Positions 1-64,000 of a stretch of 64,000 nucleotides of DNA are shown here, piece after piece. The notes beneath the pieces are model-generated. The model made no database searches, had not been told where the DNA came from, and saw only the letters and a list, made by a program, of their open reading frames with translations. This stretch comes from an uncultured Acidobacteriota bacterium (lineage in GTDB: Bacteria > Acidobacteriota > Thermoanaerobaculia > UBA5066 > Gp7-AA6), in assembly GCA_963773905.1 (NCBI GenBank), contig CAVZDB010000008.1, forward strand, positions 506,905 to 570,904. Direction: 5' to 3'. The translations under genes were made by a program, and so were the position numbers. How positions within the stretch are numbered: the stretch's first letter is position 1; each line of letters begins with the position of its first letter.

Positions 1-237
1 GACTACGGCTACGACCACCTGGAGGAGAAGGATTTCGAGGGCGCCATCGCGTTTCTGCGGCTCAACACCGACGAGCATCCCCGCTCCGGCGACGCCTGGG
101 ACAGCCTGGGGGAGGCCTACGCCGCCGCCGGGAAGCGCGAGCTTGCACGCATCGCGTACTCCAAGTCCCTCGAGCTCGACCCGGGCAACGAGAACACCGT
201 GAAGAAGCTGCGGGAGCTCGAGGCGCCGCATTCGTGA
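1..237 (+). CDS. TPR-repeat protein, C-terminal fragment (5' end outside window)
   Basis: Frame 1 reads '...DAWDSLGEAYAAAGKRELARIAYSKSLELDPGNEN...' (TPR-like helical repeats), stop TGA at 235-237. Confidence 0.55.
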   Translation, partial: DYGYDHLEEKDFEGAIAFLRLNTDEHPRSGDAWDSLGEAYAAAGKRELARIAYSKSLELDPGNENTVKKLRELEAPHS

Positions 238-298
238 CGCCGTGAACCCGTGAGACCGCGGGGCCGGTAGAATCGGGCCACTCCGAAGGAGGGGGCCC

Positions 299-2344
299 AT
301 GTCGAGGATGCTTCTGCGCGGCGCAGGTCTTCTGAGCTTGCTCCTGTCGTCGTCTCTCGTGGTCGGCCAGGCGTCGCCGCCCGCGGGGAAGGGCATCCAG
401 GTCTCGGACATGGACCGGTCGGTCGAGCCCTGCACCGATTTCTACGACTACGCGAACGGCGGCTGGCGCGCCGCCAACCCGATTCCTTCCTCGATGCCGC
501 GCTGGAGCCGGCGCTGGGAGGCCGGCGAAAACAGCAAGGACCGCCTCAAGGGGATCCTGGAGGAAGCGGCCGCGGTCCAGGAGCCCGAGAAGGGCTCGAC
601 CGACCAGCTGATCGGCGACTTCTACGCCGCCTGCATGGACATGGGTTTGCGCAACGCCGAGGGACTGAAGCCGCTCCAGCCGATGCTCGCGGAGATCGCC
701 GCCATGAAGACTCCGGCGGATGTCCAGCGCGAGATCGGACGCCTGCAGCGGCTCCGGATCCTCGTCCCCTTCGCCGTGACCTCGGGGCCCGACAACCACA
801 GCCCGAACGACGTCATCACGCAGGTCCTGGCGAGCGGCCTCGGCCTGCCCGACCGCGACTACTACTGGAAGACCGAGCCGCGCTTCGAGGAGGCTCGCGC
901 GAGGTATCGGAAGCACGTGGCCGCGATCTTCCGCCTCGCCGGCTCGGACGCCGCGTCGGCGAAGGCCGCCGCCGAGACCGTGTTCCGCGTCGAGAAGGCG
1001 TTCGCGGGCGAATCGCTCGACAACGTCGCGCTGCGCGATCCGCGGGCGACCGACCACAAGATGACGCTCGCGCGAGCTCCAGAAGCTGACGCCCCGCTTC
1101 GACTGGAGCGCCCTCGTCCGGACGCTCGACCTGCCGGCGAGCGACGTGAACGTGGCCGAGCCGAAGTTCCTGAAGGAGGTCGACCGCCAGCTCGCGAGCA
1201 CCCCGGTCGCCGACTGGAAGACGTATCTGAAGTGGCAGCTCCTGGCCTCCGCCGCGCCGTCGCTCTCGGAGGACTTCGTCCAGGAGAGCTTCGCCTTCGA
1301 CGTCGCCTACCTCCAGGGCGCGAAGGAGAGGAAGCCGCTCTGGAAGCTCTGCGCCGAGTCGACGGACCGGCTGCTCGGCGAGGCGCTGGGCCAGAAGTAC
1401 GTCGCGAAGTACTTCCCGCCGGAGGCCAAGGCCCGCATGCAGGAGATGGTCAAGAACCTGCGGCTCGCGATGGGGGAGACCATCGAGGGCCTGCAGTGGA
1501 TGAGCCCGGAGACCAAGAAGAAGGCGCTCGAGAAGCTGTCGACGTTCAACCCGAAGGTCGGCTATCCCGACAAGTGGAAGGACTACAGCCGGGTCTCCAT
1601 CCGCCGCGACGCGTTCTGGGAGGACGTGGCCGCGAGCCGGCGATTCGCCTCCGAGGACGACCTCGAGCAGATCGGCAAGCCGGTCGACCGCGGCCGCTGG
1701 GGCATGACGCCGCCGACCTCGGACGCTTACTACAACCCGCTTCTGAACGAGATCGTCTTCCCGGCCGGGATCCTCCAGCCGCCGGCCTTCTCGATGGAGG
1801 CCAACGACGCGGTCAACTACGGCGCGATCGGCGTCGTGATCGGCCACGAGATCAGCCACGGCTTCGACGACCAGGGCGCGCAGTACGACGCGCAGGGACG
1901 GCTCGAGAACTGGTGGACGGCCGAGGACCTCAAGAAGTTCCAGGAGAAGACCGCGTGCGTCGCCGAGCAGTTCGACGGCTACTTCGTCGAGCCCGGCATC
2001 CATCACAACGGCCGGCTCGTCCTCGGGCGAGAGCATCGGGGACCTCGCCGGCGCGAAGATCGCCTACCGCGCGTTTCAGATCGCGCAACGAGGCAAGCCG
2101 CCCCTGCCCACGATCGACGGGTTCACCCCCGACCAGCAGTTCTTCATCAGCTTGGGGCCAGTTCCGCGGCGATGCCGTGCGTCCCGAGTTCGCCCGGACG
2201 ATGGTTCAGGGCGACCCGCATCCCATCGGCCAATACCGCGTCATCGGGCCGCTGTCGAACCTGCCCGAGTTCCAGAAGGCCTTCGGCTGCAAGCCGGACG
2301 CGCCGATGGTCCGCTCCGCCGACAAGCGGTGCGAGGTCTGGTAA
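299..2344 (+). pseudogene. M13 family zinc metallopeptidase (neprilysin/PepO-like), interrupted by >=3 frameshifts
   Basis: ORF 299..2344 begins with a signal peptide and the M13 N-terminal domain. The frame is lost near 1080-1150 and continues in ORF 1146..2351, which holds the 'VIGHEISHGFDDQG' HExxH zinc motif. A third frame reads 'ESIGDLAGAKIAYRAF' (~2030), then the original frame returns at ~2150 ('WGQFRGDAVRPEF...KRCEVW*'). TAGAAT -10-like hexamer at 268-273 and GGAGGG at 286-291 precede the ATG. Confidence 0.8.
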
Positions 2345-2396
2345 GGAGTAGACGAGCGCCGGCCCGCGCGGGCTCACGATCGACGGCCGGCGCCTC

Positions 2397-3509
2397 TCAG
2401 CGCGAGTTCGCCTTGGGAAACAGCACCTTCTGCGGCTGCTCGTTGAGCCGCTCGAGGATCCGCTTCGTCAGGACCGTCTTCCGACGGCCCGCCCGTCGCG
2501 GAGTCACGAGGTAGCGCACCGTCGCGTCGATCCACGTGTTCGGGTTGACGCGGAACAGCACGGACGGCCGATCCTCGACCTCGAGGTGATCGACCGGCGT
2601 CTCGGCGAGGAGGTCGCGGTAGACGGCCACGCGTTCCGACATCCGGGAGCCCAGCTCCTCCTCGACCGTGCTCCTCATGACGCTCGCGACGAACTCGAGG
2701 TCGGTCTCGTACGCCACCTGCACGGTGATCTCGTTCCAGATGTACGGAAACAGCGGCCAGGAGTAGTTGAAGACGGTGGAATTGAAGATCGTCGAGTTGG
2801 GAAAGCGGATGATCCGTCCGCTCGGATGGTCGGTCGAGAGGAACTCGCCGCCGAACTCCCAGAGCGTCGTGTCGAGGTATCCGACCTCGATGACGTCGCC
2901 GGTGGCCTGGCCGATGCGGATGCGGTCGCCGATCCGGTACGGCGCGCGCGCGAGCAGGTAGATCCAGGCGAAGAAGCTGGTCAGCGGCGCCTGGAGGGCG
3001 AAGCCGAGGATGAGCGAGAGGAGCCCGAAGGACACCGCGGCGCCGTACCATCCGACGAACAGGATGGAGACTGCGGAGAACACGATCAGCAGGGTGGCGA
3101 GGAGCTGGAGAATCCGCCGCACGTTGTAGCGGACCACCCGGTGACGGATGCGGGACAGGACGACGGTCGAGACCGCGGCGTACAGGGCCGCCAGACCGGA
3201 GACCACGACGGCCGCGAGGAGGCCGCGGCGGAACGGCTCGTGATCGGTCAGCGTCGGCAGGAGCACGCCGCGGCTCGAGAGCGCATGGAGGATTCCGAGA
3301 GTCGCGGCGAGGACGCCAAACCCGAGGAGTCGGCGGAGGGGCGAGCGTGTCGCGTCGGGACGGGAGGCGCTCGAGGCCTCCTTGAGGGCGTCCTGGACGG
3401 ATCGCTGTTCCCGGATCTCCTCGGGCTCCAGGTTTTCGACGGCGGACTGCGGCTCGACGTCCTCGGCCCCCGGCGCCGTCCGAGCCTTTTCGGAGGGACG
3501 GTTGCTCAT
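2397..3509 (-). CDS. Small-conductance mechanosensitive channel (MscS family)
   Basis: Three TM helices followed by the MscS beta-domain motif 'GDRIRIGQATGDVIEVGYLDTTLWEFGG'. The likely start is the internal ATG at 3509 (MSNRPSEK...); the ORF extends to 3767. Confidence 0.8.
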   Translation of the reverse strand: MSNRPSEKARTAPGAEDVEPQSAVENLEPEEIREQRSVQDALKEASSASRPDATRSPLRRLLGFGVLAATLGILHALSSRGVLLPTLTDHEPFRRGLLAAVVVSGLAALYAAVSTVVLSRIRHRVVRYNVRRILQLLATLLIVFSAVSILFVGWYGAAVSFGLLSLILGFALQAPLTSFFAWIYLLARAPYRIGDRIRIGQATGDVIEVGYLDTTLWEFGGEFLSTDHPSGRIIRFPNSTIFNSTVFNYSWPLFPYIWNEITVQVAYETDLEFVASVMRSTVEEELGSRMSERVAVYRDLLAETPVDHLEVEDRPSVLFRVNPNTWIDATVRYLVTPRRAGRRKTVLTKRILERLNEQPQKVLFPKANSR

Positions 3510-3627
3510 GCCGTCCTCCGGCTGCAAGATCCGCACCTTCCCGGGGGTCCCCGCGCGTCTCGCGCGTCGCGACGATGGACCCGAAGGAGCGCTCGCAACA
3601 TAATCCCCCCGTGGCGAGCCGCACGGG

Positions 3628-5781
3628 ATGACGAGCAGCACGGGCGCCGACACCCGGGCGTCCCACCCGGCGACGAGCCGATTCACCGCCCGTCGTTTGC
3701 GCTCGGCGTTCGGGCTGTGGCGGGGCTCGGTCCGCCGCACCGACCTCCTGATCTGCACGATCTTCATCGCGCTCTCTCTGGGACTCGGGGCGTACGTGTA
3801 CGCGCGCGCTCACGCGGCCGCGCGCCTCGAATTCGGTCGGCAGGCGCAGGCCCTCCAGGCGGCGATTACGAAGAGCCTCAACGATCCGCTGGAGGACCTG
3901 AGCGCGCTGCAGAGCTTCCTCCAGGCCTACGGTTCCGTGACGCGGAAGCAGTTCCACCTCTCCACGGAGCCGCTGCTCGGGAAGCACCGCCACGTCTACG
4001 CGTTCGAGTGGCTGCCGGTGGTCCGGGCGGGCGAGCGCAGCGCGCTCGAGGGCGAGGCGCGCGCGGCGGGTCTGCCGAACTACAGCTTCTGGGAATCGGG
4101 CCCGGACGGGACCCCGCGGCCGGCGGGCCGCCGCGCGACGTACGTCCCGATCCAGTACATGGAGCCACCCAATTCGCTCGCGCTCGGCCTCGACATCAGC
4201 GCGAGCGCGGACCGCTGGGAGACCGCGCTGAAGGCCCGCGACTTGGGAGAACCGGCGGCCTCGGCGCCGTTCCGGCTCATCGAGGACGCGGGGCGGCAGG
4301 ACGCATCCGCCGCGGTCGCCGTGTACGCGCCGGTCTACGTCGAGCGCGATCCAGGCTCGACGGCGTCGCGGCGCGGCTCGCTGTACGGTTTCGTCAGCGC
4401 GATCTTCCGCGTCGGCCCGCTGGTTTCGTGGGCGGTCTCGGGCTCGGCCGCGACGGCGGGAGACGTGTCGGGCCTGGGCTACGTCTTGCGCGACCTCGAG
4501 GAGCCGGGCTCGCCGACGCTGGCGGAAAGGCCCAAGAGCGCGCTGTCGCTGCCGCGACGCGCGGGACTCGAGCTCGCCTCGCTGCCGGTGAGCTTCGCGG
4601 ACCGTCACCGGTGGAACCTCGACGTCTTCGCGCTCCCCGGGGCTTTTCTCACGGCCAAGCGGGGAGCGATCCTCGCCGCGATCGCCGGCATCGTGTTCGC
4701 GTTGCTCGGCCTCGTCATCCACACCTCGCTGCGCACGATCATTCGCCTCCGCCGCCAGATGGACAAGGTCGGGCCATACCGGCTCACCGCCAGGCTGGGC
4801 CGCGGCGCGATGGGCGTCGTCTGGGAGGCGCGCCACGCGCTCCTGCGGCGCCCGACCGCGATCAAGCTCCTCGCGCCGGGGACGGGCGGGGAGCGCGCGC
4901 TCGCGCGGTTCGAGCGCGAGGTGCAGTTGACGGCGGCCCTCACGCACCCGAGCACGATCGCGATCTACGACTACGGGCGGACCGGGGAGGGCGTCTTCTA
5001 TTACGCCATGGAGCTTCTCCAGGGCATCAACCTGCTGCAGCTCGTGACCTTCGACGGGCCGCTCCCGCCGGCTCGCGTCGTGCACCTGCTGCGCCAGGCG
5101 TGCGGCGCCCTGACCGAGGCCCACGCCGCGGGACTCATCCATCGCGACGTCAAGCCGGCCAACCTGATGGTCTGCGTCTATGGCGGCATCCCCGACTTCC
5201 TGAAGGTCCTCGACTTCGGTCTCGTCAAGGACCTGCGCGTCGAGCCGCTGGCAGCGGGGCAAGCGGGCCTCTCGAACCAGGAACCGAACGACGCCGAGCT
5301 GTCGCAGGACGGGTCGCTGCTCGGCACGCCCCTCTACATGGCGCCCGAGGGCATGAGCGATCCGACCAAGATCGACCCACGGGCGGACATCTTCGCGCTC
5401 GGGGCCGTCGGCTACTTCCTGCTGACCGGCCGCTCGCCGTTTCCCGGCCGGACCGCGATCGAGGTCTTCTCGAAGGAGCGGCAGGGCCCGCCGCCTCCGT
5501 TCGCGCAGGCCGCGCGGCACCCCGTGCCTGAGGACCTCGCGAGCGCCCTCCTCGCCTGCCTGGCGTTCAAGAAGGAGGACCGGCCCGACTCGGTCGAGGC
5601 CCTCGACGCCATGCTCGAGAAATGCTGCATTGCGCCCGCCTGGACGCGCGAAAACGCGCGGACCTGGTGGCGCGAGAGGGGCCCGGCGGCGCTCGACTCG
5701 GCGCGCGCCGAGCGGCAGGAGGGGGGCCGGCTCCTGGTCGTTTCGCCACCCGAGGACACCGAGGCGAGCTCGGGCGGCTAA
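3628..5781 (+). CDS. Membrane receptor Ser/Thr protein kinase with extracytoplasmic CHASE sensor domain
   Basis: N-terminal TM helix; a CHASE-like region ('YVPIQYMEPPNSLALGLDISASADRWETALKARDLGEPAASAPFRLIED'); a second TM helix; a Hanks kinase domain (HRDVKPANLMV, DFG, YMAPEG). CATAAT at 3597-3602 lies upstream. Confidence 0.8.
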   Translation: MTSSTGADTRASHPATSRFTARRLRSAFGLWRGSVRRTDLLICTIFIALSLGLGAYVYARAHAAARLEFGRQAQALQAAITKSLNDPLEDLSALQSFLQAYGSVTRKQFHLSTEPLLGKHRHVYAFEWLPVVRAGERSALEGEARAAGLPNYSFWESGPDGTPRPAGRRATYVPIQYMEPPNSLALGLDISASADRWETALKARDLGEPAASAPFRLIEDAGRQDASAAVAVYAPVYVERDPGSTASRRGSLYGFVSAIFRVGPLVSWAVSGSAATAGDVSGLGYVLRDLEEPGSPTLAERPKSALSLPRRAGLELASLPVSFADRHRWNLDVFALPGAFLTAKRGAILAAIAGIVFALLGLVIHTSLRTIIRLRRQMDKVGPYRLTARLGRGAMGVVWEARHALLRRPTAIKLLAPGTGGERALARFEREVQLTAALTHPSTIAIYDYGRTGEGVFYYAMELLQGINLLQLVTFDGPLPPARVVHLLRQACGALTEAHAAGLIHRDVKPANLMVCVYGGIPDFLKVLDFGLVKDLRVEPLAAGQAGLSNQEPNDAELSQDGSLLGTPLYMAPEGMSDPTKIDPRADIFALGAVGYFLLTGRSPFPGRTAIEVFSKERQGPPPPFAQAARHPVPEDLASALLACLAFKKEDRPDSVEALDAMLEKCCIAPAWTRENARTWWRERGPAALDSARAERQEGGRLLVVSPPEDTEASSGG

Positions 5782-5860
5782 AAGGGACGACCGCGAGACA
5801 GCCGGCGCTTGCGGCCCCGGCCCGCCATAGAATGTCCGGCAACAAACGACGAGGTTCGCC

Positions 5861-6172
5861 ATGTTGACCGTCGACACTGCCTTCGATCGACTCGGAACGG
5901 CACTCCGGCAGCGGGGATACGCCTTCAGCAGGGAGGAGACGCCGGAAGTCGTCGGCGACCGGATCTCCGTCTACACGTCCCCGAACATGTCGGTGCGCAT
6001 CGTCTGGTCGAGCAAGGCGAGGCTGCTGATCCTCCAGGTCAAGGTCGAGGGCGAATGGGTCGAGTTCGCGCGGCGCGGCTTCGGGCCCAACGGCCTGGAG
6101 GACACCGCCGTGGAGGCGCTGGTGCGCGCCGTGTTCAACGAGGTCGCGGAGACCTCGACGGACGCCGGGTGA
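5861..6172 (+). CDS. Hypothetical small protein (103 aa)
   Basis: Clean ORF with an ATG start, preceded by TAGAAT at 5828-5833; no recognisable domain. Confidence 0.4.
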   Translation: MLTVDTAFDRLGTALRQRGYAFSREETPEVVGDRISVYTSPNMSVRIVWSSKARLLILQVKVEGEWVEFARRGFGPNGLEDTAVEALVRAVFNEVAETSTDAG

Positions 6173-6480
6173 CGTCGCCGACGCGGCGCTCGGGATCTGC
6201 CGTTGGCGTCGTCTGCCGACGACGCCTCCTACTGCTGAGGGTCTGCCTTCGGTGGACGGATCGGGCACTGGCGGTCGGCTCGCCCAAAGGGGCTCGACCG
6301 ACCGCCTGATCCCTCGCTTCGCGTCGGCTCCCGCGGCGCGAGCCTCCTCCGCTGCCCTCGCGGAGACTTCTCGCGCCGCGGGCGATACGAGCAGTGCCTC
6401 TCGCGAGACGTGAAGGGGGCTTGATCCGAGGACGCGCATAGTGACACTCCCCTCGAGGCCATGACGGACGACGCGGCGCA

Positions 6481-7758
6481 ATGAGCGCGCGCCTCTCGCA
6501 GGGGCTCCGCGAGGTCCTGCGGCGGCTGCTCGGCCGGGCGCCGTCAGATTGGGCGGGACCCGATCCGGCGACCGAGGCCGTCCGGCGCGCCGCCCCTCCG
6601 GAGGAGGAGAACCGGCACGAAGTCGTCTGTCTCGGGCATACCGTCGACGATTTCGACGCGCGGCTGGCGTCGTCGGCCGCCGCGGGGCATCGCCTGTTCC
6701 TGGCGTCGGCCGGTCCGGTGGCCGAAGACGCGCCGTACGCGATCCGCGAACGGGGACCGCGCCTCTTCGAGGTCTTCCTCCGGGACCCCGCGGATGCCTT
6801 CGACGCGCTCGACCGGCTTCGGCGCGACGCGTCGCTGGGCGCGACGGTCGCCGTGGTCAAGGAGCGCGCGTGGCTCCCGCTCGCCGAGCGGCTCCGCGCG
6901 GAGCGCGGCTGGCGCGTGCTGGACCTCTCGGCAGGCGAGGGCCGGAGCCTCGGCGAGGCCGCGTTCGCCGCGGCGCTCGCGGACACCTTCCCGAAGATCT
7001 CGGTCGTCGTCGTCACGTTCAACAACCGTGAGCTCAACCGGGCCTGCCTCGAGAGCGTGTTCGCGCGCACCGGGTGGCCGCGCTACGAGGTGCTGGCCGT
7101 CGACAACGGGTCCACGGACGGGACTCCGGACCTCCTGGCGGAGCTCGCGCGCGCCCATGCGAATCTTCGGGTGATCGCGTTTCCCGAGAATCGGGGCTTT
7201 CCCGCCGCCTGCAACGCCGGTCTCGCGGCGGCGTCGGGAGATCCGGTCGTCCTCTTGAACAACGACACCGTCGTGACGCGCGGATGGCTGACCGCGCTCC
7301 ATCGCCACCTGGAGGCGAACACGAGGCTCGGGCTCGTGGGTCCGGTGACCAACGCGATCGCCAACGAGGCGCGGATCGAGGTCGGCTACGCGGACCTCGC
7401 CGAGCTGCCGCGCTGGGCGGCGGACTGGATCCGACGCCACGACGGCGAGACGTTCGACATCCCGATGCTTGCGTTCTTCTGCGTCGCGGCGCGGCGCGAG
7501 GTGCTCGCGGCCGTCGGTCCGCTCGACGAGCGCTTCGGCCTCGGGCTCTTCGAGGACGGCGACTACTGCCGCCGCGTGCGCGCGAAGGGATGGGACATCC
7601 GCTGCGCTCGCGATGCCTTCGTGCATCACTGGCAGAATGCCTCGTTCCGCCGTCTGGGGAAGGAGGCGTACTTCGCGCTCTACGAGGAGAACCGGCGCAA
7701 GTACGAGGCGAAGTGGGGGGAGAGGGCGGAATCTCCGAAGGAGACCGCGCCGCCCTAG
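6481..7758 (+). CDS. Family 2 glycosyltransferase with N-terminal domain of unknown function
   Basis: 'ISVVVVTFNNRELNRACLESV...LAVDNGSTDGT...NRGFPAACNAGL...LNND' GT-A/GT2 signature (DxD-type motifs). Confidence 0.8.
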   Translation: MSARLSQGLREVLRRLLGRAPSDWAGPDPATEAVRRAAPPEEENRHEVVCLGHTVDDFDARLASSAAAGHRLFLASAGPVAEDAPYAIRERGPRLFEVFLRDPADAFDALDRLRRDASLGATVAVVKERAWLPLAERLRAERGWRVLDLSAGEGRSLGEAAFAAALADTFPKISVVVVTFNNRELNRACLESVFARTGWPRYEVLAVDNGSTDGTPDLLAELARAHANLRVIAFPENRGFPAACNAGLAAASGDPVVLLNNDTVVTRGWLTALHRHLEANTRLGLVGPVTNAIANEARIEVGYADLAELPRWAADWIRRHDGETFDIPMLAFFCVAARREVLAAVGPLDERFGLGLFEDGDYCRRVRAKGWDIRCARDAFVHHWQNASFRRLGKEAYFALYEENRRKYEAKWGERAESPKETAPP

Positions 7759-10382
7759 GCGCTGTGCGGGACCACGGCCTCGAGCGCGCGGCGCAGGGCT
7801 GCGGCGACCTCCGGGCCGTGCTGCAGCACGAAGTCGGCGTGCGAGCCCGGGACCCGAAGGATCTCGCATTCGCCGCGGGCCAGCCGGCTCCAGGCCGCCG
7901 AGAATCCCCGGCGCTCTCCCTCCGCGCTCTCGATCAGCAGGACTCGTCCGTCGAACGGGGCCGGATCCCACGCGGCGGCGGCGGCCACGTAGGAGGCCCG
8001 GCGGCCGACGCGCTCCCAGTGGTGGCCCTCGGCGACGAGCCCGCGCGCCCCGACGCGCCCCATCCGCAGGACGTAGCCCGTCCGGCCGCGCTTCATCGCG
8101 CGGAGGACGGAGAGGTGATACGCGAGCCGCCGGCGGAAGTAGGAAACCCGCTCGAGGAGGCGGACCGCGCCCGGCGCATTGCGGCTCAGCCACACGCGCC
8201 GCCGCCGCGCGGGCGTGGGGTACGGCGCGTCCAGCAGGGCGAGGAGGGCCACCGACGCACCGTTCTCCCGCAGCCGCCGCGCCATCTCGAACGCGACCGT
8301 CCCGCCGACGCACTCGCCCACCAGAGCGTAGGGACCCTGCGGCGACCTCGCGCGCAGCTGCTCGAGGAAGCGCGCGGCGAGGACGGGCGCCGGGGGATGC
8401 GGCGGGGGCCCCGGGCGGAAGCAGAGGAACGGGAAGCCGCCTCCGGTCGATCGCGCGATCCTCCGGGCTCCGAAGACGTTCTCGCGGTCCCCCGCGCCTC
8501 CGGGGACCACGAAGACCGGCGTCCGGGTGCCGTCCTGGAGAACCAGCGGCGCGCTCTCCGTCGAGCCCCCGCTGCGGCGCGCCAAAGCCGCCAGGGCCGA
8601 GGGCGTCGGCGCCTCGAGCAGCTCCGCGGCGGAGAGCTCGACGCCGAGGGCGTCGGAGACGGCGGCGAGCGCCGTGACCGCCGCGAGGGAGTCGCCGCCG
8701 AGCTCGAAGAAGTCGTCGTCGACGCCGACGTGGCTCAGGTCGAGCGCCTCGCGGAACGCGCTTGCGACCGCGTCCTCCATCGGCTCGCACGGCGCGCGGA
8801 AGGGCGTCGCGAGCGGGGGCCGGCCGGAAGGCGGCGCCGGCAGCGCGGCGCGATCGACCTTTCCCGACGGCGTGCGCGGCAGCGCGTCCAGGAAGACGAA
8901 GGTGGACGGACACATCGAAGCCGGCAGCCGTTGCTCGAGCGACCGCCGCAGCGCGGAGAGCGTCGGCGGATTCTCGGTGCGGCGGACCACCCAGGCGGCG
9001 AGGCGCGTTCCCCGCGGCGTCTCGAACCCGCCCGCGGCCGCCTCGCGCACCCCCGCGACGTCGAGCAGCGCGGACTCCACCTCGGCGGTCTCGACGCGGT
9101 GGCCGCGCACCTTGAGGCGCGCGTCCTTGCGGCCGGCGTGCAGGAGGCAGCCGTCCGGCAGGAGGCGTCCGAGATCGCCGGTGCGGTAGAGGCGCCATCC
9201 CGCGCGGCCGGGCACCGGGAGAAACGCGGCGGCCGTCGCGCCGGGATCCTTCCAGTAGCCGAGCGCGAGCGTGCGGGCGCGCACGGCGATCTCGCCCTCG
9301 CCCTCGGTCTCGCGGCCCTCCTCGTCGAGCAGCACGACCTCGGTCTCGTCCACCCCGTACCCGAGCGGCGTGCCGCCGGGCCAGGGCGTGTCGTGCCCGG
9401 CCGACCAGTGCCGAATCACGTTCATCTCGGTCGCGCCGAATCCCAGATGGAAGGCGCAGGAGCGGGGGAAGCGGTTGCGGAAAAGGTCGAAGTCGGAGGC
9501 GAAAATGGGCTCGCCGCCGAGCCGCACGATGCGCAGGCTCGAGAGCTCCTCGCTCCCGTCGAGCGTCGCGGAGAAGCTGCGGAAGACGCTGGGAACCGAG
9601 TGACAGATCGTGATGGCTTCGCCGGCCAGGAACCGGGGCAGCCGGCGCAGGCCTTCGCCGCCGAGCGCGTAGGGGCACACCGCGGCCCCGTTGAGGAGAG
9701 CGCCGAAGACGTCGGACACCGATGCGCCCACGGAGACCGACGCGAGGAGCGCGAGCCGGTCGTCCGGCCGGATCGAGAGGGCGGCCGCGAGCTTGCGGAC
9801 GTTGTGGAGGACGTTGCGGTGGCTCTGCATCACGCCCTTGGGGGCGCCGGTCGAGCCCGACGTGAACAGCACGTACGCGAGCGCGTCGGGCGAGACCTCC
9901 CGGAGCTCGAGGGCAGCCGTCGTCTCGGCGCGGGGTCCGCCGTCCTCGAGCAGCTCTTCGGCGCACCAGATCGGGGCCCGGCCGCCGGCGAGGCCGCGCG
10001 CGGCGTCGCGCCTCGCTTCTCCCGCGACCAGGACCGCCGCGTCCAGGCCGCTCCCGATCGCCGAGAGCCGCGCCGCGGGCAGTCCCGGGTCGAGCGGGAC
10101 GTAGAAGCGTCCGGCCCGAAGGGCGCCCAGCATCGCCGCGAAGAGCGTCGCGCCGGGGTCCGCGAGGAGGGCGATCGGCCGGTCCGCTGACACGCCGGCG
10201 AGCCGCTCGGAGAAGGCGCGCGCGAAGCGAAGGGAGAGCGCGTCGAGCTCCGCGTAGGTCGTCAGACGGCCCGTAGCCGGCTCGCGGACGGCCGGCCGAT
10301 CGGGAACCGCGCGCGCGACCGACGCGAATCTTTCCCCGATCGATCGCTCGATCTCGGCCTTCTCGAAGGGGAGCGCGTCCAT
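7755..10382 (-). CDS. NRPS-like single module: adenylation - peptidyl carrier - thioesterase (A-PCP-TE), no condensation domain
   Basis: A-domain cores 'LAYVLFTSGSTGAPKGV', 'YRTGDLGR', 'GRKDARLKVRGHRVETAEVE', 'PSGKVDR'. PCP motif 'FFELGGDSLAAV'. C-terminal alpha/beta-hydrolase TE whose nucleophile motif is 'GECVGG', with Cys at 8310-8312. Confidence 0.85.
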   Translation of the reverse strand: MDALPFEKAEIERSIGERFASVARAVPDRPAVREPATGRLTTYAELDALSLRFARAFSERLAGVSADRPIALLADPGATLFAAMLGALRAGRFYVPLDPGLPAARLSAIGSGLDAAVLVAGEARRDAARGLAGGRAPIWCAEELLEDGGPRAETTAALELREVSPDALAYVLFTSGSTGAPKGVMQSHRNVLHNVRKLAAALSIRPDDRLALLASVSVGASVSDVFGALLNGAAVCPYALGGEGLRRLPRFLAGEAITICHSVPSVFRSFSATLDGSEELSSLRIVRLGGEPIFASDFDLFRNRFPRSCAFHLGFGATEMNVIRHWSAGHDTPWPGGTPLGYGVDETEVVLLDEEGRETEGEGEIAVRARTLALGYWKDPGATAAAFLPVPGRAGWRLYRTGDLGRLLPDGCLLHAGRKDARLKVRGHRVETAEVESALLDVAGVREAAAGGFETPRGTRLAAWVVRRTENPPTLSALRRSLEQRLPASMCPSTFVFLDALPRTPSGKVDRAALPAPPSGRPPLATPFRAPCEPMEDAVASAFREALDLSHVGVDDDFFELGGDSLAAVTALAAVSDALGVELSAAELLEAPTPSALAALARRSGGSTESAPLVLQDGTRTPVFVVPGGAGDRENVFGARRIARSTGGGFPFLCFRPGPPPHPPAPVLAARFLEQLRARSPQGPYALVGECVGGTVAFEMARRLRENGASVALLALLDAPYPTPARRRRVWLSRNAPGAVRLLERVSYFRRRLAYHLSVLRAMKRGRTGYVLRMGRVGARGLVAEGHHWERVGRRASYVAAAAAWDPAPFDGRVLLIESAEGERRGFSAAWSRLARGECEILRVPGSHADFVLQHGPEVAAALRRALEAVVPHSA

Positions 10383-10552
10383 AGCCGGCCGTTATTCGGC
10401 GGTCTTCGTCGGGCCGGGACTCGTCCCCGCCCGCAGTCGGCCGCGACCCGACCACCGAAGGCAAGCCCCCGGCAGTAGGGAACGTCGCGCCAGGCGCGCG
10501 ACGGTATCGCCGCCCCTACGTTCCTGTGGCGGTGCAGGGGAGAGGTCGCGGC

Positions 10553-12466
10553 TCATTCCGGCGCGCCGTACAGCGCCTGCAGGCGCGAATAGAACTCGAC
10601 GTTCCCCGGCCCGTGCTCGGGCGGGCCGATGCCGGAGGCCTTCCAGCCGCCGAACGGGGCGCTCGCGTCGGCGTCCGCCGTCGACAGGTTCCACTTGAGC
10701 ACGCCGCTTCGCGCCTCGCGGGCGAAGCGTTCGTTCCACGGTCCCGGCCCCGCGAAGAGCGCGGCGACGAGGCCCTGCGGCACGCCGTTGGCGAGGGCGA
10801 GCGCCTCCTCGAACGTCCGCGCCCGCTGAAGGACGAGGACGGGGCCGAAGGTTTCCTCCTGGACGATCGCGCTCTCGGGGGCCGCGTCGACGACCACGGT
10901 CGGCGGATGCCAGGCTCCCGCCCCGGCCGGAGCGGGAGAGCCGCGGTGCGGCGTCAGAACGCGCGCGCCGTCTGCGGCGGCCTCGGCGACCGCGGCCGCC
11001 ACGCGGTCCCGCGCCGGCGCGGAGACGAGCGGGCCGATCTCGGTCTCCGGATCGAGCGGGTCGCCCCAGCAGAGCGCGGCGACGGCGGCGAGCAGGCGCT
11101 CCAGGAGCTCGTCGAACAGCGAGTCGGCGAGGATGGCGCGCCGGTTCGCGGTGCACCGCTGTCCGGCGAACGCGAAGGCGCCGCGCGCCAGCGCCTCGGC
11201 CGCCCGCTCGAGGTCCGCGCCCGTCCAGACGATCGCGGCGTTGTTGCCGCCGAGCTCCGCCTGCAGCGGGATCCGGCGCCGCGCGCAGATCTCCTGCGCG
11301 GCCCAGCCCGCGGCCGAGGAGCCCGACAGCGTCACCGCATCGACGCTCGGATCGCTCATGACCGCCGCCGCGGCGCGATGGTCTCCGGCGACGAGGCCGA
11401 CGGCGCCGGCCGGGAGGCCCGCCGCGCGCGCCAGCTCGAGAGAGCGCTCGGCGAGGACGGTCCCCGCCGGCGCGGGCTTCCAGACCACGGTGTTCCCGAG
11501 CGCGAGGGCCGGACCGAGCTTGCCCCAGGGGATCGCGAGCGGGTTGTTCCAGGGCGTGATCGCGGCGATCACGCCGAGCGGCACGCGGCGAAAAGCGGAG
11601 CCAGGCCCCGCGGGCGCCGGCGCGGGCAAGGCGAGCGCCGCGGCGTGCCGAAGGAGCTCGGCGGTGCGCCGCACTTCCGCGCCGCCCTGCGTCACGGGCT
11701 TGCCGATGTCGACCGCCATCCGCCGCGCGAGCTCCGGACTCTCGAGCTCCAGCCGTTCCGCGAGGGCGAGGAGCACGCGGGCGCGGGCGTCGGGCGGGAG
11801 CGCGCTCCACCGCGCGTTCGCCGCGCGCGCGGAGCGTGCGGCCTGCGATCCGTCTTGCGCGAGCGCGGTCCGCGACGCGGTTCGCGCGGGCGCGTCGTTC
11901 GCGGATTCCGATCCTGCGTGGATCCGGGCGAGGAGCTCCGCGACGCTCGCGAAGCGCGCGGCGCGTCCCTCGAGGTAGCGGCGGGTCACGGCGGCGTGGA
12001 GCGGGTCGTCGCTCCCGACGGCGTCCTCGGCGATCCAGACCGCGAGACCCCGCTGGTAGGCGTCGAGCACCGTGGCGCGGACGCAGCCGTGGAGGTGCAC
12101 GCCGGCGACGAGGAGAGTGTCGGTCCGGGCGGCCGCGAGCGCGCGGTCGAGCTCGGGCGCGGAGAAGGCGGAGAAGAAGGCCTTCGAGACCGTCGCCTCG
12201 CCGGCCGCGGGCGAAAGCTCCGGCGGTTCCGCATGGCCCGGGGTGCCGCGGACGCAGCGCAGCCGCCGCTGCTCCCTCCAGTGCGGCATGGCGCCCTCGC
12301 CCGAGGCGTCGACGGACGTCACGGCGTGGATGACGGGCACGCCCGCCGCGCGCGCTCCCGCGAGCAGCCGCCGCGCGTTCGCGACCACGACCCGCGCCGC
12401 CGGCTCCAGTCCCGGGGCGCTCAGGAAATCGTCTTGCAGATCGACGAGGAGAAGGACCGGCCTCAT
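10553..12466 (-). CDS. Isochorismatase-family hydrolase fused to aldehyde dehydrogenase
   Basis: The N-terminal ~190 aa is isochorismatase-like ('LLLVDLQDDF...LVAGVHLHGCVRATVLDA'). The C-terminal ~440 aa is ALDH ('ELGGNNAAIV', catalytic 'FAGQRCTA'). Its start overlaps the upstream stop (ATGA at 12463-12466). Confidence 0.8.
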   Translation of the reverse strand: MRPVLLLVDLQDDFLSAPGLEPAARVVVANARRLLAGARAAGVPVIHAVTSVDASGEGAMPHWREQRRLRCVRGTPGHAEPPELSPAAGEATVSKAFFSAFSAPELDRALAAARTDTLLVAGVHLHGCVRATVLDAYQRGLAVWIAEDAVGSDDPLHAAVTRRYLEGRAARFASVAELLARIHAGSESANDAPARTASRTALAQDGSQAARSARAANARWSALPPDARARVLLALAERLELESPELARRMAVDIGKPVTQGGAEVRRTAELLRHAAALALPAPAPAGPGSAFRRVPLGVIAAITPWNNPLAIPWGKLGPALALGNTVVWKPAPAGTVLAERSLELARAAGLPAGAVGLVAGDHRAAAAVMSDPSVDAVTLSGSSAAGWAAQEICARRRIPLQAELGGNNAAIVWTGADLERAAEALARGAFAFAGQRCTANRRAILADSLFDELLERLLAAVAALCWGDPLDPETEIGPLVSAPARDRVAAAVAEAAADGARVLTPHRGSPAPAGAGAWHPPTVVVDAAPESAIVQEETFGPVLVLQRARTFEEALALANGVPQGLVAALFAGPGPWNERFAREARSGVLKWNLSTADADASAPFGGWKASGIGPPEHGPGNVEFYSRLQALYGAPE

Positions 12467-13540
12467 TCCGCCCGGCGCGCGCGCCGCTCGACCCTCGCGG
12501 CGATGCGCCGGCCCATCTCCTCCGTGCCGACGACGATGGTGCCCGGGGACGCCACGTCGAAGGTCCGGAAACCGAATTGGAGGACCTCCCCGGTCGCCTC
12601 CTCGATCCAGGCCGCCTCGCGGTGGAGGCCGAAGCTCTCGCGCAGCATCATGGCGAGCGAGGAGATCTGCCCGATGGGGTTTGCGCGGTCTTTGCCGGCG
12701 AGGTCCAGCGCGGAGCCGTGGTTGGTCTGGTAGACCGCCGCGCCCGTCTCGGAGAAGTTGCCCGAGAACGACATGCCGCGCGACGCGAGCAGGACGGCGC
12801 CGAGGTCGGCGAGCACGTCGCCGAAGAGGTTCGACGCGGCGATCACGTCGAACGCGAGCGGCTCCTGGATGAGCAGGTACGCGGTGAGGTCGATGTCGAG
12901 GACGCGCAGCGCGACGCCGGACGCCGCCGCCGCCTCGCGGCCGAGGTCGCGCCAGAGCGCGCTGACCGTCGGAAGGCCGCCGTCCTTGATCACGACCGTG
13001 AGCTTCTTGCGCCGCGACGCGGCGAGCTCGGCCGCCACCGAGAGGAGGCGGCGGACGTGCTCCTCGGCGTAGTGAAAGGCGTGGCGGCAGAGCCGTCCGC
13101 GCTTGGGGTCGAGGAGCCGTCCCACTCGCCGAGGTATTCGCCGCCCGTGTTTTCGCGGACGACGAGGATGTCGGCGCCCTCCACGCTCGAGCCCTTGAGT
13201 CGGCCGGCCTCCTGGAGGGCCGGAACGGGCCGGAGGGGAGAGAGCTTGCAGAAGAGATCGAAGCGCGGGCGGAGATCGTAGACGAAGCGGCTGCCCCCGG
13301 GCCCGGCGAGGACGGCGCCCCCTCCGCCGAAGACGTTCTCGCAGAAGCCGGAGACCTCCTCCGTCAGCGCCTTCCCGGAGAGCATCTCGGCGTCCCGCCC
13401 GATGGGACCTCCCCTCGTGATGGTGAAGCGCGCCCCCCCGCCTCCGCCGCCGACAGCACCTCGAGGGCCGCCGCGAGGACTTCGGGCCGACTCCTTCCCC
13501 GGGGAGGACGCCGACCGCGAAGCTCCCGCTCGACGGCGCG
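12463..13540 (-). pseudogene. Isocitrate/isopropylmalate dehydrogenase family (LeuB/tartrate dehydrogenase-like), >=3 frameshifts
   Basis: The C-terminal half is intact in ORF 12463..13812 ('...KKLTVVIKDGGLP...'). 'ILVVRENTGGEY' sits in the ORF 12990..13643 frame. The N-terminal 'AVGVLPGEGVGP' + 'PEVLAAALEVLSAAEAGG' pieces lie in two other frames. One frame switch coincides with a C7 run at 13431-13441; the 5' boundary is approximate. Confidence 0.7.
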
Positions 13541-13776
13541 AGCCGCGGCTCCCGGAAGACGGCGGCCGTCCACCGGCGTTCGCTCCTGACGAGATCGGAT
13601 GCTTGGCGCAAGCGGACCCCTTTTGCGCCGGAAGTGTATCCAACGCGGACGGTCCCGAGCCAGTCGCACGGGCGGACCGCAGGAAGGGGGAGGCGGCCGC
13701 CCGGGCGGCTCGCCTCGGGATGTCCTCCGAGCCTCCGCGCCGCGGTTCTCGGGCCGCGCGGGACGGCGGCCCGCGG

Positions 13777-14060
13777 ACTAAGCCGCGGGACGCGACCGGA
13801 CCCGCGACGCAACCACCTCCGCGACGTGCTCGGCGTCCCGGCCGACGCCGTGGATCATGGTCGAGGAGAGCGCGTAGAGGAAGAACAGCCCCACGAAGTA
13901 CAGGCCGGGCTCGCCGGCGGCGACGCCGCGCTCCTGGATCGGCTCGTGGTGCGCGCCGAACCCGAAGGTCGATCGGGGCTTCTTCCGATCCGCCCGCGAC
14001 AGCGCCTCGGCCGCCCGGCTCCAGGCCCGGCGCCTGTAGTGCTCGCGCGCCAGCTCGAGG
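13777..14060 (-). pseudogene. Remnant of an FAD-dependent monooxygenase C-terminus (gene fragment, no start)
   Basis: Minus-strand translation '...EPGLYFVGLFFLYALSSTMIHGVGRDAEHVAEVVAS...*' resembles the conserved C-terminal tail of flavin monooxygenase/CzcO-like oxidoreductases. It is bounded upstream by an in-frame TAA, with no room for a full gene. Confidence 0.3.
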
Positions 14061-14126
14061 TCCTTCAGCGCGAGCCTCGGAGCTTAACCTCCCCGCAGTG
14101 GGCCGGGCGGCGTACCCGCGCCGGCG

Positions 14127-14855
14127 TCAGGGCTGGTTCGGCGCCTTCGGGGGATCTCCCGGTCTTGCGACGACCGCGTTCGCCGGAGCGTACGCGTCGG
14201 TCACGCCGGGGACACCGTCGTAGTTCCAGTTGCTCGGCGGCGGCGAGGCCATGTCCGCGGGATTGACGGGCGCCGGCGGAGGCTCGCTGAAGTAGGTCAC
14301 CGAGCCGCCGCCCTCCATGGGCAGGTTCCCGATCAGCTTGGCGCCCTTCTCCTCCTGCTGTGCCTTGAAGGCCGGCAGCCCATGCAGATAGGACACCTGT
14401 TTCACGTCCGTCTGGCGCACGGTCATGAGCTTGCCTTCCTTCCAGGTATGGAAGACGTAGCTCTTTTGCTTCAGCTCCGGGATTTCCCGGGCGAGGATCC
14501 GTCCCGACGGCAGGAGCTCGATCTGGTAGACGGCGAACTTGTCGAGCTCCTGCGTCCGCTGCCGGACTCCCCGAACCCGGGCCTTGGGAAGGTGGACGAC
14601 GTCTCTGTCGGGCCACACCGTAAAGACGTAGGCGTCGCCCTCCAGCACGGGCTTGTTCAGCGCGAAGGCGGATCCGGAAGGCACGAGGTCGAGCTCCCAG
14701 ATCTCCATCACGTCGACCTTGGCCTGTCCCTGCATGCCGATCATCGGGGTGGCGCGGGGCGCCGGAGGCTGCTGCGCGGGAAGCGCGGAGGCGGCCAGGA
14801 CGAGCAAACCCGTCATCCATGCGGTTCGACGCATTTTGGACCTCGCTTTGTTCAC
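14127..14855 (-). CDS. Secreted hypothetical protein (signal peptide)
   Basis: N-terminus 'MRRTAWMTGLLVLAASALPAQQ' (alternative start at 14834), Pro-rich C-terminus, no known domain. Confidence 0.6.
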   Translation of the reverse strand: MNKARSKMRRTAWMTGLLVLAASALPAQQPPAPRATPMIGMQGQAKVDVMEIWELDLVPSGSAFALNKPVLEGDAYVFTVWPDRDVVHLPKARVRGVRQRTQELDKFAVYQIELLPSGRILAREIPELKQKSYVFHTWKEGKLMTVRQTDVKQVSYLHGLPAFKAQQEEKGAKLIGNLPMEGGGSVTYFSEPPPAPVNPADMASPPPSNWNYDGVPGVTDAYAPANAVVARPGDPPKAPNQP

Positions 14856-14952
14856 AGTTTAACCCACCGGCCCGAACCTTTTCGGTGGGCTCCCGTATCT
14901 CTTGTCGATTGACTACAGGAGCCCCCGCTGGGGCGGGGACAAGGAGGACCGC

Positions 14953-15888
14953 ATGAAACGCCGCGAGTTTCTCAAGTCATCGGCGGCCGTCGGCTTCGCC
15001 GCCGCCCTGCCGAACGCGTCCGGATGGCTCGGAAGGATCCCGGGCCCGGGCACGGGCAAGGAGGCGCCTGCCGAGAATCCCGTGCGGCCTCTGAAGCCGC
15101 CGGCGTTGGGGCAGATCCCGGTCGCGTTCCTGCTCACGGAAGGCGCGGTCCTCATCGACTTCGCGGGGCCGTGGGAGGTCTTCCAGGACGTCCTGGTTCC
15201 CAGCCGGGGCGCGTCGATGGAAGAGCAGATGCCGTTTCTCCTCTACACCGTGGGCGCCGACACGCGGCCCATCCGCGTCTCGGGCGGCCTGCAGATCGTG
15301 CCCGACTACGCCTTCGCGGATGCTCCCGCGCCGAAGGTCATCGTGATCCCGGCCCAGAAGGGAAGCCCCCAGGCCGAGGACTGGGTCCGCACCGCGGCGA
15401 AGTCGTCCGACGTCACACTGTCCGTCTGCACCGGCGCGTTCCTTCTGGCGCGCACCGGCCTTCTCGCCGGCAAGTCCGCGACGACCCACCACTCCTCCTA
15501 CCGCACCCTCGCCATGCAGTTCCCGGACATCCACGTCCGGCGCGGCGTTCGTTTCGTCGACGAGGGCTCGGTCGCGAGCGCCGGAGGCCTCTCCTCCGGG
15601 ATGGACCTCGCGCTGCACGTCGTCGAGCGCTACTTCGGCCGCGGGGTCGCGACCGAGACGGCGTACCAGATGGAGTACCAGGGCCAGGGCTGGCTCAACC
15701 CGGCGTCCAACGCGGTCTACCTGCAGGCGCGCAAGGCCCACGGGCATTCCTTCTGCCCGGTCTGCGACATGGAAGTGGATCCGGCGACCGCGCCGAAGTC
15801 CGTCTTCAAGGGGAAGACGTACTCCTTCTGCTCCGGAGAGCACAAGGAGACGTTCGACGCCGCCCCGGAGAAGTGGCTGGAGCCCTAG
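14953..15888 (+). CDS. Tat-exported DJ-1/PfpI-family protein with C-terminal YHS metal-binding domain
   Basis: Twin-arginine signal 'MKRREFLKSSAAVGFAAA'; DJ-1/PfpI core with nucleophile elbow 'VCTGAFLLA'; C-terminal 'CPVCDMEVDPATAPKSVFKGKTYSFCSGEHKETF' (YHS). RBS AAGGAGGA at 14940-14947. Confidence 0.8.
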   Translation: MKRREFLKSSAAVGFAAALPNASGWLGRIPGPGTGKEAPAENPVRPLKPPALGQIPVAFLLTEGAVLIDFAGPWEVFQDVLVPSRGASMEEQMPFLLYTVGADTRPIRVSGGLQIVPDYAFADAPAPKVIVIPAQKGSPQAEDWVRTAAKSSDVTLSVCTGAFLLARTGLLAGKSATTHHSSYRTLAMQFPDIHVRRGVRFVDEGSVASAGGLSSGMDLALHVVERYFGRGVATETAYQMEYQGQGWLNPASNAVYLQARKAHGHSFCPVCDMEVDPATAPKSVFKGKTYSFCSGEHKETFDAAPEKWLEP

Positions 15889-15944
15889 CCGCTCAGCGGC
15901 GCTTCGGCGGCGCCGGCGCCGACGCCGCCGTTGAAGGTTCGTCG

Positions 15945-18792
15945 TCAGGGCTGAGGAGGCAGCCCGCTCCAGTTCAGGATCCCGTTCCAGAGGAACCGGT
16001 AGTCGGAGTGGTTCAGGTCGCGGTGCATCGGGCTGAAGTTGAACGCGAGCACGCGGCCCTTCCCCGCGGGCACGTCCAGGATCGCGGGGTACCCCTCGAG
16101 CTTCTCCACGTTCTTCCCCCCGCCCGAGACGACGAGCTCGGTGTCGTCCTTCCCCTTCGCTCCCTTGTCCTTGCCCTCGTCGGTCTTCTCGTCCTTCTCC
16201 TTCTTCGACGCGTCCTCCTCGAAGTCGCGCTCCTCTTTGGTGGGCCGCTTCCCCATTGGAGCACGACGTCGCGGCGGTCGACCGGGCGGACGGAATACGT
16301 CGAGAGGTCCGTGCGAAACGCCGAGGTCACGACGGGATAGCCGTAGGCCACCGGGTGCTCGGGCCGCACGAACTTGACGCGCAGCTCCGAGCCGGGCGTG
16401 TAGGCGCCGGTGCGCTCGCTGACGCCGCGCACGAGGCCGCCCTCCAGCGGCAGCGCCGACCGTTGCCGAGCGTGATCATCAGGCCGCCGGCGTTCAGGTA
16501 CTCCTGCAGGTTGGCCATCCCGGCCCAGCCGATGCCGCCGGTGATGTCGTCCGAGGAGTCGGGCACGCCTGGCTCGGGAACTGCGCCGTCTTCGTGTAAG
16601 GCATCGGACCCCATTTCGTGTCGATGCCCTGGACCATGGCCTTCCAGCTCTCGTCGTTGTCGCCGAAGAGGAGGACGTCGTACTTGTCCTTGAGCTGGCC
16701 GGCACGGATCTCCTCGTCGCGGATGTAGGCGTACGGGATCTTCTCCTGGTCGAGCGCCAGGCGCAGCCAGCCCGTGGCCTCGGTGTCCGACCACAGGTGC
16801 CAGACCGCGATGCGAGGGATCGGCGACGGGTGTGCGGCGACGTCCGGCGCGGCGGCGGCGCTCGTCGAAGGAGAGGCCGAGCTCGCTCGCCACGTACTTG
16901 AGCGCTCCGCGAGGCCCCGCTGCACCGGAGAGGATCCAGGAGCCCGCCGGGTAATCCGTCTGCGCCCGACTTGAAGGGCTTCTCCGCGATCGCGACCTTG
17001 AAGTCCTTCAGCCGGAATCGCGCGGCGAGCAGCGCCTCCTGGCCGGTGTCGCGAAGCAGGATAGACGGGGCCGCCGCCGCGCGACCTTCCCGGCGACCGC
17101 GACCGTCTCCGTGACCGGCGTCAGGGCGGCCGACACGATCTTCGCGTCGTCGATGCGCTTCGCCTCCAGCCCATAGTGCACGGGGATCGCCCACGAGACG
17201 TCGTCGTACGGCGTGTAGGGCGTCTCCGGGAACTTCTGAGCCTCGAGCAGGTCCAGCGCGTAGTTGCGGTAGGGCTGATCCATCCGGACCACGAACGCGC
17301 CCTTCGCGAACGTTCCTTCCTTGACCGTGACGGCGGCCGACAGGCGCGAGACCTCGATCTGCTGGTTGCGCAGGACCTCGACCATCTGCCCGACGCGGCG
17401 GGGATCGCCCTGGTCCTCCGGGAATGACGAACGCGTAGGGATTGCCCTTCACGCCCTTCTGCCAGGAGTTGTAGCCCTTCCGATAGAAGTTGCGCAGCAT
17501 CTCCTGGGCGTTCTTCGCGGTGTAGTCGAGGATCGAGAGGCAGCCGGACTCCATGTAGTTCGTGTTGTCGCGCAGCGACCAGACGAACGTCTTGTCGGGC
17601 GGCCAAACCCGGTACCACTCGCGATCCGTGACGAGCTTGTCGACGAACCGCGAGTTGCGCAGCTTGCGCTCGACGGTCTCGGCGGTGCCGTTGCCGAAGG
17701 TCTCGTAGCCGCGGCCGAGCGAGTTGTGGTTGTTCGCGACCGAGTCGAGGAAGTGCAGGCCCCACTGCTCGCCATAGCCCCACGTCCAGACGCCGGGCAT
17801 CCCGAGCGCGGTCAGGGCCTGCACTTCGTGGAACGAGGTCTCCAGCCATTCGCTCAGCGCGATCGGGTCGAGGTGCGCGTTGTACGGGCCGGTTCCGTTC
17901 CAGGTGTGGAGCAGCGGGATCGACTCGTGCAGGTCGTGGACCACGGTCGGGTGGAAGTCCATAGAACATCCGGTGCACGGCCTGCGTCAGCTTGAGCGCC
18001 TGCTGGTGCGTGTCGCGGTTGTTGTCGTGGAAGACGTAGTAGCCCCAGTAGGGCGGCGACTTCTCGGGCAGGGTCTCGTAGTCCGTCTTTCCCTTGAGGT
18101 AGCGGTAGAACCAGTCGACGGCCTTGTCGCGGCCGTCGGGCTCGGAGACGGGGTTGATCAGCACGATCACGTTCTTGCGGATGTGCTGGATCATCGGCTG
18201 GTTCGAGACCGCCAGGCGGTAGGCGAGCTCCATGACCATCTCGGGGCTGCCCGTCTCGGTGGAGTGCAGCCCGGCGTTGAAGTAGTAGATGGGCCGCGCG
18301 GATGCGATGATCGCTTCCGCCTGCTCCGGCGAGGTCGTCGCGGGGGTCCGCGAGCTGCGCCGTCGCGGCCTTAGTACTGCTCGAGATCTGGCGAATGCCC
18401 TCCTCGTCGGCGATCGCGGCGAGCACGATGTCGCGGCCCTCCTCCGACTTCCCGATCACCTGGACTGTCACCCGCGGAGTCGTCTTCGCGAGCTCCCGGA
18501 AGTAGCCCTGGATCTGAGCAACGTGCGAGAGCTCGCCCGCGGCGCCGGCCACGTGGCCCAGGTACTTCGTCGGCGACGGAATCGAGTCCGAGGCCGGAAC
18601 GTAGGCGACCCAGGGGTTGCCGAACTTCGGGTCGGTCGTGAACTTCGCGATGGCCTCGACCGATCCGGCTTCGGGGGTATCGGGCCCATACGCGGCGGCG
18701 GGTCCGCCGGCGAGCGCCGGTGCGGGAGGCATCGCGCCGAGGGACCCGAAGATCACGGCGAGGCACAGAAGGCGGGCGGCTTGACGCGGCAT
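15945..18792 (-). pseudogene. M14 family zinc carboxypeptidase-like protein (secreted), broken into >=6 frame segments
   Basis: Ordered fragments on the minus strand: the signal peptide and N-terminus in 17854..18831, then pieces in 17121..18239, 17008..17385, 16013..17962, 16494..16925 and 16327..16893, ending with a KE-rich C-terminus in 15945..16256. Collinear M14-like sequence resumes in a different frame each time. Confidence 0.75.
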
Positions 18793-18954
18793 CGCGAGTT
18801 CCCTCCCGAAAGGCGGCGGCGCATCGACCATCCGCCGCGAACGAACGAATTTTGGGTCCCGCGGATTTTACACGCGCAGAGCCGCGGCGCTCGCGGGGAA
18901 CCCGCGGTCAGGGGCGGAGGCGCCTCAACGCGGATAATGGGAGCGCGGGACGGC

Positions 18955-19788
18955 ATGGAACCGGGCTCACGACGGGAGCGCGACGGGTGGAACGGGCGTG
19001 GCGAAAGACCGCGCGGCGCGGGCGCGCTTCCCGTGCTGTCGGTCGCCGCGTTGTCGGCGGTCCTCGTCGATCTGCTCCACGAGGCCGGGCATCTTGCGGC
19101 GACGGCCCTGCCCGTCGGCGTGCGGGCCCTCTCGATCTCGACGATCGGCGTCAGCAGCCGGGGCGCCAGCGCGGTCGTCGCGGGCGCCGGTCCCGCGACG
19201 AATCTCCTCTTCGCGGTGTTTCTCTTCGGCGCGTTCTCGCGTGCGCTGTCGCCGGCCTGGCGGTACTTCGCCTGGCTCTTCGGAACCGGCAGCCTGTTCA
19301 ACGCGACGGCGTACCTGATCTATTCGGCGGCCTCCGACAGCGGCGACTGGGCCTTCGTCTTCGACGCCCTGGCGCGCCCCGCGCTCTGGAGGCCACTGGT
19401 GGCGGCCGCCGGCTGCGGGCTCTACGTCGCCAGCATCCTCGCGTCCGCGCGCGCCCTGCACGCGCTCTGCGCGGCGAGCATCGTCGCGCCCTCGAGCGTG
19501 GAACGTCTCTGCGCTCTCTCCTACGTCGGCGGCGGTGTCGTCCTGACCGCCGGTGCCGTCTTCAACCCGGTGAGCCCCTGGTACATCCTCTCCTCCGGCG
19601 CGGCCACCGGATTCGGCGCCATGGCGGGGCTCCTGCTGCTCCCGGTTCGCCTCCGCGACGTTTCGACGGGACCGGCGAGCGCGGCGGGGGAGAGCCTCGA
19701 GCTCGGATGGCCATGGGTGACGGCCGGTGTCGTCGCGACCGCGGTCTTCGTCGGCGTCTTCGGTCCCGGCGTGCGGCTGGGACGCTAG
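18955..19788 (+). CDS. Polytopic membrane protein with HExxH motif (possible membrane metalloprotease)
   Basis: Hydrophobic throughout, with 'VDLLHEAGHLAAT' inside a predicted TM helix. The start is uncertain; the upstream part of ORF 18289..19788 is antisense to the M14 gene. Confidence 0.4.
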   Translation: MEPGSRRERDGWNGRGERPRGAGALPVLSVAALSAVLVDLLHEAGHLAATALPVGVRALSISTIGVSSRGASAVVAGAGPATNLLFAVFLFGAFSRALSPAWRYFAWLFGTGSLFNATAYLIYSAASDSGDWAFVFDALARPALWRPLVAAAGCGLYVASILASARALHALCAASIVAPSSVERLCALSYVGGGVVLTAGAVFNPVSPWYILSSGAATGFGAMAGLLLLPVRLRDVSTGPASAAGESLELGWPWVTAGVVATAVFVGVFGPGVRLGR

Positions 19789-21491
19789 GGAACCGGCCGC
19801 GGGGCGACTTCGGCAGCGCTCGGATCCTCCGGCGCGGCGTCCGGAGACGGGGTCCCGCGCACGTAGACGGTCTGGCTCGGGAATGCCACGGAGGTCCCGG
19901 CCTTCTCCACGATCTCGAGGATCCGCAGGAGCAGATCCTCCTGCACGGCCAGGAACTCGACGAGCGTGGCGGCCCGCACGTACGCGAACACGTCGACGTC
20001 GAGGGAGGATGCGCCGAGGCGCGCGAAGCGGGTCCGCGCATCCTCCGAGTCCACCCGGGGGTCGGCCTCCAGGAGAGCGCGGATCTCCTCCAGCACCCGC
20101 CGCATCTGGGCCGGCGTCGTCTCGTACGCGAGGCCCAGAGTCGGATGGAACCAGAACTTGTCGCGCCGGGACAGGTTCTCGATCAGACCGTTGGCCACCG
20201 TGCCGTTGGGGATGCTGACCACGACGCGCTCGTTGGTGCGCAGACGCGTCGCCCAGAGCGTGATGTCCTCGATCTCCCCGAGCTGGCCCGCGATGCGGCA
20301 GGTGTCCCCGACCCGCACGGTCTGGTTGGCGAGGATCGCGAGGCCGCCGAAGACGTTCTCGAGGCTCTTCTGGGCGGCGAACGCGAGCACCAGGCCGCCG
20401 ATGCCGAGACCCGCGATCGAGGCCGTGACGTTGACGCCGTAGGCCGACAGCGCGATGAGCGCCACGATCACGAAGGCGAGGAAGCGCAGGGCGCCGCGCG
20501 CGAGGCTGAGCGTCGGACGGCCGGCGGCCTGTCCGTACGGCATGATGCGGCGCAGAAGGTGCGCGTCGATCACGTCGATGAGCCGGTAGAGGAGCCAGAG
20601 GAGGCCCACGAAGAGGAGCACGTTGAGAACGCGGCTGTAGTACACGCGGTACAGGATCGGGACTCCGAGCCACGCCATCACGAAGCGGTGCAGGAACAGC
20701 GTGAGGATGACGGTGGCCGGGATGCGGGCGCCGCTGACCCGGTCGCGGGCACCGGGCACGGCCGGCGTGCGCCGGATACGTCGCACGACCCAGAGGAGCC
20801 CGGCGATGACCAGCCACGACACGCCGTAGAGGACCGGCAGGACGAGGAAGAACGCGAGGACCTGCCAGAGCGCAATGCTTCCGATCCGCGCCTCCTGGAG
20901 CACCGGCGGCAGGATCCGCTCGAGTTGCGGAAAGCGCCCGTGCTCGTAGAGCGCTCGCGCCTCCGACACGGTGTCCCACGAGAAGAGCCAGATCGGCGGG
21001 CCCTCCTTCGGCTGCTGGCGCACGAGGAGGACGTCGAACCGGCCGCGCTCGCCCAGCAATGAGCCGACGCTCTCGATCGCGGCGGGCAGACCGTCGTTGA
21101 TGTTTCCATCCCGAGCGCTGCTGATCTGATCGACCCGGGGGTTGACGAACCGGTGGTCGAGAACCGACTGGAACTCCCGCGCGATCTGCTCGCGCTGCGC
21201 GAGCAAAGCCGGCGGGATCTTGAGGTACTCCGCCGCGTTCGCATAGCGCCCGCCGCCGGCGGCGTGGAGGAACCCGAAGAAGGTCCCCCGGGGCGTCTCG
21301 CGCCCGTACGGATCCCGCGTCTCCTCGGCGGCCTCCGCCGGCGTCGAGCTCCCGCCCATTCCCGGCAGCTGAGGCTCGGCGAGCGCCGCCGCGGCGCCGC
21401 CGCACAGCGCCATCAGACCGGCCGCGCAGAGCCCGAGGGCCCGGAGGAGTCCCCGCCCGCGGCGGCGAATCGAGCGTCGAGGCTCGGCCAT
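19785..21491 (-). CDS. Mechanosensitive ion channel family protein (MscS-like, large periplasmic N-domain)
   Basis: Signal/TM N-terminus starting at MAEPRRS (ATG at 21491), then multiple TM helices and the MscS core 'TVRVGDTCRIAGQLGEIEDITLWATRLRTNERVVVSIPNG'. Confidence 0.8.
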   Translation of the reverse strand: MAEPRRSIRRRGRGLLRALGLCAAGLMALCGGAAAALAEPQLPGMGGSSTPAEAAEETRDPYGRETPRGTFFGFLHAAGGGRYANAAEYLKIPPALLAQREQIAREFQSVLDHRFVNPRVDQISSARDGNINDGLPAAIESVGSLLGERGRFDVLLVRQQPKEGPPIWLFSWDTVSEARALYEHGRFPQLERILPPVLQEARIGSIALWQVLAFFLVLPVLYGVSWLVIAGLLWVVRRIRRTPAVPGARDRVSGARIPATVILTLFLHRFVMAWLGVPILYRVYYSRVLNVLLFVGLLWLLYRLIDVIDAHLLRRIMPYGQAAGRPTLSLARGALRFLAFVIVALIALSAYGVNVTASIAGLGIGGLVLAFAAQKSLENVFGGLAILANQTVRVGDTCRIAGQLGEIEDITLWATRLRTNERVVVSIPNGTVANGLIENLSRRDKFWFHPTLGLAYETTPAQMRRVLEEIRALLEADPRVDSEDARTRFARLGASSLDVDVFAYVRAATLVEFLAVQEDLLLRILEIVEKAGTSVAFPSQTVYVRGTPSPDAAPEDPSAAEVAPRPVP

Positions 21492-21533
21492 GGGTGCGCC
21501 GAGTCTATCGCCCGGGCGACGTAGAATCCGGCC

Positions 21534-22871
21534 ATGCGACGAGGCCCCTCGGGCATTCTCCGACGGGCGCTCGGGATCCTCGCCTCCGGCGCGATGCTGG
21601 CCGGCCTCTGCGGCTGCGCGTATTTGCAGTGGAGGTCGGCCAAGCAACAGCAGCGCCAGCAACTCCGGAAGAATCCCGCCGACCTCGCCCTCGCGCGCGA
21701 CTACGCGCCGCAGGATTGCTTCGGCCTTGTCGGCCGGGTCCAGCTGCCGGAGCATCCCCGTCCGCTCCTCGCGGCGGCCTTCAGCCATGAGAAGACCGTG
21801 GCCCTGGTCGGCTGGGCCACCGTCGATCTCAAGAGAGGCTACTTCGCGATTCTCCTGCCCTCGGGCAGCTACGATCTGCTCTTCTTCGCCGACCAGGACG
21901 GAGACGGGCTGTACCTGACCGGCGAGGTCGTCGGGCGAACAGCGCCGGACTCACCGATCCCGGTGAACGCCGCGACGGCCGCGGACGGGATCGCGGTCGA
22001 GGCGCCGGACGTCGCGATCGACGTCGAGAACCGGACCGCGGCGCCGATCCCGGTGCGCGTGACGGTCAACCCGCAGCCCTCGGTGGTCGAGTCGGTCGAC
22101 GATCCGATCTTCTCGGCCGATCTCGGATCGCTCGGCGTCTACTATCCGAGCCGCTTCCTCGCGCGGACGCAGCGCTGGCTGTTCTCCATCGGGGTTCCCG
22201 ATTTTGCCAAGACGCAGGTCGTGCTCGTGCACGGAATCAACGGCACGCCGCGGGACTTCCGCTCCCTCATCGCCGCGCTCGACCGGGACCGCTACGAGGT
22301 CTGGCTCTTCTACTACCCGTCGGGGCTGTCGCTCGACCAGCTCGGCAATGCCCTCGCCAGCACGGTTCGCCGGCTCGCGGCGGGATCCGGAGCGCCGAGA
22401 CCGCGCGTGGCGATCGTCGCGCACAGCCTGGGAGGGCTCGTCGGCCGCCGCGCGGTGAACCAGCTGTGCGCCGACGGGCGGCCCGCCTACCTCCGGATGT
22501 ACGCCTCCTTCGACACGCCGTACGGCGGAGTGGAGTCCGCCGCCGGGGCGGTCCGCAGGGGAACCGAGCTCGTCCCGTCCTGGATCGACGTCGCCGCGGG
22601 CAGCCCGTTTCTGACGAGACTCCACGCGACGCCGCTGCCGCCGGATTTGCCCTTCGCTCTCTTCTTCGGATGGGGCGACAGCCGCGGCAGCGGCCCGAGC
22701 CCCGCCGGCGACGGAACGATCAGCCTCGCGAGTCAGCTCGACCCGCGGGTGCAGGACGCCGCGACCACGATGTCCGGCTTCGGAGACACGCACGTCGGCA
22801 TCCTCTCGGATCCGAAGGCGCTCGAGGCGCTGGCGCGGGCGCTGGATGCGGCGACGGCGGAAAAGCGCTAA
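21534..22871 (+). CDS. Alpha/beta-hydrolase lipoprotein (lipase/esterase-like)
   Basis: Lipobox 'LAGLCGC'; 'VVLVHGINGTPRDF' and nucleophile elbow 'VAHSLGG'. TAGAAT at 21519-21524 lies only 9 nt from the ATG. Confidence 0.75.
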   Translation: MRRGPSGILRRALGILASGAMLAGLCGCAYLQWRSAKQQQRQQLRKNPADLALARDYAPQDCFGLVGRVQLPEHPRPLLAAAFSHEKTVALVGWATVDLKRGYFAILLPSGSYDLLFFADQDGDGLYLTGEVVGRTAPDSPIPVNAATAADGIAVEAPDVAIDVENRTAAPIPVRVTVNPQPSVVESVDDPIFSADLGSLGVYYPSRFLARTQRWLFSIGVPDFAKTQVVLVHGINGTPRDFRSLIAALDRDRYEVWLFYYPSGLSLDQLGNALASTVRRLAAGSGAPRPRVAIVAHSLGGLVGRRAVNQLCADGRPAYLRMYASFDTPYGGVESAAGAVRRGTELVPSWIDVAAGSPFLTRLHATPLPPDLPFALFFGWGDSRGSGPSPAGDGTISLASQLDPRVQDAATTMSGFGDTHVGILSDPKALEALARALDAATAEKR

Positions 22872-22919
22872 GCGCTGAAGAGGGCGTGGCGCGCGCGCCG
22901 CGCGATGGGCGAGCGAGCC

Positions 22920-23373
22920 CTACTTCATCGGGGGGATGCGGGAGGTCGTGGTGATCTGCTTCACTCGGCCGCACCGGCACGCGCGCGAGTAGGTCTCGCC
23001 GACGCTCGCGCCCACGTCCACTCGATTCAGGGCCGCGCAGCGGTCGCAGGTCCACTCGACGGTGCGCACCTGCGAGCCCACGTAGTCGTGCCAGAACTGG
23101 AGACAGCTGCCGAGCCCCGACCAGGCTTCGAACACGGTGGTCTCCCCGTTGTCGGGTCGGAGGGCCTGGCGGATCGCCGCGACCTCGTTGGCGGAGTGCA
23201 GGTCGAAGTGAGCCAGCCGTCCCCGGAGGGCGGCGTCCGTCAGCGCTCCGACCTTTCGGGGAGGACGAGTCCCGTTCGAGGCGTCGATCGTCAGCACGAC
23301 GAGCCCGGGGGATTCGTCGACGCGGGGAAGCCGGCGCAGTCCGAGGGCGAAGACCTGCTTGGCCTTCATCACG
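22920..23373 (-). CDS. Hypothetical Cys-rich protein (150 aa)
   Basis: Start at internal Met (MKAKQVF...). The C-terminal 'CDRC...CRC' pair resembles a Zn ribbon. Overlaps the upstream gene by ATGA. Confidence 0.5.
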
Positions 23374-23875
23374 ATTCGATGCCCTCCGCGCGGGCGCCGA
23401 GGACGACCTCGGCGAAGTCCCGGGTCGCCGTGCGAAGCCGGCGCGCGGCCGCGCGGCGCGGATCGGCGACCCATTCCCCCGCTTCGTCCACGACCAGGGT
23501 GAGGGCGGGCGGAACCTCGCCGTCGAGCTCTCGCGCGAGGTCCTGCAGCCAGAGGAGGGCGAGCTGGGCGATCTCCCGGTCGAACGCCACGCCGTCCCAG
23601 GCCAGATTGCGCCGAGCGCCGATGATCCACTCGAGGTTGGCGTGGGCTTCCGTCGGGGACACGAGCCCGCGGGCCTCCGCATACTGGTCGCTCAGCCGCG
23701 AGAGCGCCTGGCTCCGAAGCCGCTCGTCGTCCGAGGCGGTCTCGGCCGGAGGATCGAGGCGGGCGCGGTGAGCGCACACTTCGCAGGTGGCCATGTCGTC
23801 GGCCGCGGCGGCGCCCTCGTTCCAGAGGCCGCACTGGCGACACTTCCACTTCCGCAGGATGGGATCCATGTGCAT
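23369..23875 (-). CDS. Hypothetical protein with N-terminal zinc-ribbon (168 aa)
   Basis: 'CRQCG...CEVC' in the first 35 aa. It is translationally coupled to the downstream gene. Confidence 0.5.
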   Translation of the reverse strand: MHMDPILRKWKCRQCGLWNEGAAAADDMATCEVCAHRARLDPPAETASDDERLRSQALSRLSDQYAEARGLVSPTEAHANLEWIIGARRNLAWDGVAFDREIAQLALLWLQDLARELDGEVPPALTLVVDEAGEWVADPRRAAARRLRTATRDFAEVVLGARAEGIES

Positions 23876-24000
23876 CTCGCCTTTGTCTCGCCGAAGGAAC
23901 CGGCGACGGGCGTCTTGGGAAGTGCACGCGTCCGTCGGAGGAGATCGGAGATTCGTAGCTTAACACGCCGTGCGGGCAGCGCTTCGCCGGGAGGACGTAA

Positions 24001-24025
24001 TGGCGGCCGACGGGACTCGAGCCGG
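24001..24025 (-). repeat. Direct repeat of the tRNA-Asp 3' end (att-like scar)
   Basis: 'tggcggccgacgggactcgagccgg' matches 26829-26855 'tggcggggccgacgggactcgaacccg' (23/25 identical with a 2-nt gap) in the same orientation. Confidence 0.55.
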
Positions 24026-24168
24026 AGGCTTCCCGTCTTACTCCAGTCAGGTCAAGGGTCGAGTATTCGGCTGCCCATGCTTCAGTTCCTCTCGCTGCTC
24101 CGCGCCCGCGCCGCGTCGCGTTCCGAGAGGTTCAACCGCCGCGTTGTCTACTTCTTCTCGAGCAACCC

Positions 24169-26508
24169 TCAAGGAAGAGAGAAGGTCTTCGTCACGAAGA
24201 CGGCCATCTGATCGCGAAGGACGGGATCGCCGGGGCAGAAAATGTCATTGCCGCAGCCCGCGGTGATCAGTTCGATGAAGAGCTGACTGATCCAGTCTGC
24301 GTACTGGGACGGGCAAGGGACGTCGGTGAAGAAGGGGTGACACGGTGGCGGCACGTAGGAAGCGCCGTGATGGGCTTTGAGCAGAAAAACCGCCATTTGC
24401 TCCCGGAGCACGGGGTCCGCGGGGCAGTAATTGCCTCCGCCGCAGCCGGCGGTGATGCCCTCCGCCGCGAGAGCTTCGATCCAGGGCGCAAATTGACTGG
24501 GGCAGGGCACGTCCGTGAAGACGCCCGAGCAGGGGGGCGGCGTGTAACACGCGCCGTGCCTGCCCTTGAGCAGGAAGACGGCCATCTGCTCGCGCAGAGT
24601 CGGATCGGTGCCCCCGTAGTTACCGTTACCCACGCCCGCCGCGACAGCGTTGCTCACCAGGTGCACGACGGCGTCGTGGAATTGATTGCTGGGAGGCATG
24701 TCCGCAAAGTCGGTCAGCCAGCCGTTCGGGAGCGTGCTCGACAGCCCGCTGGGGACGGCGACGGTAAGATCGTGGAGCGTCCCGGCCGGAAATGCCGGAA
24801 TGGTCGCCGTGATCGTCGTCTTGCTCGTGGCCGCGACATTCGTGGCGGGAACTCCGCCAACGGTGACGGTCGCGCCGATCTCGAACTCCATCCCCTTGAC
24901 CGTCACGCTCGTCGTCTGCCCCGCGGGGCCAGACAGCGGCGCCACCGTGAAAACGAGCCGCTGCGAGAACTCCGAGGTGTTCCCCTCGGGGTCGGTGGCG
25001 GTCGCGGTCACGAGCTGACCGGCGGACAGAACCACGGGAACGTCGGCGGCGAATGTGGCATTACCGAATCCGTCCGTCATGACGGACAGCGAGGTGAGGT
25101 AGGTCTCCCCCTCGAGAGGAGCGCGCGGCCGTGGCGGGCAGGCCGGGTTCGAGAAGAGGTCGATGCCGTAGGCCAATGAGGCCTTGCTGTTGAGCTTTCC
25201 TTCGATGTGGGTCGTCGACACTCCCGGCGTCACGCTCGTGACGATCGGGAAGTTCTGCAAACCGTTCGGGCCGTCGTCGACGTCGTTGGCGTCGTTCACG
25301 GTGATGAAATTGCCGTTGCCGTTGGAGTCTTCGAGATCGATGCCGATCGGGGCGTTTTCGAAGACACGGTTTCCTCGGATCGTCACCTGGCTGGCGAAGA
25401 CGTAGACGCCCGACTGATAACCGCCCTTGTTGAACGCGATGACATTTCCCTCTCCGGGTCCGGTTCCACCGATCAGAACGCCGTCGCTGAATACGGCGAT
25501 GCCGCCGCCCTCGCTGCCGGCGTTTTTTCCGAGATCGATCGTCGCGGTCTCGTCGGTGCCGATGAAGTTGCCCTGGATGACGGCGGCGATGGGTGCGGGG
25601 CCACCGACCACGATTCCGGTGCTCGTTGCGGCGATGACGTTGCCCTTGATCGTCGCGCCGTGGCCTCCCTGGATCATGATGCCCGAGCCGAGGACGGGTT
25701 TCGTCCCGGTGACGTCGGTGCCCATGTAGTTCCCCAGAATCTGGACTTGATCGGCTCCGTCCTGGACGATGATCCCTGTCCCGGAAATCACGTTTCGATC
25801 CTCAGGCGTATTCCCTCCGATGATCACGCCGGCAGAGCCAAATACCCACATCCCGAGGAGAGACTGGCCGAGCGGAGCGTTACCCGCAGCGTTGATTCCG
25901 ATGAAGTTTCCTTGGATCAGGGTGGCCGTGGCGTTGGCACCGAGAAAGGCCTCGGCGAGGACGTTGCCGCCGAGGACCCTGACGCCGACCGCGTTGTCGA
26001 TGAAGAGCCCACCCCCCGTCCAAGTGCTTCCGGACGCGTCGGTCCCGATGTAATTTCCGCTGAGGATCGCCCCGTCACTTCCTCCCGTGAAATGAATTCC
26101 CGGGACCACGAGCCCGGATACGACCATTTGGGGAAAGACTCCGCCGTTGCCCGCATTGACCTGGAGGGGCGGGCCGGTGATCTCGATCAAGAGGACGGAA
26201 TTCAAGCCGCTCCCCGGGGGAGCCGTGTTGGCGGCGGCACCCGGTTGAGAGTAGCCCTCGATGGCGACGGGCTGAGTGATGGGAGGCAGAGGCGACAGGG
26301 CCGCGATCGTCTGCACGCCGGTTCCGGGAATGTTGAAGTCGATCGTGTTGACGTCCATCGTGGCGTTCGAGTCGAGGATGGCCTGACGCAGCGAGCCCGG
26401 GCCGGAGTCGTTCGCATTCGTGACCAGGAACGTCGTGAAGGCATCGACGCGGGTGCTGAGAACGAGCAATGCCAGAAACGTCGAAACGAGGCGAAGGGAC
26501 GCTTTCAT
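24169..26508 (-). CDS. Secreted cell-surface protein: parallel beta-helix repeats, IPT/TIG-like domain and three C-terminal SLH domains
   Basis: Signal peptide 'MKASLRLVSTFLALLVLSTRVDA' (ATG at 26508). Gly/Asn-rich beta-helix repeats. Three repeats of 'F.DVPC...W/F..I..L...GIT.GCG.GNYCP.DPV.R.QMAVFL.K'. Confidence 0.8.
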   Translation of the reverse strand: MKASLRLVSTFLALLVLSTRVDAFTTFLVTNANDSGPGSLRQAILDSNATMDVNTIDFNIPGTGVQTIAALSPLPPITQPVAIEGYSQPGAAANTAPPGSGLNSVLLIEITGPPLQVNAGNGGVFPQMVVSGLVVPGIHFTGGSDGAILSGNYIGTDASGSTWTGGGLFIDNAVGVRVLGGNVLAEAFLGANATATLIQGNFIGINAAGNAPLGQSLLGMWVFGSAGVIIGGNTPEDRNVISGTGIIVQDGADQVQILGNYMGTDVTGTKPVLGSGIMIQGGHGATIKGNVIAATSTGIVVGGPAPIAAVIQGNFIGTDETATIDLGKNAGSEGGGIAVFSDGVLIGGTGPGEGNVIAFNKGGYQSGVYVFASQVTIRGNRVFENAPIGIDLEDSNGNGNFITVNDANDVDDGPNGLQNFPIVTSVTPGVSTTHIEGKLNSKASLAYGIDLFSNPACPPRPRAPLEGETYLTSLSVMTDGFGNATFAADVPVVLSAGQLVTATATDPEGNTSEFSQRLVFTVAPLSGPAGQTTSVTVKGMEFEIGATVTVGGVPATNVAATSKTTITATIPAFPAGTLHDLTVAVPSGLSSTLPNGWLTDFADMPPSNQFHDAVVHLVSNAVAAGVGNGNYGGTDPTLREQMAVFLLKGRHGACYTPPPCSGVFTDVPCPSQFAPWIEALAAEGITAGCGGGNYCPADPVLREQMAVFLLKAHHGASYVPPPCHPFFTDVPCPSQYADWISQLFIELITAGCGNDIFCPGDPVLRDQMAVFVTKTFSLP

Positions 26509-26828
26509 GGCCACCTCGGGGCGAGTCGACAGAGGCCGCTCTGCGATTCCGCGATCCGCCCGCGATGATATTCCAAAGGCCGCGCGGCGGACCTGCCCGA
26601 AGGGTTCAGTTTTGAGCGACCGCTCGTGCCGGCGCCGTGGCGGCGCTCCGGCTTCCGTTGGTCCGACACTCCTCTCTATTGCCGGCGCGCGAGGAAGGCC
26701 ACCCGAACGATGACGAGGCCGAGCCGAAAAACCGTCCCGACGCATGCGCTCGCCCGCTCCGCGCCGAGACATCGAGGATGCGCGCCAGGAGAAGAGCGGG
26801 ACCGAAGGACGGCTCGTCACCAAAGAAG

Positions 26829-26905
<77 letters not shown>

Positions 26906-27048
26906 GCGTCGTCATCGACGCAGACCCCGCATCGTCACCGATGCAGAGCCCGTGTCGAGTGAACGGCGCATGATACCGGAACGGGCTCGGCAGTCAAGGC
27001 GAGCCGGGCGTCGGAGAGCGGAGGCTCGAGGAAGACGGAGCCCGCTAC

Positions 27049-27112
27049 GGGACGACGTGATGCGTCCCTAAGGGACGACGTGATGCGTCCCTAAGGGACG
27101 ACGTGGAAGACG
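27049..27112. repeat. 23-bp tandem duplication (2 full copies + partial) containing a 6-bp-stem palindrome
   Basis: Unit 'gggacgacgtgatgcgtccctaa' at 27049-27071 and 27072-27094; a partial third copy at 27095 onward is the last codons (FHVVP*) of the gene at 27091..28407. Confidence 0.8.
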
Positions 27113-28407
27113 CCGATCATACCCTCGTGCTGATCAGAGGTGCCGCACGAGGTGTTCTTACACGAAAAGGTGTAGTCGCCGGGAGTCGATGGGCTGAACG
27201 TGAACGGTCCCCTGTTCTGGCCCTGCGGAATGATCTTGTCCGGGAGTCCGAATGCGGGAACCCCGTTGAATTCGTGCGACTGCGTGACGTCGGAGGAATC
27301 GCGGTTGAGGATCCACAACGTGTAGGTCTTGCCGGCCTGCAGGGTGATTTCAGTCAGCGGCGCATTTGGGCGCGGCACGGGCTGGCAAGGCGCGTACGGA
27401 GTGACGAGAGCGCAGGGGCCGCCGTTCGGGTCGAACCAGAAGTTCCACTGCCAGCTGATGACCTGCAGCACGATGAACCCCGGTCCCGGCGTCGGCGTGA
27501 GCGTCGGCGTGGGCGTGATCGTGGGCGTCGGCGTGATCGTCGGCGTCGGGGTCGCCGTCTTCGTCGGCCCCTTGGTGGGCGTCCTGGTGCGCGTGGGCGA
27601 CGGACCGTTCGGGATCGTCGGCACGGCGGTCGGGCCCGAGCCCGAGCCGCGGTCGACCATGCGGCCGCCGGGATTGCGGGGCGCCGCGGGCTGGGGCGGC
27701 AGCCGCTCGCCGATGAGCTCCTCGTCCTGCGTCGGGCGCGCGGAGCCAGGCGCCGGAGTCGGCACGAAGGGGAAGCTTCCGGCGTCGAGACCGGCGTCGG
27801 GAGCGGAAGAATCCTTGCGGTATATCCGAACCTGTCCCGTGGCCAGGTCGCGCACGGTCAGCTCGAACGGGAGGGTGGTCAGGCTTCCCCAGAAGACCCA
27901 GTAGTGCCCGGCCCACTCCGCCTCCACGATCTTGACCTCGACCTCCGGGTTCTCGGCGTCTCCCGTGATCTCGGGGAAGCTGAAGAACCCGGAGCGGTCG
28001 CCCTGCGCGAAGGCGCGGCCCGCCGAGGGCCGCCCCGTCTCGGGGTCGTCGGCCTGCGCGGTGACCTCGAACGGATGCGCCGCATTCAACCGGAGCGTAT
28101 CGGCGGGCGTGACGATCACGGACACACGCCCGCTGGCACCGACGCCCGTGAGCTCGACCGCATAGGTGCCGGGCTCGTTCCAGCGGTGCGAGGCGACCGG
28201 CGTCTTTGCGGACTCGCCGTCGCCGAAGGTCCAGAAGACCGGATCACTCGAATCTGAGGAGTCGTCCCGCACCTCCACGGTCTGACCCGCGGAGGGGTTG
28301 GCGGGGGAGACGCGAATCGCCGGGCTTCTCTCGGAGGCCGCTCTCGCCAGCCAGGAGACGAGCGCCAGGAGCGGAACGGCGGCGACTCTACGCAGCGTAG
28401 GGGTCAT
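27091..28407 (-). CDS. Secreted protein: PKD-like domain, Pro/Thr linker, C-terminal cupredoxin-like domain
   Basis: Signal peptide; 'PTPTITPTPTITPTPTLTPTP' linker; C-terminal 'YTFSCKNTSCGTSDQHEGMIGVFHV' (Cys...His...Met copper-ligand spacing). Confidence 0.65.
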   Translation of the reverse strand: MTPTLRRVAAVPLLALVSWLARAASERSPAIRVSPANPSAGQTVEVRDDSSDSSDPVFWTFGDGESAKTPVASHRWNEPGTYAVELTGVGASGRVSVIVTPADTLRLNAAHPFEVTAQADDPETGRPSAGRAFAQGDRSGFFSFPEITGDAENPEVEVKIVEAEWAGHYWVFWGSLTTLPFELTVRDLATGQVRIYRKDSSAPDAGLDAGSFPFVPTPAPGSARPTQDEELIGERLPPQPAAPRNPGGRMVDRGSGSGPTAVPTIPNGPSPTRTRTPTKGPTKTATPTPTITPTPTITPTPTLTPTPGPGFIVLQVISWQWNFWFDPNGGPCALVTPYAPCQPVPRPNAPLTEITLQAGKTYTLWILNRDSSDVTQSHEFNGVPAFGLPDKIIPQGQNRGPFTFSPSTPGDYTFSCKNTSCGTSDQHEGMIGVFHVVP

Positions 28408-28467
28408 CGATCCGAAGGGTAAACGGAAACGGGGGCGGCTCGCGCCGCCCCCGTGACCGAGGACCTT

Positions 28468-29922
28468 CTATACGAAGCCGAGTCCGTTGTACGGGGCCGA
28501 TTCGAAGTTGCCGATGAGCGGGAAGACCGTGGGGATGTCGCCCGAGGTCACGCCGAACCACTTGGCGAGCGAGACGCCGTACTCCTCGACCGCGGTGGCC
28601 GGGATCCAGCGGCCGCGGCCGTTGCTGCTGCTGCTCGTGTCGTCGAGCCCGCCGAACTGGTGAACCGGGAAGCGCGAGCCGGTGCCGGGGTTGATGTTTC
28701 CGTAGAAGTCGCCGCCCGTGACCGCGCCGCCCATGACGAACTGGTGGTTGCCCCAGCCGTGGTCGCTGCCGATGTTGCCGCCCGATCCGGAGGGCTGCAG
28801 CGTCCGCCCGAAGTCCGACAGGGTGAAGGTCGTCACGGCGTTCTGCATGCCGAGCTCCAGGGTCGCCGCGTAGAACGCGTCCATCGCCTTCGAGAGGTCC
28901 GTGAAGTTGTTGCCCTGATCGTTGATCTGGTTCTGGTGCGTGTCGTAGCCGCCCTGCGAGACGAAGAAGACCTGCCGGACCAGACCGAGCCCCGGAGGCG
29001 TCTGGTTCAGCTTCATGATCTTGGCGACCTGTTTCAGCTGGTTGGCGATGCCCGTGTTCGGGAAGACGGTGTTGATGACCGGGTCGACGCTGAAGATCGA
29101 GCTGATGTCGACGCCCTGCTGGGTCACGCCGCTCGTGCCGGCGATCATGGTGGCGGTGTTGTCGATCGTGCGCAGGAAATTCATCGAATTCTTGCGCGCG
29201 ACGTCCGTCGCCGAGCCGGTGAACCCGTTCAGGACGAGAACCGAGGTCAGCGCGCCGGTCCCGATCGAGAGCGGGCGCTGGTCGAGTCCGATGCAGAACG
29301 AGGTCGAGCCGGAGATCGAGGTCATCGTCGGGAAGTTCGAGCCGGCGTTGCACGGAAGGACGGAGTCGACGACACGGCCGCCCCAGCCCGTCGCGACCTT
29401 GCTGTCGGCCCGCGAGGTCTGCTGCGCCTGGACCTGGTCGGAGTGCGAGAAGAGCGAGAAGGGCTTCGGTACCGAGCCGTTGATGTACTCGGCCTGCGAG
29501 GTCGGCACGACGAGCGGGCCGACGTTGGAGACGACCGCGAGCTTGCTCTGGTTGAACAGCGAGGTCAGCTCGGGCATGTTGGGATGGAAGGCGAACTGGC
29601 GTCCCGCCATGCTCGGCGGATTGTTCATTGGCACCAGGGTGCTCTGCGGGATGGCGAGGGCTCCGCGGGTGGCGGCGTAGGCGGGGTAGTAGGTCCCGTC
29701 GTACGGGATGACCATGTTGTTTCCGTCGTTGCCGCCGTTCAGGAAGATACACACGAGGGCCTTGTAGCCGCCCGTGCAGTTCGGCGCCTGCGGGCTGTCC
29801 TTCACGCCGTCGACGGCGAGGAGATTGGCCAGGCCGAACTGTTTGACCGTGCTCTGGAACGCCGCGGCGCCGAGCGCCGCGCACGTCGAGCGAACCAGGA
29901 AATCCCTGCGACTGTGTGACAT
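28468..29922 (-). CDS. DUF1501 family protein (Tat signal, sulfatase-like fold)
   Basis: 'SRRDFLVRS' twin-arginine signal; 'SQGGYDTHQNQ' and 'SDFGRTLQPSGSGGNIGSDHGWGNH' motifs typical of DUF1501. Confidence 0.85.
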   Translation of the reverse strand: MSHSRRDFLVRSTCAALGAAAFQSTVKQFGLANLLAVDGVKDSPQAPNCTGGYKALVCIFLNGGNDGNNMVIPYDGTYYPAYAATRGALAIPQSTLVPMNNPPSMAGRQFAFHPNMPELTSLFNQSKLAVVSNVGPLVVPTSQAEYINGSVPKPFSLFSHSDQVQAQQTSRADSKVATGWGGRVVDSVLPCNAGSNFPTMTSISGSTSFCIGLDQRPLSIGTGALTSVLVLNGFTGSATDVARKNSMNFLRTIDNTATMIAGTSGVTQQGVDISSIFSVDPVINTVFPNTGIANQLKQVAKIMKLNQTPPGLGLVRQVFFVSQGGYDTHQNQINDQGNNFTDLSKAMDAFYAATLELGMQNAVTTFTLSDFGRTLQPSGSGGNIGSDHGWGNHQFVMGGAVTGGDFYGNINPGTGSRFPVHQFGGLDDTSSSSNGRGRWIPATAVEEYGVSLAKWFGVTSGDIPTVFPLIGNFESAPYNGLGFV

Positions 29923-29927
29923 GGCGA

Positions 29928-32447
29928 TTACCTCTGCGCCTGGTACTGCGACGACGTCGCGACCAGATAAAGCGCCTGTCGGGCGCGTTTGAGCGTGTCC
30001 GTCGCCGGCGTGACCGCGTTGACGGCCGTGATGATGGAGTTGCGCATGTCGTCGGACATCGTGCCGTGCATGAGCAGGCGGTTGAGCCGGTCGACGAGGT
30101 TGCCCGCATTGGGCGCCAGCTCCTGCAGCTCGGTGAAGTCGATCGAGGTCCCGTACGGCGTGTCCGTTCCGCTCGGCTGGATGCCGCCGCCGAAGGTCAT
30201 CGTGTTGACGAAGTTGGCGCGCCTCAGCGAGGTCGAGGCGTCCTCGATGCCGAACTCGGGGCCGAACACCTCCGCGGAAGCCGGCGGCGCGAAGTAGTCC
30301 TGCGGGAAGTAGCTGAACACCGTCGGCGGCCTGAGCAGGTCCTGGCCCATGTTGCGGTTCTGGGCGTTGATGTTGCCGTCGCTCTGGTTGAGCCGGTTGG
30401 TGGACTCCGGATCGAACGCTCTGAGCACGTTGAGCACGTAGAGCACGGGCTCCTTCAGCTTGCCGTAGTTGGGATCCGACGGGGCGACGCGCGCCTCGGG
30501 GTCGAGCAGGATGGCCTTGACCACGGCCCAGAGGCTGCCGCGGACGCCGTTGCCGTCGTCGTTGAACGCCCAGGCCACGCGCTCGACGTAGGCCGTACTC
30601 GGGTTGGACGTCACGAGGTTGTGGATGAGCTCGCGGGCGACGTAGGGTCCGATGTTCGGGTGGTTGAAGAGCGCGTCGATCGCCGCGTTGAGCTCGGGGA
30701 AGCCCTGCACGTTGCCGGGGATGGAGGTCGGCGCCCCGACGCCGTCCTTGTTGGGAAGGAAGCCCTGGAACAGGACCTTGTCGGTGACGTCGTGCTTGGT
30801 GTCGTCGAAGATCATCGGGTTCAGGTAGTCCGCGCAGACCGAGCCCTGCTGGCTGGCCGGATCACACGCGACGTTGCTCTGGATCTTCCAGCCCGTCAGG
30901 ACCAGCTTGAGGTTGTCGATGACCGACTGGTCGTAGGTGGGCATCGCCTCGCCGCCGCCGTCGACCTGGACCGTGCCGTCCATGCTGAGGAGGTCCGTCC
31001 CGATCGAGAACAGCTGCATGATCTCGCGCGCGTAGTTCTCGTTCGGGTTGGTCTTCGTGTTGGTGTTCATGTTGAGGTAGAGACCCATTCCCGGATTGAG
31101 CGAGACGTTGTAGAGGATGTCGCGGTAGTTGCCGAACGCGTTGTTGTAGAGGAGGCTCAGGTACGAAGTCATCTGGCTCGGACGCGTCAGCACGACGCCC
31201 GAGGTGACGTCGATCTTGTGCAGCGCCCAGGCGACCCGCTGGCGAAGCTGGTCCGGGTTGTACATCGCGTTCCTGAAGAACCCCACCTGGAGCTGATACA
31301 GCGTGTAGTTGTCGCGGTGGCAGATGCCGGTGGTGCAGTCGACCGGGGTCGACGGCGCGTTGTCCGGCCAGAGAGGCATCAGGGGCGGGGCCGAGTTGAA
31401 CAGGGAGAACTGTCCCCCCATCCACGGCAGGTAGCCCTGCGCCAGAACCAGGCCGACGTCGGCGTCGCTCGGTCCCCAGCTCGCCTGCTCGAGGAACCGG
31501 ATGCCTTCGGGGCGGTGGAACGCCTTCGCCATGAAGACCGCCATCTGGCCGCGGGTGTTCGCCAGGTTGGGGCAGAAGTCGTCGTTGCCGCAGCCGACGG
31601 TGACCTTCAGCCGCGCGAGCTCCTCGATCCAGGGGATCAGGGGCGCGAGGGACGGATCGCTGAGCGGGCAGTCCGGGAACACACCGGTCGCCGGGGGCGG
31701 AACGTGGTCGACGCCCTCGTATACCTTGAGGAGGAACACGGCCATCTGGGCGCGGGTCACCGAGTTGTTCGGGCAGTAGGCCGGCAGGCCGCCATGGCCC
31801 GGATCCGGGCCCGTGCAGCCGCCCGTGATTCCCTCGGCATGGAGCTGCTCGATCCAGTCGGCCGCGAAGTCGGACGCACCGACGTCCCAGAAGACGGTGC
31901 CGGAGGCTCCCGGCGGAACGTATCCGCCGCCGTGCTCGGCGCGCAGCAGGAACACGGCCATCTGCGCGCGCGTCACCGGGTCGTTCGGGCAGTAGTTGCC
32001 GTTGAGGCATCCTGCCGTGATCCCATCACGCAGGATGCGCTCGACCGGCGCATGGAACGGGCTCGCCGCCGGCACGTCGCTGAAGTCGGCGAACCATCCG
32101 AACGGGATCGTGGAGTCGCCGCCTCCGCCCGGATTGGTGACGACGACGTCGTACAGTGCGCCCGCCGCGAGCGCCGGCATCGTCGCGCCGATTCGGGTGG
32201 GGTTGTGGTACGTGACCGAGACGGGCACTCCACCCACCGTCACGGTCGCCCCGTTTTGAAACTGGTTGCCCACGATTGGCACAACCGTTCCTCCCGATGC
32301 GGGGCCGGACGCCGTATAGAGATACGACGCCTGAAAGGTCGTGGCCCCGTGGAGGAGAGCGGCGGATCCGAAGATCGCTGCGAGCGCCGCCACGCCCGTT
32401 CGTCGTGCGAGAACCTTCCCGCGAGAGCCGGTCACCCGTTCCCTCAT
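29928..32447 (-). CDS. DUF1800 family protein with N-terminal IPT/TIG-like domain and three SLH domains
   Basis: The C-terminal ~550 aa carry the DUF1800 hallmark 'NENYAREIMQLFSIG'. The N-terminus has an IPT-like beta domain then 3x 'F.DVP...W/F.IE.L...GIT.GC...YCP....TRAQMAVFLLK'. This is the canonical DUF1800/DUF1501 pair. Confidence 0.85.
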   Translation of the reverse strand: MRERVTGSRGKVLARRTGVAALAAIFGSAALLHGATTFQASYLYTASGPASGGTVVPIVGNQFQNGATVTVGGVPVSVTYHNPTRIGATMPALAAGALYDVVVTNPGGGGDSTIPFGWFADFSDVPAASPFHAPVERILRDGITAGCLNGNYCPNDPVTRAQMAVFLLRAEHGGGYVPPGASGTVFWDVGASDFAADWIEQLHAEGITGGCTGPDPGHGGLPAYCPNNSVTRAQMAVFLLKVYEGVDHVPPPATGVFPDCPLSDPSLAPLIPWIEELARLKVTVGCGNDDFCPNLANTRGQMAVFMAKAFHRPEGIRFLEQASWGPSDADVGLVLAQGYLPWMGGQFSLFNSAPPLMPLWPDNAPSTPVDCTTGICHRDNYTLYQLQVGFFRNAMYNPDQLRQRVAWALHKIDVTSGVVLTRPSQMTSYLSLLYNNAFGNYRDILYNVSLNPGMGLYLNMNTNTKTNPNENYAREIMQLFSIGTDLLSMDGTVQVDGGGEAMPTYDQSVIDNLKLVLTGWKIQSNVACDPASQQGSVCADYLNPMIFDDTKHDVTDKVLFQGFLPNKDGVGAPTSIPGNVQGFPELNAAIDALFNHPNIGPYVARELIHNLVTSNPSTAYVERVAWAFNDDGNGVRGSLWAVVKAILLDPEARVAPSDPNYGKLKEPVLYVLNVLRAFDPESTNRLNQSDGNINAQNRNMGQDLLRPPTVFSYFPQDYFAPPASAEVFGPEFGIEDASTSLRRANFVNTMTFGGGIQPSGTDTPYGTSIDFTELQELAPNAGNLVDRLNRLLMHGTMSDDMRNSIITAVNAVTPATDTLKRARQALYLVATSSQYQAQR

Positions 32448-32763
32448 AGAGACATTCCTTCCTGACGTCTGTCAATGACGCCAAAAAGCCGGCTTGTGGG
32501 AGTGCCGTGCACTATATCACAGGCCTGGCGGGTCAAGGCCCCGCCGGCAGGACCCGCCGAAAGAGGCGTGCATGCCGGGGAAAACCCGAGCAGTTGAACG
32601 AAGCGGGGCAAGATCCTGAGAGACTAGGCGGTTAGCGCCGCAGGATCGACTGCCCAGCGGGGCGAAAGAAGGACACTGACCTTGTGGGGGCCTCCACTCT
32701 GGCCGTTCGGGCAGGTGTCATTCCCGGGGGGCGCGGCCGATAATCGCTCAAATACCGACACCC

Positions 32764-34983
32764 ATGGCATCTCCTCCGGCGGCCCTTCGACGGCTCACGC
32801 GAGGCGGCGCGCTCGCGCTGCAAATCGCCGTCGGGCTCGCCATGTCCGGGGTTTCCCTCGCTGCGGGAGATGGAGGGCGCGCGGCCGTGTCGGGCGTCCA
32901 TCGTCCGGCTAAGGCCCGGGCAAAGCGCGGAGATTCCGCGCCGCCGCCGGCGTCGCTCGCCGCGCGTCTCGAGACGAGCCTGCCGGGCCCGTGGCCGCTC
33001 TTCCCGCCGACCAACTGGTGGAACACCGAGGTCGCGAGCGCGCCGCTCGACACCGACTCCGCTGCCTACATCGGGTTCATCAACCAGGGAGGCGTCAAGC
33101 ACCTGCACCCCGACCTCGGCGGAACGCTCGACGACGGCATCCACATCTACGGGATGCCCTACCTCGTGGTCGACGGCGCGCAGCCCAAGAAGACCGTCAA
33201 CTTCCACTACTACGACGAGAGCGACGGCGTGAACCACCCGGGGAACAATCCCTATCCGTTCTACCCGATCCCCGACCAGGCGATCACCCAGGCGCACTGG
33301 ATCGAGGGCGGCGATCCGGGCAACGTGGACGACCGCGGGTCCGAGGATCGCCACATGCTGATCGTGGACCGGGATCACCGCCGCCTCTACGAGCTCTACA
33401 ACGTCTACTACGACTCCGGCCTGCAGCAGTGGCAGGCGGGTTCCGGAGCGTTCTTCGACCTGACGCGCGACGACCGGCGTCCGGAAGGCTGGACGTCGGC
33501 GGACGCGGCCGGCCTCGCGATCCTGCCGGGCCTGCTCCGCTACGAGGAGGTCTACGGCCCGGACGAGATCCGCCACGCCCTGCGGTTCACGGTGCGGGCC
33601 ACCAACGGGTACGTCTATCCCGCGAGCCACGTGGCCGGCTCGACCAGCGGCGCTCTCCCGATGGGCGCGCGCCTGCGGCTCAAGGCCTCCAGGGACATCT
33701 CCGGCTACGACCCCGCGGTGCAGAAGATCTTCCGCGCGATGAAGACCTATGGGCTTCTGGTCGCCGACAACGGCACCGACATGTACATCGGCGGAACATG
33801 GGACGACCGCTGGGACAACGACGTCCTGAATCCGGCTTTCAATGATCTGACCGCCTCCGACTTCGAGGTGGTGAAGCTCGGCTGGTCGCCGCCGCTCGCG
33901 GCCGCGCTCACCGTCGACGCGGTCCCGGGAGCCGGAGGCTCCTCCAACGGCAACGGCATGCTCGAGCCGGGGGAGGCGGTCACGGTCGCGCCGAGCTGGC
34001 AGGGCTCCTCCACCGATCCGCCCGCCGCCCTCTCCGGCGTGGCCTCGGCGGCGAGCGGTCCGGGCGGCGCGACCTACGCGCTCGACGACGCCTCCGCGGC
34101 GTACGGCTCTCCGGGAGCCGGCGCGCCGGCGAGCTGCGCCGACGCCACCGGGAATTGCTACGCCTTCTCCGTCTCGAACCCGGCGTCGCGTCCGGCGGCG
34201 CACTGGGACGCAAGCTTCCACGAAACGGTGAACGGCTCGGCGGCGAGGTCGTGGACGCTCCACGTCGGGAAGAGCTTCGCCGACGTGCCGGCCGATCATC
34301 CCTTCTACGCCGCGATCGAGACGCTGTTCCACGGCGGCGTGACCGCCGGCTGCGGACCCGGGATCGACTGCCCCGACGCCGGTGTCACGCGCGCCGAGAT
34401 GGCGATCTTTCTTCTGAAGGCGAAGCTCGGTACCGACTACGCTCCGCCGCCGGGATCGGGCACGGTGTTCGGCGACGTCCCTCCCGGCTCCTTCGGCCAG
34501 AGCTGGATCGAGGACCTCTTCGCGGCAGGCATCTCGGCGGGCTGCGGAAACGGCAACTACTGCCCGGACGAGGTCGTCACGCGCGCGCAGATGGCGGTCT
34601 TTCTTCTCAAGGCGAGCCGGGGCAGCGACTACGTCCCGCCCCCCGCGGCGGGCGTGTTCGACGACGTGCCCTTCGACGATCCCTACGCGCCGTGGATCGA
34701 GGAGCTCTTCCACTCGGGGATCACCGCCGGCTGCGGAGGCGCCGAATACTGCCCGAACGACCCCAACACGCGCGGGCAGATGGCGGTGTTCCTGGAGCTT
34801 GACGTTCGGGCTGAAGTTGTACGGACCTTAGTACGGGCCGTAGGGGCGGGGCTTGCCCCCGCCCGGGCGGCCGCAAGGGCCGCCCCTACACCGGAAAGAG
34901 AAGCGCGAAGCCCGATCTACCGCAGCGCCTGCGTCAGCAGTTTGTGGAAGTGGTGCACACCGTTTTCCCGCAGCACCGAGTAG
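32764..34983 (+). CDS. Secreted protein with uncharacterised N-terminal ~370-aa domain and three C-terminal SLH domains (C-terminus uncertain)
   Basis: 3x SLH-like repeats at the C-terminus. The ORF has no stop after the last SLH and reads through the REP-like element at 34839-34886; the start is also ambiguous. Confidence 0.65.
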   Translation: MASPPAALRRLTRGGALALQIAVGLAMSGVSLAAGDGGRAAVSGVHRPAKARAKRGDSAPPPASLAARLETSLPGPWPLFPPTNWWNTEVASAPLDTDSAAYIGFINQGGVKHLHPDLGGTLDDGIHIYGMPYLVVDGAQPKKTVNFHYYDESDGVNHPGNNPYPFYPIPDQAITQAHWIEGGDPGNVDDRGSEDRHMLIVDRDHRRLYELYNVYYDSGLQQWQAGSGAFFDLTRDDRRPEGWTSADAAGLAILPGLLRYEEVYGPDEIRHALRFTVRATNGYVYPASHVAGSTSGALPMGARLRLKASRDISGYDPAVQKIFRAMKTYGLLVADNGTDMYIGGTWDDRWDNDVLNPAFNDLTASDFEVVKLGWSPPLAAALTVDAVPGAGGSSNGNGMLEPGEAVTVAPSWQGSSTDPPAALSGVASAASGPGGATYALDDASAAYGSPGAGAPASCADATGNCYAFSVSNPASRPAAHWDASFHETVNGSAARSWTLHVGKSFADVPADHPFYAAIETLFHGGVTAGCGPGIDCPDAGVTRAEMAIFLLKAKLGTDYAPPPGSGTVFGDVPPGSFGQSWIEDLFAAGISAGCGNGNYCPDEVVTRAQMAVFLLKASRGSDYVPPPAAGVFDDVPFDDPYAPWIEELFHSGITAGCGGAEYCPNDPNTRGQMAVFLELDVRAEVVRTLVRAVGAGLAPARAAARAAPTPEREARSPIYRSACVSSLWKWCTPFSRSTE
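34839..34886. repeat. REP-like twin-hairpin element, copy 1
   Basis: 'cgtaggggcggggcttgcccccgcccgggcggccgcaagggccgcccct': GGGCGGGG-CUUGC-CCCCGCCC and GGGCGGCC-GCAAG-GGCCGCCC stem-loops; nearly identical to 53286-53343. Confidence 0.6.
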
Positions 34984-35999
34984 CGCCCCTGGTGATAGGT
35001 CCGCGAGCGCAGGCCCTTCTGGACGGCCTCGCAGATGCCGATGTCCTCCTGCTGGACCTGGTCGCTGAAGGCGAAGGAGCGCGCGAACTCCTCGGCGACG
35101 CCGGGGCTGTTGGGCTCGAGCACGTACCACTCGAAGCGCGTCAGCGTGCGCTCGGCCGAGAGCGGCAGGATGATGTTGGTCTGCAGGTTGTCGGGGTAGA
35201 GGTTCAGCATCAGGTTGGGGAACACCCAGTAGTAGAGCGCCTCGGGCGCCGCGCCCTCGGGAAGCCCGCGGCGGTAGAGCGAGTCCTCTTTCTTCGAACG
35301 GATCGGCGCGTGCTGCTTCGAGTGGTACGACGCCGTCTCGACCCTGTAGGCGCGGTAGTCGATCTCCTGGAAGAGCTCCGGGTGGACGATGGGGATGTGG
35401 TAGCCCTCGAGGTAGTTGTCGACGTAGACCTTCCAATTGCACTCGACCTCGTAGTCGTGCTTCTTGAAGAGGGTCATGTGCTCGAGCGGAAGGTGCTTCG
35501 TCTCGTCCGGGATCGTACCGAGGACCTCCGCGAGCGAGGGGATCGCGGGATCCAGGCAGACGAAGAGGAACGGTCCCCAGGTCTCGACGCGGACCGCGGG
35601 CAGGATCTGCTCCGACTTCTCGAAGCACTTCACGCCGTCCCACTCGGGAGTCGTCAGCAGCTTGCCGTCCAGGCTGTACGTCCAGCCGTGATAGCCGCAC
35701 ATCAGCGCCTTGCGGTGCCCGGCGCCGCGTGCAACGGGCCCCGCGCGGTGCCGGCACACGTTCGAGAACGCGTGGATCGCGTTGTCCTCGCCGCGCGTGA
35801 CGACGAGGGGCTCGCCGGCGACCGTGCAGGTGAAGTAGTCCCCGGGAAGGCGCACCTGCTCGGAGTGGCCGACGAGCTGCCAGGTCCGGGCGAAGATCCG
35901 GTTCTCCTCCAGCTCGAGGACCCGGGGATCGCGATACCAGGTCGACGGCAGCGTGTGGGCCGACGCGAGGTCGGCCTCGAACGCGTACTCGGCCGTCAT
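34917..35999 (-). CDS. Rieske [2Fe-2S] aromatic-ring-hydroxylating oxygenase, alpha subunit
   Basis: 'CRHRAGPV...CGYHGW' Rieske CxH/CxxH, then a non-haem-iron catalytic domain. ATG at 35999; the long ORF extension up to 37202 is spurious. Confidence 0.85.
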   Translation of the reverse strand: MTAEYAFEADLASAHTLPSTWYRDPRVLELEENRIFARTWQLVGHSEQVRLPGDYFTCTVAGEPLVVTRGEDNAIHAFSNVCRHRAGPVARGAGHRKALMCGYHGWTYSLDGKLLTTPEWDGVKCFEKSEQILPAVRVETWGPFLFVCLDPAIPSLAEVLGTIPDETKHLPLEHMTLFKKHDYEVECNWKVYVDNYLEGYHIPIVHPELFQEIDYRAYRVETASYHSKQHAPIRSKKEDSLYRRGLPEGAAPEALYYWVFPNLMLNLYPDNLQTNIILPLSAERTLTRFEWYVLEPNSPGVAEEFARSFAFSDQVQQEDIGICEAVQKGLRSRTYHQGRYSVLRENGVHHFHKLLTQALR

Positions 36000-36721
36000 T
36001 GCTCGTCGGTTGGACGGGAGGCGCGTGCGCCCTCGCGGGGCTTCTTCACGGGCGTCGCGGCGGCTCCCTTCAGGAGGGTCAGGAACTGGTCGATGCGGGC
36101 CGCCGTCTTCTCGGGCGTCTTGCCCTGGCGCGAGAACAGGCCGGGATCGAGCTCCTCGGTGAGCAACTCGTCCTGGAAGCGCTCGACCGTCCAGTCGAGG
36201 AGCGAGACGATCATCTCCTGGGCGACGTCGGCGCGGACCTCGCCCCGCTCGATCCCCATGCGGACGAACGCGGCCGTGCCGTACGGATCGCGCTCGCGCA
36301 GGAAGCGGTTGATCTCCTGCCGCAGGCGCAGGTCGGTCCCGTAGTTGCCGAGGAGCGAGACCCGATAGGGAATCCAGTTCTCCCGCACCATGCGGTCGGT
36401 CCGCTCGAGCCAGTAGCGGAGGGTCTCGAAGAACCCGCGGGCGAGCACCGGCGCGGGCGCGTCGAGGTAGGCCGAGAAGGAGGAGACCGCCTTCTGGTAG
36501 GCCACCAGGAAGAGGCCCTCCTTGCTGCCGAAGTGCTGAAAGACGGAGCCCTTCGCGATCGAGAGCTCGGTGGCGATGTCCTCGATGCGCGCCGCGTGGT
36601 AGCCGCGCTCGGCGAAATGGCGCATCGCGGTCTCCAGAATGCGCGCTCTCTTGGCCTCCGAGCGCGGTCCGCTCGGAGGGCGCGGAATGGTGGCGGGGGA
36701 ACGCACTTCGAGGTTCTTCAT
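35996..36721 (-). CDS. TetR family transcriptional regulator
   Basis: N-terminal HTH 'ILETAMRHFAERGYHAARIEDIATELSIAKGSVFQHFGSKEGL'. Its stop overlaps the Rieske gene start (ATGA). Confidence 0.85.
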   Translation of the reverse strand: MKNLEVRSPATIPRPPSGPRSEAKRARILETAMRHFAERGYHAARIEDIATELSIAKGSVFQHFGSKEGLFLVAYQKAVSSFSAYLDAPAPVLARGFFETLRYWLERTDRMVRENWIPYRVSLLGNYGTDLRLRQEINRFLRERDPYGTAAFVRMGIERGEVRADVAQEMIVSLLDWTVERFQDELLTEELDPGLFSRQGKTPEKTAARIDQFLTLLKGAAATPVKKPREGARASRPTDEQ

Positions 36722-36796
36722 GACTGGAGGTCATCCTATTTGAGAGAGCTGGCAAATTGCAACCCGTGCTATTTTCCGAAAGATTACTCTTCCGCA

Positions 36797-38430
36797 ATGA
36801 CTCAAAGTCATAGCGAGCGTCGCTTCGACGCCATCGTGGTCGGCGGCGGACACAACGGTCTGACCGCAGCCGCTTACCTCGCGCGGGCGGGCCTCTCGAC
36901 GCTGGTGCTCGAGCGGCGCGACGGTCGTCGGCGGCGCCTGCGTCACGGAGGAGATCGCGCCCGGTTGCCGCGCGTCGACGACGTCCTACATCGCGAGCAT
37001 GCTGAGGCCCGAGGTCATCCGCGATCTCTCGCTCGCGCGGCACGGGCTGCGGATGGTGCCCTGCGACCCGGCGCTCCTGGTTCCGTTTCCGGACGGGACC
37101 GTCGTGCCGTGGTGGGCCGACCGCGACCGGACGGTGCGCGAGATCGCGAAGCTCTCGCGCCGAAGACGCCCGCACCTTCGTGCGCGTGGACGACGAGCTC
37201 AAGAAGCTCGCGCGCTACCTGCAGCCGTTCTTCCTCGAGCCGCCGCCCGACGTCCACGCGCGCGGGATCGCGGGCGTCCTCGAGGCCTTGCGCGTGGGCC
37301 GGCGCTTCCACGGGATCTCCGGGCGACGAGATCGGCCGGATGATCGCGTTCCTGACCGGGAGCCTGGGCGACTTCCTCGACCGCAACTACGAGTCGGAGA
37401 AGGTGAAGACGCTCTTCCTGGCCAACAACGTCTACGGCAAGCACGGCGGGCCGTATCAGCCGGGGACCGCGCTCGGGCTGCTCTTCCACCTGCTGTCGGG
37501 CGGCGACGCACGAGCTGCAGGGGTTCTACGGGCACGTGATCGGCGGCATGGGCCGATCACGCAGGCGATGGCCGCGGCCGCGCGCGAGTTCGGCGCCGAG
37601 ATCCGGACCTCGGCCCCCGTCGCGGGGATCTCGTCCGGAACGGGAGGGCCCGGGCGTGGAGCTCGAGGACGGCACCGGCTCGAGGCGCGCGTCGTGCTCT
37701 CCAACGCCGACCCGAAGCGCACGTTCCTCTCGCTGGTCGACGCGGACGCGCTGCCGCCGAAGTTCCGGCAGGCGGTCGAGGGGATCAAGATGGACGGCCC
37801 CTGCGCCAAGGTGAACCTCGTTCTCTCCGAGGAGCCGCGCGTCCACGGCATGCCGGCGGACGCCGTTCTCGAAGTCCGAGCGCGCCCTGTTCACGCTGGT
37901 GCCCTCGCTGGAGTTCGCCGAGCGCTGCTACGCACAGGCGCGGACGGGCGAGGTCCCGGAGGAGCTCTGGGTGGACTGCGTCGTCGCGTCCAACGTGGAC
38001 CGAGCCTCGCGCCGCCGGGCCGCCACGTCATGACCTGCTTCGTGCAGTACGTCCCGTACCGGCTCGCGAGACGGGACCTGGGACGTCGATGCGGGAGGCG
38101 CTGGGGGACCGCGTCCTGCGGAAGATCGGCGAGTACGCGCCGAATGTGCCCGGCGCCGTCGTCGCGCGCCAGGTGCTCACGCCGCTGGACCTCGAGCGCG
38201 TGTACGGCCTGACCGAGGGCAACATCTTCCACGGCGATCTCTCTCTCGAGCAGCTCTTCTTCCTGCGTCCCGTGGCTGGCTGGGCGCAGTACCGGACGCC
38301 TGTCGAGGGCCTGTACCTCTGCGGCGCCGGTGCGCATCCCGGCGGCGGGGTCACGGGCGCGCCGGGCCACAACGCGGCGCATCAGGTTCTGAGGGATCTG
38401 AAGAGGCTTTGGCCACGGAGCGCCGCGTGA
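36797..38430 (+). pseudogene. FAD-dependent oxidoreductase (phytoene desaturase/amine-oxidase family), >=5 frameshifts
   Basis: Rossmann motif 'FDAIVVGGGHNGLTAAAYLARAGLSTLVLERRD'. Collinear pieces continue in ORFs 36999..37343, 37180..37539, the 35999..38212 frame (37320-37900), a third frame (~37900-38030) and 38089..38430. Confidence 0.7.
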
Positions 38431-39626
38431 GCGCCTCCGCCCTCGAGCCCACCGCCGACTTCGTCATCCTCGGCGCCGGGGTGATGGGCGCGTCGATCGC
38501 GTTCCACCTCGCGCGGCGGCGCGCCGGCCGGATCGTGGTCGTGGACAAGGGCGACGTCGCCGGCGGCGGCAGCGGGCGCTCGTCGGCGCTCGTGCGAATG
38601 CACTACAGCTACCCGATCGAGGTGGACCTCGCGGTCAAGAGCCTGGAGATTTTTCGGGGTTGGAGGGATTACGTCGGCCGGCCCGGAGACTTCCGGCAGA
38701 CCGGCTTCGTGCGGATCGTTCCCGAGGGCGAGCTCGACAAGCTGGAGAAGAACGTCGCCATGCAGCGCGCGCACGGCGTCGACGCGGCGGTCGTGACGCG
38801 CCGCGAGCTCGCCGCGATCGTGCCGGACTGGAACGTCGACGACGTTCCCGAGGCCGCGTGGGAGCCCGGCTCGGGCTACGGCGACGGGGCGGGCGTCGCC
38901 GGCGACTTTCTCGAGCGCGCCCGCGAGATGGGCGTCGTCTATCGCTCGCAGACGCGCGTCACTGGCTTCCGCGTCGAGAGCGGACGCGTGAAGGGCGTGG
39001 CCACCGACCGCGGCGACTGCGCCGCGCCGGTCGTCGTGGCGGCGTCCGGCCCGTGGAGCCGGCCGCTCCTGGCCGGCGTGGGATTCGACCTCCCGGTGGA
39101 GGGCGAGTACCACCAGGTGGCGATCCTCCAGAACCCGCCCGGCCTGCGCGAGCCGGCCCCCGCGTGCATCGACGGGATCACGGAGACCTATTTCCGATCC
39201 GAGGTCGGCGGGCTGACGCTCGTCGGGGACTTCTGGGGCAAGCGCGGGGCGGATCCCGACGACTTCCCGCAGGCGGCCTCGTCCGAGTCGCTCGCGAGCC
39301 TGGTCGAGCGCGTCATCGACAGAGTGCCCGCGCTGGCCGACGCCGGGATCCGGCGCGGCGTCACGGGCGTCTACGATCTGAGCCCGGACTGGCGGCCGCT
39401 GATCGGCGAGATCCCCGGCGTGTCGGGTCTCTTCGTCGCGGCGGGTTTCTCGGGGATGGGATTCAAGATCTCGCCCGCGGTGGGGCTCGTGGTCTCGGAG
39501 CTGCTGCTCGACGGGAAGGCGGCGACGGTCGACATCCGCGAGCTCGCGCCCGACCGGTTCGCGAGAGGGAAATTCATCAAGGCGGAGTTCGAGTACGGCG
39601 ACGAGGAGCCGACGGCGTATACGTGA
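38409..39626 (+). CDS. FAD-dependent oxidoreductase (DadA/sarcosine-oxidase beta-like)
   Basis: 'DFVILGAGVMGASIAFHLARR' dinucleotide-binding motif, DAO-family C-terminus. The N-terminal start is uncertain (overlaps the upstream pseudogene). Confidence 0.8.
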   Translation: MATERRVSASALEPTADFVILGAGVMGASIAFHLARRRAGRIVVVDKGDVAGGGSGRSSALVRMHYSYPIEVDLAVKSLEIFRGWRDYVGRPGDFRQTGFVRIVPEGELDKLEKNVAMQRAHGVDAAVVTRRELAAIVPDWNVDDVPEAAWEPGSGYGDGAGVAGDFLERAREMGVVYRSQTRVTGFRVESGRVKGVATDRGDCAAPVVVAASGPWSRPLLAGVGFDLPVEGEYHQVAILQNPPGLREPAPACIDGITETYFRSEVGGLTLVGDFWGKRGADPDDFPQAASSESLASLVERVIDRVPALADAGIRRGVTGVYDLSPDWRPLIGEIPGVSGLFVAAGFSGMGFKISPAVGLVVSELLLDGKAATVDIRELAPDRFARGKFIKAEFEYGDEEPTAYT

Positions 39627-39630
39627 GGTC

Positions 39631-39665
39631 GATTTTGGATTTTGGATTTTGGATTTTGGATTCGG
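39631..39665. repeat. Heptanucleotide microsatellite (GATTTTG)x4 plus degenerate fifth unit
   Basis: 'gattttggattttggattttggattttggattcgg' in the 64-nt spacer between the DadA-like stop and the next ATG. Confidence 0.85.
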
Positions 39666-39690
39666 GCCCGACAATTCTTTCAAAGAGAGG

Positions 39691-40685
39691 ATGACGTTCT
39701 TGGCCAAGAAAAAAGGAATTCTCGAAAGACTCGCCGACGGGCCCGTCCTCGGCGATGGCGGATACCTGCTCGAGCTCGAGAAGCGGGGTTGGGTGCGGGC
39801 CGGGCCGTTTACGCCCGAGGTGGCGCTGACGCGGCCGGAGGCGCTGCGCGATCTGCACGTCGAGTTTCGCGAGGCGGGCGCGGACGTGCTTCAGGCGCTC
39901 ACGTTCTACGCCAGCCGCGACAAGCTCGCGACGGTCGGGCTCGAGAACCGGCTGGAGGAGCTCAACCGCGCCGCCGTGCGCATCGCGAAGGAAGTCGCGG
40001 GGGATCGCTGCCTCGTCGCCGGGAACCTCTCGCTCACCTGGATGTACGAGCACGGCAGCCCGTCCTCCTACGACCGCGTGCGGAAGACCTTCGACGAGCA
40101 GCTCGCCGTGCAGGTCGAGGAGGGGATCGATTTCGTGATCGGCGAGACCTTCTCGTGGCTGGGGGAGGCGCTCCTCGCGGTCGAGCGCGGGAAGAAGACG
40201 GGGCTGCCGACGATGGTCACGGTCTGCTTCGAGAACAAGCCCGTGACCTCCGACGGCCAGTCCCCGCCGACTGCGCCAAGGCGCTGCAGGATGCCGGGGC
40301 GGACATCGTCGGCATCAACTGCCTGCGCGGGCCCGAGCACACGCTCGCGCTGATCGAGGAGATGCGCGGTGCGGTCGACGGCTTCATCGCCTGTCAGCCG
40401 GTCGGCTACCGCACGCCGGCGGACAAGCCGGATTTCACCAGCCTGCCGGAGTTCCCTTCGAGCTCGACCCGCTCCAGCTGACCCGCCGCGAGATGGCGCG
40501 CTGGGCCGAGCAGGCGCGCGAGATCGGCGTCAACTACATCGGCTCCTGCTGCGGCTCGGTCGCGACCCACGTCCGCGGAGATGGCCCGCGCTCTCGGCAA
40601 GGTCTCGAAGGACGACCGGCCTTGGACGATCGACTACACCAAGCCGATGTCGGCGTACGAGTACTACGAGCACAAGGGGAAATAG
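39691..40685 (+). pseudogene. Betaine/homocysteine S-methyltransferase (BHMT-like), >=3 frameshifts
   Basis: 'ILERLADGPVLGDGGYLLELEKRG...LTFYAS' Hcy-binding domain in ORF 39649..40353. It continues as 'DCAKALQDAGADIVGINC' (ORF 39642..40481 frame), 'MARWAEQAREIGVNYIGSCCGS' (40493..40894 frame), and a final frame to 'YYEHKGK*'. Confidence 0.75.
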
Positions 40686-40771
40686 GAGGCGACTCTCGAG
40701 CGAGGCGCCAGGATTTCGTAGGGACCGAGACGACTGCCTTCCGCTGTCGCCATCTCACCCGAGCCTGCTCG

Positions 40772-43327
40772 CTACTTCATTCCCTCGGCCACGAAGAGAT
40801 CTGCCTCCCACCTCGTGTAACCGTAGACGTAGGACTTGCCGTCGGGCGTCGGAATCACCCTGATCAAGCCCACGTCGCTCGCCGGCGAACCTGAGAATTC
40901 CTTCCAGAGCTCGCGGCGACCGGAGGAGAGATCCAGCCGATACACCTTGTAGGACTTGATCGAGCCCTCGCCGACGAAAACCGACCCTTGATCGGTGGAC
41001 CATCGAATGATGTCGAGGCCCTCCGCACCGGGCACGGGCCGAGCCGGACCGCCGTCGACATCGAAGAGGAAGGTCTTCCCGTCGGCTCCCGCGGCGAACA
41101 GGGTCTTGCCGTCCGGAGAAAGAGCCGCGCCCCGCCAGGCACTGCCTTCCGGCGTGATTGGCCGCGCTTTGCCGCTCTCGATCTCGAGAGCGTAGAGCCG
41201 AACCTTCTGGCCTGGCTCGATGGCCCCGATGAGAACCCGCTTTCCGTCCGGAAAGAAGAAGCTCTGGCCCGTTCCCAATATCTTCAGGCTCCCGAGCGAC
41301 ACCGTGCGCGGCTGGCCCGCCCCGGTCGGCAGCAGAGCAAGCTGGGAGGGGGCGTCGTCCGAATGGGAAAGGGCCCATTGCCCGTCCGGGGACAGCGCGA
41401 GGGCCACGCCGTCGCCGAGCCTCACCGGGGGCGAGCCATCGGTCTTGCGCTTGTAAACCGACTTGTTGGGGCCGCCTCCCTGGCCGGCCTCGGTGAACAG
41501 AAGGAGCGATCCATCCGCCGCGAGGTCGGCCGGGACCGAGCCGTCGAGCCACGACAGGGAGCGTTCTTCGGCCTGGCCGGTGAACCGGCCGATCATCTCC
41601 CTCACTTCGACGGTCAGATCCAGAAGAACCCGCCCGTCCCGGGAGACATCATCCAGGGTGAAGTCTCCGGGGAACGAGGCGACGGAGCGCTTGCGGCCGG
41701 AGAGGCTCACGGCCTGGATCGTGGTCATGCCGTCCCGAACGTCGTTGAACCAGAGTTCGTCGCCTCGAGGCGACCATCGGAACTCATAGGGAACCCTCAG
41801 GATGCTCCTCTCGTGGCCGGACAGGTCCGTGACGAACACATCGCTGTCGTTGCGACCCGAGACCAGCCATCCGGGCCGCTCGCTGAAGGCGATGAGATCG
41901 CCGTTCGGCGAGATGAACCCGCCGCCCATCAGTCCCGACGACTCGACAAGGACCTTTCCGATCGGGAACTCCAGGCGCGCCCTTCCGTTCACGCCGTGGA
42001 TGACGGCGAGATTCTTTCCGTCGGGAGCCCAGTCGGCCGTCCCGACGTTCTCCAGCAGCTCCCGAGGCGCGCCCCCGCCGGCCAGCGGTACCGTCGCGAG
42101 GGTCCCGCCACGCCTGGTACCTGCCAGGATCGCGAGCTCTCCCGAAGACGAGATGGACATCACGTTGGCCCTCGGCAGGCCGAGCGGTCTGGGCTCGCGC
42201 GTGCCGGGCCGCGTCGAAAAAAGCTCGAGAGATCCGTCCGCATACACGATCTGGCCGTCGGGGGCGAAACGGGCATCGGTGACCGTAGCCCGGCGAAACG
42301 TGATCTGTCGGAGTGTCGGGTGAGCGGAGAACCGCGCCTTCCACAGGGGCTGTCCAGCAAAGACCCCGGCCCCGATCGCCACAGCAAAGGCGAGTCCGAG
42401 CGCGGGCGCCGGAAGCCGGATCCCTCTCCGCGCGACGCCGGGCGCCACGGCAGGCAGCGACGATTCCGATAGATGGTCCCGCACCGTCGCGAGCTCGCGC
42501 GCCAGGTCCTTCGTCGAGGCGTAGCGGCCCTCGGGGTCCTTGGCGAGGCAGCGGTCGGCGATCCAGCGCAGCGGGGCCGGAACTTGCGGGTTGAGCTGCG
42601 CGATCGGCTCGGGCTCCGTGTTCAGAATCGCGCCGAGCGTGTCGATGGCGGTCTTCTTCTGAAACGCCCGCCTTCCCGTCGCCATCTCGTGGAGCACCGA
42701 CCCGAACGAGAACTGATCCGACCGGAAGTCCAGAGCCTCTCCGCTGACCTGCTCGGGCGACATGTAACCCACCGTGCCGACGACCACACCGGGCGTCGTT
42801 CCCGTCATCGTTGGCAGGGCCGATCCCTCGCCGCTCCCTGACATGGTGGAGGTCAGCTTCGCCAGGCCGAAGTCCAGGATCTTGACCAGGCCGTCCCTGG
42901 TGACCATCACGTTCTCGGGCTTCAGATCCCGATGCACGATCCCCGCTTCGTGCGCCTTGGCCAGGCCCTCGGCGACCGAGGTGGCGAGCTGGAGCACTCG
43001 CTTCACCGGCAAGGCGCCGGAGGCCAGCAGCTCCCGCAGCGTCTTGCCGTCGACCAGCTCCATCGCGATCCAGGAGACGCCGTCGGTGGACCCGATGTCG
43101 TAGATCGTGACGATGTTGGGATGGTTGAGGGCCGAGGCCGAACGTGCCTCCTTCTCGAACCGCTTCAGACGCTCGGGATCCGAGGCGACGGCCGCCGGCA
43201 GCACCTTGATCGCCACTTCGCGCGAGAGCCGCTCGTCTCTCGCCCGATACACCTCGCCCATCCCGCCAGCGCCAAGAGGGGCGACGATCTCGTAGGGACC
43301 CAACCGAGAACCGGCCGAAAGCTTCAC
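40772..43327 (-). CDS. Ser/Thr protein kinase fused to TolB-like (WD40-like/PD40) beta-propeller domain, paralog 1 (intact)
   Basis: Hanks kinase (HRDLKPENVMV, DFGLAK, YMSPEQ), TM segment, then PD40-type repeats ('WAPDGKNLA', 'SPDGQW', 'SPDGKTL', 'TPDGKSY'). Confidence 0.85.
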   Translation of the reverse strand: MKLSAGSRLGPYEIVAPLGAGGMGEVYRARDERLSREVAIKVLPAAVASDPERLKRFEKEARSASALNHPNIVTIYDIGSTDGVSWIAMELVDGKTLRELLASGALPVKRVLQLATSVAEGLAKAHEAGIVHRDLKPENVMVTRDGLVKILDFGLAKLTSTMSGSGEGSALPTMTGTTPGVVVGTVGYMSPEQVSGEALDFRSDQFSFGSVLHEMATGRRAFQKKTAIDTLGAILNTEPEPIAQLNPQVPAPLRWIADRCLAKDPEGRYASTKDLARELATVRDHLSESSLPAVAPGVARRGIRLPAPALGLAFAVAIGAGVFAGQPLWKARFSAHPTLRQITFRRATVTDARFAPDGQIVYADGSLELFSTRPGTREPRPLGLPRANVMSISSSGELAILAGTRRGGTLATVPLAGGGAPRELLENVGTADWAPDGKNLAVIHGVNGRARLEFPIGKVLVESSGLMGGGFISPNGDLIAFSERPGWLVSGRNDSDVFVTDLSGHERSILRVPYEFRWSPRGDELWFNDVRDGMTTIQAVSLSGRKRSVASFPGDFTLDDVSRDGRVLLDLTVEVREMIGRFTGQAEERSLSWLDGSVPADLAADGSLLLFTEAGQGGGPNKSVYKRKTDGSPPVRLGDGVALALSPDGQWALSHSDDAPSQLALLPTGAGQPRTVSLGSLKILGTGQSFFFPDGKRVLIGAIEPGQKVRLYALEIESGKARPITPEGSAWRGAALSPDGKTLFAAGADGKTFLFDVDGGPARPVPGAEGLDIIRWSTDQGSVFVGEGSIKSYKVYRLDLSSGRRELWKEFSGSPASDVGLIRVIPTPDGKSYVYGYTRWEADLFVAEGMK

Positions 43328-45863
43328 TTCAATCCCTCGAGCACGAAGAGATCCGAAAGCCAGCGTTCGTACGTGTGAACGTAGGACTGCCCGTCCCGAG
43401 AGAGACGAACCTTGCCCCAGAGGTCGCCGGGGCTCGGTCCCAACTGGAGGGGCTGCAGCTCCTTGAAGAGCCGCCGCTGGCCGGTCGACCGATCGAGCAA
43501 CCAGATCTTGCCCGGGGAATCGTCCCTTTGAAGATAGAGAGCCCTACCGTCGATGCTCCACTGAGTCGGGAGATCGCCCGACAGAAGTCCCTGGATGGGA
43601 AGTGCGTCACCCCCCGTCGACGGGATAGAGCGCGGCGACTCCGTCCCGCAGACCGACGACGAGCTTCCCGTCCGGCGAGACTGCCTTCGCAAACCGAATC
43701 ATCGGGACGCCCTCTGGTGTGACCGGAGCTGGCGGAGATCCCTTCACGGATTGGACGAAAATGCGCTCTGGATGACCCGGCTGCTGCGCGGTAAAAAGGA
43801 ACCCTTCTCCGTCCGGTAGCCAATCGACCCCGAACGCCCCCGGATACTCGAGTCCGTCGCTCGGGAGGTTGCGCGTTTCGCCCGATGTGGACTGCAACCG
43901 AATGCTTGGCGCGAAGAACTCCGGGCGGCACACCGCCCACTTCCCGTCCGGAGACAGTGCCGAGCAGAACCCCTCGCCCAGCGGCACGGCGGCGGACCCG
44001 TCCGTCTTGCGGACGTAGCTCATCGCGCTTTCCCATCCCGGCTCCTTCTCGGCGAAGAGCAGCAGCCTGCCATCCGCCGACAGATCCAGCGGCACCGTGG
44101 CGTCGAGCCACGTGTATCCGTGCTCGTGCTCGTCGCCGGGAAACCGCCCGAGAACCTCCCACCGCTCGGAGCCACGCTCGAAGAGTGCCCGGCCTTCGCG
44201 GGAAATGTCGAACAGACTGAAGTCTCCAGGCAGGGAGATGAGCGCTCGCTCCCGGCCGGCAAGCGTCGTCGCGAACAGGTTGGTCGAGCCATTGACGATC
44301 CGGGTGAACCAGATTCGTCGCCCACCGGGCGACCAACCGAACTCGCCTCCCCCGGTGGCCAGCTTCGTCGCGGTCTTGCTCCGGTCCACGACGACCAGTC
44401 CGACGCCGGACTCACGGGCGACGACGAGATCACCCCGGGGCGAGACCCGAATGCGACCTCCACATTTTTCGCAGACCGTGTTCCCGATGGGGAACTCGAC
44501 CCGAGGTCCATTGCCCCCTGTTCGCACGATGGCCAGGCTCTTCCCGTCGGGCGCCCAGTCCGCTTGGGCGACGTCGCGTTCGCGCACTCGCGGCTCTCCG
44601 CCTCCTAGAGACGCGATCGCAAGAACCTGGGCGCCGTCGGATTCCCGCATCAACGCCATCTCGCCCGATGTCGAGACGGACAGGATGACCGCGTCGAAGA
44701 TGCCGAGAGATCGCGACCCGTGGCTGCCCGGCCGCGTCTGCAGGAGCTCCAGCTTCTCGCCGCCTCGCCCCACGCTGTAGACGATGGTCTCGCCGTCCGG
44801 CTCGAACCGCGCGTTGTGGATGTTCTCCTTCTTAAACGTCACCTGCTGGAAGCGGGGCACCGAGACGTTCTTCGGCCGCCAGAGCCAGCGGGCCGCGAGG
44901 GCCCCGATCGCAAGCGAGATCGCCATAGCCGCGAGCACGAGAGCGCGAAGAGAACGGCGCGGCCGATCGATCGCGACTGAGCCGCCGGACGTTGCGGCCT
45001 CGAACAGGCGGTCGCGGACCGTGGCGAGCTCGCGCGCCAGGTCCTTGGTCGAGGCGTAGCGATTCTCGCGGATCTTTCGCGAGGCAGCGCTCGGCGATCC
45101 AGCGCAACGGGGCCGGCACTTGCGGATTGAGCTGCGCGATGGGCTCCGGCTCCGTGTTCAGGATCGCGCCCAGCGTGTCGATGGCGGTCTTCTTCAGGAA
45201 GGCACGCTTGCCCGTCGCCATCTCGTAGAGCACCGACCCGAACGAGAATTGATCCGACCGAAAGTCCAGGGCCTCGCCGCTGGCCTGCTCCGGCGACATG
45301 TAGCCGACCGTGCCGACGACGACCCCCGGCGTGGTTCCCGTCATCGTGGGCAGATGCGAGCCCTCGCCGCTGCCCGAACCCGTCGAGCTCAGCTTGGCCA
45401 GACCGAAGTCCAGGATCTTGACCAAGCCGTCCCTGGTGACCATCACGTTCTCGGGCTTCAGGTCCCGATGCACGATCCCCGCCTCGTGCGCCTTGGCCAG
45501 GCCCTCGGCGACCGAGGTGGCGAGCGGGAGCAGGCGCTTCACCGGCAACGCGCCGGAGGCCAGCAGCTCTCGCAGCGTCTTGCCCTCGACCAGCTCCATC
45601 GCGATCCAGGAGACGCCGTCGGTAGAACCGATGTCGTAGATCGTGACGATGCACGGGTGGTTCAGGGCCGAGGCGGCGCGGGATTCCTTCTCGAAGCGCT
45701 TGAGCCGCTCGGGATCCGAGGCGACCGCCGCGGGCAGGACCTTGATCGCCACCTCGCGCGCCAGCCGCGTGTCCCGCGCGCGAAAGACCTCGCCCATCCC
45801 GCCCGCGCCGAGCGGCGAAAGAATCTCGTAGGGCCCCAGTCGCGATCCGGCCGCCAGGGTCAT
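43324..45863 (-). pseudogene. Ser/Thr kinase-beta-propeller paralog 2, >=2 frameshifts
   Basis: The kinase domain (ORF 44832..45863) is ~90% identical to paralog 1. The propeller continues in ORF 43607..44938 and ORF 43324..43692. One shift is at a C6 run 43610-43615, another near 45060-45100. Confidence 0.75.
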
Positions 45864-45927
45864 TCGAGGACCTGAACCGGACTCTCGCCGGTTTGGGACG
45901 CACGCCTCGGCGATCGGCGGAAGGCGC

Positions 45928-48434
45928 TCACGGCTTCAGGCCGTCGATCAGCCAGAGGTTCGAGAGCGATTGGCCAATTTCGTAGACGTAACCTCGTCCA
46001 TCCGGGGTCATCCATGCAGCCGACGAGCCCGGAAGCTCCTTGACGAGCTCCCGCCGTCCCGACGCCAGGTCGACACGCGCGATGCTGCCGTCCGTCGTCG
46101 AACGAACGTACAGAGATCGCCCGTTCGGGGTAAAGCAAATCACTTCTTCATTCTGCCCGCTCGCCGGCTCGGGAACGGTCGCTCCCTTCTCGATGGGATA
46201 GAGCGACCAGACGCCAGCCGAACGGTTCCAGGCCGCGACGAGCTTTCCGTCCGGCGAGACCGCGTGCCAACCGAAAGGAAGGAAGACTCCGTCGGCGGTC
46301 ACCGGATGCGCGTCTTCACCCTCCAGAGTCACGCTGTAGAGCCGATGCTTGTCGTCCGCCGTCTTCCCGGCCAGGAGCACCCGCTTCCCGTCGGGGAAAA
46401 AGGTCCCTCCACTGTCGAACTCGGCACCGGGGGGGCCTTGAGGACTCGGGGCAGGCCCGCCCCTGTGGGCAGAAGGATCGTGTCGTCCCCACGCCGGCAC
46501 AGCGCCCACTTCCCATCCGGTGAGAGCGCCATGGCCCCTCCGTCGCCCAGTCGGATTGCGGGGGAGCCGTCCATTCGGCGCAGGTACACGCCCGCTCTCG
46601 ATTCGCCGCCTCCCTCGATGAAGAGAACCGTCTGGCCGTCCGGGGAAATGTCCGCGGGAAACGACTCGTTGAGCCAGGAAAGGTCCCTCTCCCGGGTTTC
46701 GCCCGATGCCTGTCCTTTCATCTGGGCCCGGTTCAGGGTCCGCTCCGCCAGAATGCGCTCGTCCTTGCCGATGTCGTGCAGCAGGAACTTCCCGGGAAGC
46801 GTCGCGATCAGTCGCGCGGGGCCGCCGACCTTCATTGCGAGGACCTCGGTCGTGGCGCCCGCAGCCGACAGCATCCAGATCTGATCGGAGCTCGTCGACC
46901 AGCCGTAGCCCGAGACGCTGCCCTCGAAGACCTTTCTCTGCTTTCCCGTCCCTGGATCCACGAGCATCAGCGACTCGGGACTTGAAATCAGGATTCCATC
47001 TCCGCGGGGCGAGAACCGGGGACGGCCCAGCCAGCCTTTCTTCTCGAGTAGAGCCTTGCCGAGCGGATACTCCAGACGTTGGCCGGTTCCGTCGGTCGCA
47101 ACTACCGCCGCGAGTCCGGTCCCGTCCGGACTCCACTCCGCGAAAAAGACGCGTTCGAGCAGCTCCCGTGGCGCACCTCCCGCGAGGGGCACTTCCGCCA
47201 GCGTACCGGGCCAGCTGGGGCCCCCGAGCAGGATTGCCATCTCGCCGGAGGAGGAAATGGACTCGATGTCCGCGTTCATCCCCAGTGGGCGGGACTCGGG
47301 AGCGTCCAGCCGAGTCGAGAGCAGCTCGAACGGCTTGAAATCCCGTGTGACGCCATAGACGACCGTCTGGCCGTCGGGCGCGAACCGCGCCGATAGGACC
47401 GTCGCATCACCGAAGGTGAGCTGCTTGAAGCGGGGGAGGGATGGCGCAGGCGCCTTCCAGAGCAGCTTGCCGGCCAGGAGTCCGAGAGCGAGCGCGACGG
47501 CCAGTGCCGCAGCCGGCACGAGGATCGGCCGCTTCCGTGCGGTCGCCGCCACTTCGCTGGTCGCCGACGCCTCGGTGAGGCGTTCTCGGAGGGTCGCGAG
47601 ATCGCGCGCGAGGTCGCCGGTGGTCCCATAGCGGCCCTCCGGCTCCTTGGAGAGGCAGCGCTCGACGATCCAGCGCAGGGGAGCTGGGACCGACGGGTTG
47701 ATCGACGCGATCGGCGGCGGATCCTCGTTCAGGATCGCGCCGAGCGTGTCGATCGCCGTCTTCTTCTGAAATGCCCGCTTGCCCGTCGCCATCTCGTAGA
47801 GGATCGAGCCGAACGAGAACTGGTCCGACCGAAAGTCCAGGGCCTCGCCGCTGGCCTGCTCCGGCGACATGTAGCCGACCGTTCCCACCACGACACCGGG
47901 CGTCGTCCCCGTCATCGTCGGCAGGGCCGATCCCTCGCCGCTGCCGGACATCGTCGAGGTCAGCTTCGCCAGACCGAAGTCCAGCACCTTGACGAGGCCG
48001 CTCTTCGTCACCATCACGTTCTCGGGCTTCAGGTCCCGGTGCACGATCCCGGCCTCGTGCGCCTTGGCCAGGCCATCGGCAATCTGCGGCGCGATCTGCA
48101 GCAGCCTCTTGACCGGCAGGGCGCCGCTCGCCAGCAGCTCCCGCAGCGTCGCCCCCTCCACCTTCTCCATCGCGATCCAGGAGACGCCCCCGGTGGAACC
48201 GATGTCGTAGATCGTGACGATGTTGGGATGGTTGAGGGCCGAGGCCGAACGTGCCTCCTTCTCGAACCGCTTGAGCCGCTCGGCGTCCGAGGCGACGGCC
48301 GCCGGCAGCACCTTGATCGCCACTTCGCGAGAGAGTCGCTCGTCCTTCGCCCGATACACCTCGCCCATGCCCCCGGCGCCGATGGGAGAGAGGATCTCGT
48401 AAGGGCCCAGGCGCGTTCCCGTCTCGATCGTCAT
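45928..48434 (-). pseudogene. Ser/Thr kinase-beta-propeller paralog 3, one frameshift
   Basis: Kinase and most of the propeller lie in ORF 46329..48434; the C-terminal ~160 aa lie in the ORF 45928..47136 frame. The shift is at a G7 run 46429-46435. Confidence 0.75.
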
Positions 48435-48444
48435 CGCGTACTCG

Positions 48445-51407
48445 TCAGAACGAGACGCGGACCGCCGCGCGGAAGAGCCGTGCTCCTGAGCGATCGGTGA
48501 TCAGGCCGTAGTTGGGGTTGTTCGAGGCTTGATTCGGATCGTAGATGGTATCCGGGTAGCCGACCTGTTGCTGATCCCTCCACGTCGCGTCCTGCGCGGT
48601 GCGAATCTGGTTGTTGAAGAGATTGAAGACGTAGGCCTGAAGCGTGGCTGTGACCGGGCCGAGGAGGATCGGATACGAGAGCGTGAGGTTGGAGTCCCAC
48701 TCCATCGGGAGGCGGCCGGCGTAGCCCTTGGGAACGAGGTGGATCGTCCCGCCGTAGAGGTCGTTGAAGTACCCGTACTGGTTGAACGGAGGACCGGAGC
48801 GCAGCCAGGTCTGAAGCCCGGCCGACAGGCCGAACGGTGCGGTGTAGAAGCCGTCGACCCGCAGCTGGTGCGGCCGGTCCAGATAGAGGCGGCCATAGGC
48901 GTTGTGAAGAAGCTGCGGATAGTCGAAGTCGGCATTGATACCCGGATCGGTCTGGCCTCCGAAGAGCTCACTGACCTCGCCGTCGTAGTTGCCGCGCAGG
49001 GACGAGAACACGTAGGACGCCTGAATCCAGAGACTTGGCGAGGGAGAGGCGCGGGCCACGAGCTCGATGCCGCGATAGATCCGCTTGGCCTCCGGCATCG
49101 GGGGCGCGCCAAACAGACTCTCCCCGGTGTTGCAGTTGTTAAAGTCGCCGTTGAGCCCGGTGCAGTAGTGGAAGTCGCCGCGGGAGATGGGGCCGTCCGA
49201 GCCCGGATTCATGAGGCCGCAGCTCGACCCTCCGTTCTCCGGAGCGCTGTAGTCCAGGTCGCAGCGGTCTTCGATCGCGCTCGAGAGTGTGCGATAGGTC
49301 GCCTTCAACCCCACAGAGAACTTGCCGCCCGATAGAGTCTTCTCGACTCCGAACGTCAGTTCCTCCTGCGAGATCCCCTTCAGGCCGTCGTCCACCGGTT
49401 CCCCGTTCGAGTTGCCCGAGATGTTCGAGGTCTCATGGTGGATGACGTTTTGGTCTTGAGCCACCCCGACCGGATCGAAGTTGTAGGTTTGGGCGAAGAA
49501 GTTGCCGCTGTAGACGCGAATGGCGAGGTCCGTGGGCAGGCCGTAGGAGAAACGCCCGGCGAACGCATAGACCTTCGAAGACCCGTCGCCCAGGGGATCC
49601 CAGACGATGCCCAATCGCGGTTGCCACTCGTTCGTCCGGATGACGGTCTCGTTCAGGAAGTTGATGACCCATTCGCGGTCGAAGCGAAGGCCCGCGTTGA
49701 CCGTGAGGTTCGGCAACCCCTTCCAGGAGTCCTGAAGGTAGGCGCCGAAGTCTCGCGTGACCGCCGAGCTGGCCCAGTTCGTTGGGGTCAGGTCTTCGGT
49801 GCTGGTGGCGTAGAAGTCGTGGCGGTAGTAGTCCTGCCCGTACTCGTTGTAATGCCGGACGCGCTGTTTGCCCGAGAAGGCGGTTACGGTGTCCGTCTGT
49901 CCCGCCTGATAGTCCCCGCCGACCTTGAGCTCGTGGGAGCCCCGGTAGATCGCCGCGTCGGCCCGAATCTGGTCGCGGTGCGACTTGCTGTTGTTGGCGG
50001 GCCCGAACACGAAGCCGAGCCCCCCTTGCACGGAGTTCGGCTCCCCCGGCGTGTCGCAGGGCGCGTCGGGGGTTCCGACTCCCTCTGGGCAGGTCCAGTC
50101 CTCGGTGCGCACCTGCAGCCCCGGGCCCGTGGGCACGAGGCTGTACCGGTCCTGATGCCGCGCGGCCTGCAGCGTGAGCAGGGCCGCAGACCCGAAGAGC
50201 TGATTCGCGCGCAGGCCGAAGTCGGTTCCGCCGATGGAGCGGGTGGATTCCCAGGTTCCGGGGTCCGGATTGGAGATCGGCGGCCCGCCCTGGCGTGGAT
50301 CGGAGAGATTCGCCCCGTCATTCGTGGTCGGGTCGGCGAAGACGCTGCCGACGAGGGTCGTGCCTGCGGCGAGGTTCCAGGTCAGCTTTCCCGAGTAGAG
50401 GTTGTCGGTGTTTCCGACCGGAAACTCGAGTGTGTCGGGTACGAGCTCGCTCGAGACGTAGCGCGAGATCTGCGCGGGATTGGTGACCCGGTCGTACGCG
50501 CCGAAGAACCAGAGCCGGTCCTTGACGAGAAATCCCCCGAGGTCGACCCCGTAGTCCGCGCGCGTGTAGCTCGCGATCCGCATTCCGGTCAGGTCCGAGT
50601 CGACTCCGGGCTCGAACGTGCGCTCGGCCTGCAGCGCATCCGAGTCGTAGTAGACGAAGCCCTCGCCGTGGAAGTTATTGCCGCCCGACTTGGTGATCAC
50701 GTTGATGACGCCGCCGAGCGCCCGGCCGTACTCGGCCTGGTAGCCGCCGGTCTTGACCTCGACCTCCTGGATGAACTCGTTGTTGATGGCCTTGCCCTGC
50801 ATTCCCTTCAGGACGTTGGTGGTGTTGACTCCGTCGATGACCCACTGGTGTCCACCGAGGTCGAGCCGTAGATCGAGAGCGCGAGGGAGCGTCCCTGCGT
50901 TTCGCCCAGGTCCGGCAAGACCCCGGGATTCGAACGCACGATGTCCGCGTAGTTGCGAGCGACGGGAAGGTGCGTGATCACCCGGCTGCTGTAATTCGTG
51001 CCGGTCGTCGTCGACGTCGTGTCCACCAGGGGCGTCGTGCCCGTGACTGCCACCGACTCCTGCAATTCGGGCTCCAGCGTGAAGTCGGCGGTGACCGTCG
51101 CGTCGAGCGTGACCGTGGCCTCCATCTCGGCGTCGTGGAATCCGGGCATCGAGGCCTTGACTATGTAGACCCCGGGAGGCAGCGCGGGGAAGCGAAACCG
51201 CCCATCCCCTTCGGTCGTCGCGGTGCGCACGCCCTGCAGATTCGGACTCGAGATCTGGACAGCGACGCCGGGCAGCGGACCCCGAGCCGTGTCGCGGGCC
51301 GTGCCACTGATGGTGCCCGTGGTCGTCTGCGCGTCGACCGGCGCGTACAGAAGCAGCCACAGACTGACGGCCGCCAGGGCCTCGCCGAAGCCCATCCTTT
51401 GTGCCAA
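48445..51407 (-). pseudogene. TonB-dependent receptor with N-terminal carboxypeptidase-regulatory-like domain, one frameshift
   Basis: Signal peptide and the CarbopepD_reg-like domain lie in ORF 50808..51407. The plug ('NEFIQEVEVKTGGYQAEYGRALGGVINVITKSGGN') and barrel lie in ORF 48445..51360, ending in a C-terminal Phe. Total span is not a multiple of 3; the shift is near 50855-50875. Confidence 0.8.
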
Positions 51408-51435
51408 GAGGGGGAGACCTCCCCGCTGGGAGGGA

Positions 51436-52893
51436 TTATTTCACGAAGTCGCGGATCCTCTGCTCCACATACGGGAAAAACGGATTGCAGTTGAGCCGCA
51501 TGAACTGATCGATCGAGACCGTGAGCACGCCGCGTTCTCCGCGCGGCGCGAGCAGGCCGAGCCGGAGTCCGTAGCTCACGCTCATGTCCGGCGCGATGCC
51601 GAAGAGCGGGTCGTCGGGGCGGAACGGCACCGCGAGGTGCGAGAGCGAGAAGATCTGGGGCGGCCACGCCATCCCGAGCGGAATCACCGTGGGCTCCGTC
51701 GCGTGCGGAGCCTCGACGCGGGCGACGACGTCCCGGGTGTCGGCCGACGCGTTCGTCACGAGCGCCAGCCGGTAGGATCGTGACGCGTCGGAGAAGAGCC
51801 CGGCGACCTCGCGGTCGTAGGTGCGCTTGAGCAGCGGGGCCACGTTCTCGAACCGGTTCTGGTCGAAGAGCACGAGCTCGCTGCCGTTCTCGGGAAGGTA
51901 CCGGAAGAGGCGGTCGAAGGTGGCGGGCGTCTCGACGGTGGAGTCCACGAGGGAGACGAACGCCAGGATCGGCGCGAGATCCTTGATGCGGCCCGAGACC
52001 GACGCGTGCTGCACGGCGGTCGCGATCTCGGCGGTCAGCTCGGCGGTCTGAATGGCCGCGTGCGCGGGGAACGAGTCGTACTTGAACGGGATGTACTCGG
52101 GCAGCACGTCCATCCAGCGCGACCGCGCGAAGTAGGGGATCGCGCCGACCGCCACGACGGCGCGCGCCAGGCCGGCGAACGGCGACACGCCGATCATCGG
52201 CGAGAAGAGGAGGATCCGATCGGGCCTCGGTAGCCGCGGCTGGTCGAGCGCGTCGAGGGCGTATTGGACCGAGAGCGCGCCGCCGTTGGAGTATCCCCCC
52301 AGCACGAGCGGGACCTTCGCGCCGACGCGCTGCCTCACGTGCCGGACGCCCAGCCGGACGGCCGCGCGCCAGTCCTTCCAGTTCGCCTCCGTCAGCGCGC
52401 CGGGAACCGTCCCGTGTCCCGGCATCCGCAGGCAGAGCGCGTAGTAGCCGAGCGATCGCAGCAGCTCCGCCTCGGCCTTGACGCTGTAGGGCGAGTCGGT
52501 CAGGCCGTGGATCAGGAGCGCGCCGCCGCGGACCTCGCCCTCGGGGAGGAGCTCGTAGGTTCGGTTCCAGTTCTTCGGGAACTTCTCCGGGTTGATCGGG
52601 CTGTCGGGCCAGTAGCGGTTGGAGAGGGTCCGGTCCTCGGGCGCGGCGGCCGGCAGCACGGTCTCGTTCATTTGCCGGAAGACCGCGTCCTCGCGGCGCA
52701 GGTACTCGTCGAGCGTCCAGGCGTCGGTGATGTCCCGGGCGGTGACCTCGGCGCTCAGCGCGTGGTGCCAGGGCTTGAGGGGCGGGAGCCGCCGGCTGGC
52801 GAAGGCGCGCGCGAAGAGGAGCGTGGCGAAGACGAGGAGGACCCCGGCCGCGGCGTACAGCATCCACTTCAGGAGGCGCCGGAGCGCCTTCAT
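51436..52893 (-). CDS. Membrane-anchored alpha/beta-hydrolase family protein
   Basis: N-terminal TM helix; 'LLIHGLTDSPYS', 'GGYSNGGAL' nucleophile elbow. Confidence 0.7.
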   Translation of the reverse strand: MKALRRLLKWMLYAAAGVLLVFATLLFARAFASRRLPPLKPWHHALSAEVTARDITDAWTLDEYLRREDAVFRQMNETVLPAAAPEDRTLSNRYWPDSPINPEKFPKNWNRTYELLPEGEVRGGALLIHGLTDSPYSVKAEAELLRSLGYYALCLRMPGHGTVPGALTEANWKDWRAAVRLGVRHVRQRVGAKVPLVLGGYSNGGALSVQYALDALDQPRLPRPDRILLFSPMIGVSPFAGLARAVVAVGAIPYFARSRWMDVLPEYIPFKYDSFPAHAAIQTAELTAEIATAVQHASVSGRIKDLAPILAFVSLVDSTVETPATFDRLFRYLPENGSELVLFDQNRFENVAPLLKRTYDREVAGLFSDASRSYRLALVTNASADTRDVVARVEAPHATEPTVIPLGMAWPPQIFSLSHLAVPFRPDDPLFGIAPDMSVSYGLRLGLLAPRGERGVLTVSIDQFMRLNCNPFFPYVEQRIRDFVK

Positions 52894-53261
52894 CCGCCGC
52901 TCTCGAGCCAGGAGAGCGCGAGGTCGGGTTCCGTGAAGACCTCGGTCCGGGCGCCCGCCCTCTCGGACTTCTCGACGAAGGCCTTCGCGATGCCGAACTG
53001 GGCGCCGCGCCGGACGAGGATGGCGATGGGGTGTCCGGCGAAGAGTCCCTGACCCGCTCGCGACGCGAACGTGGCGACCTCCGGGGGGGTCGCCAGATAC
53101 TCGAGCTCGCGCACGTCCATCAGGACGGGCATGCCTGGCTGCAGGCGCGGATCCTCTCCGAGCTTCTGGAGCGCCTCGGTCGTGGACGCGAAATCGTCCC
53201 GTCCCCAGGCTCGGACCCGGGCCAGAGACTCACCGGGTGTGACGCGAAGCTCGAAGGGCAT
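52890..53261 (-). CDS. Hypothetical protein (123 aa)
   Basis: Clean ORF, translationally coupled to the downstream hydrolase (ATGA); no known domain. Confidence 0.5.
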   Translation of the reverse strand: MPFELRVTPGESLARVRAWGRDDFASTTEALQKLGEDPRLQPGMPVLMDVRELEYLATPPEVATFASRAGQGLFAGHPIAILVRRGAQFGIAKAFVEKSERAGARTEVFTEPDLALSWLESGG

Positions 53262-53285
53262 CGACTTTCCTCGTCGCCGGTATTC

Positions 53286-53343
53286 CGTAGGGGCGGGGCT
53301 TGCCCCCGCCCGGATTCGACGGGCGGCCGCAAGGGCCGCCCCT
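53286..53343. repeat. REP-like twin-hairpin element, copy 2
   Basis: Same two stem-loops as 34839-34886, with a 7-nt insert ('attcgac') between them. It sits in the 93-nt spacer between two minus-strand genes. Confidence 0.6.
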
Positions 53344-53354
53344 GCGGCGCCAGC

Positions 53355-56300
53355 CTATCGCGCGGCGGTCGCCTTGGTGTCGTGCCTCCAGAAGAAGGTC
53401 GGCGCCGCCTCCTCGCGCGGCCAGACCTTCTTCAGCGTCTCGGCCTCCCAGACCTCGCCGTTCTTGACGACCCAGTGGATCTTCAGGGTGTTGTGGATGT
53501 CCGCGAGCGGGTCCGCGTCGAGGACGATGAAGTCGGCGAGCTTGCCGGTCTCGATGGAGCCGAGGTCCGGCGCGAAGCCGATCTTGTCGGCGGCGAGGAT
53601 CGTGGACGCGCGGATCGCCTCCATCGGCGTCATCGCGGAGTCCTTCGTCGGCCCGCCCTCGCCGGCCATCGCCCAGATCTCCCAGTGCGGACCGAGGCCC
53701 TGCACCTGGCCGTGGGCGCCCAGCGACACGTTGCCGCCGGCGCGCAGGACCTGCGCGGCCCCGGTGGCGACCGTGGGGAAGGTGTACTCGGACGGCCAGA
53801 TCCACGGGTAGCGGCGCGCCTTCTGGTCGATGATGTCGTGCGGCGTGAAGCGATTGAGCTTCGCGTCGTCGTGCGCGTTGTGCGTCTGCCAGTAGTACTC
53901 CTCGCCCCACGGGCCGCCGTACGCGACGAGGAGCGTGGGCGTGTAGTAGGTCCCGGACTTCGCGACGAACTGGATGACGTCGTTCTGCAGCCGGACCGGC
54001 AGCGCGTGCTCCCACGCGGTGAAGCCGTCCATCACCATCGTCATGTCGGTCGCGAGCTCGCCGCCGCCCTCCGCGGTCAGCAGCATGTGCTCGTCGCGGC
54101 ACGCCTGTGCGAAGTACATGCGCTGCGAGCGGCGCGGCTGCTGGTAGACCTTGATCATGCGCGCGCCGTAGGCCTTCATCCGCTTGACCTGGTGCTTCGC
54201 GTCGTCGAGGTTGTTGACCTCCGCGAAAACGTCCTCCTGCTGGCCGCCGTAGAGGACGTCGCCCGACGAGTAGATGCGGGGCCCGACCATGAGCCCCGCC
54301 TCGACTTCTTCGCCCTGCGCGAAGACGTCGAGCGACGGCGCCGACGGGTCGTAGACCGTGGTCACGCCGTAGGCGAGGTTCGCCACGTACTCCCACTTCG
54401 TCTCCGGGAAGAGCTCGAAACCCGAGTAGTGCAGGTGCGCATGCGTGTCGATGAAGCCGGGGATGACGGTCTTGCCGGTTCCGTCGAAGGTCCGCGCGCC
54501 GGAGGGGACCTGGACGCTCCCGGAGGGGCCGACCGCGGCGATGCGATTGTCCGTCACCACGATGTCCGCGTTCGGGAGGACCTCGTCGCCCTTCATCGTC
54601 ACGACGCGCGCGCCGTGGAGCACGTACGAGCCGGTCGGCTTCGCACGCGGCTCGCTCACCGCGATCGCGATCGTCTCGGCCGTGGGGACCCGCGCCTCCT
54701 GGACCTTCTCCTTTTCCTTCTCCTCCTTCTCCTTGTCGCTCGATGAAGCCGAGTCCTTGGCGCCCTTTTCAGCCGCCTCCTTCTTCTCCTTCTCCTCGGC
54801 CTTGCGGCGCTGCTCGCGCGCGAACTCGACCGCGCCGGTGAGCGGCAGGCGGTAGAAGGTGTTGCCGAGCGCCCACGTGATCGTGCGTCCTCCGTCGGCC
54901 CAGCGGACGTAGCCGCCGGCGTCGTCGGAAAGCCGGTAGACGGGGAGCGCGCCCTCCTTGAGGCCGACCTCGGGCGGCTCCTTCAGCAGGATGCCCGGCA
55001 GCGCGGTGACGTAGACGTTGTCCCGCGAGGTGAAGACGACCCACTGGCCGTCGGGAGACGGCACGATGTCGTCGACGGGCGGGAAGCGCATCAGGTGGCG
55101 GCGGTCCGTTCCGTCGAGCCTTACGGAGACGAGGTCGTTCTTCGGGTCGTCGGTCGGCTTCTTCCGTTCGACCGGATCGCGGTAGTAGAGGCGCGTGCCG
55201 TCGCCGCTCCAGAAGACCTCCGGATGGAAGTGGAGCGCATTGGCGAGCTTGATCACGACGACCGGCTTGAGCTCGCCGCCGGCGGCGTCGACCACGACGG
55301 CCTCGAAGAACTCCTCCTCCTCGGGCTGATGCCCGCGGAACTCGAGTCCGGACCCGCGCACGAGCGCGATCTTGTCGCCCTTCGGCGACCACGCGGGGTT
55401 GGCGTAGTGCCCGGCGACCTTCGTCAGCTTCACCGGCGCGCCCCCGGCGGCCGGCGCCTTCCACAGGTGGCCGCCCTCGGCGTCGCTCCACGAGACGTAG
55501 GCGATCGACTTCCCGTCGGGCGACCAGGCCGGGCCGTACTCGCGCTTCGGCAGCGCGGCGTCGTCCTTCGTGAGCCGCTTCGGCGTCCCCGAGGCCTTTG
55601 CGCCGTCGAGCGCCTGGAGCCAGATGCGTCCGAACGCCTCGAAGGCGATCGTCTTCCCGTCCGGCGACTGGCTGGGCCAGCGCAGGATCTTCGCCACCAC
55701 CGGCCCGGACTCCACCTTCTCCTGCCAGGTCACCCGCGGCGCGACCGCGAGCGAGACCGGCGCCGTGAACGGGATGTCGCGGATCTCCAGGCTGGCGAGG
55801 TCGAGGCGGACGATCTTGCCCTTGTTGGAGAAAACGAGCGATTTGCCGTCGGGCGTGAAGGCGTAGTTGGGCCAGAGGTCCGCCTGCGCGAACCCCTCCT
55901 CCTCGTCGCGCGTGACGCCGCGGGCGAGGATGCGCTCGGATCCGGTGGGGAGATCGCGCGCGACGAGAACGCTTTCGCCGTCGCGCCGCGAGACGTACGT
56001 CATCGTCTTGCCGTCGGGGGAGAGCGCCGGACGGACCGCACCGCCGAAGCCTTCCGCGACCGGGAAGGTGTCGGCGAGCTCGCGGTCGTAGCGCCAGATC
56101 TGCCACAGGCCGTCGTTCAGATCGGGCGTGTAGCTGAACTTGCGCTGCCGCGCCGAGAAGTAGATGGAGCGGCCGTCCCGCGAGACGACCGCGCCGCCCG
56201 CGTTGTTGACGTCGTCCGAGGACGTCAATTTGATGCCGCCTCCGCCCTCGCGGTTGTAGATCCAGAGCTCGACGGGCGGGATGCCCGCGCGCTTGCCGGT

Positions 56301-56816
56301 CTCCTTGCGCGCGATCAGGTAGTTGCCGTCCGGGGTCCAGGCGGCGCTGCGGACGTACTCGTCCTTCTCGGCGGAGATGGCGCGCGGATTGCCGCCGTCG
56401 GCGTCCATGATCCAGACGTTCTCAATGCCGCTGCGGTCGCTCGTGAACGCGATCGTCTTGCCGTCGGGGGAGTAGCGCGGGTGGTAGTCCCACGCGGGGC
56501 CCGAGGTCAACGGCCTGGCCCGGCCGCCCGCGATGGGCATGGCGTAGATGTCGCCGAGCAGGTCGAACGCCACGGTCTGGCCGTCCGGCGACACGTCGAG
56601 GGACATCCACGTCCCCTCGCTCGCCTCGAAGGCGATCGTGCGGGCGTCGGCTCGGGGCTTGTTGATGTCCGCGGCGACGTCGGGCTTCTTGTCCTGGGCT
56701 CCTTCCTTCGGGGGGTCCGCCGCGCGAGCGGCCGGGGCGGGCGAGAGGGTGAAGAGGACGGTCAGCGAGAGGATCGCTGCGAACGTGGGCAGCCTCTTGC
56801 GCATCGGGGCCTCCAT
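53355..56816 (-). CDS. TolB-like beta-propeller (PD40 repeats) fused to amidohydrolase domain, secreted (1153 aa)
   Basis: Signal peptide; >=2 PD40 propeller regions; a KE-rich linker; a C-terminal metal-dependent amidohydrolase ('VIPGFIDTHAHL', '...GAHG...'). Confidence 0.85.
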   Translation of the reverse strand: MEAPMRKRLPTFAAILSLTVLFTLSPAPAARAADPPKEGAQDKKPDVAADINKPRADARTIAFEASEGTWMSLDVSPDGQTVAFDLLGDIYAMPIAGGRARPLTSGPAWDYHPRYSPDGKTIAFTSDRSGIENVWIMDADGGNPRAISAEKDEYVRSAAWTPDGNYLIARKETGKRAGIPPVELWIYNREGGGGIKLTSSDDVNNAGGAVVSRDGRSIYFSARQRKFSYTPDLNDGLWQIWRYDRELADTFPVAEGFGGAVRPALSPDGKTMTYVSRRDGESVLVARDLPTGSERILARGVTRDEEEGFAQADLWPNYAFTPDGKSLVFSNKGKIVRLDLASLEIRDIPFTAPVSLAVAPRVTWQEKVESGPVVAKILRWPSQSPDGKTIAFEAFGRIWLQALDGAKASGTPKRLTKDDAALPKREYGPAWSPDGKSIAYVSWSDAEGGHLWKAPAAGGAPVKLTKVAGHYANPAWSPKGDKIALVRGSGLEFRGHQPEEEEFFEAVVVDAAGGELKPVVVIKLANALHFHPEVFWSGDGTRLYYRDPVERKKPTDDPKNDLVSVRLDGTDRRHLMRFPPVDDIVPSPDGQWVVFTSRDNVYVTALPGILLKEPPEVGLKEGALPVYRLSDDAGGYVRWADGGRTITWALGNTFYRLPLTGAVEFAREQRRKAEEKEKKEAAEKGAKDSASSSDKEKEEKEKEKVQEARVPTAETIAIAVSEPRAKPTGSYVLHGARVVTMKGDEVLPNADIVVTDNRIAAVGPSGSVQVPSGARTFDGTGKTVIPGFIDTHAHLHYSGFELFPETKWEYVANLAYGVTTVYDPSAPSLDVFAQGEEVEAGLMVGPRIYSSGDVLYGGQQEDVFAEVNNLDDAKHQVKRMKAYGARMIKVYQQPRRSQRMYFAQACRDEHMLLTAEGGGELATDMTMVMDGFTAWEHALPVRLQNDVIQFVAKSGTYYTPTLLVAYGGPWGEEYYWQTHNAHDDAKLNRFTPHDIIDQKARRYPWIWPSEYTFPTVATGAAQVLRAGGNVSLGAHGQVQGLGPHWEIWAMAGEGGPTKDSAMTPMEAIRASTILAADKIGFAPDLGSIETGKLADFIVLDADPLADIHNTLKIHWVVKNGEVWEAETLKKVWPREEAAPTFFWRHDTKATAAR

Positions 56817-56944
56817 CGTGAGCGGACGAAAAGCGAATCGTGCGAGTCGAGCGGTAGAAGGAGCGGATTATCTGCTTGGGCCCCTTCGCCTTGTCAATAC
56901 ACAAATCCTTGGGAAGCGCGTCACCGTTCGGCGACAATCGATCC

Positions 56945-57580
56945 ATGCGGCCCCGGATCCAGGCTCTCCTCGTCGGAGGAGCCCTGCTCCTCTTTCTGCT
57001 TCGCCACCCGGTCGAGCTGCGCCTGCTGCGCCATCGCACGGCGCAGCTCCCGGACTCATCCGTTGAGCCGAAGCAGCTTCCGGACACGCGGCCGCCCTTT
57101 CCGCATTCCGCGGGAGGGCATCGCTATAGGGTGATCCCGCGCTTCCGGTGGGACGAATCGGCTCGGGTCGTCGGAGCAGAATCGCATCATTTTGGCGCAG
57201 CCGCGTCGCTTCTCCCCGTGGACCTCGCGCTCGCCTGGGGCCCGCTCCTCGCGCCGCCCTACGCCGGCAAGATCTCGTACAGCCAGTATGCGCGGTACTA
57301 CTTCTGGCGGACGCGCGACGGTTCCCTCGACCGCGGCATCATCGTGTCGCACTCCGCCAATACCCACCTGATCCCGGCGACCTCGCGCCTGAGCACGGCG
57401 ATCGCCTGCGTCGCGAAGGGCGACGACGTGCGGCTCGAGGGCTGGCTCGTCGACGTCGAGGGCATCGACGATCCGGGATTTCGCTGGGGTACGAGCACGA
57501 CGCGCGAGGACGAGGGACCGAACTCCTGCGAGACGGTCTACCTCGAGAGGTTGACGATCAACCGGAGGGTGTACGAGTAG
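56945..57580 (+). CDS. Hypothetical membrane-anchored protein
   Basis: ATG at 56945 ('MRPRIQALLVGGALLLFLL'); no recognisable domain. Confidence 0.45.
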   Translation: MRPRIQALLVGGALLLFLLRHPVELRLLRHRTAQLPDSSVEPKQLPDTRPPFPHSAGGHRYRVIPRFRWDESARVVGAESHHFGAAASLLPVDLALAWGPLLAPPYAGKISYSQYARYYFWRTRDGSLDRGIIVSHSANTHLIPATSRLSTAIACVAKGDDVRLEGWLVDVEGIDDPGFRWGTSTTREDEGPNSCETVYLERLTINRRVYE

Positions 57581-58759
57581 CTAGAAGCGAAGCAGCTCTG
57601 CAGGCGCCTGGCCCGGGTTTCCTGAGGCAATCCAGAATTCGAGGCCGTCGCTACAAGCTCCCCAAGGAAATGTCGATCCCGCGGTGGAATTGCCGATCGG
57701 CGCAAGGTCGGAAGCATTCCAAACAGAGACGCTCGGCGGCGCCGTCTGATTCGTAATCAAGACACGTTGTCCGTCGAACGCTGTGCCGTAAGGATTGCCA
57801 AGGCCGTTCCCCCTCAAAGTGGCGATGAGCAGCCCCGTCGACGCCTGCACGACGGCCACGGTGTTCGAGCCGTTGATCGGGACCCAGATGTTTACTCCGT
57901 CAAACACGGGGAAGAGAGGATGGGTTCCGACCGGGACCGTCTGGATGACACTCCCGCTCGAGTCGAGCCTCAGGAGGGCGCCGGCGCCGAAATCGGAAAT
58001 CCAGATATCGCTACCGTCGAAGAGCGCTCCCTCGGGAAGCGAGAATCCAGTCGTCACCGTCATGACCGTCCATGGCAGGCTGGTACTCGGAGTCACCCGC
58101 GAGACAGAAGCGCCTCCATAGTTCGCAGTCCAGAGAGATGCTCCGTCGAAGGCGATGCCGAGTGGAACTCCACCGAGGTTCGAGGCGACTTCCGTCGCAT
58201 CTCCCGCAGGTTGGCTCGGGTCGATGAGGAAGAGCCCACCGGTGTTGCCGCCCGGAGTTCCGTCGCCTGTTACGAAGATTCGGCCCATTGCGGGTAAGAG
58301 GCCAAATCCCCCGGGGATACCGGTCCAGGCTTCGAGAAGCCTCCCGTCGTTCGCACGCACCCGCGCCGCGCCTCCGTTCACGGCCGCCCAGACGTCCATT
58401 CCATCAGCGGCACATGATTTCGGATAGTTCCCGAGAATCGTCGAGCCGAGCCCGATGTCCCAGTGCGGCGTCGTCGTCCACCACTGCCCGAGCGCCGCCC
58501 GGCGGCTGTTGCGAGCGAGCGACTGGTTGAGCCCCTTCGCGATGAAGACCGCGCCCTGGCCGCGGGTCAGCGGATCGTCGGGCGAGAACGTCGTCGCCGA
58601 GGTGCCGGCGGTGATGCCGAGGTAGTAGAGCTCCAGGATGAACGGACAGAAGGCGGGCGTCACGTCGGTGAACGGCCCGCATTGGTCCTGGACGATCTTC
58701 ACGGCGCCGCCGGCGAGGACGGCGGCGAGGGCGAGGGGGAGAATCAGGATCTTCTTCAT
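57581..58759 (-). CDS. Secreted SLH-domain + YVTN/NHL-like beta-propeller protein, paralog 1
   Basis: Signal 'MKKILILPLALAAVLAGGA'; 'FTDVTPAFCPFILELYYLGITAGTSATTFSPDDPLTRGQGAVFIAKGL' (SLH-like); ~40-aa propeller repeats ('DGxxIWVxN...V..V.AS.G'). Confidence 0.75.
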   Translation of the reverse strand: MKKILILPLALAAVLAGGAVKIVQDQCGPFTDVTPAFCPFILELYYLGITAGTSATTFSPDDPLTRGQGAVFIAKGLNQSLARNSRRAALGQWWTTTPHWDIGLGSTILGNYPKSCAADGMDVWAAVNGGAARVRANDGRLLEAWTGIPGGFGLLPAMGRIFVTGDGTPGGNTGGLFLIDPSQPAGDATEVASNLGGVPLGIAFDGASLWTANYGGASVSRVTPSTSLPWTVMTVTTGFSLPEGALFDGSDIWISDFGAGALLRLDSSGSVIQTVPVGTHPLFPVFDGVNIWVPINGSNTVAVVQASTGLLIATLRGNGLGNPYGTAFDGQRVLITNQTAPPSVSVWNASDLAPIGNSTAGSTFPWGACSDGLEFWIASGNPGQAPAELLRF

Positions 58760-59936
58760 CAGAATCTGGCGAGCTGTCCGGTCCCCGCGAGCGAGATCCA
58801 GAAGTTGAGCCCGTCGCTGCACGCGAAGTAGGGGAGCGACGCGGTTCCCGTCGAGACGAAACCGAGCGGCCGCAGGTCCGCCGCGTTCCAGAACGAGATG
58901 GTGTCCGCGTTGGGGCTCGTGACGAGCACGCGCTGCCCGTCGAAGGCGACCGCGTTGCCGCCGGAGACGCCGTTGCCGGAGAGAGTCGCGGCGATCGTGC
59001 CGTCGCTCGCACGCACCACCGTGACGCCGTCGGGGTTGGGAACCCAGAGGTTCGCGCCGTCGAACGCGATGAACTGATTCGTGCCGGTGTGGACGTTCTG
59101 GATGACCGCACCGCTGGCGTCGAGCCGGAGGAGATCGCCGAGTGCGGGATCCGCGACCCAGACGCTCGTGCCGTCGAAGGTGATGCCGATGGGCAGGGAG
59201 AACCCGGTCGTGACCGTCGTGACCGGCCAGGGGGCGGACGAGGCCGGCGTGACGATCGCGACGGAGGACCCGCCGGGGACCACGGGGTTCGTGACCCAGA
59301 TCCGGGATCCGTCGAACGCGAGGTCGATCGGGTTGTTGCCAATGTCGGTCGCGACCGTCGTCACCGGGCCCGCGGGCTGGCCGGGATCGATCATGTAGAG
59401 AACGCCCGGAGTCGTCTGGGCGATCGCGCCTCCATTCGTGCCCGCGACGAAGATGCGTCCCATCGCGGCGAGGAGCCCGTAGCCGCCGGCGGCGCCGGTC
59501 CAGGTCTCGAGGAGCTTGCCGTCGCTCGCACGAACCCGATAGACCGTGCCGGAGCGAATTACCCAGAGGTCGGCGCCGTCGCTGACGACCTGGCGGATCC
59601 CCTCATCGAGGGAGGTGACGCCGAGCCCGAGGTCCCAGTGCGGCGTCGTCGTCCACCACTGGCCGAGCGCGGCGCGGCGGCTGTTGCGGGCGAGCGACTG
59701 GTTGAGCCCCTTCGCGATGAAAACCGCGCCCTGGCCGCGCGTCAGCGGGTCGTCCGGCGAGAAGGTCGTCGCGGAGGTCCCGGCGGTGATCCCGAGGTAG
59801 TAGAGCTCGAGGATGTACGGACAGAAGGCCGGCGTCACGTCGGTGAACGGCCCGCACTGGTCCTGCACGATCCGGGTCGCGCCGCCGGCGAGCACCGCGC
59901 AGAGCGCCGCCGCAACCAGAATCCACAACCGTTTCA
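58759..59936 (-). CDS. SLH + YVTN-like beta-propeller protein, paralog 2
   Basis: Same architecture; probable TTG start at 59936 ('LKRLWILVAAALCAVLAGG'). Its stop overlaps the paralog 1 start. Confidence 0.7.
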
Positions 59937-59938
59937 AC

Positions 59939-61081
59939 TCAGTACCTCGCGATCTGGCCGATGTTCGAAAGCGACAGCCAGAAGCCGTTTCCGTCGCTGC
60001 ACGCGATGAGCGGATGCGACGCGTCGCCCGTCGGAAAGCTGCCGAGCGCGGTGAAGTCCGCGGCCCGGAAGAGGGAGACGGCGTTGGCGTTGTAGCTGGT
60101 GACCAGCATGCGCGCTCCATCGAACGCGACGGAGGACGGGCTCTCCGGGAGGCCGGACAGCGTCGTCACGATTTCTCCCGTGGAGGCCCGCACGACGGTG
60201 ACGCTGTCGTCCAGCCAGTTCGGTACCCAGATGTTCTCGCCGTCGAAGGCGGGAAAGGACGCTCCGAGCCCGACCGGCACGGTCTGAAGGATGGCGCCGC
60301 TCGCATCCAGCCGAAGCAGCGTCCCGACTTGGTAGTCCGTGATCCAGATGTTGGTTCCGTCGAAGAGGACGCCCTCGGGCGTCGCGAACCCGGTCGTGAC
60401 GTTGGTGATCGCCCAGGGGATCGAGGGCCCGGGCGTGACGATCGAGACGGAGCCGCCGTTGTTCGCGACCCAGATCTTTGAGCCGTCGAACGTGATGCCC
60501 GCCGAGATGCCAAGGGCCGCCACGGTGGTGACCGGTCCCGGCGGCTGGCTCGGATCGATCATCATGAGCGGACCGACGCCGGAGGTCACGAAGACGCGGC
60601 CCATCGCGACGAGGACGCAGGTCGCGTTGTTGACGTTGGTCCAGGTGTCGAGGACCTTCCCGTCGGACGCACGTACCCGAGCCACCGTGCTGTCCGCCTG
60701 GTTCGCCACCCAGAGGTCCGCGCCGTCCGAGGCGATGCCGATGGGGTGTGTCCCGACCGTCACGACGCCGAGCCCGACGTCCCAGTGCGGCGTCGTCGTC
60801 CACCACTGCCCGAGCGCCGCGCGGCGCGAGGAGCGCGCGAGCGACTGGTTCAAGCCCTTCGCGATGAACACGGCGCCCTGGCCGCGCGTGAGCGGGTCAT
60901 CCGGCGAGAAGGTCGTCGCCGAGGTGCCGGCGGTGATGCCGAGGTAGTAGAGCTCGAGGATGTACGGGCAGAACGCCGGCGTCACATCGGTGAACGGGCC
61001 GCACTGGTCCTGCACGATCCGGGTCGCGCCGCCGGCGAAGACGGCGGCGAGGGCGAGAGGCAGGGCCAGGAGCTTCCTCAC
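59939..61081 (-). CDS. SLH + YVTN-like beta-propeller protein, paralog 3
   Basis: 'MRKLLALPLALAAVFAGGATRIVQDQCGPFTDVTPAFCPYILELYYLGITAG...' followed by propeller repeats. Confidence 0.75.
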   Translation of the reverse strand: MRKLLALPLALAAVFAGGATRIVQDQCGPFTDVTPAFCPYILELYYLGITAGTSATTFSPDDPLTRGQGAVFIAKGLNQSLARSSRRAALGQWWTTTPHWDVGLGVVTVGTHPIGIASDGADLWVANQADSTVARVRASDGKVLDTWTNVNNATCVLVAMGRVFVTSGVGPLMMIDPSQPPGPVTTVAALGISAGITFDGSKIWVANNGGSVSIVTPGPSIPWAITNVTTGFATPEGVLFDGTNIWITDYQVGTLLRLDASGAILQTVPVGLGASFPAFDGENIWVPNWLDDSVTVVRASTGEIVTTLSGLPESPSSVAFDGARMLVTSYNANAVSLFRAADFTALGSFPTGDASHPLIACSDGNGFWLSLSNIGQIARY

Positions 61082-61084
61082 GGG

Positions 61085-62266
61085 TCAAAAGCGGGCGAGC
61101 TCGCCGACGTCGCTCAGCGTCATCCAGAAGTTCAGCCCATCGCTGCACACGCCGAGCGGCGAGGTGTTCGTTCCGAGCGGCAAGGAGCCGAGCGGGCTCA
61201 GATCGGCGGCCTTCCAGAAGAAGGCGAGGTGATTGCTCTCGTCGGCGATCGCGATTCGCTCCCCGTCGAAGCCCGCGGCGATCGCGTAGCCGAGGCCGTC
61301 CTGGGTGAGGCTGGCAACGATCGAGCCATCTGAGGCGCGAACCACGTCGACACGGCTGTTCGCGTTGGGTACCCAGATGTTCGCCCCGTCGAACACGGGT
61401 GCGTTCGGATTTCCGTCCACGAAGACAGGCTGAACGACGTTGCCGCTCGAATCGAGCCTCAACAGGTATCCCGCGCCAGAGCTCGTCGCCCAGACGTCCG
61501 TGCCGTCGAACAGCAGCCCGCGGAGGCCGGGGTAGGTGCTGTCGACGTTGACGACGGTCCAGGGCGTCGTTGCGCCTGGCGTCACGATCGAGACGGAAGA
61601 GGATCCCGAGAATCCTCCGTAGTTCGCCGTCCAGATCCGTGAGCCGTCGAAGGCGACTGCGAATGGAGAGTCGCCGAGGTCGGTCGCGACGGCAACGACG
61701 TCGCCCGCGGGCAGGCTCGGATCGATCATGTAGAGCTTGCCGGGATTGCTCTGGCCGGTGACGAACACCCGACCCATTGCGATGAGCACTGCGGTCGCGT
61801 TGGTGGCGCCGGTCCACGTTTCCAGAAGCCTGCCATCGCTCGCGCGGACTCGCGAGACGGTTGCGCTGTCGATGTTGGCCACCCAGATGTCGGCTCCGTC
61901 CGAGGCGACTCCCGATGGCCTCGTACCGACGGCGGTCAGCGCGAGATTCGACGCCGACTTCGTCGTCCACCACTGCCCGAGCGCGGCGCGACGGCTGTTG
62001 CGCGCGAGCGACTGATTCAGCCCCTTCGCGATGAAGACCGCGCCCTGGCCGCGCGTGAGCGGATCGTCGGGCGAGAACGTCGTCGGCGAGGTGCCGGCGG
62101 TGATGCCGAGGTAGTAGAGCTCGAGGATGTACGGACAGAACGCCGGTGTCACGTCGGTGAACGGTCCGCACTGGTCCTGGACGATCTTGACGGCGCCTCC
62201 GGCGAGGACGGCGCAGATCACCACCGTGCCGAGAAGGAGGGGTCGAACCGAAGAGGTAACCCTCAT
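61085..62266 (-). CDS. SLH + YVTN-like beta-propeller protein, paralog 4
   Basis: Same N-terminal module and repeats. Upstream is TTGACA-N17-GCATAT plus GGAGG (62275-62330, minus strand). Confidence 0.75.
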   Translation of the reverse strand: MRVTSSVRPLLLGTVVICAVLAGGAVKIVQDQCGPFTDVTPAFCPYILELYYLGITAGTSPTTFSPDDPLTRGQGAVFIAKGLNQSLARNSRRAALGQWWTTKSASNLALTAVGTRPSGVASDGADIWVANIDSATVSRVRASDGRLLETWTGATNATAVLIAMGRVFVTGQSNPGKLYMIDPSLPAGDVVAVATDLGDSPFAVAFDGSRIWTANYGGFSGSSSVSIVTPGATTPWTVVNVDSTYPGLRGLLFDGTDVWATSSGAGYLLRLDSSGNVVQPVFVDGNPNAPVFDGANIWVPNANSRVDVVRASDGSIVASLTQDGLGYAIAAGFDGERIAIADESNHLAFFWKAADLSPLGSLPLGTNTSPLGVCSDGLNFWMTLSDVGELARF

Positions 62267-62337
62267 AGGCGTCCTCCCAGGAAGTTGGGAGGAGCATATG
62301 CCATTACAGCATAGAGCGTGTCAAGAAAAGAAGAACT

Positions 62338-63654
62338 TCAGGCGAACTCCCAGCGGCGGGCGACCCGGCGCGCGATCAGGAAGAAAAGGACGCCAAGCCC
62401 CGTCAGGACGAGCACTTGCGGCCAGATGTTCCACACCGGCTCGTCCCGCCAGAAGATCTTCTGGAAGCCGTCGAGCGCCCACGCGTTGATCGTGATCAAC
62501 CCGAACTTCTGCATCCCCTCCGGCATCAGGAACCGCGGGTAGAGGCTCCCCCCGAGGGCCGACATCACGAGGATCGAGAGGTTCGCCAGCGCGACGAGCT
62601 GCATGCGCGAGTGGCAGACCGAGGCCAGCATGAGACCGAAGGTCGAGGCGGCGATCGCGGTCGCGACCGTCATGATCAGGAATCCCGGGAAGTGCCCCGG
62701 GGTGAAGAGCTCGATCCCGAAGAGGAGCGCGCCCCACGTGAACATGAGCAGGAGCTGCACGATCCCGACGCCGGCCAGGTAGAGCAGCTTGCCGAGGAGG
62801 AGGCGCGTCATCGAGACGCGGGTCGCGAGGATGCGGTCGAGCGTGCCGCTCTCGGCCTCCTCGATGAGCGCGCCGCCCGCGCCCGTCGCGGAGAAGAGGA
62901 GGAACATCACGCCGAGCCCGGCCGCGTAGAAGGTCACGGTCGGGTTGCGCTTCTTCTCGCCCAGGATGTCGCGGACGTCCACGGCGACGATCCCTCCGCC
63001 GAAGCCGCCATTTGGTTCGGCGGAGCCGGACGCGGATGCGCCCGGACTCGTCCGGGGCGACGCGCTCGCGCGATCGAGCGCGCCCAGGACCGTCTCCATC
63101 CGCTCCTTCTGCTCCGGGGTCAGGCCGCCGCTCCAGCGGTCCACCTCGTCCATGCCGGTGCGCGCGAGCGACGCCGGCATCGCCGTGATCGCGACCTTCT
63201 GGATCAGGCCGAAGACGACCTGCGGCGCGATGGGGTCGGAGCTGTCGGACAGGAGCCTGAGCGCGAGCCGTTCCTTTCCCGGCCCGAACGCCAGCGGCCG
63301 CTCGCCGAAGCCCTTCGGGATGACGAGCGCGACGGGGACGTCGCCCTTCTTGACGGCCTGCTCCGCCGTGGCCGCCGTGTAGAGCGGACCGTTCGGGTCC
63401 TTCTCGTCGCCCGGCTTCATCCCGACCGAGAGGCCGGCCTCCGCCTTCAACCCCGAGACGAAGCGTCGCGACGTCGGCGACTGGTCTTCGTCCACGACGA
63501 CCAAACTGACCTTGCGCGTGGTCGAGCGGCCGCTGCCCGCGAAGATGCCCGCGAAGATCGAGAAGAAGGCGACGGGCAGGACGAAGGCCAGCACGAATGC
63601 CGCGCGGTCGCGGCGCAGGTTCATCAGCCGGTTCCAGGCGACGGCGAGGATCAT
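62338..63654 (-). CDS. ABC-2 family transporter permease
   Basis: N-terminal TM, a large extracytoplasmic loop, and five C-terminal TM helices typical of ABC-2 permeases. Confidence 0.8.
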   Translation of the reverse strand: MILAVAWNRLMNLRRDRAAFVLAFVLPVAFFSIFAGIFAGSGRSTTRKVSLVVVDEDQSPTSRRFVSGLKAEAGLSVGMKPGDEKDPNGPLYTAATAEQAVKKGDVPVALVIPKGFGERPLAFGPGKERLALRLLSDSSDPIAPQVVFGLIQKVAITAMPASLARTGMDEVDRWSGGLTPEQKERMETVLGALDRASASPRTSPGASASGSAEPNGGFGGGIVAVDVRDILGEKKRNPTVTFYAAGLGVMFLLFSATGAGGALIEEAESGTLDRILATRVSMTRLLLGKLLYLAGVGIVQLLLMFTWGALLFGIELFTPGHFPGFLIMTVATAIAASTFGLMLASVCHSRMQLVALANLSILVMSALGGSLYPRFLMPEGMQKFGLITINAWALDGFQKIFWRDEPVWNIWPQVLVLTGLGVLFFLIARRVARRWEFA

Positions 63655-64000
63655 TCGCGCAGCCCCCGTCCCGTCAGCTGGAGGAAGACCTGCTCGAGCG
63701 TCGCGCTCTTGAGCGTCAGGTCCCTCACCCCGACGTTGCCGGCGTGCAGCGTCTCCAGCAGCTGCCGGATCTGCGCCGCCGGATCCTCGACCGACGCCTG
63801 GATGCGGGCGCCGTCGCCCGGACCGTCGTCTTGGACCTTCGCCCCCGCGCGGCTGAGCCTCTCCTGGACTGCCTGGGGAACCGGCGAGATCGTGTCGATC
63901 GTGAGGGCCTGCTTGGCGCCCACCGTCTCCCGGATCAGCGCCTCGGTGGTGCCGAGCGCGATGATCCGGCCGTTGTCGATGATCGCGATGCGGTCGCAGA
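63651..64000 (-). CDS. ABC transporter ATP-binding protein, C-terminal part (5' end outside window)
   Basis: The reverse translation of the window end gives '...CDRIAIIDNGRIIALGTTEALIRETVGAKQ...'. Its stop overlaps the permease start (ATGA). Confidence 0.75.
   Translation of the reverse strand, partial: CDRIAIIDNGRIIALGTTEALIRETVGAKQALTIDTISPVPQAVQERLSRAGAKVQDDGPGDGARIQASVEDPAAQIRQLLETLHAGNVGVRDLTLKSATLEQVFLQLTGRGLRE

Follow-up and report, generated by a model that had tools for sequence, protein, structure and literature searches.

The window, a 64-kb stretch of DNA from an uncultured soil member of the Acidobacteriota (class Thermoanaerobaculia), carries four tandem paralogs on the minus strand at positions 57581-62266, each of which codes for a signal peptide-like N-terminus, a single SLH domain and a seven-bladed beta-propeller with one hypervariable face. 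On balance, and with slightly better than even confidence, we take the products to be non-enzymatic binding proteins that are tethered to the cell wall and whose repertoire turns over by recombination; they are probably trimeric and probably reside beneath the outer membrane.

The first gene of the array, g4 (61085-62266, minus strand), starts with ATG, has the motif GGGAGGA ahead of the start and encodes 393 amino acids comprising signal peptide, single SLH and seven-bladed propeller. It is followed on the same strand by g3 (59939-61081, GTG start, 380 aa), g2 (58759-59937, TTG start, 392 aa) and g1 (57581-58759, ATG start, 392 aa), the last gene of the array. The gap between g4 and g3 is 3 nt (TGA-CCC-GTG) and that between g3 and g2 is 1 nt (TGA-G-TTG), while g2 and g1 overlap by 1 nt (TGATG). 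ORF coordinates and spacing bear out the tight tandem packing claimed in a preliminary description of this locus. Of the two stop/start overlaps reported there, the one at 58759 holds, whereas the one at 59936-59939 is the 1-nt gap between g3 and g2. We read the four genes as one translationally coupled unit.

Per-domain comparison of g1-g4 yielded identities between paralogs of 97-99% over residues 22-96, but of only 48-57% in the propeller part, in line with the near-identical N-terminus and diverged propeller noted before. On the nucleotide level, a 300-nt block with 85-87% identity returns every 1147-1175 nt along the array. This anchor block is located at 61934-62233 in g4, 60767-61066 in g3, 59620-59919 in g2 and 58445-58744 in g1 (all minus strand), and the longest stretches shared exactly by paralogs (32-48 nt) are confined to it. 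Within the genes, the blade motif returns at a spacing of about 114-141 nt. The propeller nucleotides differ by about 40% between copies and comparable arrays are present in independent assemblies, which rules out an assembly artefact and upholds the copy number of four.

The SLH domain (Pfam PF00395) was detected once in each of the four proteins, at residues ~29-74, with scores of 35.2-40.7 bits. These values are above the cutoff of 20.8, indicating that the segment formerly described as SLH-like is a genuine SLH domain. The TRAE-type motif reads TRGQ in the array proteins and aligns to TRGD of SbsB and TRYE of OmpM; all 84 sequences compared have R66 and Q68. An invariant cysteine of the propeller family (Cys38) is aligned to the canonical sugar-binding Trp of SLH domains, so that the ligand may not be the canonical pyruvylated polymer. 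Among the scanned genes of the 64-kb window, no pyruvyl transferase of the CsaB type was found. The N-terminus is signal-peptide-like, with n, h and c regions and without a lipobox, and on this basis the products are predicted to be exported by the Sec pathway. The single SLH, with the conserved Arg of the TRAE-type motif, would then hold the protein non-covalently on a cell-wall polymer.

SLH domains tether proteins to cell-wall polymers and not to the S-layer, and a complete binding unit consists of three of them. The earlier term 'S-layer-anchored' is thus not appropriate for g1-g4, which contain one SLH per chain instead of three. Triple-SLH proteins of monoderm bacteria, namely B. anthracis Sap, G. 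stearothermophilus SbsB and P. alvei SpaA, share with the array proteins a genuine SLH in which the TRAE-type Arg is kept, and the same logic of an N-terminal anchor with a variable passenger; SLH3 of SbsB matches the array SLH at E ~1e-12, and Sap is among the matches as well. They differ from the array proteins in the number of SLH domains and in the sugar-groove Trp, for which the latter have the invariant Cys. In addition, the array host is not a monoderm but an outer-membrane-bearing acidobacterium, and genes of the family occur in tandem arrays of up to 9 and in sets of at least 74 in one genome.

OmpM/SlpA of diderm Terrabacteria (PDB 8BYS, 8BZ2; PMC10628300) likewise features one N-terminal SLH per chain after the signal peptide, and the OmpM stalk shows a weak profile similarity to the array anchor (E=3e-4). 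Beyond that, the two differ: OmpM/SlpA has a long coiled-coil stalk and a C-terminal beta-barrel, whereas the SLH of the array proteins is followed only by a helix of ~20 residues. From the OmpM/SlpA-type combination of SLH, trimeric stalk and barrel, only the SLH is present, and the C-terminus is a propeller. As this passenger is soluble and no barrel is present, the array proteins cannot tether the outer membrane. SLH ligand grooves sit between three SLH units, and the single-SLH protein OmpM is trimeric (PMC10628300), which sets a precedent for three chains supplying three SLH units. In AlphaFold2 models of g3 and g1, the SLH region of the monomer reached a pLDDT of only 47-72, which fits an obligately oligomeric domain. 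Given that a functional SLH unit requires three SLH domains, the array proteins most likely assemble as trimers via their single SLH, even if the missing OmpM-like coiled-coil stalk argues against it. Mixed trimers of different paralogs may form, since the anchor module is near-identical among them.

The same models show seven blades (7 x 4 strands) with a propeller pLDDT of ~95-99. The overall pLDDT was 88 for g3, with values >95 in the propeller (residues 106-380), and 88.6 for g1. Comparison of the family profile with the YVTN propeller of a Methanosarcina mazei surface-layer protein (PDB 1L0Q) yielded the best profile match (E=1.5e-29, 106 bits, four overlapping stretches), and both share the seven-bladed fold of ~40-residue repeats (Foldseek E=5e-15). 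In the archaeal protein, the propeller is accompanied by PKD domains and an SLH is absent, whereas the array proteins carry an SLH and, taken singly, score below the TIGR02276 cutoff. The TIGR02276 repeat HMM gave 14.3 and 17.7 bits in only two of the four proteins (cutoff 27.85), and YVTN, NHL and SGL models matched single sequences below threshold only. The proposed architecture of signal peptide, SLH and YVTN-type propeller with ~40-residue repeats is supported by the SLH scores, the seven modelled blades and the profile match to 1L0Q. The HMM searches suggested for it gave a mixed outcome, with SLH above threshold but TIGR02276 and NHL below it for single sequences.

Structural neighbours found with Foldseek were Vgb, 1L0Q, Lp49 and YncE. 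Virginiamycin B lyase was the top match (E=1e-16, TM ~0.78 on target), and Vgb (PDB 2Z2O), the closest solved fold, has a similar per-blade 'DG..W' motif. Together with weak SGL and Vgb sequence matches, this similarity could point to wall-anchored enzymes with an active site as in Vgb lyase, gluconolactonase or NHL-like propellers and with diverse substrates. We consider such a function very unlikely. Vgb is only 18% identical to the array propellers, without a family-level sequence assignment, and its sequence match amounts to 23 bits over a 50-residue repeat; SGL reached 18.6 bits in g3 only, below its threshold of 26.3. Searches of Pfam and NCBIfam returned solely sub-threshold matches to SGL, NHL, ScyE, YncE and TIGR03866, so that an enzyme assignment was rejected; membership of a known enzyme family, named beforehand as one finding that would overturn the earlier proposal, did not emerge. 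The propeller residues that are invariant in the family make up a structural motif repeated in each blade (F-D-G...W, R-A-S-D-G), located on strands and in A-B and C-D loops. Outside this motif no propeller residue is invariant and the B-C and D-A loops vary most, as read from the alignment. The face on which propeller active sites presumably lie is hypervariable in the array family.

Loops were assigned to faces according to propeller topology convention and DSSP strands. Column entropy is 2.83 bits for the B-C loops and 2.34 bits for the D-A loops, compared to 0.76 bits (A-B), 1.02 bits (C-D) and 0.62 bits for anchor residues 22-96. Variability is hence focused on the B-C and D-A loops, i.e. 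on one propeller face, in contrast to a conserved anchor and opposite face. Propellers usually bind their ligands on the B-C/D-A loop side, and the passenger may therefore be read as a non-enzymatic binding module whose specificity differs between paralogs. It would consist of a seven-bladed YVTN-type scaffold with a conserved A-B/C-D face and a hypervariable B-C/D-A face. Pairwise dN/dS in the variable loops ranges from 0.11 to 0.55, which does not demonstrate positive selection. As these values are below 1, relaxed constraint and diversifying selection account equally well for the loop variability.

The content of the array differs strongly between close relatives. In the closest relative, L002, the flanking genes are 84-90% identical, but a clear ortholog exists for g2 alone (L002_2, 93% propeller identity); g1, g3 and g4 reach at most 58% identity. 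With the L004 array, none of the four propellers is in common. The anchor behaves differently: its identity is 0.939 within and 0.855 between genomes (0/2000 permutations), compared to 0.499 and 0.489 for the propeller (244/2000 permutations). The nearest anchor neighbour is found in the same genome for 29 of 42 genes, the nearest propeller neighbour for five of 42, and all paralogs in a given array have the same genome-specific anchor residues. Within each genome there is concerted evolution of the anchor module, but not of the propellers. Recent gene conversion cannot alone account for the anchor identity, since the anchors of paralogs differ at 19-29% of codons encoding the same amino acid, and anchors from different genomes are highly conserved as well. 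Purifying selection combined with moderate homogenisation fits the anchor identity better. The ~300-nt anchor block with its exact matches of 32-48 nt could serve as substrate for unequal crossing-over and gene conversion, and the array would then evolve by recombination. Such recombination would explain the presence of 1-9 copies at one locus, the genome-specific anchor signatures and the replacement of propellers between close relatives.

A surface binding or variable-antigen-like role had been suggested previously. Its notion of a variable binding surface is supported by the variability on one propeller face and the content turnover between close relatives. In such a scenario, the proteins would be displayed on the outside of the cell as variable adhesins, S-layer components or antigens and would show a strain-variable face to phages, predators, hosts or substrates. 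The single hypervariable face, the fast change of copy number and content between relatives, the surface-layer origin of 1L0Q (the closest solved propeller by sequence profile) and the presence of the leptospiral antigen Lp49 among the fold neighbours are in line with this. The dN/dS values, which are below 1, and the envelope argue against it. A TonB-dependent-receptor-like barrel is encoded in the 64-kb window, indicating that the organism has an outer membrane, and known SLH ligands of diderm bacteria are located under the outer membrane (PMC10628300). Moreover, profile and sequence scans of the four proteins revealed no outer-membrane anchor, lipobox, autotransporter domain or C-terminal sorting signal. 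We regard surface exposure as unlikely: judged from the envelope type of the phylum, a Sec-exported, SLH-tethered protein probably resides on the cell wall beneath the outer membrane.

Directly upstream of g4, separated by 71 nt, lies a gene for an ABC-2 family permease (62338-63654, minus strand). It adjoins the gene of the partner ABC ATPase, which begins at 63651 and continues beyond the edge of the window. Downstream, the array is bordered in syntenic loci by a convergent ORF (56876-57580, plus strand) without functional assignment by Pfam, NCBIfam or PADLOC; its stop codon abuts the stop codon of g1. The order of ABC-2 exporter, array and conserved convergent gene recurs in ~14 Thermoanaerobaculia/Acidobacteriota assemblies, with 1 to 9 array copies. 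The products might thus be periplasmic accessory subunits of the exporter, similar to the YVTN seven-bladed propellers of PQQ-associated ABC operons (TIGR03866, YncE-like). YncE is also an exported seven-bladed YVTN-type propeller encoded beside an ABC-2-type transporter, and the family profile matches it at E=2e-7; g3 weakly matches TIGR03866 and the permease weakly matches PedC (TIGR03861). Furthermore, the ATPase and permease genes are on the same strand in the ~14 assemblies at any copy number, and in three of the seven syntenic loci that were aligned, the permease stop is followed by a gap of just ~45-55 nt without TTGACA. Even so, a role as exporter subunits appears quite unlikely. YncE has no SLH, the TIGR03866 score of 18.2 bits is far below the cutoff of 287.3, no PQQ-context transport operon or nearby PQQ enzyme was found, and the transporter itself scores best, though sub-threshold, to DrrA/NodI-type models. 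It occurs in 16 of 84 sequence sets (duplicates of one contig counted) and only at the syntenic locus; ~60 other loci with >100 family genes are without such a transporter, so that a family-wide functional link was rejected. One exporter would also not need 1-9 interchangeable subunits of unrelated specificity.

Tandem diverged paralogs, fast-shifting content between strains, very large expansions in some genomes and a likely envelope location would also suit an arsenal of immunity or decoy proteins against envelope-targeting toxins or phage proteins, built up like orphan immunity gene arrays. This has a very small probability in our view, as toxin, secretion-system and mobile-element genes are absent among the listed neighbours and the flanks are conserved housekeeping-like genes. 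PADLOC gave no match for the four array proteins or the convergent neighbour, and assignment to a defence system was rejected.

In the leader of g4, a single TTGACA-N17-GCATAT promoter had been proposed. The hexamer TTGACA is exact (62319-62324, minus strand), but GCATAT matches TATAAT at only two of six positions, no acceptable -10 box is present at a spacing of 16-18 nt, and no sigma-70-like site passed a scan of the leader. In an alignment of seven syntenic leaders, TTGACA is kept in the four closest loci only, whereas CATAT(G/A)CTCCTCCC...GGGAGGA is common to all seven. The proposed -10 region is better explained by a conserved hairpin (62265-62299, minus strand; dG -23.1 kcal/mol, z -4.35), in which CAUAUGCUCCUCCC base-pairs with the Shine-Dalgarno sequence GGGAGGA (62272-62278) as well as with some of the g4 start codon, and the CATAT element forms the sequestering 5' arm. 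The hairpin is confined to the syntenic array locus, matches no Rfam family and shows no compensatory changes.

A family search yielded >2495 matches, all of ~380-400 aa and with SLH. A total of 395 stretches were confirmed, almost all in MAGs of Acidobacteriota, one of which has at least 74 full-length copies. The 'four-gene cassette' described before is therefore correct for this locus but understated, given 1 to 9 copies at the same locus elsewhere and a family that is thousands strong. The family is large, uncharacterised and almost exclusive to Acidobacteriota MAGs, above all Thermoanaerobaculia; a literature search found no description of this SLH-propeller family, in agreement with the earlier claim of novelty.

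Few soil bacteria are as abundant as the Acidobacteriota, yet little work has been done on their envelopes. Heavy use of SLH anchoring is seen here in an outer-membrane-bearing acidobacterial lineage, in addition to its known occurrence in Gram-positive S-layers and in the outer-membrane tethers of deep-branching diderms. The combination of one SLH with a soluble propeller is a new SLH format. A hotspot locus with 1-9 copies, near-complete replacement of content at 84-90% flank identity, 70+ copies in some genomes and a uniform anchor are typical of genes whose products recognise a changing set of partners, for instance substrates, competitors or phages. Speculatively, and with rather low probability, the single SLH would act as a 'plug' that all paralogs share and that evolves in concert. 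Any three of them could co-assemble through it into a complete cell-wall-binding spindle, yielding combinatorial heterotrimers with three different propeller faces, and recombination at the plug block would continuously swap propeller cassettes in and out, creating a strain-private repertoire of envelope receptors. If true, bacteria with an outer membrane would possess a modular recognition system driven by recombination, for which no description is known from them. Should the trimer or heterotrimer idea be right, the family would offer a simple modular display of variable binding domains on the cell wall, as well as a tractable natural set of propeller variants on a fixed scaffold.

The array consists of four minus-strand paralogs, g4 to g1 in reading order, as established from the ORF listing and by reading the strand itself. 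The first gene, g4 (61085-62266, minus strand, 393 aa), starts with ATG and carries GGGAGGA 6 nt upstream; it is followed on the same strand by g3 (59939-61081, GTG start, 380 aa), g2 (58759-59937, TTG start, 392 aa) and g1 (57581-58759, ATG start, 392 aa). A longer g2 beginning at an upstream ATG was rejected, as this would create a 180-nt overlap with g3 and finds no support in the family alignment. Read directly on the minus strand, the junctions are TGA-CCC-GTG between g4 and g3 (3-nt gap), TGA-G-TTG between g3 and g2 (1-nt gap) and TGATG between g2 and g1 (1-nt overlap), an arrangement typical of translational coupling. The stop codon of g1 directly adjoins that of a convergent, conserved 234-aa ORF on the plus strand (57578-57583); since there is no space for terminators, the convergent transcripts must overlap at this point.

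When each protein was compared with the window by tblastn, exactly four full-length copies, g1-g4, were found. Residues 22-96, the SLH-bearing anchor, are 97-99% identical among the window paralogs, compared to 48-57% for the other ~285 residues. In the nucleotide sequence, a block of 300 nt recurs along the array with 85-87% identity and a period of 1147-1175 nt, and a 42-nt blade motif repeats within the genes at 114-141-nt intervals. Around 40% of the nucleotides in the propeller-coding DNA differ between the window copies and comparable arrays occur in many independent assemblies, which excludes an assembly artefact as the source of the copy number. The observation in the preliminary description, four tandem paralogs with a near-identical N-terminus and diverged propellers, was confirmed; its interpretation is supported in part, and the promoter it proposed was not upheld.

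All four paralogs contain a single SLH domain (35-41 bits, Pfam cutoff 20.8), preceded by an N-terminus, e.g. MRKLLALPLALAAVFAGGA followed by TR, that on reading the sequence resembles a Sec signal peptide and lacks a lipobox. Two invariant cysteines, C27 and C38, flank the start of the SLH domain. C38 occupies the alignment position at which OmpM and SpaA-type SLH domains have their sugar-contacting Trp, and the Arg of the TRAE-type motif, here TRGQ, is invariant (motif roles according to PMC10628300). In single-sequence searches, matches of the C-terminal part to NHL, SGL, YVTN (TIGR02276), ScyE, YncE and TIGR03866 were all below threshold. In the PDB, a profile built from 84 family members matched 1L0Q (E=1.5e-29), which is the YVTN propeller from a surface-layer protein of Methanosarcina mazei, as well as the SbsB SLH domains (E about 1e-12), YncE (E=2e-7) and, in Veillonella OmpM (8BZ2/8BYS), the stalk with its single SLH (E about 3e-4). 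For g3 and g1, the AlphaFold2 models (mean pLDDT 88.2 and 88.6) feature a propeller of seven four-stranded blades from about residue 106 (pLDDT ~95-99), with blade 7 closed by an N-terminal strand. The best Foldseek matches were virginiamycin B lyase, 1L0Q, bacterial WD40 proteins, Lp49 and YncE. The SLH region reached a pLDDT of only 47-72, as would be expected if this domain folds solely within a three-SLH assembly.

Mean column entropies, calculated from an alignment of 84 sequences with strands assigned by DSSP on the model of g3, were 2.83 bits for the B-C loops and 2.34 bits for the D-A loops, compared to 0.76 bits for the A-B loops, 1.02 bits for the C-D loops, 1.1-1.8 bits for the propeller strands and 0.62 bits for anchor residues 22-96. 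In propellers, the B-C and D-A loops lie on one face, by convention the 'top', which is the usual ligand-binding face. Read together with this topology, the entropies indicate that anchor, scaffold and opposite face are conserved, and that the family propeller would present a single hypervariable face formed by the B-C and D-A loops, the face being assigned by the topology convention. An alternative reading as a known enzyme family with conserved catalytic residues gains no support: enzyme matches stayed below threshold, and what is invariant in the propeller across the family are the motifs repeated in each blade, F-D-G..W and R-A-S-D-G, which form no candidate catalytic constellation. Pairwise dN/dS was below 1 throughout (0.11-0.55 in the variable loops, 0.05-0.28 in the strands) and does not demonstrate diversifying or positive selection, even in the variable loops.

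The gene order of the locus was found again in about 14 assemblies and comprises a CPBP/Rce1-like protease (seen in relatives; beyond the window), an ABC ATPase, an ABC-2 permease, the propeller array, a convergent gene of ~211-249 aa with no assigned function and a Tricorn-N/PD40 amidohydrolase. The syntenic arrays hold about 1, 2, 2, 2, 3, 3+, 3+, 4, 4, 4, ~5, ~5-6, 7 and 9 genes. In the locus of the closest relative, L002, the flanking proteins are 89.6% (permease), 84% (convergent gene) and 86.7% (amidohydrolase) identical to those of the window. An ortholog is present there for g2 alone (93% propeller identity), whereas g1, g3 and g4 show at most 58% identity to the L002 array, the background for any family pair. 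None of the window propellers is shared with locus L004, the flanks of which are 82-86% identical, and L079 shares g3 (85% identity). Array content is thus replaced, and not just diverged, in the time that its neighbours take to change by 10-15%. An unrelated ~310-aa gene (L002:9046-10000) splits the L002 array; its product has a signal peptide and, at the C-terminus, a hydrophobic, sorting-signal-like tail. A syntenic array in a long-read Acidobacteriota MAG (L013:5398-11185) is fragmented into many partial HMM matches, reflecting either pseudogenised copies or assembly indel errors.

The anchor evolves differently. Across 44 genes of 13 syntenic arrays, anchor identity was 0.939 within and 0.855 between genomes, compared to 0.499 and 0.489 for the propeller; the observed difference was reached in 0 of 2000 label permutations for the anchor and in 244 of 2000 for the propeller. 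The nearest neighbour was located in the same genome for 29 of 42 anchors and 5 of 42 propellers. In the alignment, all paralogs of an array have a genome-specific anchor signature in common, namely LGITAG/GQGAVFIAKGLNQS in the window, LGVTAG/GQGAVFVAKGLNQA in L002, GQGSVFV in L004, LGVTVG in L080 and CPFVSELY in L081 and L017. The propellers of g2 and its ortholog L002_2 are 93% identical, yet each protein carries the anchor signature of its own genome. L081_2 and L017_1 are the closest pair of orthologs, with propellers 96% identical; here the synonymous divergence of the anchor (0.42) exceeds that of the propeller (0.13-0.19), as conversion by a paralog would be expected to produce. Anchor homogenisation is only moderate: 19-29% of same-amino-acid codons differ between the window anchors, which argues for strong purifying selection as the main cause of their near-identity. 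The longest stretches over which paralogs match exactly (32-48 nt) all fall within the anchor block and are long enough for unequal crossing-over and conversion by RecA-dependent recombination.

The promoter proposed earlier, TTGACA-N17-GCATAT, has to be rejected: no sigma-70-like site ahead of the array passed the scan, and of seven aligned syntenic leaders only those of the four closest genomes contain TTGACA. In the remaining three loci, a gap of only ~45-55 nt after the permease stop suggests read-through from the ABC genes. Common to all seven leaders is CATAT(G/A)CTCCTCCC-N8-10-GGGAGGA-N4-8-ATG, a motif confined to this syntenic locus. In the window leader (62265-62299, minus strand), the anti-SD CUCCUCCC and CAU pair with the Shine-Dalgarno sequence of g4 and with part of its start codon, forming a hairpin of -23.1 kcal/mol (z=-4.35). 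Homologous segments fold similarly (-8.6 to -19.5 kcal/mol); the aligned leaders contain no compensatory changes, and no Rfam family was matched. From these sequence features, the leader is a candidate translational-control or mRNA-stabilising element for g4, and the hairpin may act as a translational switch or thermometer-like element. Expression of g3, g2 and g1 would then depend on translational coupling.

The family is large. A word-indexed search matched more than 2495 proteins, of which the best 120 are all ~330-416 aa long, 115 of them with PF00395. Source names include 'S-layer homology domain-containing protein [Thermoanaerobaculia bacterium]', 'DNA-binding beta-propeller fold protein YncE' and 'hypothetical'. 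An exhaustive profile search (E<=1e-30) yielded 1382 representatives of 50% identity clusters. Among GTDB species representatives, 395 family stretches were confirmed, nearly all from Thermoanaerobaculia, Blastocatellia, Terriglobia or unclassified Acidobacteriota MAGs. Family members also occur on ~2-kb contigs binned as Chloroflexota/Thermomicrobiales (L016, L031), and a 2.9-Mb contig labelled 'uncultured beta proteobacterium' (L074, CAVZQQ010000004.1) carries two copies with 46% identity; such occurrences outside Acidobacteriota could reflect mislabelling, mis-binning or rare transfer. Copies are singletons or form same-strand arrays of up to 9 genes, and counts made with the family HMM on the loci analysed reach at least 74 full-length copies for MAG SMAG_U9343 and no fewer than 33 for SMAG_U9483. 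In some relatives (among matches P0135, P0155, P0123 and P0144), the SLH-propeller unit is fused to the C-terminus of ~1100-aa proteins, doubled (683 aa), or its propeller follows a different N-terminus, so the cassette is used in further architectures too. Elsewhere in the window, three or four Ser/Thr protein kinase genes form a cluster (40775-48500, minus strand), and some of them are fused to PD40/WD40 propeller repeats or lie next to such repeats. The window also encodes a CHASE-domain kinase (3604-5778, plus strand) and a stand-alone NRPS-like protein with AMP-binding, PP-binding and thioesterase domains (7758-10391, minus strand), the latter within DNA that is very rich in GC (75-76% at 8-12 kb).

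The component parts, an SLH domain and a YVTN-type seven-bladed propeller, are already known. Monoderms combine three SLH domains with a passenger and diderm Terrabacteria one SLH domain with a coiled coil and a barrel, whereas this family joins one SLH domain to a soluble propeller. In the literature searched, we found no description of the hypervariable single face, of a 1-9-copy hotspot with cassette replacement, of concerted evolution of the anchor or of expansions to 70 or more copies.

A TonB-dependent-receptor-like outer-membrane barrel encoded in the window indicates that the organism is diderm. A cysteine-rich variant of the SLH repeat (ITAGCG..YCP..TRAQMAVFLLK) occurs as a tandem triplet in each of three other exported proteins: a beta-helix/TIG protein (24169-26823, minus strand), a TIG+SLH+DUF1800 protein (29928-32447, minus strand) and a protein of 739 aa whose SLHs are C-terminal (32764-34983, plus strand). 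SLH anchoring thus appears to be widely used in this genome. The DUF1800 protein, which has gained TIG and three SLH domains N-terminally, adjoins a DUF1501 protein with a twin-arginine-like signal, MSHSRRDFLV..., as read from the sequence; together (28468-32447, minus strand) they are probably a wall-anchored form of the common DUF1800/DUF1501 pair. In diderms studied so far, SLH domains bind peptidoglycan-attached polymers under the outer membrane, and proteins with a single SLH, OmpM for example, obtain their three SLH units through trimer formation (PMC10628300). Based on this precedent and the diderm host, we infer that the g1-g4 products form trimers tethered to the cell wall within the periplasmic space. 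The uniformity of anchors within a genome fits either a shared genome-specific ligand or compatibility in mixed trimers. Each wall-tethered trimer would show propeller faces of paralog-specific specificity in the periplasmic space.
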